Shown here piece by piece: positions 1 through 61,332 of a stretch of 61,332 nucleotides of DNA. The notes under the pieces are model-generated. The model was given only the letters and a program-made list of their open reading frames with translations, was not told where the DNA came from and searched no databases. The number at the start of each line of letters is the position of its first letter. The first letter of the stretch is position 1. A program made the position numbers and the translations under genes. Source of the DNA: a virus (Duplodnaviria; Caudoviricetes); the IMG/VR virus record IMGVR_UViG_3300005253_000079, positions 1 through 61,332 of that record; one strand, written 5' to 3'.

Positions 1-125
1 GTATTCTAACTTCACGGCTATAAGACGGGCATCGACTCCAAGATTGTCCCCACTCACATCTCGGTGAACACGAATGAATAGCAGCTCGCCGCCAGCACCA
101 CCTGCCGCAACCGCACTGGTAGCAC
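1..125. repeat. Terminal direct repeat / circular assembly overlap, copy 1
   Basis: 1-125 matches 61208-61332 with one mismatch (A100 vs C61307). Confidence 0.97.
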
Positions 126-3100
126 TGGTTATATGTACGTCTCCGGCAGTTGTTAGGGTATCGGTAACAGAAGTTGTTGCAGTCCAGGCTGCGTCAATGG
201 CCTCACCCTCAGCGCGAGAGAGATACTGAATGTTCCACTCCACCGTACCGCTACCACTAGCTGCTGTCCAGTAGAAGACGGCGGTAATTTCGTCTCCGTC
301 CCAGTTGTCGGGCATGGGGATGGGTCCCCAGAAGGCATACTCATCGGCACCTGTAGCAAAATCAAGCACCCAATAATCAACATCGTTGGTGCCTGCTTCT
401 ACCACTGTAGGTGCGGCGCACGGTAAGGTTGTAGACTCCTTGCCACCACCCGCAGTGAGGACAATGGTCTGCTGCATACCTGTTGTGACTATATCTTGAT
501 CATCGACCGTGCCCCAGGAAAGTGTGCCTGCCCCGTCTGTCTGGAGGAATGTACTAGCAGCACCGTCAGCAGTGGGGAGAACCCAGATTTGATTGGCTAC
601 CAGGGCCGGAGCCTCAAAGCCTACATAATTACCGTTGTCATAGAAGCGCAGCTCGTTGTTAGATCGCAGACCCACATAGCCACTAAAATCAGAGTCGCCG
701 CCGACTGCAAGATCGTTGATTGAGAGATTCCCTTCCTTGCTCCAGCTATACTCCACAGTAACCGCTAGCTGTAGGAAGGAGCAGACCGGCTCTGTCGTCA
801 ACGAAGCCCTCTGCCGTGTAATCCTAATAAGGTAGTTACCGCCGATCTGCGTCCACACACCTAAGTCAGATATGTCGGTGTCTTCCCAAACAATGATGCC
901 TGTGTTTCTCATCCCGTTAGTACCGTCTGTCGGCCCAAACTCCGTCCATGCAGGCCCCGCACCAGAAGAGAACTCAAACTTTGGCTTTATCCCTGCGCCC
1001 GACGATCCTGTGGACAGGATGTACTCAAGCTCCTCAAACTTGTCAGCGTTTCCAATGATCATCACATCAGTATCAGCCTCAAAGATATTTACGTTGGTGA
1101 GGGGGTTTACCAGGTCTGCTAGCTTATCTACCCCCTCCACCTCAGCACGATCAGGGTCAATAAACACACCACTCAGTTGTTCGACGGGAGCTACACCTGC
1201 ACCTGCAAACAGAGCCTCCACCTTGACGCCGCCTGTGGTGGTTGTGAGTATTTCAAAAGCGCTGAACCGGCCTCCCGATGCAGCATTCTCGTCTAGGTCA
1301 ACGAGGACAGCTTCGTCGTTCTGACCTGGGGCAAGAGTGCCTGTAACGTATACTATGTCTACAGACTTGATGTCATCGAATCCAGCAGCGTTCGTGTCAA
1401 TTTCTAGGGTGTGACCGTCGTTTTCTGTGGCGGTATGAACAATGTCCATCTCCCCCAGAAGTTTAAGTTCTCCTGACCCGACAGCATCAGGATCGATAAT
1501 CAGATCATTGCCGTCGTAGTAAATCTCCGCATCGTTTCCGGTGCCAAAGATAGCTTTAACATTGTCGGCAAGGTGTAAGTCGTTGGCGATAGTTACGCCT
1601 GCACTGCCGGTGAACTCTGCGATTGTATCTACGTTGAGGGTACCGGATATGTTTTGGTCGCCTACTAGGTCCAGCTCAATACCCCCAGCAGCAGCAGCAT
1701 CGGAGCCTATTGTGACCGCCCCAACCAAGCGTGTGGGACTTGCGTTGCGAAGTCCAATATTAACGGTAGCACTAGTTAAATCGTCAATTTCTATACCAAC
1801 GGCTGTATCAATAGTTGCTCCAAACTGAGCTAAGATATTGGTGATGCGGATCGCTCTTCCTAGTGTAAGAGTCAAGCTACCCGTCTGTATAACGTTCATA
1901 GCACTAACCCAGGCTGTTAGTTCGGCAACCGTTCCGTCTCCTGCTAAGGTTGCCAGTGTTACTGAGGCAGTCTCACTGCCGCTTAGAACAGCGCCACCAC
2001 TGAGAATATAAACGACGCCCTGACGGTTCCATGAATGGTTGGTTGAGTTGTTGGCCGTAAAAGTAGCTTGCGATAAAGTGTCTATGTTATACCCAGTCAC
2101 GCTGGCTGGATCAGTAACATCTCGCCGAATAGCCAGTTGGTTCATACTACCAGGCGTACCGTCCGGCCCAATATGCACCGGGTCGGAGATGATAACGTTA
2201 CCTCTCGTCGCATGGGCCGTGGACTGGAGGGTTAGGTCTTCACCAGAGGCCGTACCACCGATAGCTGTCTGTCCACCTGAGCGACCAGCAAGTAGGAGAT
2301 ATATAGAGTGGTCGTCATCGGACAGTTCAGCAAGAGAACCGTGAGTGCCGTCAAAGAGTATGGTCCCTGTACCTCCACCGCCGGTGGTATTCGTAGTAAC
2401 GTTGATATAGGTGTTACAGCCGGTTATAATGTTCTCGGCACTGCCAGCATCAATTCCAGTACTCCAGTTGTCAATGATGTTACCGCATACGGCTGCCCCT
2501 TCATCTGTGGCCGTAGCAGAGTGGACGAACCGAACAGCCGTACCGCCACCAGCTCCACGGATAGTGCAGTCTCCAATGACTGAGAGGTTATGTTCGCTTG
2601 CACCACTGTTGATGCGGAAGCCATGCCCTGAGGCGTTTCGCTGCTGGATGTAGCAGTCTACGAACCGCCAGGACGATTTATCTAATCCTTCATCACAAAC
2701 GACAGCCGCTGTACCCGCTCCCGAGTTATTTACGTCTACCACACAATGATCGAACCGCGCTCCAACCTGAGCGGATAAGTCTAGCCAGCCCTCAAAGTAG
2801 GTATTAGAAGCAACGAGGCCCGCTGCTAGTCCCAGATCAACGGCCTTCTTCGTATTATCTGAGCCGATCTGACTGTTGTTAATTTCACACGCTGTTGTCG
2901 TACCTAATTGGAGGGCCTCGCTGCTCCCCGATGCCACGAAGCAACGATCAATCTTGAGCGAGACTCGGCTTACGTCAATTGTGATTGACCCCGAGCCATC
3001 GAAGTGCAGGCCGCGCAGTCCGATTTCACCCGTACCTGCGCCGGTCGTTGTCACGGTACCGTCAATCCTCACGGCTCCAGCGTGTGAGGAGTTCTGGCCT

Positions 3101-3816
3101 CCACCAAACTCGCCAATACTGAATGCGGTGGACATGACACCAGAGCAGCCATGCAAGGCATAGCGTTCTGTAGAGTCAAAGACCAGATTTTCCGTATAGG
3201 CTGCATCCTCCTGGAAGACGACTTTGATCATCCAGGGGCGATAGGGGGTACCCAGGTCGAGAGCGTCGATCGCGTCCTGAATTGTCAAGTCGGTCCCTCC
3301 ACCAGACGCATCAACGACCCGATCATAGCAAAGTTCGTCTGGCGTTCCGAGGTGTATCCCAATCCACCGACCGATGTCAAAGTCAAAGACTAGAGGAAGG
3401 AACTCGTTAGGCTCCAGCCTAGCATTACGCCTCTTAGACAGAAACAGGTTAGACGACGCGAGAACCGACTCGTCCTGGAACGTTATATCATTGCTTCCCG
3501 TATTGACGATGAACATGAGCTGGCCTGCTTCACCGTCAGGGATCGTAGGCGTAGAGGTGAGGGTAATGTCCGATCCCGCGTTGATCTGTGACATTGTAGT
3601 GTCAGGGCGGATCGAGCTTCCTGCAACCATAAGGCGCGAGAAGTCGGGCGTGAACATTGTAGCCCCCGACTGCCAAAGTCCCTGAACCTCGAAGTCTTGA
3701 CCGAACTCAGGCATGAGGGAGCGCCAGTCAGTCAGAAGCGTCGTCTTAAACTGGTTGACTGCTTCTCCGACTATAAACTGTTCGCGCTGATTTAGGGTCT
3801 GTCCTGGTAGTGCCAT
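1..3816 (-). CDS. Tail fibre/tailspike (1279 aa) with a probable pectin-lyase-like beta-helix; continues across the circular junction to its stop at 61184
   Basis: Manual translation from ATG at 3816 (MALPGQTLNQREQF...) is open to base 1 and on to TGA at 61184-61186 (...KLEYTVSALSS*); VVDASGGGTDLTIQDAIDAL beta-helix cap motif, G/T/S/N-rich repeats, LPTADG..FLQTDGAGTLSW fibre motif; follows the nozzle gene. Confidence 0.85.
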   Translation of the reverse strand, partial: MALPGQTLNQREQFIVGEAVNQFKTTLLTDWRSLMPEFGQDFEVQGLWQSGATMFTPDFSRLMVAGSSIRPDTTMSQINAGSDITLTSTPTIPDGEAGQLMFIVNTGSNDITFQDESVLASSNLFLSKRRNARLEPNEFLPLVFDFDIGRWIGIHLGTPDELCYDRVVDASGGGTDLTIQDAIDALDLGTPYRPWMIKVVFQEDAAYTENLVFDSTERYALHGCSGVMSTAFSIGEFGGGQNSSHAGAVRIDGTVTTTGAGTGEIGLRGLHFDGSGSITIDVSRVSLKIDRCFVASGSSEALQLGTTTACEINNSQIGSDNTKKAVDLGLAAGLVASNTYFEGWLDLSAQVGARFDHCVVDVNNSGAGTAAVVCDEGLDKSSWRFVDCYIQQRNASGHGFRINSGASEHNLSVIGDCTIRGAGGGTAVRFVHSATATDEGAAVCGNIIDNWSTGIDAGSAENIITGCNTYINVTTNTTGGGGTGTILFDGTHGSLAELSDDDHSIYLLLAGRSGGQTAIGGTASGEDLTLQSTAHATRGNVIISDPVHIGPDGTPGSMNQLAIRRDVTDPASVTGYNIDTLSQATFTANNSTNHSWNRQGVVYILSGGAVLSGSETASVTLATLAGDGTVAELTAWVSAMNVIQTGSLTLTLGRAIRITNILAQFGATIDTAVGIEIDDLTSATVNIGLRNASPTRLVGAVTIGSDAAAAGGIELDLVGDQNISGTLNVDTIAEFTGSAGVTIANDLHLADNVKAIFGTGNDAEIYYDGNDLIIDPDAVGSGELKLLGEMDIVHTATENDGHTLEIDTNAAGFDDIKSVDIVYVTGTLAPGQNDEAVLVDLDENAASGGRFSAFEILTTTTGGVKVEALFAGAGVAPVEQLSGVFIDPDRAEVEGVDKLADLVNPLTNVNIFEADTDVMIIGNADKFEELEYILSTGSSGAGIKPKFEFSSGAGPAWTEFGPTDGTNGMRNTGIIVWEDTDISDLGVWTQIGGNYLIRITRQRASLTTEPVCSFLQLAVTVEYSWSKEGNLSINDLAVGGDSDFSGYVGLRSNNELRFYDNGNYVGFEAPALVANQIWVLPTADGAASTFLQTDGAGTLSWGTVDDQDIVTTGMQQTIVLTAGGGKESTTLPCAAPTVVEAGTNDVDYWVLDFATGADEYAFWGPIPMPDNWDGDEITAVFYWTAASGSGTVEWNIQYLSRAEGEAIDAAWTATTSVTDTLTTAGDVHITSATSAVAAGGAGGELLFIRVHRDVSGDNLGVDARLIAVKLEY

Positions 3817-3825
3817 TTTAGTTTA

Positions 3826-5973
3826 TCAGAAGCGAGGTTGTGTTGCCATAACACGCTCCTGGTCCGTGTCTACGCGATCAGGCAGCTTCTCAAACTCAGC
3901 TTTAGCAGACACTAGTGCTGGCTGAGTTGCTCTTGCAGCTATTGCTGCCTGTGTCCAGCCAAAAGCCCACCTAAAGCTATAGCCTCGCTGTGGCTGCCGG
4001 ATCTCTGTGACCGCAGGGAAGCGTAAGACCTTGAGCGGAGACATATTCCACGGCTCGCCTACGTCCCAGGTGTAGTAGAAGCGACCAAGGAGGTTGGGAT
4101 CAGAGTCAAGTCCAAACAGGGTAACAGACTTCAGACGTGATAGGTGTCCCTCGTTGGGAACAAAGGCAGGGAACTCCATTAGACCCACATCGTTTAGGAA
4201 GGGATGAGACATTGTACCGGGGTGTTCATCTGGAGTAATATCTATGCGCCAAACAGCAAAGCGGCCTATTGCAAGTAAGTTACGGAAGCGGTTTAGGTTT
4301 GTTCCTCCCACGTTACCGTAGATAACCGCACCAATATCATCAGGTTCTGGAATAGTTGCTATATCATGCCAGATCGATTGACCGCCCCCTCCACGCCGAC
4401 CAAGGAGCAGGTGAGGAAACGCACCAGATCGGTCCAGCCCGTCCAGAGGATAGTTAGTATTATCTATACTAGGCGACCACGGCTGAATCTGGATACTAAA
4501 GATTATCACTGGGTCATTACTGAGCGTACCACTGAAGCTAATTCTGATCCAGTAGAGTCCGCTCACCGAGTTTACAGTATCCGTGAGCCAGGACTGGGTA
4601 GCAACCGGATCGGCTGTCATTATGATGTTGCCTGTCTGACCCCACGGGGTCCCAACAGGCTGTGCCGTAAAGTCACGAACTGCGATCGTATTCCAGCCAG
4701 TCGATCCATCACTAACCTCAACCGTCATCGTTCGGGCGGTCGAGTTTAGAGTGCTAAATGCAATCTGAACTCCTATAAACGGCCTAACCCAACCAATGTA
4801 GAGAAAGTCAGTAGTCTGGTCGATCGTAAAAGATGCTGTCGTAGTGAGGCTACCATCTCGGACATTGGTAGAGTGATCCGTGAAGGTAGGTCCAGAAGCA
4901 TCAAAGCTAAACACACGCAAGTCGGAACCGGCTGATATCATCTTGGCATTAGCAAAGGATGCTGTGTTAACCGCCGTCGCCCCGACGATCTCATGCCGCA
5001 GCGATCCCATTGTTGCAAAGAATGATGTGGTGGTATGCAGATTGGGAGTTGACTCAGTCTCATGCGGGTCGAAGGGCTGCGTATTAACGCCATCAAAGGT
5101 AACAGCACCACCATCACCCATAGGGATTACTAGGACGTTACCTAGAGAGAAGGCCCCAATACCATTGCGAGCGTGGGGATATCTCCACCAGGCAGGAGTA
5201 CGGTTGGTCCACCGTAGCCGAGACTCGTTATATGCAAAGATACCTTCCGGCTTAATGGCAATTGGAGCGTTGCCAAGTGCTATTAGGGCGTTTATATTCG
5301 TGCCTGCGTAGCCGACCACTGTACCGGCCGACCAGAGAGTCGCATCCATGCGATCGGCCCCTAGTGGGCAAACGCTTACCGATGCGTTAGCCGATCCCCC
5401 CGACGCAGTAAAGGTGCGGTATAGGCGACCATGAAGGGAGAGGAGGAGACGAGCCTGAATAGTTGTATCGGCAACTAACGTGATTGCCTGAGCAACGTTG
5501 ATCCGTCGTATGACCTGTGCAGACGCTCCACCTCCAAAGCCTACATAGACGTAGGCCACACCAGAGCCGTCATCGTCAAAGGTAGCACCCGTAGCTAGAG
5601 CTGAGGCAGATGCTCCTGCACCGGAGATGAGAAGATCAACACCGCCAGCCTGGATGTTAGTATCGGCACCGAATAGGATCTTGTGGTACTGGGCTCCCGC
5701 AATGTAGAATATTGCAGGACTAATCGTGTCGGTATCAGTCCACTCGAGGGCAAATATAGGGGTATGGGGTAGGTTGGTTGTAGCGATGCTACGAACCTGG
5801 AGACCCATACGAACCTGACCAACCCACCGTGGATCGATCGAGCCGTGGATGCGGTGATAGCGGTGCTCTTTTACTTCAGTCGCATCTCCAAATCCCATAT
5901 GGGATGATTCAAAGAGAGTGACCTCTGTAATAGGACTTTCGGTCTGTTCATCCTGATTTCTAGGTTGGACCAT
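3826..5973 (-). CDS. Putative tail nozzle/stabilisation protein (715 aa)
   Basis: Beta-rich protein of nozzle size between adaptor and fibre in podovirus gene order; carries an inserted beta-sandwich module. Confidence 0.6.
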   Translation of the reverse strand: MVQPRNQDEQTESPITEVTLFESSHMGFGDATEVKEHRYHRIHGSIDPRWVGQVRMGLQVRSIATTNLPHTPIFALEWTDTDTISPAIFYIAGAQYHKILFGADTNIQAGGVDLLISGAGASASALATGATFDDDGSGVAYVYVGFGGGASAQVIRRINVAQAITLVADTTIQARLLLSLHGRLYRTFTASGGSANASVSVCPLGADRMDATLWSAGTVVGYAGTNINALIALGNAPIAIKPEGIFAYNESRLRWTNRTPAWWRYPHARNGIGAFSLGNVLVIPMGDGGAVTFDGVNTQPFDPHETESTPNLHTTTSFFATMGSLRHEIVGATAVNTASFANAKMISAGSDLRVFSFDASGPTFTDHSTNVRDGSLTTTASFTIDQTTDFLYIGWVRPFIGVQIAFSTLNSTARTMTVEVSDGSTGWNTIAVRDFTAQPVGTPWGQTGNIIMTADPVATQSWLTDTVNSVSGLYWIRISFSGTLSNDPVIIFSIQIQPWSPSIDNTNYPLDGLDRSGAFPHLLLGRRGGGGQSIWHDIATIPEPDDIGAVIYGNVGGTNLNRFRNLLAIGRFAVWRIDITPDEHPGTMSHPFLNDVGLMEFPAFVPNEGHLSRLKSVTLFGLDSDPNLLGRFYYTWDVGEPWNMSPLKVLRFPAVTEIRQPQRGYSFRWAFGWTQAAIAARATQPALVSAKAEFEKLPDRVDTDQERVMATQPRF

Positions 5974-5975
5974 GT

Positions 5976-7298
5976 CTAAATTTCAAATATTGGTATGCCG
6001 ATAACCCGTGCTCTTTCCTGAACAGGGAAAGGAAGTGGTCCATAGTCACGTTCTGCTGACGCAAGATCGGAAAGCGCGTGTTGGAGGACTGACTGCCAGA
6101 AGTCGGCCTGGCCTGGCTGCTTTACCATATACTGTTCTGCTAGGATGCGAACCATAGCAGGGGCCACATAGTCAGTCGGGCAAAGAGTTGTAGCGGCATC
6201 ACCAACAATCCTCTGAGCGACTGTCTGATAGTTTGTAGACAGAGCAGCATAGAAGTCTCTCTCTAAATAGGAGTGAGGGAACTGACCAATAAGATCCTCA
6301 AATAACAGTCGTACAGCGTCACCAACCTGCTGTCTCCTAATACCCATACGCTCTTCTAGCGTCTCTTCGCCCCAGTGAATCTGCCCGCCTACAATCGGTA
6401 TATTACTCATAAAGTATACAGGGCCGACGTGTTGTCGGCTCAATACTCTAGCAGGAACCTGGATCATCTTCATATCCTGGCCGTGAAAGTAGACTGGTCC
6501 CCACTCAACAACAGCATTAGACTCCTGGCCCCGTAGCTGGACGTTGATCTCGCCACAGGCCGCAGGAATCGTGAAAGTACCCTCGATCCCTGTCCAGCCT
6601 CGCAGAGTCGCTGTTGCCGTTCCACCCAGGCTTATGTCAGCCCCATTGGTAACATCACGGACAACGAGTTCAGCCGTACCTGTACGGACTGACACAGGAA
6701 CGTAGATGTAAAAGAACTGGTTAGGCTGAACGTAGATTGACGGAGACGTGGCACCCTCGTTGCCAGCCGCATTGGTGCCTAGGATCGTATTTGTAGCAAA
6801 CTCATAGGGAAAAGACAAGGTCTGTATAGCAATAGTCGCCCCACCGATCGCCGTCCAGTTAGATGCTCCTACTGCATCAACGTAGCCCGCATTGGGAACT
6901 ATGCTTACCGGATGCATGGACCAGACCGAGCACAGGCGCGTGAGAGCCTCATCTCGTGCCCTATCTACATCATCAGGGTCGATCCCTTCCTTCCAAATCT
7001 CGTAAGTTGTAGCCGAGTCGTCTGTGCCTGAAAAGCTAGGAGTGACGTATAAGCGTCCAAGCGTAGTATCTAGATAGTCTACCTTAACCTGCTCGCCATC
7101 CGTATCTCCAGTGCCGTCACCACCAGAAATGCGGACGTAGCAGTCGTCAAAAGCTGAGGCAGAGAGTGAGTTAGATTGAAGACGGGTTGTGTCCACCAAG
7201 AAAGCAGCTGCCGCTCCTGCAACTGAGGTTGCCGTACCAAGCAACTCTATTAGTCCGTACCTAACTAACTCTTCTCTTATAGTTTGACCGGACGGCAT
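5976..7298 (-). CDS. Putative head-tail adaptor (440 aa) with inserted carbohydrate-binding-like domain
   Basis: Helical ends (DDVDRARDEAL..., AMVRILAEQY...), N-terminal GTATS..LVD module, central CBM-like beta region; synteny. Confidence 0.5.
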   Translation of the reverse strand: MPSGQTIREELVRYGLIELLGTATSVAGAAAAFLVDTTRLQSNSLSASAFDDCYVRISGGDGTGDTDGEQVKVDYLDTTLGRLYVTPSFSGTDDSATTYEIWKEGIDPDDVDRARDEALTRLCSVWSMHPVSIVPNAGYVDAVGASNWTAIGGATIAIQTLSFPYEFATNTILGTNAAGNEGATSPSIYVQPNQFFYIYVPVSVRTGTAELVVRDVTNGADISLGGTATATLRGWTGIEGTFTIPAACGEINVQLRGQESNAVVEWGPVYFHGQDMKMIQVPARVLSRQHVGPVYFMSNIPIVGGQIHWGEETLEERMGIRRQQVGDAVRLLFEDLIGQFPHSYLERDFYAALSTNYQTVAQRIVGDAATTLCPTDYVAPAMVRILAEQYMVKQPGQADFWQSVLQHALSDLASAERDYGPLPFPVQERARVIGIPIFEI

Positions 7299-7606
7299 TA
7301 GGTTGTTGGCATCCTCTTATTACCCTGTTCGTCAGTGACTATATTGTGGCGAATATGATCAACCGCCCGATCACCGTCCCATCCCTGAGTCTTTAGGTAG
7401 CGTCTATCGGACTCGTTCTGATACTCAGACTCGGAGTTTGGGATCGCAGCATGGTCGTTATTAACAGTCTGCACTGCATAGGCAGTTAGGCGTTGGGCAT
7501 CCTTAGTACACTCGGGACATCCAATTGAATCGACACCTGAAATCATAGACCTCTGCAACTTGTCGGTCTTATGTCCCGACTCACATCTATAGGTGTAAAT
7601 TGGCAC
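7298..7606 (-). CDS. FmdB-like zinc-ribbon protein
   Basis: MPIYTYRCxxGH...CPEC...AQR pattern. Confidence 0.75.
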   Translation of the reverse strand: MPIYTYRCESGHKTDKLQRSMISGVDSIGCPECTKDAQRLTAYAVQTVNNDHAAIPNSESEYQNESDRRYLKTQGWDGDRAVDHIRHNIVTDEQGNKRMPTT

Positions 7607-7679
7607 AGGATACCTCTCAGGCTAATCTCTAACTGGTATCTAGGGACCCTAAGCGGCCTAGAGTCCCATACTTATGTTG

Positions 7680-8348
7680 TTACTCGATCGCTGAGCTGGG
7701 CAGTTCAACCCACGCAGCGGTGATAAATCCTGTTCCCGCAGTAGCGGGTGAAAACGCAGCCAACTGGGTTGCTCCTTCAAGTACTGGCACAAAGCCGTAC
7801 TTATCCACAGAGAACTCAGGAACAAACTGGGCAGGATTAGTTGCAGCACCAAGAAGTTGCGTAGCAATCTGATCGAAGAAGACTCCCGTTGGCACAATAA
7901 CCGTGCCGCCATCAGCACCCAAGGCCCCAATCGTACACTGACTACCGACACCGGCACTTGGACGAAGGTTGTAGGGTGTGACGGTGACGCCACCATTAAT
8001 GACACCACCTGCGCCATAGAGAAGAACAAGACCCGTTTCACCTACAGCACCCATGCCGACAAATGCAGTAGCAAAGTAGACAGGGAGACAGGTCACATTC
8101 GCCGGAATAGTCTGAAGCCAATCAAACTCGTCAAGGTCAATTACACCAGCCCCAAACGTGCCGACGGCAGTTATGGTTGCGCTAGCAGAACCAACCTGGG
8201 CACCGAACATACGACCTTCTAGGCAGAGAGCCTGAAGCCAGGGCAGTGCCATATAAGAGCCATCGCGTGAAATACGCATTCCTCGCTCTGTACCATCCGA
8301 CGCTCGGCTAACGCTCTGTTGCTGAACAAAGCCGTGTTGGTTTGACAT
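7680..8348 (-). CDS. Virion structural/decoration-like protein, paralogue A2 (222 aa)
   Basis: Near-colinear paralogue of 8428..9096 (GFVQQQSVSR..DG, PWLQALCLEGRMFGAQ, W.ELPSSAI). Confidence 0.7.
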   Translation of the reverse strand: MSNQHGFVQQQSVSRASDGTERGMRISRDGSYMALPWLQALCLEGRMFGAQVGSASATITAVGTFGAGVIDLDEFDWLQTIPANVTCLPVYFATAFVGMGAVGETGLVLLYGAGGVINGGVTVTPYNLRPSAGVGSQCTIGALGADGGTVIVPTGVFFDQIATQLLGAATNPAQFVPEFSVDKYGFVPVLEGATQLAAFSPATAGTGFITAAWVELPSSAIE

Positions 8349-8427
8349 ATTTGCTTAACCCCTTTCTAACGCCTAAATTCTAGGATTTTGTGCGCTCAGA
8401 CGCTGGAGCGTACTCCTCAATGTCGTC

Positions 8428-9096
8428 TTAAGAAATGGCAGAACTCGGCAACTCGGCCCACATAGAGGTTAGATACCCCGTACTGGCCTGGCCGTTTGCG
8501 TACATAGCCAACTGCACTGCGCCCTCAAGCACCGGAACATAGCCACATTTCGTTACTGAGAACTCAGGAACGTACTGCTGCGAGGTACCTGCGACACCAG
8601 TGAGCGCCGTAGTAACCTGCTCATAGATAACGCCAGCAACTACAATAATCGTACCGTCGCCATCGTCAAGTGCCGTAACCGTACAATTAGTCGAGTTGCT
8701 TGAACTGGGGCGCATGTTAAACGGCACGAGCGTAATGCTTGTGCCTGCAACGCCCCCAGATCCCCAAACGACGTGGATACCGGCCTCGGCTGCTGTACCA
8801 ACAGCGAGGAACGCTACTGACATATAGACAGGAAGAATGGTCGTATTTACGGGAATAACGTGAAAGTAGTCGAACTCGACTAGCGAGACCGAACCTGCAC
8901 CAAACGTACCTGCACCGACGGGGTCGGTCGTGGCATCGCCGCACTGAGCACCAAACATCCGGCCTTCCAAGCAAAGCGCCTGGAGCCACGGAACCTGGAT
9001 GACGGACCCGTCACGGGTAATACGAATCCCCCGAGACGTGCCGTCTGAGTGTCGGCTAACACTCTGTTGCTGAACAAAACCAACTTGATCAGCCAT
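8428..9096 (-). CDS. Virion structural/decoration-like protein, paralogue A1 (222 aa)
   Basis: Paralogue of 7680..8348; AGGAG SD upstream. Confidence 0.7.
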   Translation of the reverse strand: MADQVGFVQQQSVSRHSDGTSRGIRITRDGSVIQVPWLQALCLEGRMFGAQCGDATTDPVGAGTFGAGSVSLVEFDYFHVIPVNTTILPVYMSVAFLAVGTAAEAGIHVVWGSGGVAGTSITLVPFNMRPSSSNSTNCTVTALDDGDGTIIVVAGVIYEQVTTALTGVAGTSQQYVPEFSVTKCGYVPVLEGAVQLAMYANGQASTGYLTSMWAELPSSAIS

Positions 9097-9214
9097 TATT
9101 CAATTCTCCTTTCTAGCGCCTTAATCATACTGACCCCAACACTTACTGTGTGGGTATGCACCAGACGGGCCGCTGTCACCTAGACGCCCAGGTGTCCGCC
9201 CTCGGAGTGCCTTA

Positions 9215-10027
9215 TCAAGATAGGGTCGCCCTTTCCTGCCAAGCTCGAATATAATCAAGCCTGACTTCGGGACCGCCCGTACCAAGCCGCTGATCGAATA
9301 GCAGCCAGATCGACAGGGCTGAGTCCCTGTTAGGTCCAGAGCGATTCGTTGCAGCCGGGATTCCATTGATCCAGAGCCGAGACTCCTGCATCTCGTTAGT
9401 TGCTACGAGAACAGTGAACTCGGTCTGTGCTGTAATAGCTTCAGCTCCTGTTGAGTCTGTAACGCTAACGCTACCACCAGATCCTTCACCCGGAGCGGCG
9501 GTGGAGGCAGCGGCAGCTAGGCCAATATTTGTGTCGTCGTCAGTGTCTCTGACGGCTACAGCAAAATTCACTCGGTTTGGGTAGACGCTTGGGGTACTCT
9601 TAATTTCAATAACACCCTGAGCGTCATGCAGATGCTCTGCGTCTATGTCAGCAAAGCCAATCTCGAACTTGCCCCGAGTGATCTCATCAACAGACAGACG
9701 GGAAACTAGAGCGCACCGCCTATCTGCATGCCAGACTTGTCGGGAGCTGATCAGCTTTAGGGTTCGGTTTTCAGGACGACCCTTTATTGCTCCACTTGCG
9801 TAGATAGAGTCGAACTGCCAACCACCCAGATCAGGATCGTCAGGGCGCTCGCCCTGAACCCACCGAGAATCCAGATCATCTGCATCAAAATCGTCATGTA
9901 TAACGTATAGGGAGTCCCAAGCAATCTGCTCAAGAAGCGCCTCGAGAGGCGTTCGAGCTATTGCTGAACGCCTCAGAAGCTTTCTTGTACCGTGGTCGTT
10001 AGGAGTGATTAGAGCTGGTTCGCCCAT
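9215..10027 (-). CDS. ConA/LamG-like beta-sandwich virion protein, paralogue B2
   Basis: DDF..W, KFEIGFAD, DTDDD, RLWING, RLDYIRAWQERA shared with 10027..11061. Confidence 0.6.
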   Translation of the reverse strand: MGEPALITPNDHGTRKLLRRSAIARTPLEALLEQIAWDSLYVIHDDFDADDLDSRWVQGERPDDPDLGGWQFDSIYASGAIKGRPENRTLKLISSRQVWHADRRCALVSRLSVDEITRGKFEIGFADIDAEHLHDAQGVIEIKSTPSVYPNRVNFAVAVRDTDDDTNIGLAAAASTAAPGEGSGGSVSVTDSTGAEAITAQTEFTVLVATNEMQESRLWINGIPAATNRSGPNRDSALSIWLLFDQRLGTGGPEVRLDYIRAWQERATLS

Positions 10028-11061
10028 TACACATCACTCAAGTCTGTACCAGCAGCCGCACGGTTCTGCCACGCCTTAATATAGTCAATACGCAACTCTC
10101 GAGCCGCATTAGAGCGACTCTGGACATAAACCCATATTCCCAACGAGGTAGTCGCATCAGGACCACTACGGACGACACCCTGGAACACGTTGTCAATCCA
10201 CAAACGACAGTCCCTCAGTTCATCAATCGCAACCATGTAGTTGTTAAATGTGGCTGCCACCAAAGAAGCAGGCGGTACTGTCATGGTCCAAGCAACAGCA
10301 TCGCCGGGGTTTCCCCCACCAGACCAGCCTGCGGAACCCGTCATTACAGTAGCAGTATTGCTCGTGACGAACAAGGTCTGACCTTCGGAGGTAATGGTAG
10401 CACCAACAAATTCGTTGACAGTAAAAGCGTGATCGGTGTCTGTTAGGGTTGTGTCGGTAGATGTCATGTTACCCGATGTTCCAACAATGGCACCAGAGTT
10501 GTTCGCAACAATACCTGGTGAGCTAGCAACCGAAGCTACTGCATCAGTACCGCCGTCTGTCTGTAGATCGACCGAAAGGTCGTCGTCTGTGTCAAAGACG
10601 GCAACCGCATAGTCAGCACCTGTTGATGTTGGAGTACCCTTGACTAAAACCTGACCTGCCACTACAGCATCCGCAAACCCTAGCTCAAACTTAGCAAGAG
10701 TAACAGCGTCCTGTAGGGTAGCACGGAAAAGAGCTACGGGTCGGCGATTACCAAGCCAGATCTCGTTGCTGGTCTGGAACATTCGAGCGTCTCGTTCGGT
10801 ATTGGCTCCACCGTCTCCGCCAATAACGCCACCAACCTGGTTAGCGATACGAATAAAGTCGACCTCGGCACCACCAGAGCTATTGCTAACAGTCCAGTCA
10901 TCAGTGTTTAAGACGCCCTGGAAGTCATCAAAGAGCGTGACTACATCTACTGTCTGATAGTCGAGGAGATGGAATAGGGGGTTGGAAGGACCGATTGCAT
11001 CCCGCAGTCTCGATCTGCGAAACATCCTCCCATGAAACTGATTATCGGGTCTCTCTGGCAT
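10027..11061 (-). CDS. ConA/LamG-like beta-sandwich virion protein, paralogue B1
   Basis: FDDF..W, KFELGFAD, DTDDD, RLWIDN, RIDYIKAWQNRA; AAGGAG SD. Confidence 0.6.
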   Translation of the reverse strand: MPERPDNQFHGRMFRRSRLRDAIGPSNPLFHLLDYQTVDVVTLFDDFQGVLNTDDWTVSNSSGGAEVDFIRIANQVGGVIGGDGGANTERDARMFQTSNEIWLGNRRPVALFRATLQDAVTLAKFELGFADAVVAGQVLVKGTPTSTGADYAVAVFDTDDDLSVDLQTDGGTDAVASVASSPGIVANNSGAIVGTSGNMTSTDTTLTDTDHAFTVNEFVGATITSEGQTLFVTSNTATVMTGSAGWSGGGNPGDAVAWTMTVPPASLVAATFNNYMVAIDELRDCRLWIDNVFQGVVRSGPDATTSLGIWVYVQSRSNAARELRIDYIKAWQNRAAAGTDLSDV

Positions 11062-11148
11062 GACTTATTCTCCTTTTATACGCGCCACTATTTCAGGCGG
11101 ACACTAGTCGATCAGAATGCTCCCGACTAGTTAGAGCTATATGCTAGC

Positions 11149-11403
11149 TTAGAAAGAAAGAGTCGGATCGCTCTGGCTAGTAAGGCCAGTATCGTCCTGG
11201 CTACAACAAACGCGAGCCGAGTTCATTACGAAGACAGTGCCTTTCTTGTCAATGTCTTCGCTGTCGCCCCAGAAGACCACAGCATTACCTTGCACAATAC
11301 GTGATAGGTGTTCTTTCTCTTCATCGGTCTCTGGATGCAACTCAATCCGTTCCGGTACTCCTGCAAGTTTCATTACCAATCTCCTCCTATGTTGACTATG
11401 CAC
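11149..11403 (-). CDS. Hypothetical protein (start uncertain)
   Basis: ORF fills a gap in the late operon. Confidence 0.5.
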   Translation of the reverse strand: MHSQHRRRLVMKLAGVPERIELHPETDEEKEHLSRIVQGNAVVFWGDSEDIDKKGTVFVMNSARVCCSQDDTGLTSQSDPTLSF

Positions 11404-11436
11404 TAGCTATAAGATACCTTCAGGCTATTATAACCC

Positions 11437-12324
11437 TTATTCGCTCCTAGTGTCAACCTCTTCCTCAAGGATTCCCTTTAGCTCTCCCTGAGCGGCAACC
11501 TTGACAGCTCGCCCCGCAGGAGGCTTGAGACCCTGCTCGGCTATAATTGAGTTAGCTTCCTTACGGCTATAGCCGTGACTGCCATCTCGGTTAGGTCGCC
11601 TGAGGTGTCTCAGACAGACCATCGACAACTCTCGATCACCAGACATAAGGTACATCTCGAAGTCGCAGTCCTCACAGATAAATCGGCCCACCTCGTCAGT
11701 TCGATCTTCGTAGGACGGAAAAGTGAGACCTGAAATGGGAGGATCGACGTGCCACTTGTAGGCAATAACCTGAGCGAGAGGAAACTCCCTCGCACCACCA
11801 TTCTCGAGCATTGGGCAGAAGTCACTGCCAGGAGGTCCCTTACCGAGAGGAATGGGAGCAACTCCATAGGCTGTCAAAGCCTTAAATCCCTTTGATCCGT
11901 AGTTAACATACGATCCTACGTCCCGCCGTCCGCTGCCAGGAGCAGCCCCACCAGGGCCAGTTGTAACCCAACCAGCCATTAAACCACGATCGGGTCGTTT
12001 GTAATACTGCCAGGGCATACCAGACTGTCCAGCTTCCTTTAACTTCTGCTCATCACCCTGTACTTTACGCAGGCTCCCTAGCTCGGCTTGAAGCTGAACG
12101 ATCTGTTGCTGCATTGCAGCTAGTGCCGCTACCTCCCGGCCTTTAGTCAGGTCTGGTTTCGGAGAAACTTCAATCTTAGGCTGATTTAATTGTCTCTGCT
12201 CTGCTTCGGCAGCCTCAATTGACATTGGAGGCTCGTCAGACGTAGGTACGAAGTCAGGAAGCGCCTCGTTTGGATCATCCACTGCTGCGGCGTGTGGATC
12301 TTTTACCTTATTCTTAACTACCAT
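11437..12324 (-). CDS. Hypothetical protein with coiled coil and C2H2-like zinc finger
   Basis: AALAAMQQQIVQLQAEL; CEDC...HLRR...H. Confidence 0.7.
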   Translation of the reverse strand: MVVKNKVKDPHAAAVDDPNEALPDFVPTSDEPPMSIEAAEAEQRQLNQPKIEVSPKPDLTKGREVAALAAMQQQIVQLQAELGSLRKVQGDEQKLKEAGQSGMPWQYYKRPDRGLMAGWVTTGPGGAAPGSGRRDVGSYVNYGSKGFKALTAYGVAPIPLGKGPPGSDFCPMLENGGAREFPLAQVIAYKWHVDPPISGLTFPSYEDRTDEVGRFICEDCDFEMYLMSGDRELSMVCLRHLRRPNRDGSHGYSRKEANSIIAEQGLKPPAGRAVKVAAQGELKGILEEEVDTRSE

Positions 12325-12857
12325 TATAATATATCTCCTTCTTTTTCCTTAGCGGAATCATATAGTATGCGACCTTTGTCGATAGGAGGTCCTAATGGAC
12401 CAAATACCATAGGATTGCGTGAGGCTTTTTCCTCAGCGATAATGGCGTCTCGATCCTTCAGGATCTCGATAGATGTCTTTGGACCCCAGAATATGCCTAC
12501 TATGCGATACTCTACTTCGCCCTGGGAGTCCTCGAGTGAAGTCTCTCTCGTTGTGGGAAGCTCGACAATGTCAGTACCAGTTTCAGGATCGTATACTCTC
12601 CTCTCCTTTCTCTTCCGCTTACCCTCCCAATCTATAGCATACCAAGCTGTAAAGTCTCCCTGTTCATTGGTTATCCACTTAGGAGCGATGGCAAGAGTAA
12701 GTCCCTGAAGTTCCATACAACGGACAAACAGCTCCTGGTTGCTTCCTAACTCCTGTTCTAGCTCTCGCCCACGAACACCATACTCAAGAGTGAGACTGCC
12801 AACCTTGGTAACAAAGTCGTACTCAGGAGACGCATCAACCTTTATCTGAATAGGCAT
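12324..12857 (-). CDS. Hypothetical protein
   Basis: ORF coupled to its neighbours in the late operon. Confidence 0.7.
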   Translation of the reverse strand: MPIQIKVDASPEYDFVTKVGSLTLEYGVRGRELEQELGSNQELFVRCMELQGLTLAIAPKWITNEQGDFTAWYAIDWEGKRKRKERRVYDPETGTDIVELPTTRETSLEDSQGEVEYRIVGIFWGPKTSIEILKDRDAIIAEEKASRNPMVFGPLGPPIDKGRILYDSAKEKEGDIL

Positions 12858-12859
12858 TC

Positions 12860-13012
12860 CTAATTTGACCTTATAAGCTGGAGGATCTTATGGTATAGGC
12901 TTGTTGATCCCTTTGCCGATGAAGACTGGCCGGGCTTTGTTACAATGCCCGACACGAGCAGAGCTGATACTACCTTGTCAGTCTGCCGGTTTGCAGACGG
13001 TACAATAGGCAT
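12860..13012 (-). CDS. Small hypothetical protein (50 aa, MPIVPSANRQTD...)
   Basis: Manual translation; TAATG overlap with the upstream stop; fills the gap exactly. Confidence 0.55.
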   Translation of the reverse strand: MPIVPSANRQTDKVVSALLVSGIVTKPGQSSSAKGSTSLYHKILQLIRSN

Positions 13013-13341
13013 TACGGAAGACCGCTCCATAGAACTCCCCGCACTCGGGGCGTCTCACTAACGGTAACGTTAATGAATGAGACGTTTGTGGATATTTCTA
13101 GTCCTTGATCAGCATACGCGTCTCCCTCCTCCAATAGAAGGTCTGACGTGGTTGCTGTTACGTCAAAGGCTACAGCGATCGCACCTGGTCCCTCATTGAC
13201 TATAGACACAATTCGCCCCTTCTTACCAGAGGGAACTGTTACTAGGTCTTCAGCCGTTCCTGCTACAGCGAGCGTTACGTTAAATGAAGTGTCCTCGTTT
13301 GCAAACTTCTGTCGTAGTACCGGACGAGTCTTTATTACCAT
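13012..13341 (-). CDS. Small beta-sandwich virion protein (capsid cement-like)
   Basis: R...IVNEG....VAF.......LL..GD pattern; AGAGGAG SD; near MCP. Confidence 0.55.
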   Translation of the reverse strand: MVIKTRPVLRQKFANEDTSFNVTLAVAGTAEDLVTVPSGKKGRIVSIVNEGPGAIAVAFDVTATTSDLLLEEGDAYADQGLEISTNVSFINVTVSETPRVRGVLWSGLP

Positions 13342-13444
13342 ATTAACTTAGTCTCCTCTAAGAGGAGGGGGTCCTACTTGTATTTTTATAGCGCGGGACC
13401 CCCTGTATGTCAGAATAAATCCAACTGGTCGCGCTAATTAAAGG

Positions 13445-13561
13445 CTACTTGGTCTTGGTGCCAATCACCCGACCACCGGAGACGCCCTTGTTGGCAGAGC
13501 CAACTTCACGACTTCCACCGGAGCCTTTATTTTCCTTTCCAACTTGACCATGATCAGCCAT
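13445..13561 (-). CDS. 38-aa Gly/Lys-rich microprotein (MADHGQVGKENKG...)
   Basis: Manual translation; starts 2 nt after the preceding micro-ORF stop. Confidence 0.5.
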   Translation of the reverse strand: MADHGQVGKENKGSGGSREVGSANKGVSGGRVIGTKTK

Positions 13562-13563
13562 AT

Positions 13564-13611
13564 TTACTTACCTTTCCTGCCTTTCTTACCCTTGTGTCCA
13601 TGTTTAGCCAT
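13564..13611 (-). CDS. 15-aa basic microprotein MAKHGHKGKKGRKGK
   Basis: ATG 1 nt after the MCP stop. Confidence 0.45.
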   Translation of the reverse strand: MAKHGHKGKKGRKGK

Positions 13612-13612
13612 C

Positions 13613-14521
13613 TTAGTTAGCCCTAATCAGGACTGCACCAAAGTCGCCCGGAGTGGGATCGCTGTCGGTCGGAGGCGTCTCAGCCGCCCAGATAGCCTCA
13701 GAGGCGTTATACAGATCATAGGCAACAACCCCATCAGAGAGGTTATTAAGAACAAACTGCTGACGCACCGTCGGCAGGATCTGGCGGATCAGGATAACCG
13801 CCTCGCGGTGGAGCAGAGCGCAATCGGACTGACCGCTCGCCGGAATCCGGAGCAGATTCGACCGGAAGGACGGAGCCGCGTAGAGCATGGGCAGAGTGGC
13901 CGACTCGATGACCGGCTTGTTGATAAAGTCCTTACTAGAAAACTTGTCGTTACCAAAGAGAGCGGCAACAGCGCCTGGACTCCAGATCCAGGATGTGTCG
14001 CCCTCATCAGCCGCAGCATCGGCAAGAAACTGCCACGACCGTCGCAGCACGGCGTCATCGGGCTCAGCACCCAAAGCACCAGTGATCTGCGAGAAGCTCT
14101 GGAAGAGGTTAGAAATACTGACCTCGACGCCCCTCATAAGAGCGTAACCGAGACCGTCTGCAATGTTCTTCCGTTCCTCATAGTTAGACTGAGCTGCAAC
14201 TACAGCATTCAGAAGAGCAGCCGCATACTCATAAGTCGAGATCGTGATGGACTGGAAGTTAGTCCCCGAACCCGTTGTACCAGGCTGCGACTGGAAGTGA
14301 ATGGTATTTGAGATACCTTCGGTCTTCGTCTGCGTGTCGTAGTTTGCACGGATCGGAATCTGTAGAGTCCGACCAATGCTCATTTCTGCTTCAAACTTGG
14401 TGTTGACGCGCTTGGAGAGCACCTCCTTAAAGGTGATCGCGTTGCGCGTGTCCTTTGACCAGATTGTAGGCAGAAAGGCAGCATGCGTAGTACTTGTCAT
14501 TTCTCTAGTCGTTACTGACAT
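13613..14521 (-). CDS. Major capsid protein (HK97 fold, P22-coat-like)
   Basis: FLPTIWS...GRTLQIP pattern, 302 aa, immediately after the scaffold-like gene. Confidence 0.8.
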   Translation of the reverse strand: MSVTTREMTSTTHAAFLPTIWSKDTRNAITFKEVLSKRVNTKFEAEMSIGRTLQIPIRANYDTQTKTEGISNTIHFQSQPGTTGSGTNFQSITISTYEYAAALLNAVVAAQSNYEERKNIADGLGYALMRGVEVSISNLFQSFSQITGALGAEPDDAVLRRSWQFLADAAADEGDTSWIWSPGAVAALFGNDKFSSKDFINKPVIESATLPMLYAAPSFRSNLLRIPASGQSDCALLHREAVILIRQILPTVRQQFVLNNLSDGVVAYDLYNASEAIWAAETPPTDSDPTPGDFGAVLIRAN

Positions 14522-14550
14522 TTATACACGTACCTTTCTTATTTACTAAA

Positions 14551-15567
14551 TTATGTAGACTCGCCTAACCATCCCTGCTTGGACAGTTGGTCTACGATCG
14601 ACTGGGCGCGGGTCGTATTGCCCGCTGCTACAGCCTTGTCATACTGGTCCTCAAGATTGCCAGTGATCGGACCCGAAGACTTAGGAGTCTTAGGAGGAGC
14701 CTTCTCCTTAGCTAGTTTTGCTTTCGCAGCCGCGACAGCGTTCTTACCAACTATCTTCTCACCCGCAGTCTTGGCCTTTGACGCACGAGACTTTTCAATC
14801 TCCTGACCTTCGGCACGGCCTAGTCCTACAAGGGTTCGGAACAGACTGGTGAAAAAGTATGGTTTCGCGGCTTCAGCTTGTCTGGCGTCACCCTCCATTC
14901 GACGGAAGGTTTCTACCATTTCGGCAAGCTCACCAGCTTGATCCTCCGACAGCTCAGACAGCCCTTCGTCGCCATCAAAGACAGATGCCCAAGCCTTCTC
15001 AACGGCTGAGTCAAACTGTCCAGAGACGTGAGCGGAAACGGCAGTACCGTAGTCGCTCAAGTGCCCAACTACCTTTTCAGGATCGACGATATCGGACCGG
15101 AAGTCCTCTTGTTTCGCCGCCTTAGCTAGTTCAGCACGGGCTTCAGTGGCAAAGTCCGCGACAGCTTTTGCCGCAAGCTTGCCCCGAGTGACCAGATCCC
15201 CAGAGCGCGATTCAGTCTCGACGCTTCGGACTCTCTGAGAGACCTGTCGCTCAACTTCACGGCGAACCTGCTTTGAAACTTCGTCGGCGAGAGGCTTAGA
15301 CTTGAGAAAGCGATCTTTATAAGCTTCCCCAAGGGCATCAATCGTCTCGTCGTCTAGCTCGCCTGCGTCGTCTGCTTCCTCTTCCTCTTTGGTTTCTGCG
15401 TCGGGGTCCGGAGCCGTTTCAGATTCGTCTTCACTAGTCTGATCGGTATCCGGCTCTACCGAGGCTTCTTCCTCTGTGGATTCGGAAGTTGTCTTGGGCG
15501 CATCATCTTCTGCGCTGTCGTCACTAGCGGGCGTATCGCCCGTCTCGTCTGGATACAGACGTAACAT
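14551..15567 (-). CDS. Capsid scaffolding protein
   Basis: Very acidic N-terminus, helical middle, basic/Pro linker and short C-terminal helix; directly upstream of MCP. Confidence 0.7.
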   Translation of the reverse strand: MLRLYPDETGDTPASDDSAEDDAPKTTSESTEEEASVEPDTDQTSEDESETAPDPDAETKEEEEADDAGELDDETIDALGEAYKDRFLKSKPLADEVSKQVRREVERQVSQRVRSVETESRSGDLVTRGKLAAKAVADFATEARAELAKAAKQEDFRSDIVDPEKVVGHLSDYGTAVSAHVSGQFDSAVEKAWASVFDGDEGLSELSEDQAGELAEMVETFRRMEGDARQAEAAKPYFFTSLFRTLVGLGRAEGQEIEKSRASKAKTAGEKIVGKNAVAAAKAKLAKEKAPPKTPKSSGPITGNLEDQYDKAVAAGNTTRAQSIVDQLSKQGWLGEST

Positions 15568-15593
15568 TAGTTGACCTCCATTTGATCATCTGT

Positions 15594-15623
15594 ATTATAC
15601 ACTATGTCTCTCCTTTGTGTCAA
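15594..15623 (-). promoter_or_regulatory. Sigma70-type promoter for scaffold/MCP
   Basis: TTGACA-18 nt-TATAAT on the minus strand. Confidence 0.8.
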
Positions 15624-15628
15624 TAGAG

Positions 15629-18600
15629 CTACCTCTGCTTTCGCTCTAGAATTATATCAGAGACGCTCCGATCACGGTAGCCCCACTTGATTACTAACTC
15701 GTTGATAGACGGATGTGCCTTCTGCCATCTACGGAGTTCCTGAACCATGATCTGATCAAAGCCTCGCACAATCGGGTCTCTCTTAACTAGAACTTCGGCT
15801 GGTTTAGCACCAAATCTCTTAGCTAGTTCCAGTTCACGCGATGCAACGTAGGCATTAACATCTTCAAACTGTGCAAGCTCTGGCTTCTTTGCCGTAACAA
15901 TATCCCAGGCTTGATCCTTACGATCAAAGTAGCCTGACTCGCGGATGACTTGACGGTCATCCTTTAGTTCCTTATATTCGGGAATCTTTTTAAGATCAAT
16001 CCCCAAATTCTCCACAATCGCGTCATTCCGCAGTGGTCCAACTTGAGCAAGAAAAGTATCCAACTCATCAAACAAAAGCTCGGCAGCATTGGGATCGGTG
16101 TCAGCGGTAGGATGCTTGTCAAAAATTTCAAAGTAGTCAAACATATCCTGTTTGAGGCCGGGTTCGTCAGGACGCTCAGCTTCCCTTAGACCAAAATTCT
16201 CGCGTAAGGAGTTGATTGCTGATCTCCCGCCCCTCGTGCGAAGAGCAACTGTATTTGCAGCCTCTCTAAACTGTCTCCCTGCATCCGGACCTCCTCGACG
16301 GAACGCTTCAGCAGCAGTAGTCAGATCTGCAACAGCCTGATCTGTCAACTCTCTTGACAACTCTCCAAGAATACGGCCCTTTACTCTCTCACCAATAGCT
16401 CCAAGCGCATCTTCGGATCGCTTCTCATATTCCTCTATAATCTCAGGGTGGCGATCCTCAAACCCATCCCGATCAAGAGGATGAAGTTCACCAATCCTCC
16501 GAGGTCCCCGCCCACCTAATTCTGGATAATCCTCTATATTGATAAGGCCCTGAAAAATATCATTGTCTAGCTCCTCAGCAACCTCGACAGATATAGGCGT
16601 GTAGGACTGCGATCCAATACCGACTGTTTCACTCAACCCAAGAGGAGTAGAGGGCCAACCACCTTCCTGGATTGCCTCAATTAGCGACTGTATTGCTAGT
16701 GGAACTATACGGTTAAAGGTTTCCGTTCGCACACTCTCCCAGCTCCCCTCAAGACGCTCTCCCAGGAAGTTCGTACCAGAATACAAGTCAGCTCCCAGAC
16801 CAGGGAAAGGAGCCATTTTAGAACGAATAAAGCGTCCCATAGTTTCAATAAAGCCTATATCTCTGGCCTCGCCGAGAGGATCGATCGTTGTGTTGGTTGC
16901 GATACGACCTGCAAGACGAATCATAGGCCCAAAACCGGCAGTAAGATCAATCCGAGTTGGTCCAATCTTCAGCTTACCCCAATCAGCAGAACGAGGATCC
17001 CACTCAACCTCAGCCAGCCCAGACGCATCAAACAGAGCGAGAGTTGTCATAACCGTTCCCGCATAACCAAGAAAGTGTTTGGCCGCAACCCTACGAACAT
17101 AAGGCGATGAGTGAAGTAGCTGCATGGGAGCCTGAACGCGAGAGGCCTGGAGACGAGCAGCATATAATATCTGGTTCCACAGCCGCGCCTCCTGTTCGAG
17201 AGGACCAAGAGTTCCGCGCCCAGTAAGACGGCTAATGCCACGGCCCATTGCTGTAACATCTTCGAGTGTACCAGCACCGAGACCTTTAGCTATTCCTGTT
17301 CCGCTCAAAATATCCTTACGATACATTTTATATAGATCGAGTCGGAGTTTTGCAAGGAAGAGGCTATAAGAGTCAGCAGTAGCACGGATGACTGGAGGCA
17401 GTTTGAGACCAAGAATCTCAGGCTCGAGTAGGAAGCGTCCTACGAATGAATGCTCAGCATCAGTGAGAATCGTCTCTTCAATAAGCTCGACTCCCGCACC
17501 GCGCTTAGATATTTTTTCGGCAACCTCAACTGCAACTCCATCCGCCTTGGCCGACTCATATAGAGCATCATCAACTATCCCACGCGCATAAGCAACGGTC
17601 CACTCTCTATTCCCAAGACTACTAGCCCATACCCGAACAGATCCTACAGCAGATCTTGTCCACTCTTTAGGAGCCATTAGACCCAACGCGCCCTGCCTAA
17701 GCCAAGCCGAGAAGTCCAGCGGCCCAAACCCGGATAAGAAGACACGCTGGATGTTCACAATCTGGAACAACTCACGCCCTGCCTGTTTAAGAGGACTATC
17801 AAGTGCCTTAATCATAGATCTGGAAAAGTCTTCACCGAAGACATTGCGAAGAAGAGTTCGCTCACCACTGGCAACATCGTAGCCATCGAGCAGCTTAGTT
17901 AGTGCATCAATTGCATTACCTGCTGAGAGCCTTTGTCCAGGCCCATAGTGATTTGCAATCTGAGTCTCCAGATCAACAATCTCATCGGCTGTAAAGAACT
18001 GACGTGGCGGGTCGATCGTAGGCAGCTTTCGCTTACCTTTCAATCCACCATAGAGAGCACTAGTTAGTTCACCAGGCTTACGCCCCTCTTTAGTCAGGAC
18101 CGCCTCGAACTGTCGAGACGCCTTTGCAACTGCGGCCTCTAGACGCTTCTGGGCGATCGCACGTTGCTCTGAGCCAAGACGCTGAGCACCGCGAAGAACC
18201 TGCTTTAAGCGATCGACCGGACTACCAGTCTGATTGGGCTGGAGACGGTGCAAACGTCCACCAGGGAGAGCCGAAGCAGCCTCATCTTGTAGTCGTCCTA
18301 ACTCCTCAGCCCCTTCGGGGGGCTCTGCCCGTGCTCGTTCACTAGTAACCTGGTCCAGATCCTTCTTGGCCTTGTCTACAGCCTTTTTCGCACGAGTAAC
18401 CACCTGCTTGTTTTTCTTAGCTGCCTTTGTTCCAATACCAGGGACTCTCTTAGCCTGTGCCGCAGCGAGACGAGCTTGAGCGTTCTGAAAGCGACCTTCC
18501 GCAGTTGATACAGCTTCACGAGCCGGAGCAGCTCGTTGGAGAGGCACCTCTACGGTTTCGGTTGCCTCAGAAGCAGCAGCTCCCTGAGGGCGAGAGGGAA

Positions 18601-20929
18601 GAGCCTCAGCAGCAGGACGACCCTCTAGTTCTGCGAATCTAGCCTGGGCCTCTGGGGATAGTTGCTCTGCCCCTCGACCCCCCCGACTTATGGCACGACC
18701 CGTAGCAAGAGTCTCAGGATCGAAGACATCTGTGATTGGAGTCTGGGATATCAGATCTAGATCGTCGGGATTGTATTGGGTTGTTGGCCTACGCCGGGGG
18801 CCTCGAGGCTCAGTCGGAGCACCAATAACCTCACCTGATACAGATATCGGCTTGGCCTCCGGCTTGACGCGAAAGGTGAAAATAACATCATCCAGTTCGC
18901 CGGTGTTAGCAACTCCCCTAATGTCAGGAGCCGTAAAGAGACCCCTAGTTCTTGTACCTTGGATTATCTCCTCAGTTCTGTCCGCATGACCGGCCCAATA
19001 AACAATATCATCGCCTGTGTCTACATCGACACGGCTGACAACGGGAACCTCAGCCAGAGTACGGGTTTCGGGACTGACTGCCAGACGTGGAGCGGGTGGA
19101 GCCTCTTCAGCTACCTCAGCAGCAGCCCTCGCAGGAGCACCGGGTGGAAGTTCCAGCTCTCCAGGACGACCAGGCTCGACTCGGCCAGGAACCTCAACAT
19201 CAACTCGTGGCGGAGCACGGCCAGGGATTTCCAGCTCCGCTGCTGTCACAGGAACACGAGGAGGGGCACCAGGGACGGTTATAGCCTCACTAATGTCAGG
19301 TCCCTTTATTAGAGGACCACTAACGTCAATCCCTTTGAAAAAATCGTCAAAAGCATCACCAAACTTAGTGGTTAAGATGCGACGGACACGAGGCGCAGAC
19401 GTAAGAGCACTACGAAAGGCAGGACTTGCTACACGAAACAACTCAGGAGCGCCCGATCCAGCAATGCCACCACCAACAAATATGAGAGCCTTCTCAATAT
19501 CTGAGAGGGGAGTCTCACCACGAACACGGGCACCGGCCATAGCCTGTTCGATATTAACAAAGCCTTCAATAAGAAAACGTTTTCCCATTCGTGCAATAAG
19601 TGGGCCTTTCGACACAATACCAAAAGCAGCCGATGTGGGCACCGCAAACTCAGCAATAAGCTCAGACGCACGCTCCGCAGCCGGTATTCTAAGTGCCTGA
19701 AGACCCGTCTCAATAACAGGCCTCGTAAACGGTGTAATAGCAACCTGCTCAACCTCAAACAGGGCCTCTACAACATCTTTGGCGTATTGCGGGATAATCT
19801 CAGGATTATTTATAACGTGTTGGATACCACCAAATAGCGACCACTCGTCATCAAGACCCTCTGGTACTGTCTGCCAAATGCCTTTGGCCCGCCACTCACT
19901 AGCAGGTACAGCATCAACAGAACCGTGAGTCCGAACAAGATCTTTTATTGTTTCAGTGCGACGATCTCGCTCAACTTGAAACTCCTCCTGCCGTGCTGCC
20001 AGACCAGGATCAAAGCCCTTAACACCTTCGCGTATAAAAGCTTCCGGAGCCGGTCTTAGTTCAGCTTCGCCCGGCACAGGTGGAGGAATCGTAGAAAGGA
20101 CAACTCTATTGACCTTTTCAATAGTCGCGGGATCGAGACCTTTACCACCTACCTCAAGAGCTGTTGCATCACCCGATAGAATATCTAGCCCCTCAAACCC
20201 AAATCTCTTATACTGCGATACAACGCTATTAAACGTATCAATATCAAGGCCCTCTTTCTGAAGACCGGCGCTTAGACGCACTAAGCCCTCACGCCCCTCC
20301 TCAGGGAGATTCATAATAGACTTGCCAAAGTCTCTAACGCGCTGACCGCCCTCGATCATGCGAGCACGTTCTATAGCATCCTCCGGATTAACGTCCGGAC
20401 GGGCCAATAATCCCTGAAGAATTGCATCATTAGGCTGGTCGGGCGAGAAATCCGACACCATATCCTTTAACTGCTCGCGTTGAACAATGTCTTGATCGGC
20501 CTCCTTTATACGATGCGCCCCCGCCTCTATAGCCTGACCTTCAGCCAATGTCTGCTCGGACTCTTCTTTAATCTTAGTTGCTTCACCTAAGAGAGCGAGT
20601 GGAGGAGTCAGAAGGGCACTTTCCTCAGACTGACGGCTCTGCATTTCAGCATCACGCTGCCGCCCTATCGCTGCGGTCCTTAGAGCGGTATCAATGACAA
20701 ACTGGGAGAACTCGCCACTCCTGCGCTGAGTCTTTACCTCACGGGCAAAGTCAATAGGGATAGTCGGAGAGACAGTAGGAACTGGACGTGTCGGAGGACG
20801 AGTTGGAGTAGGCGTAGGAGTTCTTGTAGGACGAGGAGTTGGTGTTGGAGTAGTAGGAATACCTAGACCGGCCTCTTCCAGAGCCCGGCGTGTCTCCTTC
20901 TCGTTGAGGCCGGGAATTAGAAGCGCCAC
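15629..20929 (-). CDS. Large internal virion/DNA-ejection (polyvalent-like) protein, 1766 aa
   Basis: Size and position between portal and scaffold; PT-rich N-terminus; C-terminal DFSAWLRQG and DPRSADWGKLKIG motifs like those of large helical phage virion proteins. Confidence 0.65.
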   Translation of the reverse strand: MALLIPGLNEKETRRALEEAGLGIPTTPTPTPRPTRTPTPTPTRPPTRPVPTVSPTIPIDFAREVKTQRRSGEFSQFVIDTALRTAAIGRQRDAEMQSRQSEESALLTPPLALLGEATKIKEESEQTLAEGQAIEAGAHRIKEADQDIVQREQLKDMVSDFSPDQPNDAILQGLLARPDVNPEDAIERARMIEGGQRVRDFGKSIMNLPEEGREGLVRLSAGLQKEGLDIDTFNSVVSQYKRFGFEGLDILSGDATALEVGGKGLDPATIEKVNRVVLSTIPPPVPGEAELRPAPEAFIREGVKGFDPGLAARQEEFQVERDRRTETIKDLVRTHGSVDAVPASEWRAKGIWQTVPEGLDDEWSLFGGIQHVINNPEIIPQYAKDVVEALFEVEQVAITPFTRPVIETGLQALRIPAAERASELIAEFAVPTSAAFGIVSKGPLIARMGKRFLIEGFVNIEQAMAGARVRGETPLSDIEKALIFVGGGIAGSGAPELFRVASPAFRSALTSAPRVRRILTTKFGDAFDDFFKGIDVSGPLIKGPDISEAITVPGAPPRVPVTAAELEIPGRAPPRVDVEVPGRVEPGRPGELELPPGAPARAAAEVAEEAPPAPRLAVSPETRTLAEVPVVSRVDVDTGDDIVYWAGHADRTEEIIQGTRTRGLFTAPDIRGVANTGELDDVIFTFRVKPEAKPISVSGEVIGAPTEPRGPRRRPTTQYNPDDLDLISQTPITDVFDPETLATGRAISRGGRGAEQLSPEAQARFAELEGRPAAEALPSRPQGAAASEATETVEVPLQRAAPAREAVSTAEGRFQNAQARLAAAQAKRVPGIGTKAAKKNKQVVTRAKKAVDKAKKDLDQVTSERARAEPPEGAEELGRLQDEAASALPGGRLHRLQPNQTGSPVDRLKQVLRGAQRLGSEQRAIAQKRLEAAVAKASRQFEAVLTKEGRKPGELTSALYGGLKGKRKLPTIDPPRQFFTADEIVDLETQIANHYGPGQRLSAGNAIDALTKLLDGYDVASGERTLLRNVFGEDFSRSMIKALDSPLKQAGRELFQIVNIQRVFLSGFGPLDFSAWLRQGALGLMAPKEWTRSAVGSVRVWASSLGNREWTVAYARGIVDDALYESAKADGVAVEVAEKISKRGAGVELIEETILTDAEHSFVGRFLLEPEILGLKLPPVIRATADSYSLFLAKLRLDLYKMYRKDILSGTGIAKGLGAGTLEDVTAMGRGISRLTGRGTLGPLEQEARLWNQILYAARLQASRVQAPMQLLHSSPYVRRVAAKHFLGYAGTVMTTLALFDASGLAEVEWDPRSADWGKLKIGPTRIDLTAGFGPMIRLAGRIATNTTIDPLGEARDIGFIETMGRFIRSKMAPFPGLGADLYSGTNFLGERLEGSWESVRTETFNRIVPLAIQSLIEAIQEGGWPSTPLGLSETVGIGSQSYTPISVEVAEELDNDIFQGLINIEDYPELGGRGPRRIGELHPLDRDGFEDRHPEIIEEYEKRSEDALGAIGERVKGRILGELSRELTDQAVADLTTAAEAFRRGGPDAGRQFREAANTVALRTRGGRSAINSLRENFGLREAERPDEPGLKQDMFDYFEIFDKHPTADTDPNAAELLFDELDTFLAQVGPLRNDAIVENLGIDLKKIPEYKELKDDRQVIRESGYFDRKDQAWDIVTAKKPELAQFEDVNAYVASRELELAKRFGAKPAEVLVKRDPIVRGFDQIMVQELRRWQKAHPSINELVIKWGYRDRSVSDIILERKQR

Positions 20930-20933
20930 TTAG

Positions 20934-21101
20934 TTACTTTCTTGCCGGACGGCCAGTTGGCTTAAATCCGTGCTTGATTCCTCTCAATAAATTAAGCTGT
21001 CTTTGGCCCTTTATCTTGGACTCGTGAGTACCCTTTACCTGGCCTGTATCGGTGTTGACAACCTTCCACACGTCTCCCCTTTTTTGTAGCGCAAACGGCA
21101 T
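20934..21101 (-). CDS. 55-aa basic hypothetical protein (MPFALQKRGDVWKVVNTDTGQVKGTHES...)
   Basis: Manual translation; fills the gap between 21104 and 20929. Confidence 0.65.
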   Translation of the reverse strand: MPFALQKRGDVWKVVNTDTGQVKGTHESKIKGQRQLNLLRGIKHGFKPTGRPARK

Positions 21102-21103
21102 GG

Positions 21104-21649
21104 CTACAATCCGGGAATACGAGTAGATTCAAAGAAGAACTGCACGTCCTCAGGTCTCATACCCATAGACTGAAATAGTCCCAGAAGCGCCCGCTGCACT
21201 GTCGGACTTGTAGTACCAAAGAACGTAGGATCAATTTCACTCAGTAGCGGCGCTCTACCTGACATAAGCCTTGCCTGACCCATCTCATTGATAAACGGAT
21301 TACCACGAACGGCACCAGACAGAAGTCTAGCCGCATCTGCTGTCGGGCTTGAAGGGGCCATTCCTAGAGACTCGCCCTCTGAACCAAGTAGGCCACCAGA
21401 TGCAAGGCGTAGACGGGCTCTTTCCTCAACCGGACTTAGTATACCAGGAACACCCGCTAGTCCACCAGAGTTTATCAGGTCTAGAATACCAGGCTGAGCC
21501 TGCGTTCGACGAGCAAACTCCTCAAGAGGTGATCCTAGTCCAAGTGTCGTTACTGCCGGAGGACGAGGCTGGAAGACTGGAGTAGGAAACAACGAAGCCC
21601 GCTGGTTCTTGCTTGTCTTCTGACGCGGGAACAGTTCACCAACAGCCAC
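21104..21649 (-). CDS. Putative small ejection/internal virion protein
   Basis: Gly/Ala/Leu-rich; synteny. Confidence 0.5.
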   Translation of the reverse strand: MAVGELFPRQKTSKNQRASLFPTPVFQPRPPAVTTLGLGSPLEEFARRTQAQPGILDLINSGGLAGVPGILSPVEERARLRLASGGLLGSEGESLGMAPSSPTADAARLLSGAVRGNPFINEMGQARLMSGRAPLLSEIDPTFFGTTSPTVQRALLGLFQSMGMRPEDVQFFFESTRIPGL

Positions 21650-22248
21650 TATCGCGCAACCCCCAATCTACCTGGCTGCACCTTTCGCCGCCGTAGAAAC
21701 TGTCCGCCTAAGAGACGAGGCACTATTTCTCGCCTAGCGTTGCGGACATTGTTACGTGGCGAGGTAAGACCAAGCAGTGATGGTGTAGGCGTTCCAGTCG
21801 CAGTTGGTGTAGGAGTAGGAGCCTCCACCTGTCCGGCTGCAAAGCCAGCCAAGTCATCAAGCAGTCGATCAACTAGACCACCAAAGGGAGACGGAGCACC
21901 TGCACCACCAGTAGCGCCAAACGCACCTACTGGAGCTTGAACACCACCACCGGCTGCGTTAAACGCCTGAAGCGCAGGCACGATCGAGAACGGATCCTGT
22001 TGCACACCAAATAGCTGCCCGAGTAGTCCGAGGCCAACACTCTTTCGACCGCCTCGTGCCAACTCAGTAGCCTGAAAGATATCAAGTAGCCGATCGGCAT
22101 CTGCCGAACCACCTCCCACATTAAAGATTTGACTAAGTGGGTTAATTGGATCAAAGACATTGCCAAGCCCGGCAAAGCCACCACCACCACCAGTTTCACT
22201 TACGAGAAGATGCCTAGACATTTCTGATTCCCTCCAACATAGCGGCAA
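21649..22248 (-). CDS. Putative small ejection protein (start probably ATG at 22221)
   Basis: Gly-rich amphipathic segments; synteny. Confidence 0.5.
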   Translation of the reverse strand: MPLCWRESEMSRHLLVSETGGGGGFAGLGNVFDPINPLSQIFNVGGGSADADRLLDIFQATELARGGRKSVGLGLLGQLFGVQQDPFSIVPALQAFNAAGGGVQAPVGAFGATGGAGAPSPFGGLVDRLLDDLAGFAAGQVEAPTPTPTATGTPTPSLLGLTSPRNNVRNARREIVPRLLGGQFLRRRKVQPGRLGVAR

Positions 22249-22792
22249 TCTCCGGACTTAATGGTCCCTCCTGAGCAATAGCTCCTGGCCGAAGCTGCTT
22301 ATGCTGAATGCGCACCGGATCGAACGGTAGGTCAAACTCCTCAGAGAATGAGCTGAGCAACCCTCCTGGTCCGAGTCCTGAGAAGAACTCCTGACTAGGA
22401 TCAACAAGGAAGGGCAGAAGGCCCTGAGCTGTCTCTAGGGCTCCCTTTCTGCGACTTGCAATGTCTTTAGTAGCGTCAAGGTATCCAGTTAATGCAACCC
22501 TTGCTGTATCCAACGATAGCTGCCTAAGTCCGAGAGCTTCCATAGCCTTGTTATGGCGTATAGACTCTGCACTATCACCGCCTAGTGAGGGGGATTTAAT
22601 AGATGTCGCCAGTGTAAACTGACCAAACACGTCCTTCTCATAGATCCCAATCCGATCAGTGCCAGGAATTACAGCCTGCCACACATCAGGAAATAGTTCT
22701 ATAGCTTCAGGAGGAACTCCAGGAGGTCTCTCTCCATTACCATCCTCCTCAAGCAGAGGAATAACAGGTCTTTGTCCAGATATGCCAGCCAA
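22214..22792 (-). CDS. Putative internal virion protein
   Basis: ESIRHNKAME motif, helical; synteny. Confidence 0.5.
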   Translation of the reverse strand: MAGISGQRPVIPLLEEDGNGERPPGVPPEAIELFPDVWQAVIPGTDRIGIYEKDVFGQFTLATSIKSPSLGGDSAESIRHNKAMEALGLRQLSLDTARVALTGYLDATKDIASRRKGALETAQGLLPFLVDPSQEFFSGLGPGGLLSSFSEEFDLPFDPVRIQHKQLRPGAIAQEGPLSPEIAAMLEGIRNV

Positions 22793-22793
22793 C

Positions 22794-23099
22794 TTATAAC
22801 TCCTGCTCTGGTCTAATCCCTAGTATATCATTTATCGTATCCAGAGACAAGTCTAGCATCTCAAGTATCTTGATCCGCTCCTCAGGTGTCTCCATAGTTC
22901 CTAGTATAGCGATAACCTGTTGCGGAGTCATTCGTTTGATAAGGTCCTTAGTGATCGGCTCTGAAAGAGGAGCATACCCTGAGCTTAGTAAGCCTTCAAA
23001 GATAATCCGGTCCAAAAGCGAGTCTACACGATCGAGTACGTTATCTACTCTTTCGTTCACCCACTCACCACTCAAGAGGCTAGGTGCTTCGTGTGACAT
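22794..23099 (-). CDS. Hypothetical protein
   Basis: Coupled to the portal stop. Confidence 0.6.
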   Translation of the reverse strand: MSHEAPSLLSGEWVNERVDNVLDRVDSLLDRIIFEGLLSSGYAPLSEPITKDLIKRMTPQQVIAILGTMETPEERIKILEMLDLSLDTINDILGIRPEQEL

Positions 23100-25129
23100 T
23101 ATACCGTTATCGGCTGATCCCCGCCACCTTCCATCACAGGCGGGCCTTGATCAGTTACTGATGGAGCAACAGGCATATTTACTCCGGGTAATCTTATAAT
23201 ATCCTCAATACCTCCACCTTGACCGCCTCCCTCAGCTAGACCTGATCCCGGAGTCGGTCCCATAGCAAGTTGGAGCTTCTGCTGCGCTCGCTGTATAACC
23301 ATCTTCACAATCTCAGGCATGACGCCTTCCATTGTAGCCTTTAGCATCTTACCCTCAAAGACACGAGCAATCTCATCCTCAGGGTTCTCAACATCTGACT
23401 GCTCCATCATGGTTAGATAGCCCAGAGAACCTTCAGCCTCCCGTTGTGACGTAGCCTGCCACTTAGCATACTTAGTTACAGCAGTCTCAGCACCTAACGT
23501 AACTAGAAGATCGAAGTTCAGATCAGCCATTTCGGGTGTAATAACAGCAGGTTCCGATACCCTAAGCTTCTTGCCTGATCGAGCAGAGTTTGGTAGTGTA
23601 GGAATATACACAGGCAAACCGTGCTTTCGTACCGAGTATATAATGCCCTTCATCAGTTCGGCTAGCGCATCTGCTCTGGCGTTCTGATAGGGCACTGCCT
23701 GAATGTCAGCCTGTGCAATCTGGAGCGCCAGCCTGTGACCAGATGTATCCGACGTGGCATCACCCTGTAGCGCCTCCTGGAAGGTATAGATCCCCTGTTC
23801 CTGAAGTATGCGACTAGATACCCTCTCTACAGAGGTCTTTGGAGTCTCGACTTTCTTGATATCTCCCTGAACGACAGCAATTTCTCTACCCTGCTGTACG
23901 TCAGGAGCCTTGGACTCGTCTGTTGCCGGAAGTCGTGCCTCTGGCGACACCTTAACATAGGACGGCGCAAGGGCCTCTTCAACAGCAGCCGAGAGCAGAG
24001 CTGTAGCGAGCACGTTATCCGGCTGTGCCAGGTTTAGTAATCCGAGAATAGGCGGCTGAAACTCATCAGCAGGATCGGCCTCAGTCGTAATGTCTCCATA
24101 GACGAGAGCATAGCCGGTTGTATATGGACCAAAGGGATTAGGAAATACCAGGTGTACGCCCCGATCGCTACTCTTCATATCCGGAGTAACGTCCTTAATA
24201 TCAGGGTGCTCAATCAGAAGGACAATCTCATTACGAGTGCGTATCTCTGCATAGCCAACTTCCATCGACAAGTCTCTGACAATGCTGACGTAGTCCGGAG
24301 CCGTCCTGCCACTAACCACATCTGATCCTTCCCCACCTAAAATCAGCCTATTGTTCTTAACCTCGATTGGGTATCCCGCACTGTTTAGTGCCTCTAGGAG
24401 AGGATGAAGTGACTTCTTACCTGCCTCAACTATAGTAGCAATCCCATCACCGTCCCGAAAGAAAGAACACGTTAGGGGATCGACAGCCGATAGCCTGTAA
24501 GGAGGCAACTCCGCACGTAGAGCACGATCAGTTGCCTTTCCAAACGCCAACGCCTCAGGGTTATCCTTATCTTGAGCAGCCTCAAGCTCTTCCCGAAACA
24601 TTCGCCGTGCCTTATTACGTTCGACAGCATCATCATCATCTTCTGGTTCATCATCTTTTTCAATGTCGTCCAGATCGAAGTGCGCTAGAGACGCCCCATG
24701 ATCGGGCAGGAAGTCGATCTTAGCGATACCGAGACCGTCGCCCTGTTGATACTCAACAACCTGCCACTCGAATGCAGGATTAGAGCGAGTCATCCACTTG
24801 TAGAGAGCCTTCAGTCCGTCCTCAAGTTTCTGTCCCATCGACTGCTCGGACGTATTACCACTAGACAGAACTATCTCAAAGCGAGGTTTGTTAGCTATTA
24901 GTCGCTTGACTCGCTTGTGGCAATCCTGATTAGGCAGCTCGGTCTGCTGCACAATGAGAGCCGTGTCAGAGACTAGAGAGTTGAGAGGAAGCTTCTTCAG
25001 TTCCTGCGTCATACGCCTATAGCGTATATCACGACGACGCCGCCACTTAGTTGTGCGGTTCTCGAATTGATTGACGAGCGTATCACGCAGACGCCATAGT
25101 TCGTCAGCAGACGCAGTATCTAAAGGCAT
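23099..25129 (-). CDS. Portal protein (676 aa)
   Basis: Size, position after TerL, DGLGIAKIDF and VDPL strands, GDATSDTSG..L..Q motif, low-complexity tail. Confidence 0.75.
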   Translation of the reverse strand: MPLDTASADELWRLRDTLVNQFENRTTKWRRRRDIRYRRMTQELKKLPLNSLVSDTALIVQQTELPNQDCHKRVKRLIANKPRFEIVLSSGNTSEQSMGQKLEDGLKALYKWMTRSNPAFEWQVVEYQQGDGLGIAKIDFLPDHGASLAHFDLDDIEKDDEPEDDDDAVERNKARRMFREELEAAQDKDNPEALAFGKATDRALRAELPPYRLSAVDPLTCSFFRDGDGIATIVEAGKKSLHPLLEALNSAGYPIEVKNNRLILGGEGSDVVSGRTAPDYVSIVRDLSMEVGYAEIRTRNEIVLLIEHPDIKDVTPDMKSSDRGVHLVFPNPFGPYTTGYALVYGDITTEADPADEFQPPILGLLNLAQPDNVLATALLSAAVEEALAPSYVKVSPEARLPATDESKAPDVQQGREIAVVQGDIKKVETPKTSVERVSSRILQEQGIYTFQEALQGDATSDTSGHRLALQIAQADIQAVPYQNARADALAELMKGIIYSVRKHGLPVYIPTLPNSARSGKKLRVSEPAVITPEMADLNFDLLVTLGAETAVTKYAKWQATSQREAEGSLGYLTMMEQSDVENPEDEIARVFEGKMLKATMEGVMPEIVKMVIQRAQQKLQLAMGPTPGSGLAEGGGQGGGIEDIIRLPGVNMPVAPSVTDQGPPVMEGGGDQPITV

Positions 25130-25392
25130 TAGACCTCATTCTTATGATAGTCACACAAAGGGGTCGGTTCTCCGTTGGTAAGAAAAGCAAGCGAAAGGTA
25201 CGCTTTACGCAGGCAGTTCTCAAAAACACAAGGATCTGTTCGCTTCCGTTTCTCAAAAGCAAACGCTAGAAAGCCCGCCACAAAATGCCAGCGCCCCCAA
25301 CACCAACCAACCGAAAATGGATTTATCCTAGTAGATACGCCCATAATTCCATACGTAGGACTGATCCTAAACCTTACATATACAGTTTTCAT
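25129..25392 (-). CDS. Hypothetical protein with C-terminal Cys/His motif
   Basis: GGAGG SD; coupled to the portal start. Confidence 0.55.
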   Translation of the reverse strand: MKTVYVRFRISPTYGIMGVSTRINPFSVGWCWGRWHFVAGFLAFAFEKRKRTDPCVFENCLRKAYLSLAFLTNGEPTPLCDYHKNEV

Positions 25393-25394
25393 TT

Positions 25395-26906
25395 CTACCT
25401 CCCATGACTAGCTATCAGACCCTCTAGTGTCAAGAGCGTCTCCTCTGGAGTATACACCTTTGGCCGTCCTACGGAAAGCCCCTTTGGTCCTATGTAGTAT
25501 TTTGGGGCGTCCCCAACCTGACCACTACCCTGGAATATGTGACGAACCAGGTATCGTGCTGCATCAGGAGCGTGATCCTCTAGTTTAGTATCAATGTCCT
25601 CGATGTTATGCTTATCAGATATCATAAGAGGCAGAGTACGAGCAAGGTTAGGACACGACTTCATAATATACATTCGAGGCGGCGTGAGAACCCCACCATC
25701 AGGAGCTTCCTTCCAGTCGAGGAGTTCTCTAATTAGCTTCCATCCAGGAATACGCTCATTGTTACCACGATAGACAGTTGTCGTCTTCCCAAATGTGTCA
25801 TCCCAATCCTCTGCCATGCTTTTGATTCGCTCACCCTTTACATTCACCTTGCTGAACAGAGACGGATCTAAGACTACTCCCTTTAGTTTCTCAGATGAAT
25901 CTGTAGTTACCTGCCAAGCCTTGAAAATCTGCTCCTGGGCAGTAACCCCTTCTCCATACTGTTCTCGATAGAACCATACGCTCTGGGTTCCTGGCGGTCT
26001 AGCTGCCCATAGAGTCGCATGAGGAGCGTTAAACCCATAGTCGTGACCAATCCAACGATCCCAGTCAGGAGGGATATCGAAAGGCTCAACGATGTGAATT
26101 TCTGAGCGCCACCTCTGGAAGAACTGCCCTGTAAATATATTCCAGTTGCCGTATAGTTTAGCCTGTTGCTCTTCGTATGGAAGACCTCGTAGCGTGTCCC
26201 TATAAGTCGGGTCGCTCTTCATCAGCGTGTAATTATCTTCAACGCTTGCAGGTATAAAGACTCTAGTATATGATCCACTCTGACGAGGCGTCCTCCAGAC
26301 TGTCATAGGCGGATACTGATCAACAAAATACTCCTTGACCCAAGAGTGACCGATTCCCAGAGGTGTAGCAGCCGATCGTATTCGGCGTCCGGGCCACCAA
26401 GGTTTAGTTGATCGGCACCGCGATCGTAAGTATGTGTAGGTATATTCCGAAAAGTGAGTCAGCTCATCAAATCCCATTGCATCAAATTCTGATGTGTCGT
26501 AGGTTCTAGCTTCCTCGTCGCGCTCACAGAACCGTAAGAAGAACATTGATCCGTTGTCAAAATGCATGACGTGAGAGCCAGAGGAGTACGTTGCTATAGA
26601 CGAGGGTATTTCCTGCTGAAGAGCGATGATGTGAGTATCTTCTAGTTGGCGATAAGACTGACGGAAGAGCACAACCTGAGCACCAGGATATGTCATACAG
26701 TAGGTAACAAACCATGCACGGAGAGCGTAAGACTTACCGCCTCCCGCAGCTCCCCCATAGAGGACTTCTTCAGCATCCGCTTGCATAAACGCTGTCTGCT
26801 TACCCTCATGGATCGGATAGAGCAGACCCCGCTCCTCAGACGGACCGGACTTACGAACCAGTTGCTGCTGCCGACTAAGTCTAGGACGTTGTGGCTTCGT
26901 CGGCAT
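25395..26906 (-). CDS. terL: Terminase large subunit
   Basis: YGGAAGGGKS Walker A, FDELT Walker B, ATP coupling motif, GHSWVK, nuclease DYG and DHAPDAARY. Confidence 0.97.
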   Translation of the reverse strand: MPTKPQRPRLSRQQQLVRKSGPSEERGLLYPIHEGKQTAFMQADAEEVLYGGAAGGGKSYALRAWFVTYCMTYPGAQVVLFRQSYRQLEDTHIIALQQEIPSSIATYSSGSHVMHFDNGSMFFLRFCERDEEARTYDTSEFDAMGFDELTHFSEYTYTYLRSRCRSTKPWWPGRRIRSAATPLGIGHSWVKEYFVDQYPPMTVWRTPRQSGSYTRVFIPASVEDNYTLMKSDPTYRDTLRGLPYEEQQAKLYGNWNIFTGQFFQRWRSEIHIVEPFDIPPDWDRWIGHDYGFNAPHATLWAARPPGTQSVWFYREQYGEGVTAQEQIFKAWQVTTDSSEKLKGVVLDPSLFSKVNVKGERIKSMAEDWDDTFGKTTTVYRGNNERIPGWKLIRELLDWKEAPDGGVLTPPRMYIMKSCPNLARTLPLMISDKHNIEDIDTKLEDHAPDAARYLVRHIFQGSGQVGDAPKYYIGPKGLSVGRPKVYTPEETLLTLEGLIASHGR

Positions 26907-27279
26907 CTTCCTCTATCACCTTAGCCTTAACATCAATAATATCAGAGTCATCCTTAGGAATAGTAGCCCAGGGAGTTATACCTACCGGACCTCCGCCTTC
27001 ACCAGTGAACTCAAACCTCTGAGGAGGCTTACCCATTCCCCTATCAATAAGGTATTCAAGAGCCTGACGATCCGGAGGAGTTGTGTATACTGTAGGCTCC
27101 CCCCTCTTGCTAGGCTTCATTATAGTAACACCCCTAGCTAGTTCCTCTAGTTTCTTGAGGTAGCGAGGGAGGTTCTTAGTAACGTATAGCTCGGCTTTGC
27201 GAATAGCCTCATGTTGCGATACCTTGACTAGCTTCCCGCCTTCACGGACAGGGACTAGTTCTGTGCTTTCGTCAGTCAA
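26881..27279 (-). CDS. terS: Terminase small subunit
   Basis: Upstream of terL; ALEYLIDRGMGKP and EFTGEGGGPV motifs; TTG start with GGAG SD. Confidence 0.75.
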   Translation of the reverse strand: MTDESTELVPVREGGKLVKVSQHEAIRKAELYVTKNLPRYLKKLEELARGVTIMKPSKRGEPTVYTTPPDRQALEYLIDRGMGKPPQRFEFTGEGGGPVGITPWATIPKDDSDIIDVKAKVIEEDADEATTS

Positions 27280-27283
27280 TAAC

Positions 27284-27378
27284 AGTTGCTCCTAAATGAG
27301 CGCTGTGGGAGCAGACGGGAGGCAAGCGTCCACCCCCACAGACCATCTAGCATTGCACCAGACGGCACTTCGCCAGTC
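27284..27378 (-). promoter_or_regulatory. Structured 5' leader of terS
   Basis: Two G-U-containing hairpins on the minus strand (GCCGUCUGGU/GCUAGAUGGU; 15-bp CUGUGGGGGUGGACG/CGUCUGCUCCCACAG). Confidence 0.6.
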
Positions 27379-27380
27379 CT

Positions 27381-27409
27381 ATTATACACTAAGATGTTAC
27401 TGGTGTAAA
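27381..27409 (-). promoter_or_regulatory. Sigma70-type promoter for the terminase operon
   Basis: TTTACA-17 nt-TATAAT. Confidence 0.75.
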
Positions 27410-27862
27410 GGTTAAATCATCCGGAGGCCACGGACCATCCGTCCTGCCCTTGGGATTGTTGTCTCCATCAGCAGAGATCTTTTTCAGATCCTCAAACGAG
27501 ACGTCATCTTTAGTTGCAATTTCAGCGGGTAAGCCATACCTTATTCCCCAGAAGCCTCTATATATCTGAATAAGCAGCTTGGTCCCATCCCCACCAAAAC
27601 CATCAAACTCTATTGCCTGATCAATCAACCATCCTTCCATTACCGTAATATCTATATCAATCGACTTAAGATTGTCACCTTCATCAACAAACCTTAGTAT
27701 AGCATCATCGATCTTATGTCGGAAGGTTTCAATATCCTCACGTCCACCAAACGGAAATGGACCAGGCGTAATCCTCTTTCTCAATGTCCACGCTAGATCA
27801 TGGATTAGAGATATTTTCAGAGTGTCCTCAACATCTTTCATTTGGCCTGCCTCGTTCTCCAT
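27389..27862 (-). CDS. Hypothetical protein (start may be MKDVE)
   Basis: ORF in the minus arm. Confidence 0.65.
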   Translation of the reverse strand: MENEAGQMKDVEDTLKISLIHDLAWTLRKRITPGPFPFGGREDIETFRHKIDDAILRFVDEGDNLKSIDIDITVMEGWLIDQAIEFDGFGGDGTKLLIQIYRGFWGIRYGLPAEIATKDDVSFEDLKKISADGDNNPKGRTDGPWPPDDLTFTPVTS

Positions 27863-27989
27863 AATGCAAACATCACCAGGGCTAGTGTTACTACGTCCCC
27901 GGCTGAGAATATGCTACCTATTGCAACGTCTATCCCCACACATCTAGTCTGTCCCTCCTTAGTCTAAGACTACCTTACTTGTTATACTA

Positions 27990-28346
27990 CTACAGATTCG
28001 CTAGTAAGTCAAGATCAGCAATAAGAGAGACGTACTCCCTAGCTCGCTCCTCAGCCCACGGACCAGAGAAGATTGTCACATATACTTGTCCATCTCGATC
28101 ATAGTCGATCGCCTCTACTATCCACTCATCGCGTGATCTATCGCTGGGAAATATTTCGTGTTCTATCCTCATCACTCGATCAACCTCTCTATAAGCTTGT
28201 CTGCTAGCTAGTCCCCGACTACTTGACATAACGCCGTTCCCTGCCGCCTTCGGCGCTAATCTTACGACTAACGATTGTACCGTGTCCATTGTGATGGTAC
28301 CATCATACTGTGAACTTTCAGAATCTCTACACATGATATAGATCAT
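27990..28346 (-). CDS. Hypothetical protein (real coding part probably the C-terminal half)
   Basis: WIVEAIDYDRDG..YVTIFSGP.AEERAREY; GAGGT SD before internal start. Confidence 0.5.
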   Translation of the reverse strand: MIYIMCRDSESSQYDGTITMDTVQSLVVRLAPKAAGNGVMSSSRGLASRQAYREVDRVMRIEHEIFPSDRSRDEWIVEAIDYDRDGQVYVTIFSGPWAEERAREYVSLIADLDLLANL

Positions 28347-28651
28347 AAGAGATCGGCCTCAATGTATTTTGCCGCCGTCCGTAAAAGATCCGGATCGTCA
28401 AGAAATAGGCCCAAGCCGGAATTACATTTCCCGCAGAGTAGCCCACGAACCTTACCAGTACGGTGGTTGTGATCCACACCAAGTTTTCTCTCGTCGGGAA
28501 AGGGAGTAACGTGACAAATAGCACAGCCCCCCTCTTGTTCAACAAGCAGGTCCTCATACTCCCCCTCAACAATACCATATTGAACATACAGTCTATAGTC
28601 TCTTTCCGACAGCTTCCTTACCGGAACCCTTTCAATATCATTATCATCCAT
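28343..28651 (-). CDS. Endonuclease VII-like (beta-beta-alpha-Me) nuclease
   Basis: YGI....Y..L...Q.G.CAIC...VDHNH.TGKVRGLLC..CN.GLG. Confidence 0.9.
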   Translation of the reverse strand: MDDNDIERVPVRKLSERDYRLYVQYGIVEGEYEDLLVEQEGGCAICHVTPFPDERKLGVDHNHRTGKVRGLLCGKCNSGLGLFLDDPDLLRTAAKYIEADLL

Positions 28652-28684
28652 TCAACTTATACTCCTACTAACGCGGGCTAGAGA

Positions 28685-28870
28685 TCATAAGTAGAAGACT
28701 AGCCAAGTCCGTATTGCCTTATATGCAGCCTGGAACTTGGTGTCGCCCGAACAGGTCATTCCACGAGAGCCAAAGACGAACGTGGCTTCCCAACTATCCC
28801 AGTTGCCGTAATAAACCTTACGATGATGCGGGATCCGGCTAATTTCAAGACGAGGCCAGATTAGTTTCAT
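28685..28870 (-). CDS. Small hypothetical protein (MKLIWPRLEI...)
   Basis: AAGGAGGT SD before ATG at 28870. Confidence 0.5.
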   Translation of the reverse strand: MKLIWPRLEISRIPHHRKVYYGNWDSWEATFVFGSRGMTCSGDTKFQAAYKAIRTWLVFYL

Positions 28871-29591
28871 CCTGACTACCTCCTTTAGTATATTCCAAAT
28901 GCGGCAGGTCCGACTTCTCTGCCCATCGCCCGTCCTCACTAGTCCATCGTCGGAGATAGACTTCTCCTCTTGATTTGGCTAGCTCGTCATAGAGATCGTC
29001 TACGAGTACAGCATAGACTAAACAGAGTCGTTTGGATGAGTAGTAGTCTTCCTGATCGTGCGAGGGGCACTTGCCGTCAGGCTCTGCTCGTGTGCATGTT
29101 CTTTTGGTAATGTGAGCCTTATACCGACGTTCGGCCATTGCTAGCGAACTCGGCATAGTCCTAACGAAGTGTAGTTCCGCTGCTGTTACCCTATGACGCT
29201 CAACTAGCCAGCCGCCACTAGCGTTCTGACGATGTTCGTAGAGACGGTTGTGATAGTTGTGAGCACACGTTCGATGGCAGAATTGCTTTAGCACCCCAGG
29301 GTTTAGGCTCTCCCCGACTAAATTGTTACAGCGGTCATTCTTACAGAGTATTTCGGTCCCTAGCGGCTTAACCCCTTTATAGAGAGGAGTCGTGCGCGCC
29401 GGGTGCATTGCCGCCGCTGCGTCCTCATCAGCCATAGTGTCTTCGTCTCGGGGATGAGGTGAGTTGTCTTCTTCTAGTCCGCTATCTACTTCGTATGTTT
29501 CTAGGATAGCCTCCTTCTGACTAGGGTCTATAACGACTCGCTCCCCTCCTATGTCTACCTCATATGGCTTAGTCTTATCTTCATTCATCAT
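28845..29591 (-). CDS. Cys-rich hypothetical protein, probable Zn-binding regulator
   Basis: CxxxxC...FCxxxC and further Cys/His clusters. Confidence 0.65.
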   Translation of the reverse strand: MMNEDKTKPYEVDIGGERVVIDPSQKEAILETYEVDSGLEEDNSPHPRDEDTMADEDAAAAMHPARTTPLYKGVKPLGTEILCKNDRCNNLVGESLNPGVLKQFCHRTCAHNYHNRLYEHRQNASGGWLVERHRVTAAELHFVRTMPSSLAMAERRYKAHITKRTCTRAEPDGKCPSHDQEDYYSSKRLCLVYAVLVDDLYDELAKSRGEVYLRRWTSEDGRWAEKSDLPHLEYTKGGSQDETNLASS

Positions 29592-29739
29592 CGTGGCCCC
29601 TTGTGTCCCCCTTGTATTTTGGTTGGTTCTGCCACCAGTACCAGTTACTTTCGTCCATACTCAAAGCACCCTTCCATGCTTCCAATATAAACTTCCACAG
29701 ACTCATCTTATGAAACGGCTTAGTCTTCGTCTCTGTCAC
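29581..29739 (-). CDS. 52-aa hypothetical protein, first gene of the minus arm
   Basis: Manual translation from GTG (MTETKTKPFH...); AAGGAGGT SD. Confidence 0.55.
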   Translation of the reverse strand: MTETKTKPFHKMSLWKFILEAWKGALSMDESNWYWWQNQPKYKGDTRGHDDE

Positions 29740-29832
29740 TGGCTACCTCCTTATTACTTACTATCCTCTTTAGAGATCGCTTCCTGGTACATTACTGTAT
29801 AATATACACGACACGACCTCGTCATCATCATC

Positions 29833-29861
29833 ATAATAGCACAGTCCCCTCCCTCTGTCAA
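29833..29861 (-). promoter_or_regulatory. Leftward sigma70-type promoter
   Basis: TTGACA-17 nt-TATTAT with TGn extended -10. Confidence 0.8.
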
Positions 29862-30274
29862 CCCCTAATCTCTGACAAGTTGCCATTAACCTCTCTCTCT
29901 ACCTTATCATTAGCTCTCTATCTACCTTGCCACCAGCTAACCTCCTCCCAGTCCCAACTAGCACGTATGTTCTGACTATGTTTCAAAAATTGTCAAAACC
30001 CTGTACGTTTGTAAGAAACCCTCTACCTAGGCGCGCGATCCAGGGTCGCCCCCCTTACGCATGTGATCAACCCGGCTGCGCAGGTGTGTTCTCGCATGGG
30101 CGTATTCGCGCGCGCGGGCCTCCCGACCCTATTCATCAATAAATTAGCGGCCCACCTAGTCCGGACTAGCAAGCTAGCACACTAGCCCACTCACATGCTA
30201 GGTTGATCACCGACTAGCTAGCACGTTGCATGATTCGTGCGAAGTGAGGTCCGAGTGTGAGGTACATACATTTA

Positions 30275-30650
30275 GATTCAAGGCCAGCCCTTAGCCACCA
30301 ACACACACAGTCGCGCTTGAATCAGTGACCAATTGCTACCGGGTTAATTGCGACTTGTTGCAGTTACATATAGTCGCAGTTAGCCTCGCTAGTCCGGGGC
30401 AAGGCGAGAGGCAGACCATCCGACTCGCGCAAGGCCCATCACGGTAGCCTAGCACGATTCCATTAAGTTTGTCCGTAAGCGAGTTCTTATACGAATCAAA
30501 CCCCGGCCTACCGGGTCACTGGTCTGTAGACGAAGGACCGCATGTTGGGTAGCATTTGACAGCAACTAAGCCTAGAAAGTTAGGATGGCTACGATTCAGC
30601 CAAGCTAAACTGTCCTAGTCGGCGGCCGGGCTTTGGATCCACAGACCACA
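30275..30650 (+). ncRNA. Candidate large structured non-coding RNA (unassigned family)
   Basis: At least 8 manually found helices, nested, with G-U pairs on the + strand and one crossing pairing; no ORF. Confidence 0.55.
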
Positions 30651-30666
30651 GCTACCGACAGCACCG

Positions 30667-30695
30667 TTGCAAAGGGCAATCGGACATGATATGAT
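30667..30695 (+). promoter_or_regulatory. Rightward early promoter
   Basis: TTGCAA-17 nt-TATGAT with TGn extension, upstream of the first + strand ORF. Confidence 0.65.
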
Positions 30696-30769
30696 AGTTG
30701 CGTCGAATCGGTGGTCGGCCAGGGCGGTCGGCAGCCAGTCAAGTCCTAGCACATGAAGGGGGATAGGCT

Positions 30770-30910
30770 ATGGTCAAGTGCAAATGTGGGGCTGTGGCTC
30801 TACACAACTACAGCACGTATCCCTGGGTGGGCAGCGAAAAGCTAGAGGTATGGATACCGTGTTGCGGCCAGTCGTGCTGCTGCCCGTATGCCCGCAAGGG
30901 AGGGGGTTAG
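30770..30910 (+). CDS. 46-aa Cys-rich microprotein (MVKCKCG...CCGQSCCCPY)
   Basis: Manual translation; AGGGGGATAGGCT leader. Confidence 0.5.
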   Translation: MVKCKCGAVALHNYSTYPWVGSEKLEVWIPCCGQSCCCPYARKGGG

Positions 30911-30913
30911 GCT

Positions 30914-31012
30914 ATGACATGTCCTGTGATGTGGGGTAGGAGGCATCAGTGCACACGCCTCAAAGCACACCTTGGAGTATGCGTGTGTAGCTGTGGGGAT
31001 GAAACGCTGTAG
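30914..31012 (+). CDS. 32-aa Cys/His-rich microprotein (MTCPVMWGRRHQC...CVCSCG)
   Basis: Manual translation; AGGGGGTTAGGCT leader, near-identical to the previous one. Confidence 0.5.
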   Translation: MTCPVMWGRRHQCTRLKAHLGVCVCSCGDETL

Positions 31013-31055
31013 GGTTGAACCTATACAAGCAAACAACGTAGCATAGGAGGTATTA

Positions 31056-31649
31056 GTGATGACTAAAGCAACAGACAAGGCAATCCTGGACGCATTAGGC
31101 GCAATACGCGAGGGACAGGATGTACTGAGCGAGCGCCTTGACACCCTCGAGGGCAACGGTAGCGCAAGCGTAGCTGCAACACGCACTCCGAAGCGGCCTA
31201 GTGGCATTACGCAAGTGCAGATACCTGAAACGCCAGAGCTGCTAGCCCTCAAGGGCCAGTGTTCGCCATCGGCGCAACGCATAGTCGAACGCCACATGCG
31301 GGTGGGAGTCGCTGACCACACCGAATACGTGGCGAAGCTGGAGACGTTCACGACTAGCGCAGGCCCTAGTGCTAGGCTGAAGTATGCGTCTCTAGGCTTG
31401 CGACTCATGGTGGCTGGCAAGTCTACGCCTGTTCGTAAGGCTAAGGCTACAGCCAAGTCGGTCGCCTCGCCCAAGGCTGGCGGACTAGGTATGCTACAGC
31501 CTGCACTTGATGCGCCTACGTCAGACTGGCGTGATTTCATCCGTGCCACTACCGACACGTCAAGCATCGGTACGTCTGCCATAGCTGGACGTGCGTGGAG
31601 GGCGAGGAACGTAGCTAACGGGCGTGACCCGAACGCTGCTGCCTCGTAA
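31056..31649 (+). CDS. Early hypothetical protein (basic, Ala/Lys-rich)
   Basis: AGGAGGT SD. Confidence 0.75.
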   Translation: MMTKATDKAILDALGAIREGQDVLSERLDTLEGNGSASVAATRTPKRPSGITQVQIPETPELLALKGQCSPSAQRIVERHMRVGVADHTEYVAKLETFTTSAGPSARLKYASLGLRLMVAGKSTPVRKAKATAKSVASPKAGGLGMLQPALDAPTSDWRDFIRATTDTSSIGTSAIAGRAWRARNVANGRDPNAAAS

Positions 31650-31670
31650 GACATAGACGACATACCCGCA

Positions 31671-31837
31671 CGGGCCTGTGAGCTGGAAGATCGTTGTAGA
31701 TCAGGGATGCGAAAATCGCCAGACGTGGGAGGCGACCCCACCAGGCCCGATTATTAGCAGGGACACAGGATTGCATCCCCCTCTGTGTTAGGTGACACTA
31801 GCACGGCGATCCTGTGTCCCTCCTACATACACGGAGG
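31671..31837 (+). promoter_or_regulatory. Riboswitch-like structured intergenic leader
   Basis: 8-bp closed multiloop, 16-bp stem, alternative 9-bp pairing, and anti-SD CCUCC next to GGAGG. Confidence 0.6.
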
Positions 31838-31842
31838 CGACC

Positions 31843-31944
31843 ATGATGACAACCTGTAGATGTCGCAAGCCTATAATCATCCTGTCATTCGGGCGTTTCC
31901 ATTGCGCTAAGTGTAAGGGTACGCTACCCATTAGTCGGAAGTAA
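31843..31944 (+). CDS. 33-aa zinc-ribbon microprotein (MMTTCRCRKP...CAKC)
   Basis: GGAGG SD; CxC...CxxC. Confidence 0.55.
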   Translation: MMTTCRCRKPIIILSFGRFHCAKCKGTLPISRK

Positions 31945-31959
31945 GGAGGGGGTTGGACG

Positions 31960-32196
31960 ATGGAAAGGTGGTTTGAATATCACTGCTACGAGGGTGAGGA
32001 TTCAGCCGACGCTGAATTATGGCATCACACCCACCAGCGCGTAATAGTCATTGGCACCGTAGCCGACGTGGATCAGCCGATGTACCGCGTTAGGTTCAAG
32101 GACGGACTAGAGTACGATGTGTTCGATGACGAACTACTCCAGTCTCCAAGTGAGTTTGAACGTCCTAGCTACGAGGAGGTAACTAGCTATGACTAG
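31960..32196 (+). CDS. Small SH3-like hypothetical protein
   Basis: MYRVRFKDG....VFDDEL; GGAGG SD. Confidence 0.7.
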   Translation: MERWFEYHCYEGEDSADAELWHHTHQRVIVIGTVADVDQPMYRVRFKDGLEYDVFDDELLQSPSEFERPSYEEVTSYD

Positions 32197-32407
32197 CAAC
32201 AGATACACGCTAAACAAAGACGCGAACGGCGATACCATGCCTCGCATAATGCCTGTCACTGGTACTACGCTAGCTGATCTATACAAGCGCATCGGTTATG
32301 AGGCTGCTAGCCAGAGGCATGATGGAGGCATGAGTAAGGCGCAGCTAGAGAAGCTGATGGAGGAGATGCGAAAGTCCGATAGGCCACGTAGGATAGGACG
32401 GAGGTAA
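32189..32407 (+). CDS. Early hypothetical protein
   Basis: GGAGGT SD. Confidence 0.65.
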   Translation: MTSNRYTLNKDANGDTMPRIMPVTGTTLADLYKRIGYEAASQRHDGGMSKAQLEKLMEEMRKSDRPRRIGRR

Positions 32408-32410
32408 CTG

Positions 32411-32593
32411 ATGGTTGACTGGAGCAAAGAACACACTGGCGCACTACATGGTAAGTATGGCGATAAGGGCCATGCTGGTTGTCCTGGTTGTATGAGCGCA
32501 GGCATGCACCTAGGCGGTACATGTGTGCTGGCCTACAGCTACGGACTACACCTAGTCAGCTTATGCCCGTTTCCAGACCCGAGGGCTGGATAG
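32411..32593 (+). CDS. Small Cys/His-rich early protein
   Basis: GGAGGT SD. Confidence 0.6.
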   Translation: MVDWSKEHTGALHGKYGDKGHAGCPGCMSAGMHLGGTCVLAYSYGLHLVSLCPFPDPRAG

Positions 32594-32606
32594 AGAGGTA
32601 GCTGTC

Positions 32607-32834
32607 ATGCCTAAAATGGTCAAGCTAATCAGCCAAGCAAAGCAATCTGCCAAGGATCAAGGCCATAACATGCTACCCTTCCAGGTTGATGGAGGCTATG
32701 CCTGGGCGCTATGTAAGACGTGTGGTAGGGAGGCATACCTAGTAGCGCGACCCAAAAATCCCAATGAGACAGATGTGAGCGGCGAGGCAGTAGCAGTAAG
32801 CTGCGGAAGTATCTATCGCAGGAGGATAGCATAG
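32607..32834 (+). CDS. Small zinc-binding early protein
   Basis: GH...CKTC...C; starts in the start cassette. Confidence 0.7.
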   Translation: MPKMVKLISQAKQSAKDQGHNMLPFQVDGGYAWALCKTCGREAYLVARPKNPNETDVSGEAVAVSCGSIYRRRIA

Positions 32835-32850
32835 TAGTCAGGAGGTAGTC

Positions 32851-32946
32851 ATGAGCAACGAATCCTTTGAACGCACAGTGACATTCCTTATGTTCCTGAT
32901 TCTGACTATGCAGTTTGCCATTTTCCTAGCCATCAAGGGAAGCTAG
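32851..32946 (+). CDS. 31-aa single-TM peptide
   Basis: Manual translation MSNESFERTVDILMFLILTMQFAIFLAIKGS; GGAGGT SD. Confidence 0.6.
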   Translation: MSNESFERTVTFLMFLILTMQFAIFLAIKGS

Positions 32947-32961
32947 CTAGGAGGTAGCTAG

Positions 32962-33114
32962 ATGGAATCTATAGGCAAGGCGGTAAAAAAGGCTGAGGCC
33001 AAGGGTATGATAGATCATGCACACTGGGACACAGCGACGTGTCAATGGGTAGCATGTCTCAGTGCCCGCTGTCCCCTTTATATAAGCATTCGGAGGTACT
33101 TACGTGTCAGCTGA
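32962..33114 (+). CDS. 50-aa hypothetical protein
   Basis: Manual translation MESIGKAVKK...; GGAGGT SD. Confidence 0.55.
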   Translation: MESIGKAVKKAEAKGMIDHAHWDTATCQWVACLSARCPLYISIRRYLRVS

Positions 33115-33436
33115 TACCCTAACGAACATGCTAAAGCTGATGTGCATACCTACCAGTATGTATGATGGCGTAGTTAGGACAAGTGACGGATACTACACGG
33201 CCCACATCAAGGGCGACGTTGGCTACAACGCATTCCTCGGCAAGCCTGGGCCTAGACATGGCGGGCCTGGTAGGAAGTGGATGCTTGATACTTGGAACGG
33301 GCTGTCACTAGACGAGAAGCGAGCTGTAGTCTACCTATCCGCTCATCCGGGAGACGGTAGTCCTATACGACTGAAGGATGACTTCGGTGTACCAGTTGAA
33401 GACGCAAGGTCGCTGTCAGGTGCATTGCCTGGGTAG
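33104..33436 (+). CDS. Early hypothetical protein
   Basis: GGAGGT SD, GTG start. Confidence 0.7.
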   Translation: MSADTLTNMLKLMCIPTSMYDGVVRTSDGYYTAHIKGDVGYNAFLGKPGPRHGGPGRKWMLDTWNGLSLDEKRAVVYLSAHPGDGSPIRLKDDFGVPVEDARSLSGALPG

Positions 33437-33469
33437 ACGTAGGCTATTATAGGATTGGAGGTAGCTGTA

Positions 33470-33862
33470 ATGCAAGATACAAACCTGATCGACCTGAGTA
33501 CCCGAGATGGATACGACATCGCTGCTGCCATAAGAGGACCAGACTTTTGGAATGATGGCGAAGCGATCAAGAGGGTCTTTACGGAGCGCATTCGCTGGCT
33601 AGCTGGCGTTAGGGGGGGATTTTCTACCAGGCGATACCTTGTTAGTCTCAGCACAGTAGCACTAATGCGGAGGGAAATTAGGCAAGCGTCTGTGTCTGGT
33701 ATAATTCCGTTAATCACTCACTACATGAGGCATGTGCGTGATGCTGCATCTGCCCTGAACGACAAGAATCTAGAACACCTTGCGGCGATCGTGCTCTTAG
33801 GACGACCAGAACTAGACTCGCTTTCGGATGAACGCATCATCGAACTAGCAGGAGGTGAGTAG
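33470..33862 (+). CDS. Early hypothetical protein (start revised to ATG at 33470)
   Basis: GGAGGTAGCTGTAATG cassette. Confidence 0.7.
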   Translation: MQDTNLIDLSTRDGYDIAAAIRGPDFWNDGEAIKRVFTERIRWLAGVRGGFSTRRYLVSLSTVALMRREIRQASVSGIIPLITHYMRHVRDAASALNDKNLEHLAAIVLLGRPELDSLSDERIIELAGGE

Positions 33863-33890
33863 CTGTCACATTAGTAAGGGAGGTAGACGG

Positions 33891-34115
33891 ATGAGGTGTC
33901 CTAAGTGTAAGAATCCATGCACTGAGTCAGACCTCGTGCCTGATATAGCCTATGACAAATCAGGTGCATTCAACGTAGTCAAGGACGAGGACGATCAGAT
34001 AGTCGAGGCAGACTACTACATAAGAGAGCGACGAGGTAGCATATGCCGGGTGTGCATAGACGAGATGCGTGGCAGGCTGAGGCCTAGGCATATGAGGGAA
34101 GGAAGGAGGCTGTAG
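33891..34115 (+). CDS. Zinc-finger hypothetical protein (MRCPKC...CRVC)
   Basis: GGAGGT SD before ATG at 33891. Confidence 0.65.
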   Translation: MRCPKCKNPCTESDLVPDIAYDKSGAFNVVKDEDDQIVEADYYIRERRGSICRVCIDEMRGRLRPRHMREGRRL

Positions 34116-34117
34116 TC

Positions 34118-34273
34118 ATGAATAGCCTAGTACCATTACTAGCCGGTATATCGCTAGGTTATAGTCTAGCACAGGCTGGTGATGTACCATACATAATAGC
34201 AGCCAACATAGGAGTGCTAGTATTTATTATTACAGCACAGCTAGAGCGTATTGCAGGTAGGAGGAAGCTGTAA
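34118..34273 (+). CDS. 51-aa membrane peptide
   Basis: Manual translation MNSLVPLLAGISLG...; AGGAGG SD. Confidence 0.55.
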   Translation: MNSLVPLLAGISLGYSLAQAGDVPYIIAANIGVLVFIITAQLERIAGRRKL

Positions 34274-34482
34274 TGGTAGCACCTATAGCGGTAGCAGGTC
34301 AAGATGAGAAGGTCTTTGACTTGCGCTTTACGCTGCGCAAGAGTAGTAGTATTGAGTCGGCTAGCATGTTAATTGTGTTGCTAGTCAGGCTGTTTGAGGA
34401 CTGGAGTATACTTGAGGATCCGACCATCGAAGACATAACAAATAGGCATGATCGTAAGCTAGATTTCGGGGATTGGAGGTAG
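34273..34482 (+). CDS. Early hypothetical protein
   Basis: Starts in a variant start cassette. Confidence 0.6.
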   Translation: MVAPIAVAGQDEKVFDLRFTLRKSSSIESASMLIVLLVRLFEDWSILEDPTIEDITNRHDRKLDFGDWR

Positions 34483-34487
34483 CTGTC

Positions 34488-34553
34488 ATGTTAGCCTGGA
34501 TTGCCGGATTCATCATCGGTTTCTTAATCAGCCTATGGCTGGCTAGTAGATAG
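34488..34553 (+). CDS. 21-aa single-TM peptide MLAWIAGFIIGFLISLWLASR
   Basis: Exactly fills the space between two perfect start cassettes. Confidence 0.6.
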   Translation: MLAWIAGFIIGFLISLWLASR

Positions 34554-34565
34554 GAGGTAGCTGTC

Positions 34566-34820
34566 ATGACTCAAGGTAAATTATCAGACATAAACTACAA
34601 GGTATGGATACAGCTCGAGAAGATCGTAACTAGTAAGGGAGGTCATAAGGATAACCCCCAAAATCGTAGCTCATATGAGAACGTTGGCCCACCAGTGGAG
34701 CTACTAGACACCAATGACTTCGAGGATGCCAACTCATTCTTAGCTGACGTTGAGCGGTTCTCAAATGAGATAGATGATAGTGAAGTCGGTAGCGTACCCG
34801 GCCTATATAACACACCATAA
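34566..34820 (+). CDS. Early hypothetical protein
   Basis: Perfect start cassette. Confidence 0.7.
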   Translation: MTQGKLSDINYKVWIQLEKIVTSKGGHKDNPQNRSSYENVGPPVELLDTNDFEDANSFLADVERFSNEIDDSEVGSVPGLYNTP

Positions 34821-34852
34821 GTACAAGCAAACACAAGTAAGCACAAGATTGG

Positions 34853-35018
34853 AGGTTGGTATACTCAAGTCTTATCCAAGGGGGAAGCGGAGTATTTCCC
34901 TGGTAGACTAGGCTAATGGCTCCATGCCATATTGTCTGATAATATAAGTGGAGACGTAAGCCTTATAAGCTGCTATATGAAACGTCATCTCTTGGGTAAG
35001 GCTTGATTATACCAACCT
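34853..35018 (+). ncRNA. Candidate structured RNA, 31-bp closing stem with internal hairpins
   Basis: 34853-34883 pairs with 34988-35018 (26 WC, 4 G-U, 1 mismatch). Confidence 0.65.
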
Positions 35019-35045
35019 AGTATAGTATAACAGGAGGTAGCTGTC

Positions 35046-35393
35046 ATGCCAGTCAGTAACAAACTAATAGGAAGAGCAGCCAGTCCAGGTATAGTACAGG
35101 GAGAGGCGTTTGTTGTTGAGTTACCCAAGACTAAGGGATTCCCTAGTAATGGAGCAGTGCTAGTGTCGCATATGACGACACCTGATCTCCTACCTGCAAT
35201 GTTAAAGTCAACTGCTATTGTTACTCAAGTAGGGGGTATAACCTGCCATGCTGCTATAGTAGCTAGAGAGTTTAGCATTCCCTGCGTTGTTGGAGTTAGG
35301 AAACTACTAGATAGGGTGAAGACAGGAACAAGGCTGATAGTAGACGGGAGCAAAGGCACAGTCGAAATCGTAGAAATCGTCGAGTCGTCATGA
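35046..35393 (+). CDS. Stand-alone PEP-utilising enzyme mobile (phospho-histidine swivel) domain
   Basis: G.AASPG.V.G, VLV..MTTPD, AIVT..GGITCHAAIVAREFSIPCVVG, VDG..G.V as in the PEP synthase/PPDK His domain. Confidence 0.92.
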   Translation: MPVSNKLIGRAASPGIVQGEAFVVELPKTKGFPSNGAVLVSHMTTPDLLPAMLKSTAIVTQVGGITCHAAIVAREFSIPCVVGVRKLLDRVKTGTRLIVDGSKGTVEIVEIVESS

Positions 35394-35557
35394 CTGAGCT
35401 ATTGCTAGTGCTGGCTGTCGCCTTTACGGTGGGCCACGTCATTGTAGACACCCATCGTATCAGACACATACACGAGCTGATACCTGCGGGCCTCCTAATC
35501 GGACATATCATATTTACAGGTGAACTAGCTCGGTGGCTGAGTTATATACCTTACTAA
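35390..35557 (+). CDS. 55-aa His-rich membrane peptide
   Basis: Manual translation MTELLLVLAVAFTVGHVIVDTH...; ATGA overlap. Confidence 0.55.
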   Translation: MTELLLVLAVAFTVGHVIVDTHRIRHIHELIPAGLLIGHIIFTGELARWLSYIPY

Positions 35558-35575
35558 CTTACTAACTTACTAACT
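35550..35575. repeat. Tandem repeat (CTTACTAA)x3
   Basis: Direct reading. Confidence 0.85.
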
Positions 35576-35582
35576 GAGAGGA

Positions 35583-36617
35583 GTGGACATAATCATGACC
35601 ACTAAGGTTAGAAAACCAAAGTCGGCGAAGAAGACGAAGGATGCACCTAGTGGCTCGGTAGGTGGTACATATGCTATGCCTATGACTATGCCTATGCCTG
35701 TGCTGCCCTCTTATCCTTCAATCGGGGGTAACTTCATTGATGCAGTGTTACCTAAGCCTAAGCCTAAGCCTAAGACTAAAGCTAAGACTAAGACTAAAGC
35801 TAAGACTAAGATTGATGTGACACTAACACCACCCGTTGCGTGTGACATCCCGGATTGCTCGGTGTGTAAGCAAGCAGGGGCCAAAGGTGCAAACCTCTCA
35901 ATCCGATCATACCCTAAAGCTTTGAGGACTGATATCGGTCTCCTTAACGAGCTTCCACTAGCCATGCATGCTGCTGACTTCTACCTACGCATGGCAATGA
36001 CAGTCCAGGGCAGGGGCGATCTTAGAGCTGGGCTAGAGTACCACGCAAACATGCTCGCGTCTGAGTTCTGTCGATACTTGAAGATAGCAACAACAGGAGA
36101 AGCGCGTCATGTATTTGGTCACGCAAATGTGAGTTCTCTAAGATATTATGGCAAGCATATGAAGGTAAAGGGCAATTATCCAGGGTTTATATCTTTCATT
36201 AGGCGTCTGGATATGATGACTTATACCGTAGCGAGAGTTGGCCGTGGTCAGGTATACAGAAACGCTGATAATATATGGGAGGGCTACGGAAAACTAGCTC
36301 CTCTATACCTTATGTTTATCTTTACGAGGCCTTCATGGAACAAAGGCTATGGAGGAGAGAAGTGGGGTCTATGTCTCAAAGTGCTTATGAACTACCTGCG
36401 AGGAAGACTCACTCCTATTGCATTTGTTGATCAGGCGTTCTCTCTTGAGCATAACGGGAGTATAGTGTACGACAAGACCGGCTGGAACCTGACTGGCCTC
36501 AAAAGAGTTCTTACCCGAGCACAGACAGGCTCATACAAATCTATAGCTGATAACTATGCTTCGAGTGATGTTGCTAAGATGTGGTATGATCACAAGGGCG
36601 GAGGTAAGAAAACATGA
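35583..36617 (+). CDS. Uncharacterised enzyme-like protein with Lys/Pro-rich tail and CxxxxCxxC
   Basis: ADFYL, GEARH, W.KGYGGEKW and FVD...EHNG....K motifs. Confidence 0.8.
   Translation: MDIIMTTKVRKPKSAKKTKDAPSGSVGGTYAMPMTMPMPVLPSYPSIGGNFIDAVLPKPKPKPKTKAKTKTKAKTKIDVTLTPPVACDIPDCSVCKQAGAKGANLSIRSYPKALRTDIGLLNELPLAMHAADFYLRMAMTVQGRGDLRAGLEYHANMLASEFCRYLKIATTGEARHVFGHANVSSLRYYGKHMKVKGNYPGFISFIRRLDMMTYTVARVGRGQVYRNADNIWEGYGKLAPLYLMFIFTRPSWNKGYGGEKWGLCLKVLMNYLRGRLTPIAFVDQAFSLEHNGSIVYDKTGWNLTGLKRVLTRAQTGSYKSIADNYASSDVAKMWYDHKGGGKKT
35751..35810 (+). repeat. Coding hexamer repeat (NCTAAR)x10 encoding PKPKPKPKTKAKTKTKAKTK
   Basis: Direct reading. Confidence 0.85.
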
Positions 36618-37624
36618 TCCAAAGAAAGATAATGTTCGACGGTCATGCTCCTCGATGGTGGAATAAGAGGAACAGACGACTACGCAGGAAGTATGAGAAA
36701 GACGGGGATATTAGTAATGACAACAGCGGTAAGGGAGGCTTTGTTAGTAAGCTGACAGATAAAGTAACAGGTTTCATTGGAGGAGGCTACCATTATAGGT
36801 CATGTGATCACTGGCGGACTGTTGTTAAGATTGGGGACAGTCATATCTTAGCAAGTGGGTTAATGGACCGGCCTAAACACCCGTTTGTGATGCCTGGACC
36901 TAAGCCCTGGCCCGACAAGGGCTTATACCTAGACGACTTATGGTCTCGACAATTAGGGGGTATATCATCGGCTGGAGTTAAGTGCCCGATCGATCCCTGG
37001 TGGCCGTATGTCATAGTTGATTGGAGTGATCGTGCAGCCATTGATGATAAGTGGTACACGCTGATTGTAAACCTGATCATCAAGTGGATGAAGTCAGGGG
37101 ATAAGGTAGAGATAGCCTGTCAGGGCGGACACGGACGTACTGGTACGCTGGTTGCAGGCGTGTTAGCTAAGGTCGAGGGCCTGTCTGCTAATGACGCTAT
37201 AGAGGCTCTGCGTGATAGGTACTGTAAACAAGTTGTCGAGTCTCACTCTCAGATATGTCAAATATACCGCTTCTTAGGCGAGAAGGAGCCAGATAAGCCG
37301 CCTATTGTACCGGCTACACCCTACTATATCGCGTTCGGGTATAAGCCACCACCAAGTAAATCTTATTTCCCGACGGGAGATACCGATCGTAAAGAGAGAC
37401 TAACAGGAGGGGTGAATAGGAAGGAAGGAACGTCAATCACAAAAAAACACGACCAGTATTATGGTAGTGACGATGATGATGATGAGTGTTTCTGTCGGCA
37501 CGACCGATGGAACCATTGGGGAGGAGGTGATGGTGTATGTAAGATGTGTCCCGCTGCGGGTGGTCAAGCCTGTAATAAGTTTAGGCTTATAGACCGCCTG
37601 ACTAATAGACCACGCTTATATTAA
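36614..37624 (+). CDS. Protein-tyrosine/dual-specificity phosphatase family (CX5R) with C-terminal Zn-finger-like motif
   Basis: DWSD acid loop, IACQGGHGRTG, LRDRYC..VVES..Q; CxCxH...H...CxxC...C. Confidence 0.9.
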   Translation: MIQRKIMFDGHAPRWWNKRNRRLRRKYEKDGDISNDNSGKGGFVSKLTDKVTGFIGGGYHYRSCDHWRTVVKIGDSHILASGLMDRPKHPFVMPGPKPWPDKGLYLDDLWSRQLGGISSAGVKCPIDPWWPYVIVDWSDRAAIDDKWYTLIVNLIIKWMKSGDKVEIACQGGHGRTGTLVAGVLAKVEGLSANDAIEALRDRYCKQVVESHSQICQIYRFLGEKEPDKPPIVPATPYYIAFGYKPPPSKSYFPTGDTDRKERLTGGVNRKEGTSITKKHDQYYGSDDDDDECFCRHDRWNHWGGGDGVCKMCPAAGGQACNKFRLIDRLTNRPRLY

Positions 37625-37646
37625 CGTTAGTATAGGAGGAGACAAA

Positions 37647-37961
37647 GTGACTAGAAGAATAGATCTGTTTGTAACAGTTGACAAGACCGGAAGCAAGGGT
37701 GGAGGGGTTGCTAATTTTAGTGCCTCTATCACATCGGGCTCCTTTCCCGAAGGAGAGGTAAGTCTAGCCCGAAAGCCGGACCATTGTTTCTTTGGTCTTG
37801 CCAATCTAGAGTCCCATAAGGGTCATGCGCCCAACTTTGCAACAAAGGCAGACTTGCAGGGATACATAGACCGTGTTAAGAAGTCTGTCGATAGCCTAGT
37901 CGAAGACTATCTTGACGCTGTCAATGTTGGGCCTACCCTGCTGAGTAGCTGGGAGATTTAG
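37647..37961 (+). CDS. Hypothetical protein
   Basis: GGGAG SD, GTG start. Confidence 0.7.
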   Translation: MTRRIDLFVTVDKTGSKGGGVANFSASITSGSFPEGEVSLARKPDHCFFGLANLESHKGHAPNFATKADLQGYIDRVKKSVDSLVEDYLDAVNVGPTLLSSWEI

Positions 37962-37988
37962 TCTATAGTATAGTCTAGTATAGACTAG

Positions 37989-38173
37989 AGCGAGGGGTTC
38001 ACCTCTCGCTTGGAGGACCGGAAGGTAATTGTTAGTCAACGCATCACCACAACCAATCTCGTAGCTCTGTCAACGCTAACGTGTGCTGAGTTAGGATATG
38101 GCGACGGGGCATACGTTAGTATAAGGGTTCCCCGACTAGCAGGTTGCTTCCGATCCTCCAAGTAAGAGGTGAA
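37989..38173 (+). ncRNA. Candidate structured RNA, ~40-bp closing stem and 13-bp inner stem
   Basis: 37998-38037 pairs with 38134-38173; 38075-38087 pairs with 38108-38120. Confidence 0.65.
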
Positions 38174-38193
38174 TAGGTTATAAGGAGGGTGCG

Positions 38194-38475
38194 ATGAACA
38201 GTGAGAAAGCGTGGGTAGATCTTTGTGACACCATCGACTCTGTTGGTGTCGATTATGCCCTAGCAGAAGACGATTTTAACTCGACTAAAGAAGTGTTGCG
38301 GGTCGCTGCCAACGCCTACGCCCTGACGTTACTGGACGAACTCCAGACTTACCTCACTGATGCGGCGCGTAGGAGTTCCCGCTCCGGGTCTGACTACCCT
38401 TACGGTGGCGAGTCTGGAATCGATGTGCCTTGGCTTATAAACCTCTTCCGCAAAGAGCGCATCAAAGGAGGGTAA
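38194..38475 (+). CDS. Hypothetical protein
   Basis: AAGGAGG SD. Confidence 0.7.
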   Translation: MNSEKAWVDLCDTIDSVGVDYALAEDDFNSTKEVLRVAANAYALTLLDELQTYLTDAARRSSRSGSDYPYGGESGIDVPWLINLFRKERIKGG

Positions 38476-38480
38476 GACTA

Positions 38481-38723
38481 ATGACTAGTGATACGCCAAA
38501 GTGTAGCTATTACGAGGGTAAGACTTACGGACTAAGTGATTGCCTGCGCGAAGTTAGCGCGTGTCCGTGTTGCAAAGGTAATGGTACGCACACCCAGGAG
38601 TGTAGGGGATATAATACGATTGACAAAATCACAGTTGACAACATCTGTCATAGTTGTCTAGGATCGGGATGGAGCGAACTATGCGACAAGCACCAAGATA
38701 AGGAGGTAGGTGGTATTGATTAA
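38481..38723 (+). CDS. DnaJ-type CxxCxGxG zinc-finger protein
   Basis: CPCCKGNG, CHSCLGSG; AGGAGG SD before ATG at 38481. Confidence 0.65.
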   Translation: MTSDTPKCSYYEGKTYGLSDCLREVSACPCCKGNGTHTQECRGYNTIDKITVDNICHSCLGSGWSELCDKHQDKEVGGID

Positions 38724-39408
38724 TGGCTATGCTAATATAGGATCAGTTAGACATGGTACTACAGGAGAGGCTATCAAGGATATATTCGATATACATTTTC
38801 CTAACGCTGGCGGAGTTGCTGATTTAACTTGGGGCAAGGGAGGGTTTTGGAGTAAGCTAGGTAGTAGTGGATTGCCTCCTAACTATATTCAGGTCATTGG
38901 CCTAGACATAGACGTATCAGGTAAGGCTCAGATCAAGTCTGACTACAGATTAGTCCCATTACAGACTCAGAGTGTAGACGTAGCGGTATTTGATCCTCCC
39001 TTTATATTCACGCCGGGCATACGAGGACTAGTGGGGGCTAAACGTTTCTTCCTCGGATCAGAGGCAGCTACAGATGGTCGCTTCTATAGCGGTAGCAAGT
39101 CAGACTCTCGCATACTAGCACCTCGCAACGCTGAAGACTTGCGGGTCCAGACCCTGTTAGTCATGATCGAGATGAGACGTATAGCTAGGATGGGCTGTAT
39201 ACTAAAGGGACAGAATCTTATTACGTCGAAGCATCCTAACTGGTGGACATACCAGGTGATCGATCACGGACATAAGCTGTGGGGTCTAGAGCCGGAGGAT
39301 GAGCTAATACAGATCAGCCCGGCTGCAAGGATGGTTGATCCTCGTTGGAAGAGACAGTACCACTTTCGCAGGCATCATGCATATTATCTTGTATATAAAT
39401 GGGATTGA
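38710..39408 (+). CDS. DNA amino-methyltransferase (m6A/m4C type)
   Basis: DLTWGKGGFW SAM motif, GLDID, VAVFDPPF catalytic motif. Confidence 0.85.
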   Translation: MVLINGYANIGSVRHGTTGEAIKDIFDIHFPNAGGVADLTWGKGGFWSKLGSSGLPPNYIQVIGLDIDVSGKAQIKSDYRLVPLQTQSVDVAVFDPPFIFTPGIRGLVGAKRFFLGSEAATDGRFYSGSKSDSRILAPRNAEDLRVQTLLVMIEMRRIARMGCILKGQNLITSKHPNWWTYQVIDHGHKLWGLEPEDELIQISPAARMVDPRWKRQYHFRRHHAYYLVYKWD

Positions 39409-39416
39409 GGTGATCT

Positions 39417-39620
39417 ATGTTAGATCTGTGGGATTATGAGGGACTGATCGTCACTCCGCTCAATTGGATGCACGAGAAGTTTATCAAGGGTCGATTATTA
39501 CTACGGTGGTGGTGCCTTCTGTTCTCACACGCAAGGAGTTGGCACTATAACGGGTGCAGGCAGCTAGCTGAAAAGCACTGGCACTGTACTGTTTGTAATG
39601 GAGTTAAATGTGATGACTAG
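39417..39620 (+). CDS. Small Cys-rich hypothetical protein
   Basis: GAGGTG SD. Confidence 0.55.
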   Translation: MLDLWDYEGLIVTPLNWMHEKFIKGRLLLRWWCLLFSHARSWHYNGCRQLAEKHWHCTVCNGVKCDD

Positions 39621-39825
39621 GAAGACTTGTCCTCGCTGTAATGGTAAGCTTGATTACTTAGTTGATGAGTGGGGAAGCTATTGGAACTGTCTATATTGTG
39701 GTGGTATCTGGGATGATCTAGTTGGCCCTAGGGAATTGCCAAAGCTGCACCGAGAACAGAGAATAATAGAGAGAGAGAACGAGCGCAAGGCGAGGTTAGC
39801 AAGGGAGTTAGAAGGGAGTGACTAA
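39598..39825 (+). CDS. Zinc-ribbon protein
   Basis: CPRC.G...CLYCG. Confidence 0.7.
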   Translation: MELNVMTRKTCPRCNGKLDYLVDEWGSYWNCLYCGGIWDDLVGPRELPKLHREQRIIERENERKARLARELEGSD

Positions 39826-40076
39826 TGGGACTGAGCATCTATAGAGACGAGCAAGGTAGACTCAGTGGCATCGATCTCAATCTACCTGGACACCGTTTTG
39901 CGTGGATAGGCAGATCAGGGATGGGATCGGGATCAAATGTAGTCTACAACTCACACTGGTATGATCTACAACATCCTCTCCAGCGTTATAGTCGAGGGGA
40001 AACCCGATTCATGATGTTCTGGTCACAGCTAGGTAGAGGGATAAGGGAGTTCGTGCGCGGGAGTCAGTATGATTAG
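39825..40076 (+). CDS. Hypothetical protein
   Basis: Coupled ORF. Confidence 0.6.
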   Translation: MGLSIYRDEQGRLSGIDLNLPGHRFAWIGRSGMGSGSNVVYNSHWYDLQHPLQRYSRGETRFMMFWSQLGRGIREFVRGSQYD

Positions 40077-40173
40077 TCTTCTTATGATCTCTATCCCGCG
40101 TTGAGGAAACCGAAAGGGTACAGTACAATGGTACAATCACGGTACAGTCTTAGTCAGAAGGAGGTAAAACGAA

Positions 40174-40521
40174 ATGGGTGATCGAGGTAACATTGTAATA
40201 CTACAGTCAGGGATGAGAGGCAGGGACTCAGGCGATCGGATATATCTATATACACATTGGCGAGGTTCCGGTCTACCGGATATACTAGCAGCAGCTCTAG
40301 CAAGGTCAGGTAATCGTTGGAATGATGCACCCTACCTAGCTCGTGTTATCTTTAGAGAGATGATACGGGGGGATGAGGAGGGTGTAGCAGGATTTGGAAT
40401 ATCCACCTATGAGCAGGATAACGAGAACGCTATCCTCGAGGTGGACTGCGATAAGCAGGAGGTCAACGGAGTAGCGTTTGATAAGTTTATCAAGGCACAC
40501 GAGGAAGGAGGCAACTGGTGA
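40174..40521 (+). CDS. Phage hypothetical protein
   Basis: MGDR...IYLYTHW.G...RWND..YL.R pattern; strong SD. Confidence 0.8.
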   Translation: MGDRGNIVILQSGMRGRDSGDRIYLYTHWRGSGLPDILAAALARSGNRWNDAPYLARVIFREMIRGDEEGVAGFGISTYEQDNENAILEVDCDKQEVNGVAFDKFIKAHEEGGNW

Positions 40522-40745
40522 CTAACATAGACATACTAGCCCTAGCGTTTGGGATCAACCTGATCACTATAGGGATCGGCTACTGGCGAGGTAGGGAGAG
40601 AGGATGGAGTGAGGGATACGAAGAAGCGTGGGGGGATGAGCAGAACTGCTGCTACCCGAGCGGTTGGGACGAGGGATACGCAATAGGCTACGAGACTGGT
40701 AGGCAAGACGAGTACGATGATCCTGAGCCAAGAGGAGACAGGTAA
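40518..40745 (+). CDS. Membrane-anchored protein with G-Y/W-x-x-G repeats
   Basis: N-terminal TM; GWSEGY, GWDEGY, GYETG. Confidence 0.65.
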   Translation: MTNIDILALAFGINLITIGIGYWRGRERGWSEGYEEAWGDEQNCCYPSGWDEGYAIGYETGRQDEYDDPEPRGDR

Positions 40746-41098
40746 TGACTGAGGCAGGACGAGTGAAGAAGATATACTTTAGCATCCATCCGAACGATCA
40801 CATATATATAAAGGACGAACATCTGAAGCTAACAGAGTGCTTCGACTGTGGCGCGCTTATTAGAACCGAGCGATCGAAGAGTGTAACGCACGAGCTTTTC
40901 CGAGTAGACAATAGTAGGTCATGTCGGAAATATTGCGGACGATGTAAGCCAGCTTACGATCGGGTCGAGTACTGGTCGAATACTTATGGTGAAAATGAGC
41001 CTCTCCGCTTCTACCGTTTCGTGGCTCAGCCGGTAGCTCCTTATGTTCGCATTAACGAAGACGGTACATCTTATAGTCAGGATGATAAGGATGACTAA
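40745..41098 (+). CDS. Zinc-finger hypothetical protein
   Basis: CFDC...CGRC. Confidence 0.65.
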   Translation: MTEAGRVKKIYFSIHPNDHIYIKDEHLKLTECFDCGALIRTERSKSVTHELFRVDNSRSCRKYCGRCKPAYDRVEYWSNTYGENEPLRFYRFVAQPVAPYVRINEDGTSYSQDDKDD

Positions 41099-41528
41099 GC
41101 CTAACCCTCGTAATTACCAGTCTCACTTTGATAGTAGCCTGTTTGCTAGGTATCATCGTGATATATACATGCCTGATAACGTTTATGCAGGAGCGTTAGG
41201 GTTTCTACCCCCATCTAGCTCAAGCCTAATTCTCAGCAGTCATTACCTAGATGTTATGGCTGATCGGCACTTACCTAAGAAGCTCCATATGCCTTCGAGC
41301 AGCTTTGATCTAGACATTGTAGATGTAACAGTAGTCAGGACTACATGGGCTGTGTATAGGGTAATGATCCGGACTCCCTGGTTCTGGTCTAAAGGCAGAC
41401 AGGCGAGGCATGACCTGTGTATAGTCTTAGAAGGAGACTACTCGGTAGTCACAGCATACTGGATCAGTCGGAACGATCAGCACGAGACACTAGACGGGGA
41501 TCTATATGAGAAGGAGGTAGTAGAATGA
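41091..41528 (+). CDS. Hypothetical protein, possibly RelE/BECR-like fold
   Basis: SSHY..., DLCIVL.....VVTAYW....D.H.TL..Y; fold guess is weak. Confidence 0.5.
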   Translation: MTKPNPRNYQSHFDSSLFARYHRDIYMPDNVYAGALGFLPPSSSSLILSSHYLDVMADRHLPKKLHMPSSSFDLDIVDVTVVRTTWAVYRVMIRTPWFWSKGRQARHDLCIVLEGDYSVVTAYWISRNDQHETLDGDLYEKEVVE

Positions 41529-41698
41529 GAGTCCAGATAGAGTTTGATGGTGTTATAGAGGTAGACGTTAACGCTAGCCCCAAAGACGATAGGGAAAAAA
41601 AAGACCAGGCTGTACATGATGCCTGGATAAAGGCTTCAATACACCGTATAGCAGACGCTGCTGAAATGATCGACTATGACGAGGTTACGGAGGATTAG
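41525..41698 (+). CDS. 57-aa acidic hypothetical protein
   Basis: Manual translation MRVQIEFDG...; AGGAGGT SD. Confidence 0.6.
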   Translation: MRVQIEFDGVIEVDVNASPKDDREKKDQAVHDAWIKASIHRIADAAEMIDYDEVTED

Positions 41699-41728
41699 TA
41701 ATGTCTGACTTCTGCTGGCCGTGCGTAA

Positions 41729-42301
41729 GTGATGAGCTGTCTAGCTGATCAGGATCACCTAACCTGCACCCTCTGCCCACTCAAGGACCACAGGCAGAAC
41801 GTTGTGCCTGGGCATGGTAACGTATTAGCTAGGATTATGCTAGTCGGTGAGGCACCTGGTGAGGATGAGGATAAGTCGAGCAAGCCGTTTGTTGGCAAGG
41901 CAGGTAGTAAGTTAGACAGATTGCTTGAGGTGGTTGGACTCAGTCGTCTAGAAATATGGCTGACCAACTTGGTGATGTGCCGACCGCCCAATAACGACCT
42001 AAGAGCCTATGCTGGTAGCACGATAACATGTCCTAGTCATTGGCTAGAACGTGAGCTGTCTATTATTAGGCCAGCATGTGTGGTAACATTAGGTGCATAC
42101 TCAGGCTCCTACTTCTTTCCCGGACTCACATCGGCACATGAGATGGCAGGTACGATTAGATCAGTGGGTAAGAGAGACTGGGAGATGTATGCTATAGGTA
42201 GCTATCATCCAGCATATGTATTCAGGCCGGGCGGAGGACGTTGGGTTGAGGCGTCAATAATATCGTCGTTGAAGAAAGCAAAGGAGTTATCCTATGATTG
42301 A
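41729..42301 (+). CDS. udg: Uracil-DNA glycosylase family 4 (Fe-S)
   Basis: CxxC, VGEAPG..ED....PFVG.AG, TN.V.CRPP.N, YHPA. Confidence 0.95.
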   Translation: MMSCLADQDHLTCTLCPLKDHRQNVVPGHGNVLARIMLVGEAPGEDEDKSSKPFVGKAGSKLDRLLEVVGLSRLEIWLTNLVMCRPPNNDLRAYAGSTITCPSHWLERELSIIRPACVVTLGAYSGSYFFPGLTSAHEMAGTIRSVGKRDWEMYAIGSYHPAYVFRPGGGRWVEASIISSLKKAKELSYD

Positions 42302-42743
42302 GGTAAAGGGCAACCTGTGGAATCATCCGGCTGATGCAAGGGTGATAACAACTAACGGCTTTGTCAAGAAGGACGGTCGAGCTGTGATGGGTAGGGGTAT
42401 TGCTTATGAGGCAAAGCAACGCTACCCTGACATTGACTTATGGTTAGGAGCAATGATACGCCGGGAGGGAAATATAGTATCCCCTCTTTATTGGGGCCTT
42501 GGAGATTGGGGTAGGGAGGCTTTAGTCAGCTTTCCAGTCAAGCACAACTGGTGGGAGAAGGCTGATACGTTTCTAATTACCAGGAGCGCCTTCCAGCTAA
42601 TGAGCCTTGCAGACCTCCAGCCTAGCTGGAAGATTATATGTATGCCTCGGCCCGGATGTGGGAACGGTAGGCTAGACTGGGTTGATGTCAAGATGATGAT
42701 TGATCCTATACTAGACGATAGGTTCCATGTCTTTAGTTTCTAA
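42294..42743 (+). CDS. Macro domain protein (ADP-ribose-processing)
   Basis: GNLW, TTNG...AVMGRGIA, FPVK, PRPGCGNGRL.W. Confidence 0.9.
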   Translation: MIEVKGNLWNHPADARVITTNGFVKKDGRAVMGRGIAYEAKQRYPDIDLWLGAMIRREGNIVSPLYWGLGDWGREALVSFPVKHNWWEKADTFLITRSAFQLMSLADLQPSWKIICMPRPGCGNGRLDWVDVKMMIDPILDDRFHVFSF

Positions 42744-42754
42744 GGAGTTAGTTA

Positions 42755-42958
42755 ATGGCTAAAGGTAAGCAGCTTAGTTTCCCTATTACGAACGTAGAGT
42801 GGGAGATAAGGTATAACGAAGAGGTCGAACGTAGGGAGAGAGCAGAGGATACCCTTGATGATATACAGGAAGCGATTGACAGGCTGCTCTGTAAATACTA
42901 TGGTCACGCGGACACTACGGATCATGGTGAGTGTAAGCGTTGTTGGGAGAAGGTATGA
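42755..42958 (+). CDS. Small hypothetical protein
   Basis: LLC..YGH...C.RC; AAGGAG SD. Confidence 0.6.
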   Translation: MAKGKQLSFPITNVEWEIRYNEEVERRERAEDTLDDIQEAIDRLLCKYYGHADTTDHGECKRCWEKV

Positions 42959-43134
42959 TGGTAGAGCTAATTGTGGTGGTACATAAGCTAGGGTTTGCAG
43001 AGGAGAGGTGTGGTGCCTACTACCAACTCCTTGATCTAGTAAGAGAAATACACGAGACAATGCTTAAGTCCGTACATCCATGCTATCCTATCCTGCTACG
43101 CAAGAAGATTGAGGAAGCTCTACAGGACGCATAA
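42940..43134 (+). CDS. Small hypothetical protein
   Basis: Fills the gap. Confidence 0.5.
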   Translation: MLGEGMMVELIVVVHKLGFAEERCGAYYQLLDLVREIHETMLKSVHPCYPILLRKKIEEALQDA

Positions 43135-43184
43135 GACTTGGAGGTGTCGTACTGTTAGCCAAACTAGTTGTAGTCTTAGTCGGG

Positions 43185-43634
43185 ATGATCCTAACTAGTA
43201 TGGGACAGGTAGCAGAGGAGGCAGTTAGCAATTATGGAATCCACTCATCTAGACAACCCTCGGCTACGCAGATCCAGCGTGATATCCAGGCGCTTGGATT
43301 TGCTAGAGGAGTGGGCGGAGGGAGTACAGAAGGTATTGGAGAAGCTGAATACCAAGTCCGATACTCTATCGCCCTCCTATGGCCTGAACGAGAGTGGGCC
43401 AGGGCTGTGTGCATATCATATTGGGAGACTGGTGAAAGCTTCGATCCTCTTAGAGTCGGAGCAGCCGGTGAGCGTGGGGTATTCCAGGTGCATCCTGTGC
43501 ATATCAATAGGTTTATTTCCTATGGAGGCTGGGGCTCAGCCTTCATTGTCTCGGTGAACGCATCCGTTGCATACGAAATATGGCTAGACGACGGAGGGAG
43601 TTTTAAGCAATGGACAACAGCAAGTCTGTGTTAG
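43185..43634 (+). CDS. Lytic transglycosylase (SLT-like), probably with N-terminal signal/anchor starting upstream
   Basis: A..I..WET, G.FQV, N...AY.IW...G...W motifs. Confidence 0.8.
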   Translation: MILTSMGQVAEEAVSNYGIHSSRQPSATQIQRDIQALGFARGVGGGSTEGIGEAEYQVRYSIALLWPEREWARAVCISYWETGESFDPLRVGAAGERGVFQVHPVHINRFISYGGWGSAFIVSVNASVAYEIWLDDGGSFKQWTTASLC

Positions 43635-43918
43635 ACTGGGAAGATGAAGGAGGTTTAGTTGTGACTAGTCGAGACGAGGGTAGCAAGTGTCCCTGTTGTG
43701 GAGGATTAGGAGCACACGGCAAAGTTCCGACAGTAGAAGACCTTGAAAACGAGAGGCGTTGTAATACGTGCGAAGGCTCTGGTAAGGTAGTAACGTGCCC
43801 GTCATGCTCGGGACTGGGTCACATGTCTATGCGAGAAGCAGGACTCATCGCTTCAGCAAACACTCGTATAGAAGCACTAGAGCGCGATGAGGCCGAGCGT
43901 CCGTGGAGATATTCGTGA
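43610..43918 (+). CDS. DnaJ-type zinc-finger protein
   Basis: Three CxxCxGxG repeats. Confidence 0.75.
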   Translation: MDNSKSVLDWEDEGGLVVTSRDEGSKCPCCGGLGAHGKVPTVEDLENERRCNTCEGSGKVVTCPSCSGLGHMSMREAGLIASANTRIEALERDEAERPWRYS

Positions 43919-46380
43919 CTACCTATAACGACCTCACGTCTCTAGGTCCTAGTCAGCCTGTAGCAGAGCTTAGGTGCAAGCTGCTCAAACTAGACGGGAC
44001 TAACCTATGGGAAGACGGCAGACTGCCTATCCTAGCTAACCTATTACCTGGCGATGTTGTGCGCTGTCGTCCCTCAGCTCTACCCTTCTGGCGTGGCGCT
44101 CCCTTCGGTGTCATCGTCCAGGTAATAGAAGATCCTCCTTATGAGGATCCGATTAGATACCGCTACGGTAGCTGGCTGGTTTGGGCATTAGTCCAGGAGG
44201 GACTAGAATCATCTGTAGCTAAGGCTCTGGTGAAAAGTCCGCCCAAGTCCGATAAGCACCAGCACTGGGATGCATACCAGAGGGGCATAGGGACTGCTGT
44301 AGCGGTGTTGGATGCTCCACGTCAGGAGGCCGAGAGCGTTGCTGGACCTCCGCTCTCAAGCAAAACCTCATCAGACGTTGATGATCCGTTCTCTTGGCGT
44401 GTAGCCTCTAACAACGCTCCCAAAGGATCTATGTCGGCTAGCTATATACATGACCTGGAGCACCTGCTTAAAGATGTAAATTCCAGAGAAATAGTCGGCG
44501 TAGACGTAGAGACTGACATAGCTGGCGCTGAGCCTAACGAGGTCAAGGATACCCTAGTTGGCCTATCCCTGGTAGTCGGTAACAAGGGGGTTTACTATAC
44601 TAGAGAGTTGCTTGGAGAGTTGTGGCCCCTGTTGCAACGCGCTAGACTAGTTGGTGCCAACATCAAGTATGACCTAACGGTCATGACTAGGGCTGCTGCC
44701 GAGGACGGGTACGAGCTATCATTTACTAAGGACAACGTAGCCGGGGATAGCATGGTAGCGGCCTACCTCCTGTGCCTCCCCTCGGGCAGACTAAAGGACA
44801 CGGTTAAGTCAGAGTATGGTCATACTATGATGACCTATGACGACGTGACTGGTGGTGGGAAGCTGAAGATCTCTGAGGTTGATCCCAAGGTTACAGCCTC
44901 CTACTGCGTAGCCGATGCGTGGTGGGCTAAGAAGTTAGAAGCTGACCTCTGGGATAGGATGGTAGCAGAAGGAAGCCATAATGGTAGCTCACGGTCCTGT
45001 GTATTGTATAAGGATGTAGACCTACCTCTAATCCCTGTGTTAGTTGGGATGGAACTGAGAGGTATGAGGTTTGACAGGGATAAGGCAACCCTAGAGCTAA
45101 ATGAGACTATAGGTAATATCGATCGCACAACCTATTACATCAATATGAGGGCAAAGGGAACAGGCTTTAGCGTACCCGATCAGCGCAACGTATGCAGATC
45201 CTGTCGCAATGGTAAGAAGAAGCGAGCTACCTGCACCGAGTGTAGTGGTGTTGGAGCGCTCTTCTCCCACACGCCTGTTAACCCAGGATCAGGTCAGCAG
45301 ATCAGTCAGTGGCTTTTTGGCACAGACAAGAGCCTCGGCCATCTAGGACTACCAATACAGCGTGTCAGCCGGAAGACTAAGACTCCATCAACTGATAGTC
45401 TATCTCTACTCCGAAGCAAAGACCTACACCCTGTAGTTGGGATGCTATTGAGCTACAAACACTTAGTCAAATATAGGGGCTACCTTGAGTCTTGGCTAGA
45501 GGAGTCAGAACGTGATGGTAGGCTACACTCAGTCTTCTCCAATGCTACCGTGGTGAGTGGTCGGTTAAGCTCTAAGGAGCCTAACTTGCAGCAGGTCAGT
45601 GGGAGCTGGCGGTCCATGTTCACTGCTTCGGAGGGTAAGGTCTTACTTGCTGCCGACGAGAGTCAGTTTGAGGTGCGGATTGCTGCGTTCCAGTCACGCG
45701 ATCCTCAGCTAATGAAACTTGTTAACGCCCCCTCTGGTACGTTCGAGGGTGACTTACACGCTCAGACCATGTATCACGTATTCGGTATTCCCATTAGTCA
45801 GCATAAGGAGTTTAGTCATATCCGACAGACTGCTAAGGTCTACAACTTTATGGGCCTGTTCTATGGTGCCAAGCCTCCGTCCTTGGTGGAGCGTATTGAG
45901 AAGCTTGCACTAGAGAACCCTGAACTTAACATTAAAATTCCAACTGTTAAGGAGGCAGCCAAGGCCCTGGCCGGTGTCAAAGAACTATATAAAGTCTATA
46001 GCCAGGAGTACGTGCCAACTACAATAGCACGGGCGAGGGACAGAGGTAATATATTCTACACCGCATTTGGTAGGCCGCGAGTGATCGACTACCTTACGTC
46101 AGGTTACAAGGAAGAGAGGGAGGCGGGCGAGAGGGAGGGTGTCAACCATACGATCCAAGGCACAGCCGCAGATTTAATGAGGAAGGCTATGAATCTGGCT
46201 GATACACTGGAACATGGAAGCCTGCTAGCACAGAACCATGACGAGCTAATCTTCGATGTAGATCCAGACTGGCTAGAGTGGTATACTAATAGGGTGCGGA
46301 CGGTGATGGAATTAGGGCAGCCACTAGAGGGTGTGCCTTTAGTTGTTGATATAAGAAGCGGGCCGACGTGGGCCAAGTAG
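43903..46380 (+). CDS. polA: DNA polymerase family A with 3'-5' exonuclease, N-terminal extension and zinc-finger insertion
   Basis: ExoI DVETD, ExoII NIKYD, ExoIII YCVAD; GRLSS.EPNLQQ; motif A DESQFEVR, B RQTAKVYNFMGLFYG, C HDEL. Confidence 0.95.
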   Translation: MEIFVTTYNDLTSLGPSQPVAELRCKLLKLDGTNLWEDGRLPILANLLPGDVVRCRPSALPFWRGAPFGVIVQVIEDPPYEDPIRYRYGSWLVWALVQEGLESSVAKALVKSPPKSDKHQHWDAYQRGIGTAVAVLDAPRQEAESVAGPPLSSKTSSDVDDPFSWRVASNNAPKGSMSASYIHDLEHLLKDVNSREIVGVDVETDIAGAEPNEVKDTLVGLSLVVGNKGVYYTRELLGELWPLLQRARLVGANIKYDLTVMTRAAAEDGYELSFTKDNVAGDSMVAAYLLCLPSGRLKDTVKSEYGHTMMTYDDVTGGGKLKISEVDPKVTASYCVADAWWAKKLEADLWDRMVAEGSHNGSSRSCVLYKDVDLPLIPVLVGMELRGMRFDRDKATLELNETIGNIDRTTYYINMRAKGTGFSVPDQRNVCRSCRNGKKKRATCTECSGVGALFSHTPVNPGSGQQISQWLFGTDKSLGHLGLPIQRVSRKTKTPSTDSLSLLRSKDLHPVVGMLLSYKHLVKYRGYLESWLEESERDGRLHSVFSNATVVSGRLSSKEPNLQQVSGSWRSMFTASEGKVLLAADESQFEVRIAAFQSRDPQLMKLVNAPSGTFEGDLHAQTMYHVFGIPISQHKEFSHIRQTAKVYNFMGLFYGAKPPSLVERIEKLALENPELNIKIPTVKEAAKALAGVKELYKVYSQEYVPTTIARARDRGNIFYTAFGRPRVIDYLTSGYKEEREAGEREGVNHTIQGTAADLMRKAMNLADTLEHGSLLAQNHDELIFDVDPDWLEWYTNRVRTVMELGQPLEGVPLVVDIRSGPTWAK

Positions 46381-46400
46381 TTAGGACGAGGAGGTAAGCA

Positions 46401-46634
46401 ATGTTAAAGTATATTAGTCTCAGGATTAGCGAGAACGGTCATCTTTCTCTACTAGCCTACAGTAGTACTGTTGATCTAGCTGTAGCCATCGAGAAAAAGG
46501 CGGCTGATTATGGAGGTAGTAAGGTTAGGGTTTTTAGGATCAACGTTATTGATGAAGACCAAATTGACCTTACTGAGCGGGTGAAAAGAGATAGTTATTA
46601 TTATACCTCTCCAGAGAGATCCTTTATTCAGTAG
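46401..46634 (+). CDS. Hypothetical protein
   Basis: GGAGGT SD. Confidence 0.65.
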   Translation: MLKYISLRISENGHLSLLAYSSTVDLAVAIEKKAADYGGSKVRVFRINVIDEDQIDLTERVKRDSYYYTSPERSFIQ

Positions 46635-46647
46635 GAGGTAACCGACA

Positions 46648-47574
46648 ATGACTGACTCGTGGCATAGCTACCCATCCGTCTACGCTCTAGGACACAGCGC
46701 CTTAGTCGGACTATTAGAAGGTGATGTTGTTGTCCAGGAGAAGATAGACGGCTCACAGTTTAGCTTCGGAATCATTGACGGTGAGCTTAAGGTCAGGTCT
46801 AAGGGCAAACTCATGGAGATTGACGCTCCTGAGAAGATGTTTGCAGGAGCTGTCAAGACAGTCAAGAACATAGCTAGTGATCTAATACCTGACTGGACGT
46901 ATAGGGCTGAGGTCCTATCGAAGCCTAAGCACAACGCCTTGAAGTATGATCGTGTACCAGAAGGGAACCTTATCCTCTTTGACATCAACATTGGGCTTGA
47001 AAAGTACAAGAGGCCGTCTGGACTTGCGAAAGAGGCTCATCGTCTAGGTCTTGAGTTTGTTCCAACGTTCTATAGTGATGATGGTGTTAGCATAACAATA
47101 GACGTGATCACCGAGTTCCTCCTCGAGGATTCCTGCCTCGGTGGCACGAAGATCGAAGGCATAGTCATAAAGAACTATAGCCGCTTTGGTAAGGACAAGA
47201 AGGTCCTCATGGGCAAGTACGTCAGTGAAGCCTTCAAGGAAGTCCATAGGACGGCATGGAGTAAGGCTAACCCTCACGCTAAGGACATTGTGCAGTCACT
47301 AGTCGAGACCTATCGGACAGAGTCAAGGTGGCAGAAGGCTGTGCAGCACCTGCAAGAACGGGGTGAGTTGGAAGGCAGCCCACGAGATATAGGTAAGTTG
47401 ATCAAGGAGACCCAAGAAGATATATACAAAGAGAGCAGTGATGATATTAAGTTTGCGTTGTTCGTATGGGCTTGGCCTAAAGTGCAGCGAGCTGTCATTG
47501 CCGGTCTGCCTGAGTGGTACAAGGAAAGTCTGTTAGCGAAGCAGTTTGAGTCGGAGGAAGATACAGATGCCTAA
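46648..47574 (+). CDS. ATP-dependent RNA ligase-like nucleotidyltransferase (Rnl2-like)
   Basis: QEKIDGSQF motif I, YRAE, LFDI, EGIVIK, K.V...FKE. Confidence 0.85.
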   Translation: MTDSWHSYPSVYALGHSALVGLLEGDVVVQEKIDGSQFSFGIIDGELKVRSKGKLMEIDAPEKMFAGAVKTVKNIASDLIPDWTYRAEVLSKPKHNALKYDRVPEGNLILFDINIGLEKYKRPSGLAKEAHRLGLEFVPTFYSDDGVSITIDVITEFLLEDSCLGGTKIEGIVIKNYSRFGKDKKVLMGKYVSEAFKEVHRTAWSKANPHAKDIVQSLVETYRTESRWQKAVQHLQERGELEGSPRDIGKLIKETQEDIYKESSDDIKFALFVWAWPKVQRAVIAGLPEWYKESLLAKQFESEEDTDA

Positions 47575-47776
47575 GAACCATCCTATCGTAGATCGCTACC
47601 CCTTAGGGCAGGGCGGACTCCAGATCAGCTATTGGACCGAGCCTGGCGAGTACGGAATTGGGGGTATATTTGATCTTAAGTTATTCCATTCAATAGTTGG
47701 CTGGAGGCTGTCAGGTGAGGTTGGGCTACGCATTTGGACGTTTAGTTTATGGTTAAACTTCCCTACCCCACCGTAG
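47567..47776 (+). CDS. Hypothetical protein (MPKNHP...)
   Basis: GGAGG SD. Confidence 0.55.
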   Translation: MPKNHPIVDRYPLGQGGLQISYWTEPGEYGIGGIFDLKLFHSIVGWRLSGEVGLRIWTFSLWLNFPTPP

Positions 47777-47785
47777 GAGAGACTA

Positions 47786-48166
47786 ATGCCCAACTACGTT
47801 TACAGATGCAGCAATGGTCACGTCTTTGAGAGGAGGGCAGGCTTCAATGCTAAAGAAACCTCTTGCTCGTTCTGCGGAAGTCTTGCCGTGCGAGATGAGG
47901 TCTACAAAGACCAAGGCGTCATATTCAAGGGAGGGGGGTGGGGAGGTAAGTCGGCGATCGCCTCGCCGCCGGAAAGTCCGTCACCCCCGTCGAGCGAAGG
48001 AGAGTCGCCCGATGTCAACTTCGAGAAGCTCGATCAGTTCGCGCAAGAAAACTACGACCACGACCGAAACGTTAGACCCTACGTCAAAGAGGAAGCAGAT
48101 AAAGAGCGACGACGAAAGAGACGTAGACAACGACGTTCTGATCTACAGGCCGGTAGTCAGGGATGA
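47786..48166 (+). CDS. FmdB-like zinc-ribbon protein
   Basis: MPNYVYRC..GH.FE...C..CG...VIFKGGGW. Confidence 0.8.
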   Translation: MPNYVYRCSNGHVFERRAGFNAKETSCSFCGSLAVRDEVYKDQGVIFKGGGWGGKSAIASPPESPSPPSSEGESPDVNFEKLDQFAQENYDHDRNVRPYVKEEADKERRRKRRRQRRSDLQAGSQG

Positions 48167-48273
48167 GGATCTACCAGGCTACCAAGAGAGTCTGGAATTC
48201 TGGCAGTCTCTCAAGCCGCTGCATACAAGTGAATGTATGTGTAGCCGATGTAGTATAAGCAGGAGGTGAGTAT

Positions 48274-48429
48274 ATGACTGACTTGCTAGTACATGACTGC
48301 TCAGTTGATAGCATAGATATGGCTTATGAGCTGAGGAGGATAGAAAATCTTATAGAAAGACATTTTGAGAAGAGGGATCTCTTGCTTATTGTACTTGAGA
48401 GAATGGTTGAGAGGATGCGAACTAGCTAA
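48274..48429 (+). CDS. 51-aa hypothetical protein
   Basis: Manual translation; AGGAGGT SD, TAATG overlap. Confidence 0.55.
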   Translation: MTDLLVHDCSVDSIDMAYELRRIENLIERHFEKRDLLLIVLERMVERMRTS

Positions 48430-49097
48430 TGGACAACAAGCCAGCAGTCGTCCCTCCTACCTACCCGCTCGTTGACGTTACGATTGACCCGCAGTTTGCG
48501 GCGATCAGCCAGTTCCTCGGTATGCTCGAGGAGTCCGAACGGAAGCGGACCGTCAAGCGGTCCTACTCCGTCAACATACCACGCGATCTAGACGATGGTA
48601 TTGATCGCATAGTACATGATACTCGCTGTGGCTATGATCACAATCTAGCTGTATTCATACTGCATGCTGTCTGGTTACTTGCTAACGCTTATAACGAGCT
48701 GGGCTACCCAGACGTTAACATAGGTGCCGAGCTAGTCCATGAGAAGCGAGTCAGGGAGGATGCTGAGCAAGCAAGGAAGCGCAATGCCTACATTGACGCC
48801 CTCCACCAGTACGATGATGAGATGAACCTAGCTAGGCGTAACGGTGATTGGCAGTCAATCGACGCGCATCTTAATATAGTTGAGTCCTACATTAGCAATG
48901 CTCCTACTGCGGCTGCTAGGCAACGGGTGCTCGGGGCATCAGCTAGTAGCTTTAGTTTGCAGCAGGCTGTCATCTTCCTAGACGAGCGTAGTCGGGACGA
49001 TCCTGACATACCTGATGTAGTCAGAGAGAGAGTGGCTAGGTGGAGGGCATACTTGGAAGACGTTAGCCTGGAGAAGTATCACATTAGTTTAGCCTAG
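48429..49097 (+). CDS. Putative ribbon-helix-helix regulator
   Basis: RSYSVNIPRDLDDGIDRIV...LAVFILHAV resembles RHH. Confidence 0.5.
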   Translation: MDNKPAVVPPTYPLVDVTIDPQFAAISQFLGMLEESERKRTVKRSYSVNIPRDLDDGIDRIVHDTRCGYDHNLAVFILHAVWLLANAYNELGYPDVNIGAELVHEKRVREDAEQARKRNAYIDALHQYDDEMNLARRNGDWQSIDAHLNIVESYISNAPTAAARQRVLGASASSFSLQQAVIFLDERSRDDPDIPDVVRERVARWRAYLEDVSLEKYHISLA

Positions 49098-49109
49098 AAG
49101 GAGTATGAT

Positions 49110-49214
49110 ATGGACAACGAAGCGCAGATATGGTTGATTATAGCTGTTACTACATTTGGTTATGGGTGAGGCCTGTTCGTTGGCTGGATTATCTGGGGCC
49201 AGCTAGGGGGTTGA
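49110..49214 (+). pseudogene. TM micro-ORF interrupted by in-frame TGA
   Basis: MDNEAQIWLIIAVTTFGYG*GLFVGWIIWGQLGG*; AAGGAG SD. Confidence 0.45.
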
Positions 49215-49239
49215 CACCGACTTTCTAGTATGGTAGACT
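49211..49239 (+). promoter_or_regulatory. Sigma70-type promoter for the helicase/recombination block
   Basis: TTGACA-17 nt-TAGACT with TGn. Confidence 0.75.
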
Positions 49240-49288
49240 AGAGCTGAACTAGTCTGAATGAATCTAACTGACTAAAGGGAGGCATACC

Positions 49289-49600
49289 TTGTCTGAAAAC
49301 GTACCCGATCTTTCTAACATCGCATCCGAACAGCAGAAGAAAGCTGCTACCGATCCGGCACTCCAGGGGGCAGCAGATCTTAGTAACCCTCTACTCGAGA
49401 AGCTTCGTAGCTTCATAACAGACATAGCACCTTACAAGCCCGTGACCGTGTTTGCTATTGCAATGACTGAGAATGGTCAGATTGTTTCGACGGGTGACGG
49501 AGTAGGAGGTCCTGTTCAAATACTCGGAATGTTACAAATAGGCGAGTACCTGGTTATGCAGAGACTTTCGAGTGCCAGACCGCCTAACATGCCCAACTAG
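49289..49600 (+). CDS. Hypothetical protein
   Basis: GGAGG SD, TTG start. Confidence 0.7.
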   Translation: MSENVPDLSNIASEQQKKAATDPALQGAADLSNPLLEKLRSFITDIAPYKPVTVFAIAMTENGQIVSTGDGVGGPVQILGMLQIGEYLVMQRLSSARPPNMPN

Positions 49601-49619
49601 TCAAGGATAGGATGTTACA

Positions 49620-49826
49620 ATGAGGCTTCCAAGACTTGCTCACCGCGTTTATGCTTGGTTTTTCGGCTACTACTGGCTTCCTTGTCCTTGGTGCCACCAT
49701 CATTTTGGAGGCCATGAGCGGCATGGGATTTGGTGGCAGACTACCTACAAGGATGGGTCAAAAAAGGGAGTTTCCATCTGTACGTCCTGCCAAAGTCGGG
49801 TTGAAGAACTGAGCGTCAATCTATAG
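49620..49826 (+). CDS. Small zinc-binding hypothetical protein
   Basis: GYYWLPCPWC...FGGHE...CTSC. Confidence 0.65.
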   Translation: MRLPRLAHRVYAWFFGYYWLPCPWCHHHFGGHERHGIWWQTTYKDGSKKGVSICTSCQSRVEELSVNL

Positions 49827-49828
49827 TC

Positions 49829-51478
49829 ATGCGAGTACCTGATCGTCCTAGCGAACTCGGTATCGACACAGCCGATGGCCTCGACTCGTGGCGTCCTACG
49901 CAGGTCGAGACGATCGAAGCTATCATCGACGCCTACGAGGTTGAAGGTAAACGCTTTGTTCTTGCTAACATGCCGACAGGCGCAGGCAAGACTATAGTTG
50001 CCACGGCGGTACAGAGACTACTTGACTGCTCGTCTGTTAGCCTGACTCATACGATAGCATTGGAGAAACAATATGCAGAGACTATGCCCTGGGCTACTGT
50101 GGTTACAGGCAGACGGAACCATCCGTGTGATCTACCCAACGACATACCCGGACTTGATCTTGACGGTGACACGCTCATGGCCGACCGCGCTCCGTGTGCC
50201 CACGGAGACGACTGCGAATATATACGTCCAGATGGCTGCTCGTATTATCGCATGCTTTACCGAGCATCAGACAGCCGCCAGATAATAACTAACTATGCCT
50301 ACGCTACTCGAATATTCCAAGCGTACAGGCTCCGAGGCATGGGTGATCGTAACCCATTCCACCGCCAACTCCTAGTCTGTGACGAAGGTGACCTGGCCGA
50401 GGATGCGGTGGTTGCAGCAGCACAGATCAGGATCACAGCTAAGACGTGGGCTCCTCATGGGGCTCCTATGCAGAGTCGGGACGTGGGTATCTGGGCTGAT
50501 TGGGCGAGGTCGCTACGACCTCGTATACAGAAAGAACTTGACGGACTCAAGGATAAGTCTCTAGGTGAGCTAGAAGCTGGTGAGATCAAGAGGCGTAGTA
50601 CACTGCGCTGGATGGTTAACACAGTCTCATCTATAGCTGGCATAAACGTCGAGCAGCAGGACGAGTACATAGTAGGCCCATACGAAGGAGGTGTAGACAT
50701 TAGACCACTATGGGGCTGGACTGTAGCTCAACGTCTGTTATGGGGTTACTTTCCTCGCATTCTATTCATGTCTGCTACATTGGGAGATCCGAATGTATTA
50801 GTCCGGAAGCTAGGGATCCCAACTAGCGAGGTAAAGTACATTGACGTACCGTCTACGTTTAGTCCGGCTAATAGGCCGGTGTTTTACTGGCCCTTAGTCA
50901 GTGTTAGCCGAAAGACTAGTGAGTCGGAATGGGATAGGCTAGCTGATGCTATTAACTACCTAGCTAATCAGCCCGGCTTAGTTGATAAGAAGGGAGTTAT
51001 ACATACAGCATCGTTCGCTGTAGCCTCTAAGCTTAACGATAGACTACAGTCTAACCCTAGATTCATGACTCATAGTCGGGCTAGTCAGGACGGATCTGAG
51101 GGGCTATCGTTTGACCAAGCGTTAATGGTGTTCGAGAATACCAACTCGCCGTCCATCCTAATATCACCTAGCATGTCACACGGTATAGACTTACCGTATG
51201 TGATTGGCTGGCAGGCTATAGCTAAGGTTCCGTTTGCTAACCTGGGCGACCCAGTAGTCAAGGCTAGGAGAGACTATCGTGAAGGCAAGGACTCGTTTGG
51301 TAGGAGGAGCTATGATGCCGATGCGCTTAACAACGTGATACAGGCTACTGGTAGGGCGGTCAGAAGCCCTACTGATCGGGGAGTTAGCTATGTACTAGAT
51401 AGTAATTTCTACCCGCTCTATAAGAGAGCCTATAGTCCTAAGTCCTTTAGAGATGCGTTTAGGTGGTTAAAGAGATAA
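49829..51478 (+). CDS. DinG/XPD-family SF2 helicase with probable Fe-S cluster
   Basis: R..Q motif, MPTGAGKT, GR.N..C, four Cys, TNY, DEGD, MSAT, GIDL, K.PF, QATGRAVR...D.G. Confidence 0.92.
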   Translation: MRVPDRPSELGIDTADGLDSWRPTQVETIEAIIDAYEVEGKRFVLANMPTGAGKTIVATAVQRLLDCSSVSLTHTIALEKQYAETMPWATVVTGRRNHPCDLPNDIPGLDLDGDTLMADRAPCAHGDDCEYIRPDGCSYYRMLYRASDSRQIITNYAYATRIFQAYRLRGMGDRNPFHRQLLVCDEGDLAEDAVVAAAQIRITAKTWAPHGAPMQSRDVGIWADWARSLRPRIQKELDGLKDKSLGELEAGEIKRRSTLRWMVNTVSSIAGINVEQQDEYIVGPYEGGVDIRPLWGWTVAQRLLWGYFPRILFMSATLGDPNVLVRKLGIPTSEVKYIDVPSTFSPANRPVFYWPLVSVSRKTSESEWDRLADAINYLANQPGLVDKKGVIHTASFAVASKLNDRLQSNPRFMTHSRASQDGSEGLSFDQALMVFENTNSPSILISPSMSHGIDLPYVIGWQAIAKVPFANLGDPVVKARRDYREGKDSFGRRSYDADALNNVIQATGRAVRSPTDRGVSYVLDSNFYPLYKRAYSPKSFRDAFRWLKR

Positions 51479-51492
51479 GGAGGACACAGACT

Positions 51493-51681
51493 ATGTTGTC
51501 TAGAAAACTAGCAGGAGCGATAGCCGGTATGGTTGGGGTTAACACCATCATCGCTCTCACAGCCTACCAAGGTGTGCCGGTTGAGATAGCTCTCTCAGGC
51601 ATAGCCGCAGTTGCGGGTCTAGGAGGCTTCCAGGTGTTTCGACAGGCTAGGATTGATGAAGCAGGAGGAGGTGCCAACTAG
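51493..51681 (+). CDS. Two-TM holin-like protein
   Basis: MLSRKL.. start, two hydrophobic segments, Q..ID tail; AAGGAGG SD. Confidence 0.55.
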   Translation: MLSRKLAGAIAGMVGVNTIIALTAYQGVPVEIALSGIAAVAGLGGFQVFRQARIDEAGGGAN

Positions 51682-51734
51682 CTAATACCAACCTTACAAG
51701 CCAGATTAGTAATAGACTATAGGAGGATATAATA

Positions 51735-52544
51735 GTGACTGAAGAAACACAAGCCACAAACCCCGACGACTTTGGGGTAAGCATTGACCCGGCATCGTGG
51801 GAGGATCCAAAGGAGACCTTTCCTGGCGTAGTTGAGGTCAGTGAGAAGCGATGGGCTTCTGACAAGTACAAGGAGAGCAAGACATTCTGGGAGGGGTTCG
51901 ATCCTGCGACTCCGATCCCTCAGTGGGACCTTAGAGTCCGTAGGCTAGATGCTGTGCTCGTACTCCCTGATGGTACGCAGGCTCCAGCAGTCCGCTATGG
52001 GACTATCGATCTGAAGAAGTGGTCGAATCGGGATCGTAAGCTAGTTCCTCTCTCAAGTGCCTATAAGAAGGAATGGCTTATTGTCAACGAGTGGAAGAGA
52101 ATCTTTGGTAAGGTCGAACCGCCCGAGGTTATTGTCGGCAAGATTGCCATGTTTGACTTCTTCCGATCAAAGGCTCTACCTGGTAGTAGTATGCCAGCTA
52201 CCAACGTCCTGCTTCCAGTAACTGTCCTTCCACCCGACTACACGTTCGATGGCGAGGTACGTCTATTCCAAGTGCGTGAGCGGGCGGATGATAGCACATC
52301 TGAGACGGCAGACGAATCGGGTGTAAAGGAAGCCGCTGTCATTACTACCATTGATCCCAATGCAATCCTACCCTTTATCAATGGCAAGAACCGTAAGGAT
52401 GCAACAGGGATCATAACAAGTCTGCCTGAGGAGTTGCGACAGCCAACTCTCCTTTCGCAGATTGCTACAGGCGCACTCTTTGAGCAGCTCGCTTCTGACA
52501 AGAAGATTGAGATTGCCCCTGACGGAACCATTAGTCTGGTATAA
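51735..52544 (+). CDS. Putative ssDNA-binding/replication protein
   Basis: Beta-rich protein in the recombination block; strong SD; function inferred from position only. Confidence 0.4.
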   Translation: MTEETQATNPDDFGVSIDPASWEDPKETFPGVVEVSEKRWASDKYKESKTFWEGFDPATPIPQWDLRVRRLDAVLVLPDGTQAPAVRYGTIDLKKWSNRDRKLVPLSSAYKKEWLIVNEWKRIFGKVEPPEVIVGKIAMFDFFRSKALPGSSMPATNVLLPVTVLPPDYTFDGEVRLFQVRERADDSTSETADESGVKEAAVITTIDPNAILPFINGKNRKDATGIITSLPEELRQPTLLSQIATGALFEQLASDKKIEIAPDGTISLV

Positions 52545-52573
52545 AACTGAATCAACTTGAGGAGGATAAAACA

Positions 52574-52819
52574 ATGTCACCAGGTACAGCAGAAGTAAAC
52601 AGACCACCAACTGTGGAGGATCGTATTAGCCAAATCCGCACGGCTCTTATAGAAGCACACAATATTCTAGATGAGGTTGTGCCGAGAGATGACAAGCAGC
52701 CCGTCGAAGGCGAACCAAATCTCGGAATCCTAAGTGGGATTATTTCCTGCCAGGACAGACTGGACGAACTTCTGACTCGGCTACGCGATGTGGCGAACAC
52801 GGTAGGGCGTGTGAAGTAG
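52574..52819 (+). CDS. Small helical hypothetical protein
   Basis: GGAGG SD. Confidence 0.7.
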   Translation: MSPGTAEVNRPPTVEDRISQIRTALIEAHNILDEVVPRDDKQPVEGEPNLGILSGIISCQDRLDELLTRLRDVANTVGRVK

Positions 52820-52975
52820 GGACTAACCTGGGGTGTCTGTAGCGTAAGCGCAGAGGTCAACATGATGTTGATGTATTACGCCCCAGGTGGTGCGGACGCG
52901 GTGGGAGGGAGCTATTTGGCATAGTAATATGGCAACCAACCCCTCCCTCCCGCCGATTAGTAGGAGACCGATTAT

Positions 52976-53081
52976 AATGCTAATCATAATGCTTATCTTA
53001 GGTATCGCCATAGGACTTCTCGTAGGCTTTGTTGTATTAGTTGTGGCTCTGGCAAAGATAGGAGGTAGTTTTCTTAGCTGA
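52976..53081 (+). CDS. Small TM peptide (start approximate)
   Basis: AGGAG SD followed by MLIIMLILGIAIGLLVGF... Confidence 0.45.
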
Positions 53082-53082
53082 T

Positions 53083-53517
53083 ATGAAGATATACCTTATA
53101 GGCTCTCTCCGAAACCCTGCTGTTCCTCTCCTTGGCAATGAGCTAAGGAAACTAGGGTTTGAAGTGTTCGACGAGTGGTTCGGAGCAGGTCCAGAGGCCG
53201 ATGACTATTGGCAGAAGTATGAGCAGACTCGTGGGCGTCACTATAAGGAGGCCCTGTACGGCCTTGAGGCTGAGAACATATACTTGTTCGACCGACGCAA
53301 TCTCGACGCATCGGATCTCGCTGTTATGCTACTCCCTGCGGGCAAGTCTGGTCATATCGAGTTTGGCTATGCGATCGGTCAAGGGAAGCCTGGTTACATT
53401 TTATTTGATGAGGAGCCGGAACGTTGGGACGTTATGTATCAGTTTGCTTCGGGTGTTTTCTTTAATCAACAGGAGTTACTTTCTTCTATAAGTTCATGGG
53501 TAAGTGTTAGCCAATGA
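53083..53517 (+). CDS. Nucleoside 2-deoxyribosyltransferase/TIR-like fold protein
   Basis: KIYLIGS, GFEVF, D...LD.SD..V..LPAGKS.H.E.GYA.G.GKP. Confidence 0.8.
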   Translation: MKIYLIGSLRNPAVPLLGNELRKLGFEVFDEWFGAGPEADDYWQKYEQTRGRHYKEALYGLEAENIYLFDRRNLDASDLAVMLLPAGKSGHIEFGYAIGQGKPGYILFDEEPERWDVMYQFASGVFFNQQELLSSISSWVSVSQ

Positions 53518-54353
53518 GTGACTTCACAATAGTCCACGATGACGCCTATACTACCCGTCTCAACGAGAAGATCGTTGATAAGTATGGGCCTAAGGATGAC
53601 AGGCCAGGACTACATGCAACTGACTTGATCATGTGCCTCCGAAAAGCTTGGGCTAAGAAGCATATCCCAACTGAGCAGCAGACTCAGGTATCAGAAGATA
53701 CCATCTTAACATGGAGCGGTGGCCTAATATTCGAGGACCTGATCTCAACAGGTGAGAAGCAGAAGCAGGCCGCGTATTGCTTTCACTGCCTCCAAGTCAG
53801 TTCTGTTATCCAGCCAGAGCCGGTCAACTGTCCTGTATGCAACCATCCCTGGATCATCTTTACTCCTGATTACATAGATGAGGAGATTATTCACGAGGTA
53901 AAGCAAACACGCAAATCTAGTCGTAAGGGACCCGAGAACGCTCCCTGGTGGATTGACCAGCTACGCACATACCTGCTGTTTGCTAGACGTGCAGGATGGA
54001 CTGATACGCAGGTTACTAGGTTAGTAGTCAACTGGCTAATGGGCGACTATGGGAGTAAGAAGAAAGGTGAGATACCTCGACCTCCACAGTCAACCCTAGA
54101 CGCCTACTTGGTAATCTTCAATGATGGATTTGAGAACGACTGGGAGTTGGAGTTACAGCGACGAGCGCAGGTAGTCTTAGGTGAGGATATGCCTATGCTA
54201 AAAGGTATGGGTGAGGAGTTTGGGTCTGACGGGCTTAGTCCTCAGTACGATTGGGAGTGTGCGAGTTGTCCAGTCGGTGATATAATCGACTGCGAACTAA
54301 GGAAGCAGTGGGATGTAGTCGATGAGAAGGAGGTGGTTGGTGATGAAGAGTAA
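53514..54353 (+). CDS. Cas4-like PD-(D/E)xK nuclease with extra zinc ribbon
   Basis: HATDL..C.RK, TPD...EVK, QL..Y, C-terminal CxxC...C; inserted CFHC/CPVC. Confidence 0.8.
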   Translation: MSDFTIVHDDAYTTRLNEKIVDKYGPKDDRPGLHATDLIMCLRKAWAKKHIPTEQQTQVSEDTILTWSGGLIFEDLISTGEKQKQAAYCFHCLQVSSVIQPEPVNCPVCNHPWIIFTPDYIDEEIIHEVKQTRKSSRKGPENAPWWIDQLRTYLLFARRAGWTDTQVTRLVVNWLMGDYGSKKKGEIPRPPQSTLDAYLVIFNDGFENDWELELQRRAQVVLGEDMPMLKGMGEEFGSDGLSPQYDWECASCPVGDIIDCELRKQWDVVDEKEVVGDEE

Positions 54354-54564
54354 AGAGGAGGAGTGGGAAGATTGGGAGGAGCGCCAATGGTCGATTTTTA
54401 TGGTAGCAAGGCGAAAGGAGAACGCTGAGGCTAGCGTCGCTCTTAGTCATGAAGCAGACTGTGATTGTGGTACGTGTAAGAGGGTGAGGAGACGTGCATT
54501 AGAGGAGGAGTTAAAGATGGAGATGCAGAAGGTGGAGGATGAAGGAGGGCATCACTTTGAGTGA
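54343..54564 (+). CDS. Small hypothetical protein (H...CxCxxC)
   Basis: GGAGGT SD. Confidence 0.55.
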   Translation: MKSKEEEWEDWEERQWSIFMVARRKENAEASVALSHEADCDCGTCKRVRRRALEEELKMEMQKVEDEGGHHFE

Positions 54565-55420
54565 GGACGTAAGATCTAAGTATGGTGCTGTAGACGGATC
54601 GAAGCTGAATGGTGCACCTCCTATCCTCCCCTTTAGTATAAGCGTAGAGGGTCAAGAAGGAACTGGCAAATCACAGTTTGGCCTACTCACCTGCCCAACA
54701 CCGATCGTCCATATAAACTTCGGTGACAGAGACGCTACTGCCTTTCTCTATGATATGTCTGAGGATCGTAGATCTAAGACCACTCTCTACTCTTTCGCAC
54801 CGTCTGGTCCGGATGGTTGGACCCGTGCTGAGGCAAAGCAGTCTCTTCTAGGACTCAGTGATATTGCTAAGTCAGAACTAGCTGATAACAAACTAGCTGG
54901 CGGTACGTTTATACTGGACTCTGGATCGTCATGGTGGGACTCAGTACAAGAGGTTTATGTAGCGCCTCTTGAGGAGGAACGTGACGCAGAAGGCAAGAAG
55001 AGGTCTGGCGGGCTGATCTATGGCAAGGGCAACCTGGTCGTGTCTGGTGTTGTGTCTTGGATCAAGAACCAGGGCTGTTTCTTTGTCCTGACACATCAGA
55101 AGTCTCAGTCATGGGACTCACAGGGGCCAATACCCGGACAATATAAAGCCCGTATTAACTCTAAGGTTCCCTACCTAGTAGAGATTAGACTAGACTTGCG
55201 GCTTGAATGTGTATCCTGTGCTGTTAAATCACCTATAGTTGGTGAGCAGGATTGTCGTAAGCAGGGGCATATTGGTAGGAACCACGTTGCTAGGATTATC
55301 AAGTTTGGCCGATCAACTGCACTAATAGGAGTTGAGTTTTCAAATAGCGATATATCGTTTAGCAATATATACTCCCTGTATGCGAGGGGTGATTTCCCTG
55401 GGCAAGAGAGGTTAGTATGA
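54539..55420 (+). CDS. Sak4/AAA_24-like P-loop ATPase recombinase
   Basis: GQEGTGKS, ILDSGS, LTH; next to the Cas4-like nuclease. Confidence 0.75.
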   Translation: MKEGITLSEDVRSKYGAVDGSKLNGAPPILPFSISVEGQEGTGKSQFGLLTCPTPIVHINFGDRDATAFLYDMSEDRRSKTTLYSFAPSGPDGWTRAEAKQSLLGLSDIAKSELADNKLAGGTFILDSGSSWWDSVQEVYVAPLEEERDAEGKKRSGGLIYGKGNLVVSGVVSWIKNQGCFFVLTHQKSQSWDSQGPIPGQYKARINSKVPYLVEIRLDLRLECVSCAVKSPIVGEQDCRKQGHIGRNHVARIIKFGRSTALIGVEFSNSDISFSNIYSLYARGDFPGQERLV

Positions 55421-56136
55421 GTGGGCCGTTAGTTATAGTCGATGATCGAGAGCCTTCTAATGCGGTTGATAGACTACAAGCATACGGACTACAAGCAATC
55501 TCGGGCCGACTAGAGGCTGGCGACTATACATTCTATCCGCATGGGCTTACCGCAATCATAGAGCGCAAGACTATTTCTAACTTACTCCAGTCCCTATCGG
55601 ACAAGCAGATGGTAGCTCAGGCACATAGGATGGTTGATATAGGAGACATCTCCTTCCTCTTACGCGAAGGAGCCTTTCGTCGATCACCAGGCGGTGCAGT
55701 AGAATACTACTCACCTAAAGACCCACGACAGGTCGATAGTTGGGTGCTGTCAGGCTGGTCGTGGGATAGCTTCCAGGGCATGATGCTAGACCTACAACTC
55801 ATGGGCATTAGAATTACCGACTGCCCTGTTCTCGGTGAATACCCATCAGAAGTAGCCCGACTAGTGATAAACCTATCAAAAGATGAGCATAGATGGATTA
55901 GGGAGCGTCAGCGTCCTGATGTCACTGTGATCGATCCACAGTACAAAAACGCCCTATGGTCATTAAGTGCCTTCACAGGTATAGGTCCAGGGACAGCCGA
56001 GGCGTTGCTTAGTAGTTTAGGGTCGATTAAGGCTATCAGTGATGCAGACGTAAAGGAGTTACAGAAGGCGGATGGAGTGGGTCCTAAGCTGGCACAGTCG
56101 CTCTATGATGAGATGAGGGAAGAATGGCGGGCGTGA
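55417..56136 (+). CDS. XPF/ERCC4 structure-specific nuclease with HhH2
   Basis: VDDRE, L..GDY, IERK...L..S; GIGP..A and GVGP..A HhH motifs. Confidence 0.93.
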   Translation: MSGPLVIVDDREPSNAVDRLQAYGLQAISGRLEAGDYTFYPHGLTAIIERKTISNLLQSLSDKQMVAQAHRMVDIGDISFLLREGAFRRSPGGAVEYYSPKDPRQVDSWVLSGWSWDSFQGMMLDLQLMGIRITDCPVLGEYPSEVARLVINLSKDEHRWIRERQRPDVTVIDPQYKNALWSLSAFTGIGPGTAEALLSSLGSIKAISDADVKELQKADGVGPKLAQSLYDEMREEWRA

Positions 56137-56438
56137 TTATCCACGACGATAGACAGCAGCGGTGGTACGTCACTGAGGACGATCCTGCCTGGAAGCTAGT
56201 CAGTACCCTAATTCGTCTGGGGTATAGAAAGATAGAACTGCCAACCATGTCAATTAGGATTGGTAGTGTTCCCAATTTAGGTAGAATGGCAGAGGATATG
56301 GTTCCTCTGGTGGAAGCTTATGAGAAGATAGAGGCATCGTCGTCGGATCCTAAACTTCTAAATAGTATGGGTGTTGCCCTTGCACAGCTTTCGACTTTAT
56401 GGGACTGTTGCCTTGCACTACAGAATGAGGTATACTAG
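56124..56438 (+). CDS. Hypothetical protein
   Basis: Overlaps the previous stop. Confidence 0.6.
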   Translation: MAGVIIHDDRQQRWYVTEDDPAWKLVSTLIRLGYRKIELPTMSIRIGSVPNLGRMAEDMVPLVEAYEKIEASSSDPKLLNSMGVALAQLSTLWDCCLALQNEVY

Positions 56439-56466
56439 CTTATAGTAGACTAAAGGAGGTGGCTAA

Positions 56467-56895
56467 TTGACAGATGCTAAACGGGCAAGGCGAGTCAGAC
56501 CTATTATCGACTCCTGGGCAGAGTTCTTAGGAATATCGCACACCTGGGAAATCAAGTTTGGCTTCACCGACGAGCTTGGCTCAGTAATAAGTGGTGGTGA
56601 GGCGGCTGCTACCATAGCGTTCCAACACCCTTATCGACAGGCAATTATTCAGTTCAGCCGAACGCAGGTCGATCGCTTCAGCAACGATGACCTTGAGTCT
56701 TGCATTTTACACGAGCTTATTCATATTATTGTAGAAGAAGTAAACGGACCAATAAAAGTATTGATTGGAGATGACGGTAGCGTATATAGCGAACTACATA
56801 ATCACATAGAATCTCTGGTTGACGCGCTGACTAGAATTATACTGCGGATCGATACAGCTAAGGGGAGGAAGGGAGTTAAGTTTGGAAGTTACTGA
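56467..56895 (+). CDS. HExxH zinc metallopeptidase-like protein
   Basis: CILHELIH...E. Confidence 0.8.
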   Translation: MTDAKRARRVRPIIDSWAEFLGISHTWEIKFGFTDELGSVISGGEAAATIAFQHPYRQAIIQFSRTQVDRFSNDDLESCILHELIHIIVEEVNGPIKVLIGDDGSVYSELHNHIESLVDALTRIILRIDTAKGRKGVKFGSY

Positions 56896-57748
56896 TTTCG
56901 TCCCACAGAAGTTTGCATCTAAACGTTTCCCGTTTGAGGAACTCCGCCTAATGCCTATTGGAGACATCCAGTTCACCGGCCTTCCCGATGATCCGTGCGA
57001 CATCAAACGCTTAAAGCGTCATATTGAATGGGGAGTTGAGAACGATGTCATCTTTATTGGTATGGGAGACTATACTGACTTTGCGTCACCATCTAATCGG
57101 GCTCGCCTCAAGTCTGCTGGTCTCTACGACACGGCGCAAATAGTACTCGAACAGGCCGCTGAGACCGGCTTAGATAAACTAAAGAAGATCCTCGAGCCGA
57201 CTAAGGGAAGATGGCTTGGCCTTCTCGAAGGTCATCACTTCTATGAATTCGACGATGGTACGACTACAGATATGCAGCTCGCCAGATTTCTTGATGCACC
57301 ATTCCTAGGCAACTGTGCAATGATTCGTCTGACGTTTGTTCGTGGTGAATCGTCAGGAGTCAACTGTGTGATCTGGGCTCATCATGGGGTTGGTAGTGGC
57401 ATTACTGCTGCTGCTCCTCTAAACAGGCTTGAGCGCGTGGCTACCCACTTCGACGCTGACATATACCTTATGGGACACCACCACAAGGCTGCTAGTGCCT
57501 TGCTGGATAGGCTGTGCCTTACGTCTAGAGGTAGGCCAAGGCTCGTTGATCGGACTAAGGCGCTCGTGGCAACCGGATCGTTTCTACGAGGCTATATGCA
57601 AGGCTCCGGGCGCAAGTATGGACGGGCTCAGGGGACATATGTAGAGCAAAAGATGCTTATGCCAGTAGCCCTTGGCGGCCCCCTAATTACTATTACTCCA
57701 AGAAGTCATCAGAGTTTCAAGGATGTAGATATAAAGGTGTCGGTCTAA
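56882..57748 (+). CDS. Calcineurin-like metallophosphoesterase
   Basis: GDIQ, MGDYTD, EGHH, HHG, MGHHH. Confidence 0.9.
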   Translation: MEVTDFVPQKFASKRFPFEELRLMPIGDIQFTGLPDDPCDIKRLKRHIEWGVENDVIFIGMGDYTDFASPSNRARLKSAGLYDTAQIVLEQAAETGLDKLKKILEPTKGRWLGLLEGHHFYEFDDGTTTDMQLARFLDAPFLGNCAMIRLTFVRGESSGVNCVIWAHHGVGSGITAAAPLNRLERVATHFDADIYLMGHHHKAASALLDRLCLTSRGRPRLVDRTKALVATGSFLRGYMQGSGRKYGRAQGTYVEQKMLMPVALGGPLITITPRSHQSFKDVDIKVSV

Positions 57749-58335
57749 TGAAAACTCCACCTGAATTAAGTTTCCCAACAGTTAATTTTATACAGTTCCA
57801 TAATGCAAACAGGAATATCTTTATCCACTCAACACGCTCGGGCCGGGACTGGCCTGCTATTATGGACTTTGAGCCAACGATCCAGTGGTTCCAGGGCGAC
57901 AGCGGCCTCTCTAGCCACCTAGTTATAGGGGGCCGGATTGCCCGAATGGTTGACGATGACGATAGTGCTATACATGCTGGAGGTGCCAACAATCTTAAAA
58001 GCCTCGCAATAGAGATTGTGCAGCCAAAGATTGACACTCCCTTTATTCCTGCTAGTCTCGACTTAGCTGCCTGGTCGTGTGCTGTCTGGTGTCTCAAGTA
58101 CGGTATCCCACCAGTCCGTATATTCAGTCAGACAGAGGTCGGTATAATCGGTCATGAGGATAGTGAGCAGGGTAGGTCTAGTGGTAAGTCTGATCCTGGT
58201 CCTCTGTTCCCCTGGAATATGTTTATTAAGAGAGTGAAGACACTGATGCTATTTGGGAGTCTTGAGCCCCATATTCTAAAGGGTGATTACCTAAAGATTC
58301 TGGGCATTTTGCGGTATGTAGGAGTGGAGGTATAG
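57748..58335 (+). CDS. N-acetylmuramoyl-L-alanine amidase (endolysin)
   Basis: IFIHST, SSH, HAG..N..S..IE, GH, K.DPG..FPW. Confidence 0.9.
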   Translation: MKTPPELSFPTVNFIQFHNANRNIFIHSTRSGRDWPAIMDFEPTIQWFQGDSGLSSHLVIGGRIARMVDDDDSAIHAGGANNLKSLAIEIVQPKIDTPFIPASLDLAAWSCAVWCLKYGIPPVRIFSQTEVGIIGHEDSEQGRSSGKSDPGPLFPWNMFIKRVKTLMLFGSLEPHILKGDYLKILGILRYVGVEV

Positions 58336-58340
58336 GCAGA

Positions 58341-58730
58341 TTGAAAGTAGTTTATGTTGTAGGACCGTATACAGGCGAAACGCACGATAGTCGATCTCAC
58401 TTCGAGATATCTAGACATATCCTAGATGCATCAGAGATGGCAAGGGCCTTGTGTGAGCAGGGGATTGGTTACTTCTGTCCTCATCTACATGGTGCCCACT
58501 TCGAGTCTATTGCTCCAGACGTAAAACCTAACTACTGGTACGAGTTGGATAATTTCTTTCTAGACTTCTGCCATGCTGGTCTATTCCTACCTGCTTGGGG
58601 TAAGAGTACAGGGAGTCGGGACGAACATCAGAGACTAAAGGATCAGGGCAAGCCTATATTCTTTGCTCGCCATACAGGTAAGGTTCCAGAGGATTTGCTT
58701 AAATGGGCTAAAGGAGGTAGCAATGGCTGA
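58341..58730 (+). CDS. DUF1937/DUF4406-like NDT-fold protein
   Basis: VYVVGPY, CPH, W...D...L..C....LP.W..S.G...E. Confidence 0.75.
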   Translation: MKVVYVVGPYTGETHDSRSHFEISRHILDASEMARALCEQGIGYFCPHLHGAHFESIAPDVKPNYWYELDNFFLDFCHAGLFLPAWGKSTGSRDEHQRLKDQGKPIFFARHTGKVPEDLLKWAKGGSNG

Positions 58731-59271
58731 GACACCTGGAAAACTTGGTTATGAGGGGTACGAAACAAAGGAATCTGGTAAGCGTGAGGAGTTTGGCACA
58801 GGCTCAATTAGAGACACACGAGAGGGCAAGGGACGCTATGACCTAATCACTCCACTCGGTCTCAAGCGTGTAGCCGGTGTCTACGAACGAGGTGCCGCTA
58901 AGTACGGTGATCGTAATTGGGAGAAAGGTCAGCCGATTAGTCGCTACCTAGACTCAGCCTTACGACACATATATGAACACCTTGAGGGGCTACGAGACGA
59001 GGATCACCTAGCTCAAGCTGCCTGGAATATACTAGCTGCTACTCATACCGATGAGATGATCAAGCGGGGGCTGTTTAGTTCAAAACTAGATGACTTAGTT
59101 AGCTACCAGATCGATGACGAAGCTTCACAGAGCAAGCTTATAAAAGTGTGGGCACAGTATTTTGCAAAGCGCACGAAGGTAATTGAGGCTACCAGGCTAA
59201 AAAGAGAAGCGGCTGAGCATCTCAACAGCCCCATAAATAATACTTGCTGCGGCGGCGACAAGTGCCGTTAG
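58723..59271 (+). CDS. DUF5664-like dATP/dGTP diphosphohydrolase domain protein
   Basis: K.RYDLI...GA.KYG.RNWEKG...DSA.RH...EDHLA.AAWN; AGGAGGT SD before ATG at 58723. Confidence 0.85.
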   Translation: MAETPGKLGYEGYETKESGKREEFGTGSIRDTREGKGRYDLITPLGLKRVAGVYERGAAKYGDRNWEKGQPISRYLDSALRHIYEHLEGLRDEDHLAQAAWNILAATHTDEMIKRGLFSSKLDDLVSYQIDDEASQSKLIKVWAQYFAKRTKVIEATRLKREAAEHLNSPINNTCCGGDKCR

Positions 59272-59421
59272 TTTGACTTGCGACTTACGTCCGTGATGGT
59301 TTGTACTATGGTATGTATGAGAATCTATAAGGCTGTCAATACGCTCTTCGATCCGGTTAAGGCGATCGTCGAGGCGGTCCTCAAGCCTGTCAACCCGATC
59401 ACTAACGTCTTTAACTCTCAT
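59197..59421 (-). CDS. Coiled-coil plus C-terminal TM protein (holin/XhlA-like)
   Basis: RVDRLEDRLDDRLNRIEERID plus hydrophobic tail. Confidence 0.55.
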   Translation of the reverse strand: MRVKDVSDRVDRLEDRLDDRLNRIEERIDSLIDSHTYHSTNHHGRKSQVKLTALVAAAASIIYGAVEMLSRFSF

Positions 59422-59459
59422 AACATATCTCCCGCTAATTATACCACATAGAGGCTATA

Positions 59460-59855
59460 ATGAACAGAAGACAGAGACGAGATCTGAAGTTTCACCAAAG
59501 GAGGATTTCTGTGGAAAACCGTGAAGAGAGAATCCAGAGATTACTTGAGAAGATCGATCCGACTATTAGGAAAAACAAACTGGAGGAGCAGAAGAAGCAG
59601 CTCGAGGATCGACTAATGGATGCTCAGTCCAACTTCGAGAGCCAGACTAGGCTCACCGAGCGTCACAAGCAGGCTCTCAAGACTGCGAAGAATGACGACG
59701 GCAAGATCAGGAAAGAGATAGATCTAGAGCGGGCTGAGGCGGCACTTGGTCAGACCGAAGACTTCCTGGAGTTGGTTGTCGAGCAGCTCGAAGAGACTGA
59801 CGAGAAGCTAGAGGAGCTGAAGAAGGCCGGTACTACGAAGAAGGGTAAGTCCTAG
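59460..59855 (+). CDS. Coiled-coil hypothetical protein
   Basis: MNRRQRR start, heptad-rich. Confidence 0.7.
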   Translation: MNRRQRRDLKFHQRRISVENREERIQRLLEKIDPTIRKNKLEEQKKQLEDRLMDAQSNFESQTRLTERHKQALKTAKNDDGKIRKEIDLERAEAALGQTEDFLELVVEQLEETDEKLEELKKAGTTKKGKS

Positions 59856-60091
59856 TCTTCACAAACTAGTAGTCCGAAGTATGGAGCTACGTGCTTCAAC
59901 GTATAGTTTAGACCACGCTGATCAGCAGACATCATAACATCTAATATGGAGATCGTCCCGTCTCCGTTGAAGTCTGCTGTGGGGCGGTTGTCTGCGCACT
60001 CAACAGCGGATACACTGGTATAGGTGGCTACTGGCAGTGCAGTGCTTACAGCCAGGATCATTGCTACAATTAGATTCGTCATTGGCTTCAA
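59852..60091 (-). CDS. Secreted protein with dockerin/EF-hand-like motif
   Basis: Signal peptide plus ADFNGDGTISILD, Cys pair. Confidence 0.7.
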   Translation of the reverse strand: MKPMTNLIVAMILAVSTALPVATYTSVSAVECADNRPTADFNGDGTISILDVMMSADQRGLNYTLKHVAPYFGLLVCED

Positions 60092-60105
60092 TATAACATA
60101 CCTTT

Positions 60106-60711
60106 CTACAGTATCGCAGGACTCATGCCAGCGAGCGTTCCCGCCGGTCGAGCCGCTGCTACTACTGCCGCCGAGTGGTCGATGTCGAGTTTGGGCGCGA
60201 GCGCCGCATCCTGAAAGTAGTTTAATGCTACACGCTCTCCAGTACCTGACGTGAAGATGTGCAGGAGAACGATGGTCGAGGGATCATAGCTGTCGGCGAG
60301 TTCCTGGATGATGTCCGCGATGGTGTTGACGCCGTCGCCGGTGAAGGTCTCGTCGGCACCACTAGTCCAGTTGCCAAAGTCCGTCCCGTCACCTTCACAG
60401 GTAGCGGTGGTCTGGGTCCGGTCCGTTATATTATTAACGGTCGTGGTGAACGTCGGCGGAGCTTCCGCGTCCTCTGCAAACCAGTCACCGATGAATGCTC
60501 CAGAGTCAGTTGCCGATGCACGGAAAGTAAGCGTGGCGCTGTCAATGGTGGATCCTGACAAGCCCGAAACGCCCGTAAATCTTATACCGTTGTGTTCCTC
60601 ACTTAAATCACTACCAAATGCGACGGGGTCAAAGAGGTTCATGCCTCCGCTCGAAACAAACTGGACGGCATCGTCACTGTTCACCGCCACCTGTAGGTTC
60701 AGCGTCGTCAC
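60106..60711 (-). CDS. Virion-associated beta-sandwich protein (DNRLRE-like)
   Basis: DDA...GIRF...I.SATLT...APKL.I pattern; downstream of the fibre. Confidence 0.6.
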   Translation of the reverse strand: MTTLNLQVAVNSDDAVQFVSSGGMNLFDPVAFGSDLSEEHNGIRFTGVSGLSGSTIDSATLTFRASATDSGAFIGDWFAEDAEAPPTFTTTVNNITDRTQTTATCEGDGTDFGNWTSGADETFTGDGVNTIADIIQELADSYDPSTIVLLHIFTSGTGERVALNYFQDAALAPKLDIDHSAAVVAAARPAGTLAGMSPAIL

Positions 60712-61187
60712 GGCCCCATGACCTCTATATCCGCCCCCACCAAGGCCCTAACCTCTGGCTTCGCCAGCACCCCCTCTGGGTCGCTCTGGTCACGATGGAT
60801 GCGCGGGTCTAGCTTGCTTCCGATATCACCACGCGCCTGCGCCCTCTTCCAGTACGCCTCAATGTTGGCCTTCATCTCATCAGGGAGATCGTGGTCCACC
60901 GTCTCGCGATCGAACTGGTCATTGGGAATATCCCTAGTCGTCTCTGCTTTAGGATCAACAAAAGTGCCATCCAGGAGCTTCAGCCGCCCATCGGCCCGAG
61001 TGACAATCCGGACAGAAGTTGTATGTAGTTGCATAAGGAAGTCGTTAATCAGAATAGGTGGTTTGCCGCGCTCAAAATTCGCGCGGCCAGTCCAGAAGTC
61101 TACCAAAACGTAAGTGAGTCTACTGTCCTTCACCGTACTGATCTCCCTGATCTTATATAACACACCGGCAATGACTGGAAGAATCAT
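60708..61187 (-). CDS. Hypothetical protein downstream of the fibre (possible fibre chaperone)
   Basis: ATGA coupling to the fibre stop. Confidence 0.65.
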   Translation of the reverse strand: MILPVIAGVLYKIREISTVKDSRLTYVLVDFWTGRANFERGKPPILINDFLMQLHTTSVRIVTRADGRLKLLDGTFVDPKAETTRDIPNDQFDRETVDHDLPDEMKANIEAYWKRAQARGDIGSKLDPRIHRDQSDPEGVLAKPEVRALVGADIEVMGP

Positions 61188-61332
61188 GACGAGAGCGCGC
61201 TCACTGTGTATTCTAACTTCACGGCTATAAGACGGGCATCGACTCCAAGATTGTCCCCACTCACATCTCGGTGAACACGAATGAATAGCAGCTCGCCGCC
61301 AGCACCCCCTGCCGCAACCGCACTGGTAGCAC
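61184..61332 (-). CDS. C-terminal end of the junction-spanning tail fibre/spike
   Basis: Same frame as 1..3816 after merging the overlap; TGA overlaps the ATG of 60708..61187 (ATGA). Confidence 0.85.
   Translation of the reverse strand, partial: ATSAVAAGGAGGELLFIRVHRDVSGDNLGVDARLIAVKLEYTVSALSS
61208..61332. repeat. Terminal direct repeat / circular assembly overlap, copy 2
   Basis: Matches 1-125; lies inside a CDS that continues across the junction. Confidence 0.97.

Follow-up and report, generated by a model that had tools for sequence, protein, structure and literature searches.

The stretch at positions 34853-35018 of this phage genome raises the question of what a long and nearly perfect inverted repeat between two genes is for: it could act as RNA once the surrounding genes are transcribed, it could release a small RNA, or it could be a DNA element whose transcript folds as a by-product. 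The feature, hereafter element 1, is a 166-nt hairpin on the + strand, in which a closing stem (34853-34883 with 34988-35018) surrounds an interior at 34884-34987. The original prediction saw in it a processing stem of the RNase III type that releases a structured, multi-hairpin small RNA, or a regulatory RNA for the phospho-module downstream.

The window, i.e., the whole stretch of 61,332 bases analysed here, is the entire virus record; a 125-nt repeat (D1) is present at each of its ends, and its estimated completeness is 97%. The only sequencing runs found to contain it, none of them on record as RNA, are three from DNA that belong to a single study of marine sediment, possibly its source. 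Genes lie on the - strand from position 1 to approximately 30 kb, the large terminase (25395-26906) among them, and on the + strand from approximately 30.5 kb to the end, where a family A DNA polymerase, an RNA ligase, a helicase, an amidase, a uracil-DNA glycosylase-family protein and an ERCC4-type nuclease are encoded. Comparison of 74 ORFs with Pfam revealed no integrase, invertase, reverse transcriptase or RNA polymerase; a 1766-aa ORF was scanned against PHROGs only, and ARAGORN detected neither tRNA nor tmRNA. Sigma-70-like sites of the form TTGACA-N15-19-TAnnnT are enriched (10 observed, 2.2 expected), and therefore, with neither an integrase nor an RNA polymerase found, the phage appears to be lytic and to rely on the RNA polymerase of its host. 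The best identity to cultured phages is 37% for the terminase and 29% for the DNA polymerase, and by sequence the phage is a lineage without a cultured relative. Two promoter-like sites, TTGACA-N18-TAGGAT at 30556 and TTGCAA-17-TATGAT at 30667 (region 30556-30695), which are matches to the consensus only, stand on the + strand at the head of its early block and are the presumed start of the transcript carrying element 1 and two further hairpins described below.

Other features of this genome lie outside the question of element 1. The family A DNA polymerase (43903-46380) shares with its 12 closest relatives a clade-specific, zinc-ribbon-like insert, CxxC[RH]NG..K...CxxC..G, the cysteines of which are invariant in all 13 aligned sequences. 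The RNA ligase (PF09414) is encoded at 46648-47574, and a protein with the N-terminal domain of dATP/dGTP diphosphohydrolase (PF18909) at 58723-59271 may point to a non-canonical nucleotide metabolism. On the - strand, two adjacent paralogous genes of 222 aa (7680-8348 and 8428-9096) share at their 5' ends a 92-nt repeat with 71% identity (family D3). A 26-nt sequence occurs three times, at 40077-40102 on the + strand and as the reverse complement at 28670-28695 and 28325-28350; the copies lie on both sides of the divergent region and all face the same way with respect to local transcription, and the sequence is a candidate for a promoter (middle or late) or an operator specific to the phage.

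The closing stem of element 1 had been predicted correctly to the base. Position by position, its arms form 26 Watson-Crick pairs, four G.U pairs and one mismatch, i.e., 30 pairs over 31 positions. The G.U pairs (34870/35001, 34875/34996, 34881/34990 and 34883/34988) exist on the + strand only, and the mismatch is a C.T at 34864/35007, which upholds the statement that nearly all deviations from a DNA palindrome are compatible with wobble pairing on the + strand. The folds agree with this: the + strand RNA reaches -74.4 kcal/mol (z -7.5; 0 of 200 shuffles as good), 22 kcal/mol better than the - strand at -52.7 kcal/mol (z -4.6). The element corresponds to I1, the longest among the 192 inverted-repeat pairs in the window. 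A stem scan tolerant of G-U pairing, bulges and single mismatches placed it second on the + strand (30 pairs, one defect), behind another element at approximately 38 kb. The best stems with at most one defect in 14 whole-genome dinucleotide-preserving shuffles had 20-23 pairs, three of the shuffles yielding no stem of at least 20 pairs, so that the stem of element 1 greatly exceeds what chance produces. Thirty pairs with one 1x1 mismatch exceed the length of approximately 22 bp (two turns) that is the criterion for RNase III.

The interior is a different matter. The 104 nt enclosed by the stem, taken alone, give a z-score of -1.9 on the + strand (9 of 200 shuffles as good) and of +0.2 on the - strand, and are thus not significantly structured. 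The three inner 5-bp helices that had been proposed are complementary in sequence, but they are not the minimum-energy fold, which is a single continuous rod. Because of this lack of significant structure, the data do not support the release of a small RNA structured into several hairpins. Rfam 15 gave no match at the gathering score over the whole window and none to element 1 or its surroundings at E up to 10 (34600-35250), and elsewhere in 31600-38300 it returned sub-threshold noise only. Known RNA families with a curated covariance model in Rfam 15 (6S, Y RNA, ribozymes, riboswitches) were accordingly rejected. A retron non-coding RNA was rejected as well, no reverse-transcriptase domain being found in the 74 ORFs compared with Pfam or, for the 1766-aa ORF, with PHROGs only. 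An intrinsic terminator at element 1 was also rejected: the loop would be 104 nt long, the 3' flank reads AGUAUAGUAUAACAGGAGG, and the terminator scan reported none.

Element 1 lies between two genes of the + strand. The upstream one (34566-34820; 84 aa, no family) ends with its stop codon 32 nt before the element; downstream, an AGGAGG ribosome-binding site (35032-35037) follows 13 nt after the end of the stem and precedes a gene for a protein of 115 aa (35046-35393), which by Pfam is a stand-alone PEP-utilizers mobile domain (PF00391). The promoter-like sites at 30556 and 30667 are approximately 4.3 kb upstream, with only a weak terminator-like site, at 34503, in between. A possible TTGATT-17-TATAAC promoter over the 3' arm (TTGATT at 35003-35008, TATAAC at 35026-35031) proved weak, since it is absent from the consensus scan, its -10 hexamer lacks the final T, and the promoter-like sites enriched in this genome carry the full TTGACA, unlike the TTGATT found here.

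The 115-aa protein, a phosphohistidine swivel domain (PF00391, E 1.5e-25), is the first product of the so-called phospho-module (35046-37624), which continues with a 55-aa ORF, a 344-aa orphan and a 336-aa phosphatase-domain protein. The dual-specificity phosphatase domain of the latter is below the Pfam cut-off, and a CX5R-like motif, CQGGHGRT, can be read in its translation. Twenty-three relatives of the PEP-domain protein besides itself were found, mostly on short contigs, the closest two at 58% and 50% identity; the 344-aa protein has no scored homologue, and none of the module genes occurs in the five kin genomes introduced below. Regulation of this module was one of the roles proposed for element 1. 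However, hairpins of the same kind precede unrelated genes at 38194, 31843 and approximately 52977, and therefore nothing ties element 1 to the phospho-module in particular.

The first of these other hairpins, element 2, is a 178-nt hairpin of the + strand (37997-38174) with the same build as element 1: a closing stem of approximately 28 bp (approximately 37997-38024 with 38147-38174) around an interior of more than 100 nt (38025-38146; 122 nt) that is likewise not significantly structured. Its 28 stem positions comprise 24 Watson-Crick pairs, two G.U pairs on the + strand and two on the - strand, and it folds at -80.4 kcal/mol (z -6.1) on the + strand and at -79.1 kcal/mol (z -8.1) on the - strand. 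No sequence similarity between the two elements was found. Its ribosome-binding site, AAGGAGGG (38182-38189), is followed by a + strand gene for 93 aa without a family (38194-38475). Hairpin 3 (31755-31825, + strand, 71 nt) consists of 3+16+8 pairs, 27 in total, with three G.U on the + strand, and reaches -41.1 kcal/mol (z -6.9) on the + and -37.4 kcal/mol (z -4.3) on the - strand. The fourth site is a double hairpin on the + strand in the gap at 52820-52976 (z -4.8), with one G+C-rich stem of 13 bp, and it ends just before a ribosome-binding-like site.

The placement of these hairpins is regular. On a rough gene map, the genes of the + strand block mostly overlap or are separated by at most 30 nt, and four of the few gaps that exceed 150 nt hold the strong hairpins: 31650-31842 with hairpin 3 (193 nt), 34821-35045 with element 1 (225 nt), 37962-38193 with element 2 (232 nt), and 52820-52976 (157 nt). 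Hairpin 3 and element 2 each end 7 nt upstream of a Shine-Dalgarno sequence, and element 1 ends 13 nt upstream of its own. In the structural block on the - strand, three large gaps lack structure, with z-scores of -0.3, -0.7 and -1.6. No U-tract is present 3' of any of the four hairpins, and hence they are not intrinsic terminators. The sliding z-score scan with 100-nt windows is blind to stems that close over 166-178 nt. A candidate third long element at 49647-49820 was rejected; it lies inside an ORF, is G-U-rich and has a z-score of only -1.9.

Two further observations concern the surroundings of the hairpins. The centres of the three early ones (approximately 31790, 34935.5 and 38085.5) are spaced nearly equally, by 3145.5 and 3150 nt, which may be a coincidence. 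The motif TAGTATAG is enriched (10 observed, 2.8 expected), with sites directly after element 1 (35018-35029), before the gene at 37647 (37628-37635) and, twice, directly before element 2 (37964-37983); a related sequence, TAGACTAG, is present within element 1 (34904), ahead of element 2 (37981) and, at 49211-49239, as the -10 hexamer region of a promoter-like site. Both could be sites for protein binding or single-stranded sites of the RNase E type.

We hypothesize that elements 1 and 2, hairpin 3 and the hairpins of the 52.9-kb gap are processing or stability hairpins of the RNase III type in a polycistronic early mRNA, which is the best explanation available to us and one that we hold tentatively, at slightly less than even confidence. 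The + strand early block would be read from the sigma-70-type promoters near 30.6 kb as one long polycistronic RNA, and as soon as a 3' arm is transcribed, the two arms would pair into approximately 30 bp of nearly continuous double-stranded RNA. The host RNase III could then cut the stem, which is longer than the idealised two-turn substrate, given as 22 bp for the enzyme of E. coli (PMC3867540). Cuts at approximately 31.8, 34.9 and 38.1 kb would divide the transcript into segments of approximately 3 kb, each with base-paired ends that would set its stability, and only 7-13 nt would separate the start of a downstream segment from its ribosome-binding site. Even an uncut hairpin might still act as a barrier to exonucleases. 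The precedent is the early precursor of T7, described as approximately 7000 nt long with five RNase III signals, and the same account states that cleavage by RNase III can leave 3' hairpins acting as stability determinants (PMC3867540). Thus, the processing stem of the original prediction finds support in the 30 pairs, the fold favoured on the + strand, the position between co-directional genes downstream of the early promoter-like sites, the missing U-tract and the three further hairpins, and it is the structured cargo that lacks support.

Several points weigh against the processing hairpins. Pooled over the three stems, the wobble-type deviations from perfect pairing, which speak for RNA of the coding strand, number nine on the + strand and two on the - strand, a weak bias (p approximately 0.03-0.07, one-sided binomial estimate), with three of the nine derived from hairpin 3, the fold of which was chosen on the + strand. 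Hairpin 3 has a smaller + strand advantage than the 22 kcal/mol of element 1, and element 2, with two G.U on each strand and nearly equal folds, has no bias at all. T7-type sites are hairpins of approximately 60 nt with an internal loop and do not enclose more than 100 nt, and processing leaves the role of the enclosed 104-122 nt unexplained. Moreover, unstructured interiors are expected of DNA elements bounded by inverted repeats, and thus they count against a reading as RNA.

These observations lend some weight to a second explanation, in which elements 1 and 2 derive from miniature inverted-repeat (MITE-like) insertions, as remnants or as lone copies, or are other inverted-repeat DNA sites, such as those for protein binding or recombination, located in the intergenic DNA of a fast-changing early region. 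The hairpin in the RNA would then be a by-product that may nevertheless still be cut, by analogy with the Correia elements of Neisseria. We regard this as unlikely, though more probable than the alternatives that follow. The two elements are similar in size (166 and 178 bp), have terminal inverted repeats of 28-31 bp, unrelated sequences and unstructured interiors, and element 2 is symmetric between the strands. On the other hand, the wobble bias of element 1 and of hairpin 3 favours the coding strand, and a position 7-13 nt before a ribosome-binding site would be unexpected for random insertion. Terminal inverted repeats that bound approximately 70-300 bp, as in MITEs, are present in both (arms of 31 and 28 bp), but multiple copies and target-site duplications, the other marks of a MITE, were not found: each element is single-copy in the phage, and neither has a flanking direct repeat (element 1 ...GATTGG / AGTATAG...; element 2 ...GCGAGGG / AGGTTAT...). 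Patterns for both termini gave 0 matches in IMG/VR, and no copies were detected in 1.33 Mb of kin loci. The copy number refers to the phage, to IMG/VR and, for the termini of element 1, to one genome per species; copies in the genome of the host are possible.

Across 185,579 species, each represented by one genome, a scan for the termini of element 1 (11 nt each) gave a single match, in a metagenome-assembled genome of Clostridium. The matching element is 184 nt long with perfect arms of 23 bp (G006:C1:9283-9466; L084 1500-1683) and has a second copy, internally deleted to 104 nt (G006:C7:15961-16064). That it is itself an inverted-repeat element in two copies would fit the MITE-like explanation, but its similarity to element 1 is confined to the 11 terminal bases, and even in these the second copy deviates. 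Because approximately two chance matches were estimated for the pattern, the match is probably a coincidence and only a weak lead. The long copy ends approximately 25 nt before a ribosome-binding site.

Relatives of the locus were sought at several levels, since a homologue of element 1 would allow pairs to be backed by covariation. Blastn against phage records gave no near or distant DNA match, and scans of IMG/VR anchored on the PEP-domain protein, the DNA polymerase and the phosphatase gave nothing. A scan of IMG/VR with the terminase alignment returned only distant loci (28-39% identity), and a protein search found metagenome terminases at 46-64% identity. A degenerate DNA pattern was built from a clade-specific terminase motif, present in 65 of the 88 first hits and in 0 of 32 more distant ones, and it yielded 45 metagenome loci and six IMG/VR contigs, five of which were compared whole (279 kb). 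Structural and replication modules are common to the phage and these kin, the DNA polymerases being 35-43% identical, and the conserved part begins at 38710. Of the 22 ORFs located at 30.9-38.7 kb, a single one has a match in the kin, and a weak one, and blastn of the three hairpin-bearing gaps against 126 loci (1.33 Mb) gave only chance matches (E at least 2.4). No homologue of element 1 was found in phage records, IMG/VR, the 45 kin metagenome loci or the five kin genomes, and therefore no covariation backs any pair of the proposed processing stems.

By these comparisons, the early region at 30.9-38.7 kb is unique to this phage among the collections searched, and the elements belong to a lineage-specific region of fast turnover. 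Stems like those of elements 1 and 2 were found neither in the five kin genomes nor in the kin metagenome loci, and since the kin genomes have no comparable stems, long stems are not a conserved design of the clade. This counts against the processing hairpins, and a region without a counterpart in kin that lack such stems fits the recent gain of a MITE-like element.

A third explanation is that RNase III excises from elements 1 and 2 trans-acting small RNAs of approximately 110-130 nt with targets in the host or the phage. The processing stems of rRNA belong to the same length class as the closing stems of both elements, whose interiors of 104 and 122 nt contain no coding sequence, and different cargoes in a common packaging would explain how interiors can differ within one build. 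The phage also encodes the RNA ligase (PF09414) and the phosphatase of the dual-specificity type, so the chemistry of RNA ends may be in play, as far as can be inferred from these genes. Nevertheless, we consider this explanation doubtful. Both interiors are no more structured than their shuffles, and Rfam matched neither of them even when E was allowed to reach 10. Against the remainder of the phage genome they have no extended complementarity; the best stretches measure 14-17 nt and contain mismatches (E >5). In addition, hairpin 3 and the 52.9-kb hairpins have the same placement and enclose little or nothing, and hence the shared feature is the stem and not the cargo. In an extended form, which we think improbable, the phage would package two unrelated cargoes of approximately 105-120 nt between clamps of approximately 30 bp in its early mRNA, to be excised by the host RNase III as stable rods, possibly re-sealed or end-modified by the phage RNA ligase and phosphatase, and active in host takeover, e.g., as protein decoys like 6S RNA. 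Packaging of small RNAs by clamps of this length would, if true, be previously undescribed in phage. Interiors this long (more than 100 nt), which the processing hairpins leave unexplained, give small RNAs of the phage a modest chance.

The geometry of the elements, inverted repeats of 28-31 bp that flank approximately 100-120 bp directly upstream of genes, is also shared by known invertons, in which case a recombinase would flip the segment of 104-122 bp between the repeats and switch the downstream gene on or off. This appears very improbable. The 74 ORFs compared with Pfam yielded no recombinase of the serine or tyrosine type, the promoter consensus scan reported no site inside either interior in either direction, and phase variation would be of little use to a lytic phage. 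Single contigs over 31000-39000 span both elements with no joints, inverted form or variants inside, although contigs could miss a minor form.

Should the processing hairpins be confirmed, an uncultured phage would organise its host-takeover genes much as T7 does, with one long transcript that is cut at hairpins, and the hairpin-based punctuation of mRNA would be recurrent among phages, here in a lineage without a cultured relative. The elements are also landmarks for operon annotation in an early region of 22 ORFs that are almost without homologues.

Of the known systems, the Correia elements come closest in form to the MITE-like explanation. They are described as elements of 71-157 bp (broadly 70-160 bp), bounded by inverted repeats, often situated 5' of genes and co-transcribed with them, and found also in a prophage region; in the mRNA their repeats form a hairpin that RNase III binds or cleaves, an action that is putative in our case (PMC2649163). 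Correia elements occur in approximately 110-250 copies per genome, have a conserved core and insert at TA, whereas elements 1 and 2 are single-copy and mutually unrelated, have no target duplications, and have no copies in the collections searched.

The resemblance to the early RNase III signals of T7 is one of arrangement. In both cases hairpins are located between cistrons, in T7 those of a long early transcript made by the host RNA polymerase and here those of a predicted transcript of this kind, and several occur per early region, here three in approximately 8 kb. Their double-stranded length is sufficient for the requirement of approximately 22 bp, and they stand just ahead of the ribosome-binding site of the next gene. 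The signals of T7 are hairpins of approximately 60 nt in which an internal loop directs a single cut, whereas the stems described here are nearly perfect over 28-31 bp, so that both strands should be cut, two of the hairpins enclose 104-122 nt, and there is no sequence relation. In bacterial rRNA precursors, long-range pairing of the flanks of a segment creates an RNase III substrate of approximately 25-30 bp, and the enclosed RNA is released. The likeness lies in the pairing of flanking sequences into a long stem of RNase III size, and the difference in the enclosed segment, which here is approximately 100-120 nt, non-coding, not significantly structured and without a conserved stable RNA. 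By analogy, the elements would thus resemble both the T7-type RNase III signals and the rRNA processing stems in function, and would differ from them by the combination of a nearly perfect stem of approximately 30 bp with an apparently unstructured interior of 104-122 nt.

Follow-up and report, generated by a model that had tools for sequence, protein, structure and literature searches.

The genome of a marine-sediment phage (97% complete; the whole stretch of 61,332 nucleotides analysed is called the window below) carries a module of three genes, encoding a free-standing phospho-His swivel protein, a 344-aa protein here called X and a cysteine phosphatase. This module is real and conserved, and it is so far uncharacterised. 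The cassette around it is probably a split form, lacking the ATP-grasp domain, of a widespread and equally uncharacterised three-part phosphotransfer system that works by the mechanism proposed below. The features are collected in Table 1. A preliminary description of this DNA had listed five adjacent, co-oriented open reading frames, all of which are present as stated, and had treated the swivel, X and phosphatase genes as one functional unit; this is supported by relatives, in which both fusion and co-occurrence across phages were found.

Table 1. Features of the cassette and its flanks (positions in the window)
Feature	Position	Strand	Remarks
Long-stem element 1, 28-nt closing arms, branched interior	34853..35018	+	inverted repeat I2; swivel-gene leader
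TAGTATAGTATA motif	35018..35029	+	between element 1 and ribosome-binding site
Free-standing phospho-His swivel gene, 115 aa	35046..35393	+	PF00391, E 1.5e-25
Hydrophobic peptide, 55 aa	35390..35557	+	start overlapping swivel stop codon
X protein gene, 344 aa, GTG start	35583..36617	+	660 relatives, AlphaFold model
Cysteine phosphatase (DSP/PTP fold), 336 aa	36614..37624	+	DSPc sub-threshold, DUSP23, fold model
Conserved 104-aa ORF	37647..37961	+	homologues in L043, L044
Palindromic run of overlapping TAGTATAGTCTA-like motifs	37958..37990	+	directly before element 2
Long-stem element 2, 40-nt closing arms	37998..38173	+	inverted repeat I1; between 104-aa ORF and gene at 38194

The swivel protein scores 89 bits with PF00391 against a cut-off of 23.1. 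Its motif GGITCHAAIVARE is intact and the catalytic His68 (codon at 35247-35249) is invariant across the 21 swivel proteins of alignment A4, as expected of the intact phospho-His domain described earlier. NCBIfam matches span only the swivel portion of the PEP synthase, RPH and PPDK models, and the protein is nearer to swivels of the PEP-synthase/PPDK type than to PTS Enzyme I (103.8 vs 38.7 bits). A strong ribosome-binding site, AGGAGG at 35032-35037, precedes the gene, which is translationally coupled to the ORF that follows. Searching the phage genome with PF01326 (ATP-grasp) gave no match at E <= 10, and a local PPDK_N profile, which detected five of five known positives as a control, gave none at E <= 1 in the six frames of the window, upholding the claim that this genome is without an ATP-grasp domain.

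Protein X has a disordered N-terminus with a CxxxxCxxC cluster and a Lys/Pro/Thr-rich stretch (residues about 57-76, the Lys/Pro tail noticed earlier), followed by the X domain (residues ~107-343). In the AlphaFold model, which is compact (pLDDT 88.7, pTM 0.88), this domain of roughly 230 residues is all-alpha. An ATG is present four codons inside the GTG start. There are 660 relatives at E <= 1e-3, and nine residues are invariant in 53 sequences, namely F281 and those on which the putative catalytic motifs picked out earlier fall (E173, R175, G257, G258, W261, H290, N291 and K298); D283 is nearly invariant in the family. The domain matched nothing in Pfam, NCBIfam or PADLOC, and the fold search against the PDB gave no match at Z >= 5 (best Z 4.7), in keeping with the "unknown enzyme" of the preliminary description. 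Sequence and fold comparisons with nucleotide kinases likewise detected no similarity. Because several of the nine invariant residues are charged or polar and the compact model is a confident one, X looks like an enzyme. Cys-rich N-terminal extensions occur in phage X proteins, and HTH-type Pfam matches were found in the X relatives P0018, P0060 and P0110.

The phosphatase consists of a core (residues about 63-230) and a Cys/His-rich C-terminal tail. Pfam DSPc matches it with 32.4 bits, just below the cut-off of 33.5 (9.3e-8), and DUSP23 is matched in sequence at 6.4e-5. The model core has the DSP/PTP fold (pLDDT 80-98), and Asp139, Cys169 and Arg175 are invariant, C169...R175 forming the CX5R loop by which a phosphatase had been recognised. 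The fold search returned 162 PDB chains at E <= 1e-3, with Tk-PTP, VHZ and SsoPTP at the top, and included PIR1/DUSP11 and the human capping-enzyme and baculovirus RNA 5'-phosphatases (E 3.6e-5 to 1.3e-4). Phosphatases adjoining X in other loci all have a [VI]GC-GG-GRTG loop, and the window phosphatase shares both their position and this P-loop signature.

That these parts belong together is seen most directly in fusions. Among the 150 best of the 660 X relatives, there are eight in which the swivel precedes X within one polypeptide; seven of these also carry PPDK_N, in the order PPDK_N, PEP-utilizers, X, and the eighth (P0080) begins within the swivel and runs on into X. Most X proteins stand alone. 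When the seven fused proteins were compared with the window by tblastn, the only significant matches were the swivel and X genes, their order agreeing with that in the fusions. In GTDB genomes, X is encoded in four of eight pattern matches (three Patescibacteria, one Binatia), in each case with the swivel N-terminal to X in a single frame of 686-743 aa, and Pfam confirmed PPDK_N and PEP-utilizers in the three Patescibacteria fused proteins scanned. Since the swivel, with or without PPDK_N, is fused ahead of X, X takes the position of a dikinase substrate domain, which agrees with the earlier idea of the 344-aa protein as an acceptor module.

Gene order tells a similar story. Dikinase, small ORFs, phosphatase, X and phosphatase follow each other in Vibrio phage KarBoss, Rhizobium phage RHph_TM16, Stenotrophomonas phage DLP3 and Rhodobacter phage RcZahn, and in Vibrio phage PJ32 the dikinase gene is followed by a phosphatase gene and then by X. 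A DSP-fold phosphatase adjoins X in all five cultured phages examined, in all six distinct IMG/VR loci, in six of eight metagenome loci and in two of three Patescibacteria genomes, so the phosphatase is indeed a conserved partner. The order free swivel, X, phosphatase without ATP-grasp is found in the window and in four other loci (L007, L043, L044 and L045), for which the absence covers, respectively, a 48% complete contig, stretches of 6.8 kb and 10.7 kb, and 7.2 kb out of 62 kb. The free swivels of these loci show 44-52% identity, the highest value being that between L043 and the window, and synteny between L043 and the window extends over seven features. L043 also has the 104-aa ORF and a hairpin ahead of its swivel gene. 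Three near-complete phage genomes (CheckV 100%, 91% and 100%) have X and the phosphatase, and neither swivel nor PPDK_N was found in them. X is therefore not always dependent on a phospho-His donor, which weakens the view of X as merely an acceptor domain and counts against a strict writer/eraser relay. No X or phosphatase was found within 7 kb of PPDK-like genes in Bacillus phage G, nor within 7 kb of the genes for 881-aa PPDK-like proteins in two unverified phage records. Genes near X elsewhere include those for a helicase, DNA polymerase A, DnaB, RecR and DNA-alkylation repair.

The two small ORFs differ in how well they are tied to the module. In L043 (47% identity, E 4e-24) and L044 (E 3e-13) the phosphatase gene is followed immediately by a homologue of the 104-aa protein. 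This protein, which matched nothing in Pfam, NCBIfam or PADLOC, is by sequence similarity a fourth cassette member in the closest relatives. The 55-aa peptide had been called His-rich; it has five His, a small correction. Family searches with it gave no match, loci L002-L016 contain no homologue, and the one in L043 (E 2.4e-9) is located outside the cassette. It is not a fixed member, contrary to what had been assumed, and its place in the cassette is doubtful.

The two long-stem elements are the longest of the six inverted repeats in the window and have no sequence relationship to each other. Element 1 folds with an MFE of -74.4 kcal/mol (z -7.5) and element 2 with -78.0 kcal/mol (z -7.3), and in both cases none of 200 shuffles folded equally well. 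Rfam gave no match for element 1 even at E <= 1, and none for element 2. A hairpin stands at the position of element 1 in L043 (z about -5.7; -5.65 to -5.7) and a weaker one in L044 (z -3.8), and no downstream counterpart of element 2 was found in the four related loci tested. Both hairpins said to bracket the operon are thus real, and the upstream one recurs, but the downstream one is without a counterpart in relatives. TAGTATAGTMTA with at most one mismatch occurs five times in the window, where 0.88 occurrences would be expected; four of the five adjoin the two hairpins, and three overlapping motif matches lie at 37966-37987. The hairpin ahead of the swivel gene most likely acts in cis on the cassette transcript, as an RNA site of processing or stabilisation. 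Further structured regions of this genome are at 31660-31840 (z -4.6) and 52760-52990 (z -3.8).

In the proposed mechanism, the full system would comprise a PEP-synthase/PPDK-type dikinase engine (ATP-grasp and phospho-His swivel), the all-alpha domain X and a DSP-fold cysteine phosphatase. The 115-aa swivel protein would carry a phosphoryl group on His68 and dock onto the X domain, where pocket residues (E173, R175, GG-K-W 257-261, D283, H290, N291 and K298) would move phosphate onto or off a substrate; we infer both this catalytic role and this direction of transfer. The phosphatase (Cys169, Arg175, Asp139) would then strip phosphate from that substrate or its product, and the 104-aa protein would be an accessory of this sub-lineage. 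Phosphate for the free swivel might come from a host dikinase or Enzyme I in trans or, alternatively, from ping-pong exchange at the X site itself. A counterpoint is that, with no ATP-grasp in a 97% complete genome, it is hard to see what net reaction the swivel could drive with only one catalytic partner. The target is likely to be linked to nucleic acid, for instance a DNA or RNA end or a nucleic-acid-bound molecule. This is the leading guess because X and the phosphatase repeatedly come with basic tails, Zn-ribbon-like Cys clusters or HTH domains, because they sit in replication gene blocks, and because RNA 5'-phosphatases (PIR1/DUSP11, baculovirus) are among the phosphatase fold matches. 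The leaning draws on accessory domains and neighbours only, and the best phosphatase folds are protein phosphatases (Tk-PTP, VHZ). The host protein or defence signal suggested earlier as a target was not borne out, no cassette protein having a match among the PADLOC defence families.

Several known systems resemble the cassette in part. As in PEP synthase (PpsA) and PPDK, the swivel belongs clearly to PF00391 and has the catalytic His, and the fused X relatives carry an ATP-grasp-then-swivel engine with a third domain behind. In PpsA and PPDK, however, this third domain is a PEP-utilizers_C TIM barrel, to which the all-alpha X has no detectable relation, and in the window the parts are separate genes and the ATP-grasp is absent. 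Rifampin phosphotransferase (RPH) and other small-molecule dikinases combine an ATP-grasp, a swivel His and a non-barrel substrate domain, and phenylphosphate synthase is a split form; these cases set a precedent both for a swivel that works with a helical substrate domain and for parts made as separate subunits. Here the differences are that the NCBIfam RPH model matches only the cassette swivel (67.7 bits vs a cut-off of 999), that X resembles no PDB chain at the threshold given above, and that, to our knowledge, split dikinases retain an ATP-binding subunit. Glucan water dikinase, a swivel-His enzyme, is paired with the DSP-type glucan phosphatases SEX4, LSF2 and laforin on the same polymer, and we know of no other well-known system with such a pairing. 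By analogy it may serve as a model for a cassette acting on a polymer, but family searches found no carbohydrate-binding module in any cassette protein, the domain order is another one, and the hosts are phages and Patescibacteria. The DSP-fold RNA-end phosphatases (PIR1/DUSP11, baculovirus, metazoan capping-enzyme triphosphatase) illustrate that the fold is able to act on nucleic-acid ends; they are outranked by Tk-PTP, VHZ/DUSP23 and SsoPTP, and the fold does not indicate the substrate. Finally, in the fused Patescibacteria proteins the dikinase portion scores above the cut-off of the short "PPDK" family model PRK05878 (ATP-grasp and swivel only), and the "PPDK" genes of Vibrio, Stenotrophomonas, Rhizobium and Rhodobacter siphophages lie in the same module with X and phosphatases, whereas the window holds the swivel piece alone. 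In the searchable part of the literature, such phage genes are treated as metabolic, and X and the linkage are not mentioned (PMC12038007).

A net reaction for a free swivel and X would be supplied if X were to bind free (deoxy)nucleotides, the swivel His shuttling phosphate from donor to acceptor at one X site in a ping-pong like that of nucleoside-diphosphate kinase, with no ATP-grasp needed and the phosphatase trimming unwanted nucleotides. The module does lie within replication and nucleotide-metabolism blocks (in L008, a helicase, DNA polymerase A and a phosphoribosyltransferase adjoin X), the window additionally encodes a dATP/dGTP diphosphohydrolase-type domain, a UDG-family protein and a nucleoside deoxyribosyltransferase-like protein, and the fused form is found in Patescibacteria. 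If true, it would mean dNTP supply or canonical-nucleotide exclusion in phage replication, and nucleotide salvage in Patescibacteria. This is nevertheless rather unlikely: a kinase and a phosphatase acting on free nucleotides would run a futile cycle, extensions such as those that X carries (Zn-ribbon, HTH, basic) are not readily explained in a small-molecule enzyme, X has no detectable similarity to nucleotide kinases, and phages with X and phosphatase but no swivel could not run a phospho-His ping-pong.

The decoy alternative raised in the preliminary description is more improbable still. Here the free swivel would take phosphoryl groups from a host relay (PTS Enzyme I/HPr, PEP synthase or a His-kinase-based defence) and the phosphatase would discharge them, shutting the host pathway down. 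A free-standing swivel with its His intact, the absence of a phage ATP-grasp and a phosphatase encoded two genes downstream would all fit. Yet the conserved partner of the swivel is X rather than the phosphatase by itself, and the fusions, seven of the eight with ATP-grasp, point to a productive kinase and not to a sink; X and the phosphatase also occur without any swivel, PADLOC offers no defence family, and the swivel is less close to the Enzyme I type than to the PEP-synthase/PPDK type. The chance is slight that the swivel is a leftover of a full dikinase that lost its ATP-grasp, only X and the phosphatase being functional. Complete phages with just these two genes exist and the window lacks the ATP-grasp, but the swivel gene has kept its ribosome-binding site, motif and translational coupling, and the divergence of the free swivels in the four other loci, with the motif retained, points to purifying selection. 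It is hardly credible that the module boosts host central carbon metabolism by acting as a PEP synthase or pyruvate phosphate dikinase, even though GenBank labels related phage genes "pyruvate phosphate dikinase", the accessible part of PMC12038007 handles the Vibrio phage J26 homologue as PPDK and the fused Patescibacteria proteins pass PRK05878 (485 and 484 bits vs a cut-off of 456), because Pfam sees only PPDK_N and PEP-utilizers and reports no PEP-utilizers_C (the PEP/pyruvate-binding barrel) in the window, the KarBoss protein or the fused proteins, the window lacks the ATP-grasp as well, and the constant partners X and cysteine phosphatase have no role in pyruvate metabolism.

A split, ATP-grasp-less phosphotransfer cassette thus remains the preferred reading. 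The same parts, as neighbouring genes or joined to an ATP-driven kinase in one protein, recur in many phages and in ultra-small bacteria, and together they look like a phosphate-transfer system that has not been described before.

The 344-aa protein of the cassette is without a match in Pfam, NCBIfam or PADLOC, and in PHROG it has one weak match, with a family that has no assigned function. Exhaustive searching of 1.84 billion representatives with phmmer gives 660 relatives at E ≤ 1e-3, and the region common to them (residues about 107–343) is called domain X here. Among 53 aligned X sequences E173, R175, G257, G258, W261, F281, H290, N291 and K298 are invariant (window numbering) and D283 is nearly so; the putative catalytic motifs that the preliminary description had chosen by eye turn out to be invariant columns of this alignment. 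The family signature, an invariant E-x-R, GG-x-K-W, H-N and K, is present in the window protein, which scores 220.7 bits against a profile derived from alignment A2, an alignment that itself includes it. The AlphaFold model of X is all-alpha and confident (pLDDT 88.7, pTM 0.88). With Foldseek this model has no PDB match at E ≤ 1e-3, and in an exhaustive VIA-align comparison with 48,161 chains the top Z is 4.7, with none at Z ≥ 5. In BFVD there are matches to four viral proteins only, all unnamed members of the family. Searching the PDB by sequence, with a single X or with the X profile, gives nothing better than E 0.2, while a word-indexed protein search and a single-protein locus search of IMG/VR return nothing for X, and the ESM Atlas offers no useful lead. 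Judged from the predicted model, X is a well-defined family without a recognisable solved fold, and a missing match is not proof of a new one. It is a conserved domain and probably a catalytic one. A reading of X as a di-iron ExxH protein, raised by a weak match to toluene monooxygenase (E 1.5), was rejected, as relatives have Tyr in place of His176 and there is no match to a ferritin-like fold. In the 446-aa relative P0024 a C-terminal domain of ribosomal protein L7/L12 precedes X in the same chain (PF00542, 3.1e-25; TIGR00855, 86.9 bits, above the cut-off), which points to a possible connection with translation factors in one lineage or more, and one related locus, L047, carries tandem X paralogues followed by one phosphatase.

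In some relatives X is part of a much larger protein. When the best 150 of the 660 relatives were compared with Pfam, seven (P0053, P0072, P0086, P0114, P0118, P0140 and P0142) were found to contain PPDK_N, PEP-utilizers and X in that order, and an eighth, the fragment P0080, begins within the swivel and continues into X. The preliminary description had cast the 344-aa protein as the acceptor-binding module, and swivel and X are joined in one chain in eight of these 150, one of them a fragment; fusion of the phosphatase to X was seen in none of them. The seven fused proteins, aligned to the window by tblastn, match first the swivel gene and next the X gene, in the order of the fusion. A separate scan of GTDB with a degenerate pattern, one genome per species, matched eight loci, four of which encode X, each as a single frame of 686–743 aa with the swivel N-terminal to X. 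The four belong to Saccharibacteria, Nomurabacteria, a further Patescibacteria MAG and one Binatia MAG. Pfam confirms PPDK_N and PEP-utilizers in all three Patescibacteria X fusions scanned, and in both of the two scanned against NCBIfam the dikinase part passes PRK05878 ('pyruvate, phosphate dikinase', a short, barrel-less form). From the order PPDK_N, swivel, X it follows that X occupies the place of the substrate barrel of PEP synthase and PPDK, a place that is classically that of the phosphoryl-acceptor site.

In the window itself all five adjacent, co-oriented ORFs of the cassette are confirmed and close-packed, and the swivel stands alone. The 115-aa protein matches PF00391 with 89 bits (cut-off 23.1, E 1.5e-25) over profile positions 3–72 of 72, a match confirmed on the genome level as well, and its catalytic motif (G-G-x-T-C/S-H-A-A) reads GGITCHAAIVARE, with His68 invariant in 21 aligned proteins. 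The domain had been described as an intact phospho-His swivel, and it is an ordinary member of its family; its gene has its own ribosome-binding site, AGGAGG. An ATP-grasp partner, earlier said to be unrecognisable, has stayed out of sight in every search: the PPDK_N family (PF01326) has no Pfam match at E ≤ 10 in this 97%-complete genome (CheckV), a local PPDK_N profile that recovers all five positive controls has no match at E ≤ 1 in the six window frames, and tblastn with the seven fused relatives reveals no ATP-grasp of this type. The PEP/pyruvate TIM barrel (PEP-utilizers_C) has no Pfam match in the 11 + 56 window ORFs scanned, a set of ORFs from about 60 aa upwards in which the minus strand is covered in part. 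Equivalog models for larger enzymes reach the swivel part alone: NCBIfam RPH gives 67.7 bits (cut-off 999) and PTS Enzyme I (TIGR01417/PtsI) gives 38.7 bits (cut-off 341.7).

The 336-aa product has a CX5R loop, C169-QGGHG-R175, that is invariant in 14 aligned proteins, and a putative general acid about 30 residues before the Cys, Asp139, that is invariant in the phosphatase alignment A5; all 15 X-linked phosphatases inspected have a comparable acidic loop some 30 residues upstream of the P-loop. The core of its model has a DSP/PTP fold (pLDDT 80–98), and the fold search returns 162 PDB chains at E ≤ 1e-3, headed by Tk-PTP, VHZ/DUSP23, SsoPTP and SDP-1, with target TM-scores up to 0.73. The Pfam scores fall just short of their cut-offs (DSPc 32.4 against 33.5 bits, PTP-SAK and Tc-R-P both 23 against 27), and two relatives, P0177 and P0180, have precomputed labels PF22785/PF00782. 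The protein is a divergent DSP, and the CX5R phosphatase of the preliminary description is confirmed. A phosphatase of DSP type with a GCIGGHGRTG loop is also what stands behind a gene labelled 'thymidylate synthase' in Stenotrophomonas phage DLP3 and behind the equally labelled phrog_17568, which the window phosphatase matches; from these sequences the label looks wrong in both cases.

The phosphatase accompanies X far beyond the window. In Vibrio phage KarBoss, Rhizobium phage RHph_TM16, DLP3 and Rhodobacter phage RcZahn the order runs from the dikinase through one, two or three small ORFs to phosphatase 1, X and phosphatase 2, with DNA polymerase I further along, and in Vibrio phage PJ32 it is dikinase, phosphatase, X. 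The nearest cultured-phage counterpart of the window phosphatase is phosphatase 2, which lies 3' of X. A neighbourhood search, which the earlier proposal of a writer and eraser had called for, finds a phosphatase adjoining X in five of five cultured phages examined, directly downstream of it in six of six distinct IMG/VR loci, in six of eight metagenome loci (one of the others ends inside X, and the second has 570 nt downstream) and, adjoining X or one ORF off, in two of three Patescibacteria loci. Every phosphatase in these loci has a [VI]GC-GG-GRTG loop. The dikinase does occur without the module nearby: of the 61 records that match the KarBoss dikinase protein eight were examined, and in three of them, Bacillus phage G (gp139) and two unverified records with 881-aa proteins, neither X nor a phosphatase lies within 7 kb. 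Conversely, X and phosphatase occur in three near-complete IMG/VR genomes that have neither swivel nor ATP-grasp. In KarBoss and its kin, Pfam shows PPDK_N and PEP-utilizers alone in the 'PPDK', and the last ~200 residues of these phage proteins have no Pfam match and are poorly conserved among phages.

The arrangement of the window is shared by one IMG/VR locus, L007, and three metagenome loci, L043, L044 and L045, where a free swivel (108–139 aa), X and phosphatase adjoin on the same strand; no PPDK_N is found in the DNA of these four loci, whose sequence is partial. The locus L043 is syntenic with the window, homologues of the upstream 86-aa and 84-aa ORFs included, with identities of 52% for the swivel, 38% for X, 52% for the phosphatase and 47% for the 104-aa ORF (E 4e-24). 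As the 104-aa ORF has a homologue 3' of the phosphatase in L044 too (E 3e-13), it is a genuine gene, which belongs to the cassette of this sub-lineage as its fourth member. Its product gives only noise against Pfam, even at E ≤ 1. A low-confidence ESM Atlas model (pLDDT 0.46) resembles clusters of ATP-grasp_2 fragments at TM 0.53, below the bar for naming a family; given the missing ATP-grasp this predicted likeness is notable, as a lead only. For the 55-aa His-rich peptide, a doubtful member of the cassette, no other cassette contains a homologue, and the one homologue in L043 lies outside the cassette.

Coordinates of the cassette, its surroundings and features of related loci
Feature	Record	Position	Strand	Remark
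Major-head-like protein	window	13613-14521	minus	structural block
Terminase	window	25395-26906	minus	structural block
Folded low-energy region	window	31660-31840	+	divergent junction of gene blocks; z -4.6
Element 1	window	34853-35018		hairpin 5' of swivel gene
Swivel, 115 aa	window	35046-35393	+	cassette
His-rich peptide, 55 aa	window	35390-35557	+	cassette
X protein, 344 aa	window	35583-36617	+	cassette
Phosphatase, 336 aa	window	36614-37624	+	cassette
104-aa ORF	window	37647-37961	+	cassette
Element 2	window	37998-38173		hairpin 3' of 104-aa ORF
232-aa protein	window	38710-39408	+	phrog_24333 (DNA methyltransferase annotation), 2.2e-14; no Pfam match
'Phosphatase', 149 aa	window	42294-42743	+	phrog_335, 8.8e-24
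RNA ligase	window	46648-47574	+	PF09414, 7.4e-11; phrog_548
Folded low-energy region	window	52760-52990	+	gap in plus-strand block; z -3.8
202-aa protein	window	58663-59271	+	dATP/dGTP diphosphohydrolase N-terminal domain; PF18909, 7.8e-21; phrog_801
KarBoss 'PPDK'	L003	1274-3427
DLP3 'thymidylate synthase'	L005	12590-13366
Inverted repeat	L008	8619-8928
Inverted repeat	L010	4987-5328
Inverted repeats	L015	2339-2668, 2675-2903, 3562-3809
DNA polymerase A of X-carrying phage	L016	10551-15155		split by intein with LAGLIDADG domain
X paralogue, 256 aa	L047	3452-4222
X paralogue, 555 aa	L047	4122-5789

Among the six inverted repeats of the window the two hairpins rank first in length. Folded against shuffles, element 1 has a z of -7.5 and element 2 of -7.3, and with composition corrected for they beat the two other folded low-energy regions. 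They do not align to each other, and neither finds a family in Rfam at the gathering score and E ≤ 1. In L043 a hairpin with 35-nt arms fills the gap between the homologue of the 84-aa ORF and the swivel gene, the place of element 1, with a z of -5.65 and -5.7 in two foldings. The leaders of other cassettes are moderately structured in L044 (z -3.8) and unstructured in L045 (z -1.0) and L007 (z -0.5), and a structured element 3' of the cassette was found in none of the related loci tested. The preliminary description had the cassette bracketed by structured RNA: both hairpins are real and the upstream one recurs in L043, but the downstream one has no counterpart in a related locus. We read element 1 as a putative conserved cis-acting feature of the cassette transcript, and element 2 is lineage-specific. 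Since the stems are 28–40 bp, the most economical guess is that element 1 would be an RNase III-type site for processing or stability. With the two further folded regions in view, long hairpins may punctuate the transcripts of this phage more generally. The motif TAGTATAGT(A/C)TA adjoins both elements. A reading of the hairpins as MITEs was set aside, their flanks being without a target-site duplication by eye. Inverted repeats of 18–29 nt, 180–290 nt apart, occur in other X phages as well (L008, L010 and L015), and several of them enclose one small ORF.

The window takes in an entire IMG/VR virus record (61,332 bases). The cassette lies inside the plus-strand early and replication block, which begins at ~31.8 kb and also codes for a UDG-family protein, DNA polymerase A, RNA ligase, helicase, ERCC4 nuclease and amidase. 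The phage is without a close relative in IMG/VR (terminase identity ≤35%), and the cassette has no nucleotide match in 50,697 phage records. Three DNA sequencing runs contain it, all from a single marine-sediment study that may be its source, and with no RNA run among them. A tRNA search finds nothing, and a scan for promoters and terminators gives counts not above those in shuffles. The RNA ligase and a separate 149-aa 'phosphatase' share the gene block of the cassette; they may form an RNA-repair set, potentially tied to the cassette chemistry. A protein of the phrog_24333 type lies ~0.5 kb 3' of element 2, with two small ORFs between. The PF18909 domain of the 202-aa protein is of the type known as MazZ in 2-aminoadenine phages, and no PurZ-like protein is among the window ORFs scanned.

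In the proposed mechanism, phospho-His68 of the swivel would swap a phosphoryl group with a substrate in the invariant X pocket, and the cysteine phosphatase would strip phosphate from the same substrate or its product. The swivel might be charged by a host dikinase or Enzyme I in trans, as in the borrowing of the preliminary description, by ping-pong at the X site, or by an unrecognised partner. We lean towards a substrate associated with nucleic acids, because X carries a Lys/Pro/Thr-rich tail in the window, multi-Cys, Zn-ribbon-like extensions in phages or HTH-type domains, because the phosphatases too have Cys-rich tails, because genes for helicase, DNA polymerase, DnaB, RecR and DNA-alkylation repair lie nearby, and because RNA-end phosphatases are known within the DSP fold. 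A bolder version, which we hold to be rather unlikely, is that X is a new phosphotransferase site acting on nucleic acid (a DNA or RNA end, or a base or sugar hydroxyl), that with its obligate cysteine phosphatase it forms an end-healing or modification system of phages and Patescibacteria, and that the free swivel, charged by a host enzyme or by a small partner such as the 104-aa protein, makes a viral phosphorelay without a kinase of its own.

The assembly is none of the known enzymes PEP synthase, PPDK, RPH and Enzyme I, as the defining features of each fail: the window is without the PPDK_N and the PEP-utilizers_C barrel of a PEP synthase or PPDK holoenzyme, and it matches the swivel part alone of RPH and Enzyme I. 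By analogy, a non-futile pairing of kinase and phosphatase would resemble end-healing enzymes and the pair of glucan water dikinase and DSP glucan phosphatase, which serves in starch metabolism. The CBM that is a trait of the latter is absent from the Pfam matches of the cassette proteins and their relatives, and PADLOC assigns the eight proteins scanned to no defence or counter-defence family. What we rate as new is X as the third domain of a swivel-His phosphotransfer enzyme, together with the obligate phosphatase partner and the ATP-grasp-less form.

A literature search gave no paper on X or on the linkage of X, dikinase and phosphatase, and no functional study of phage dikinase-phosphatase modules. 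The accessible portions of two comparative-genomics papers (PMC9503650 and PMC7824862) hold no relevant passage on PPDK, swivel, DSP or dikinase. In the part available of a third (PMC12038007), phage 'PPDK' is handled as a metabolic gene and it is stated that there is no functional study of viral PPDK; there a J26 phage protein is given a TIM-barrel pyruvate-binding domain where the last ~200 residues of the KarBoss type lie. A preprint on phage phosphatases against RES defence describes, in its accessible part, a separate pathway with a specialised phosphatase in NARP1 operons, and one of its Methods headings indicates Macro-domain proteins.

The ATP-grasp-less variant raises a sharp question, namely how a free phospho-His carrier is charged, and cultured carriers of the module exist among Vibrio, Rhodobacter, Rhizobium and Stenotrophomonas phages. 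In ultra-small Patescibacteria the gene looks like a housekeeping one, and therefore the substrate is probably basic to the handling of nucleic acids or nucleotides. The 'pyruvate phosphate dikinase' genes in dozens of cultured phages are currently read as metabolic helpers. The linkage indicates that in the phages that bear the module 'PPDK' belongs to another system, whose kinase engine would serve a new, probably catalytic domain with a cysteine phosphatase as its constant companion.
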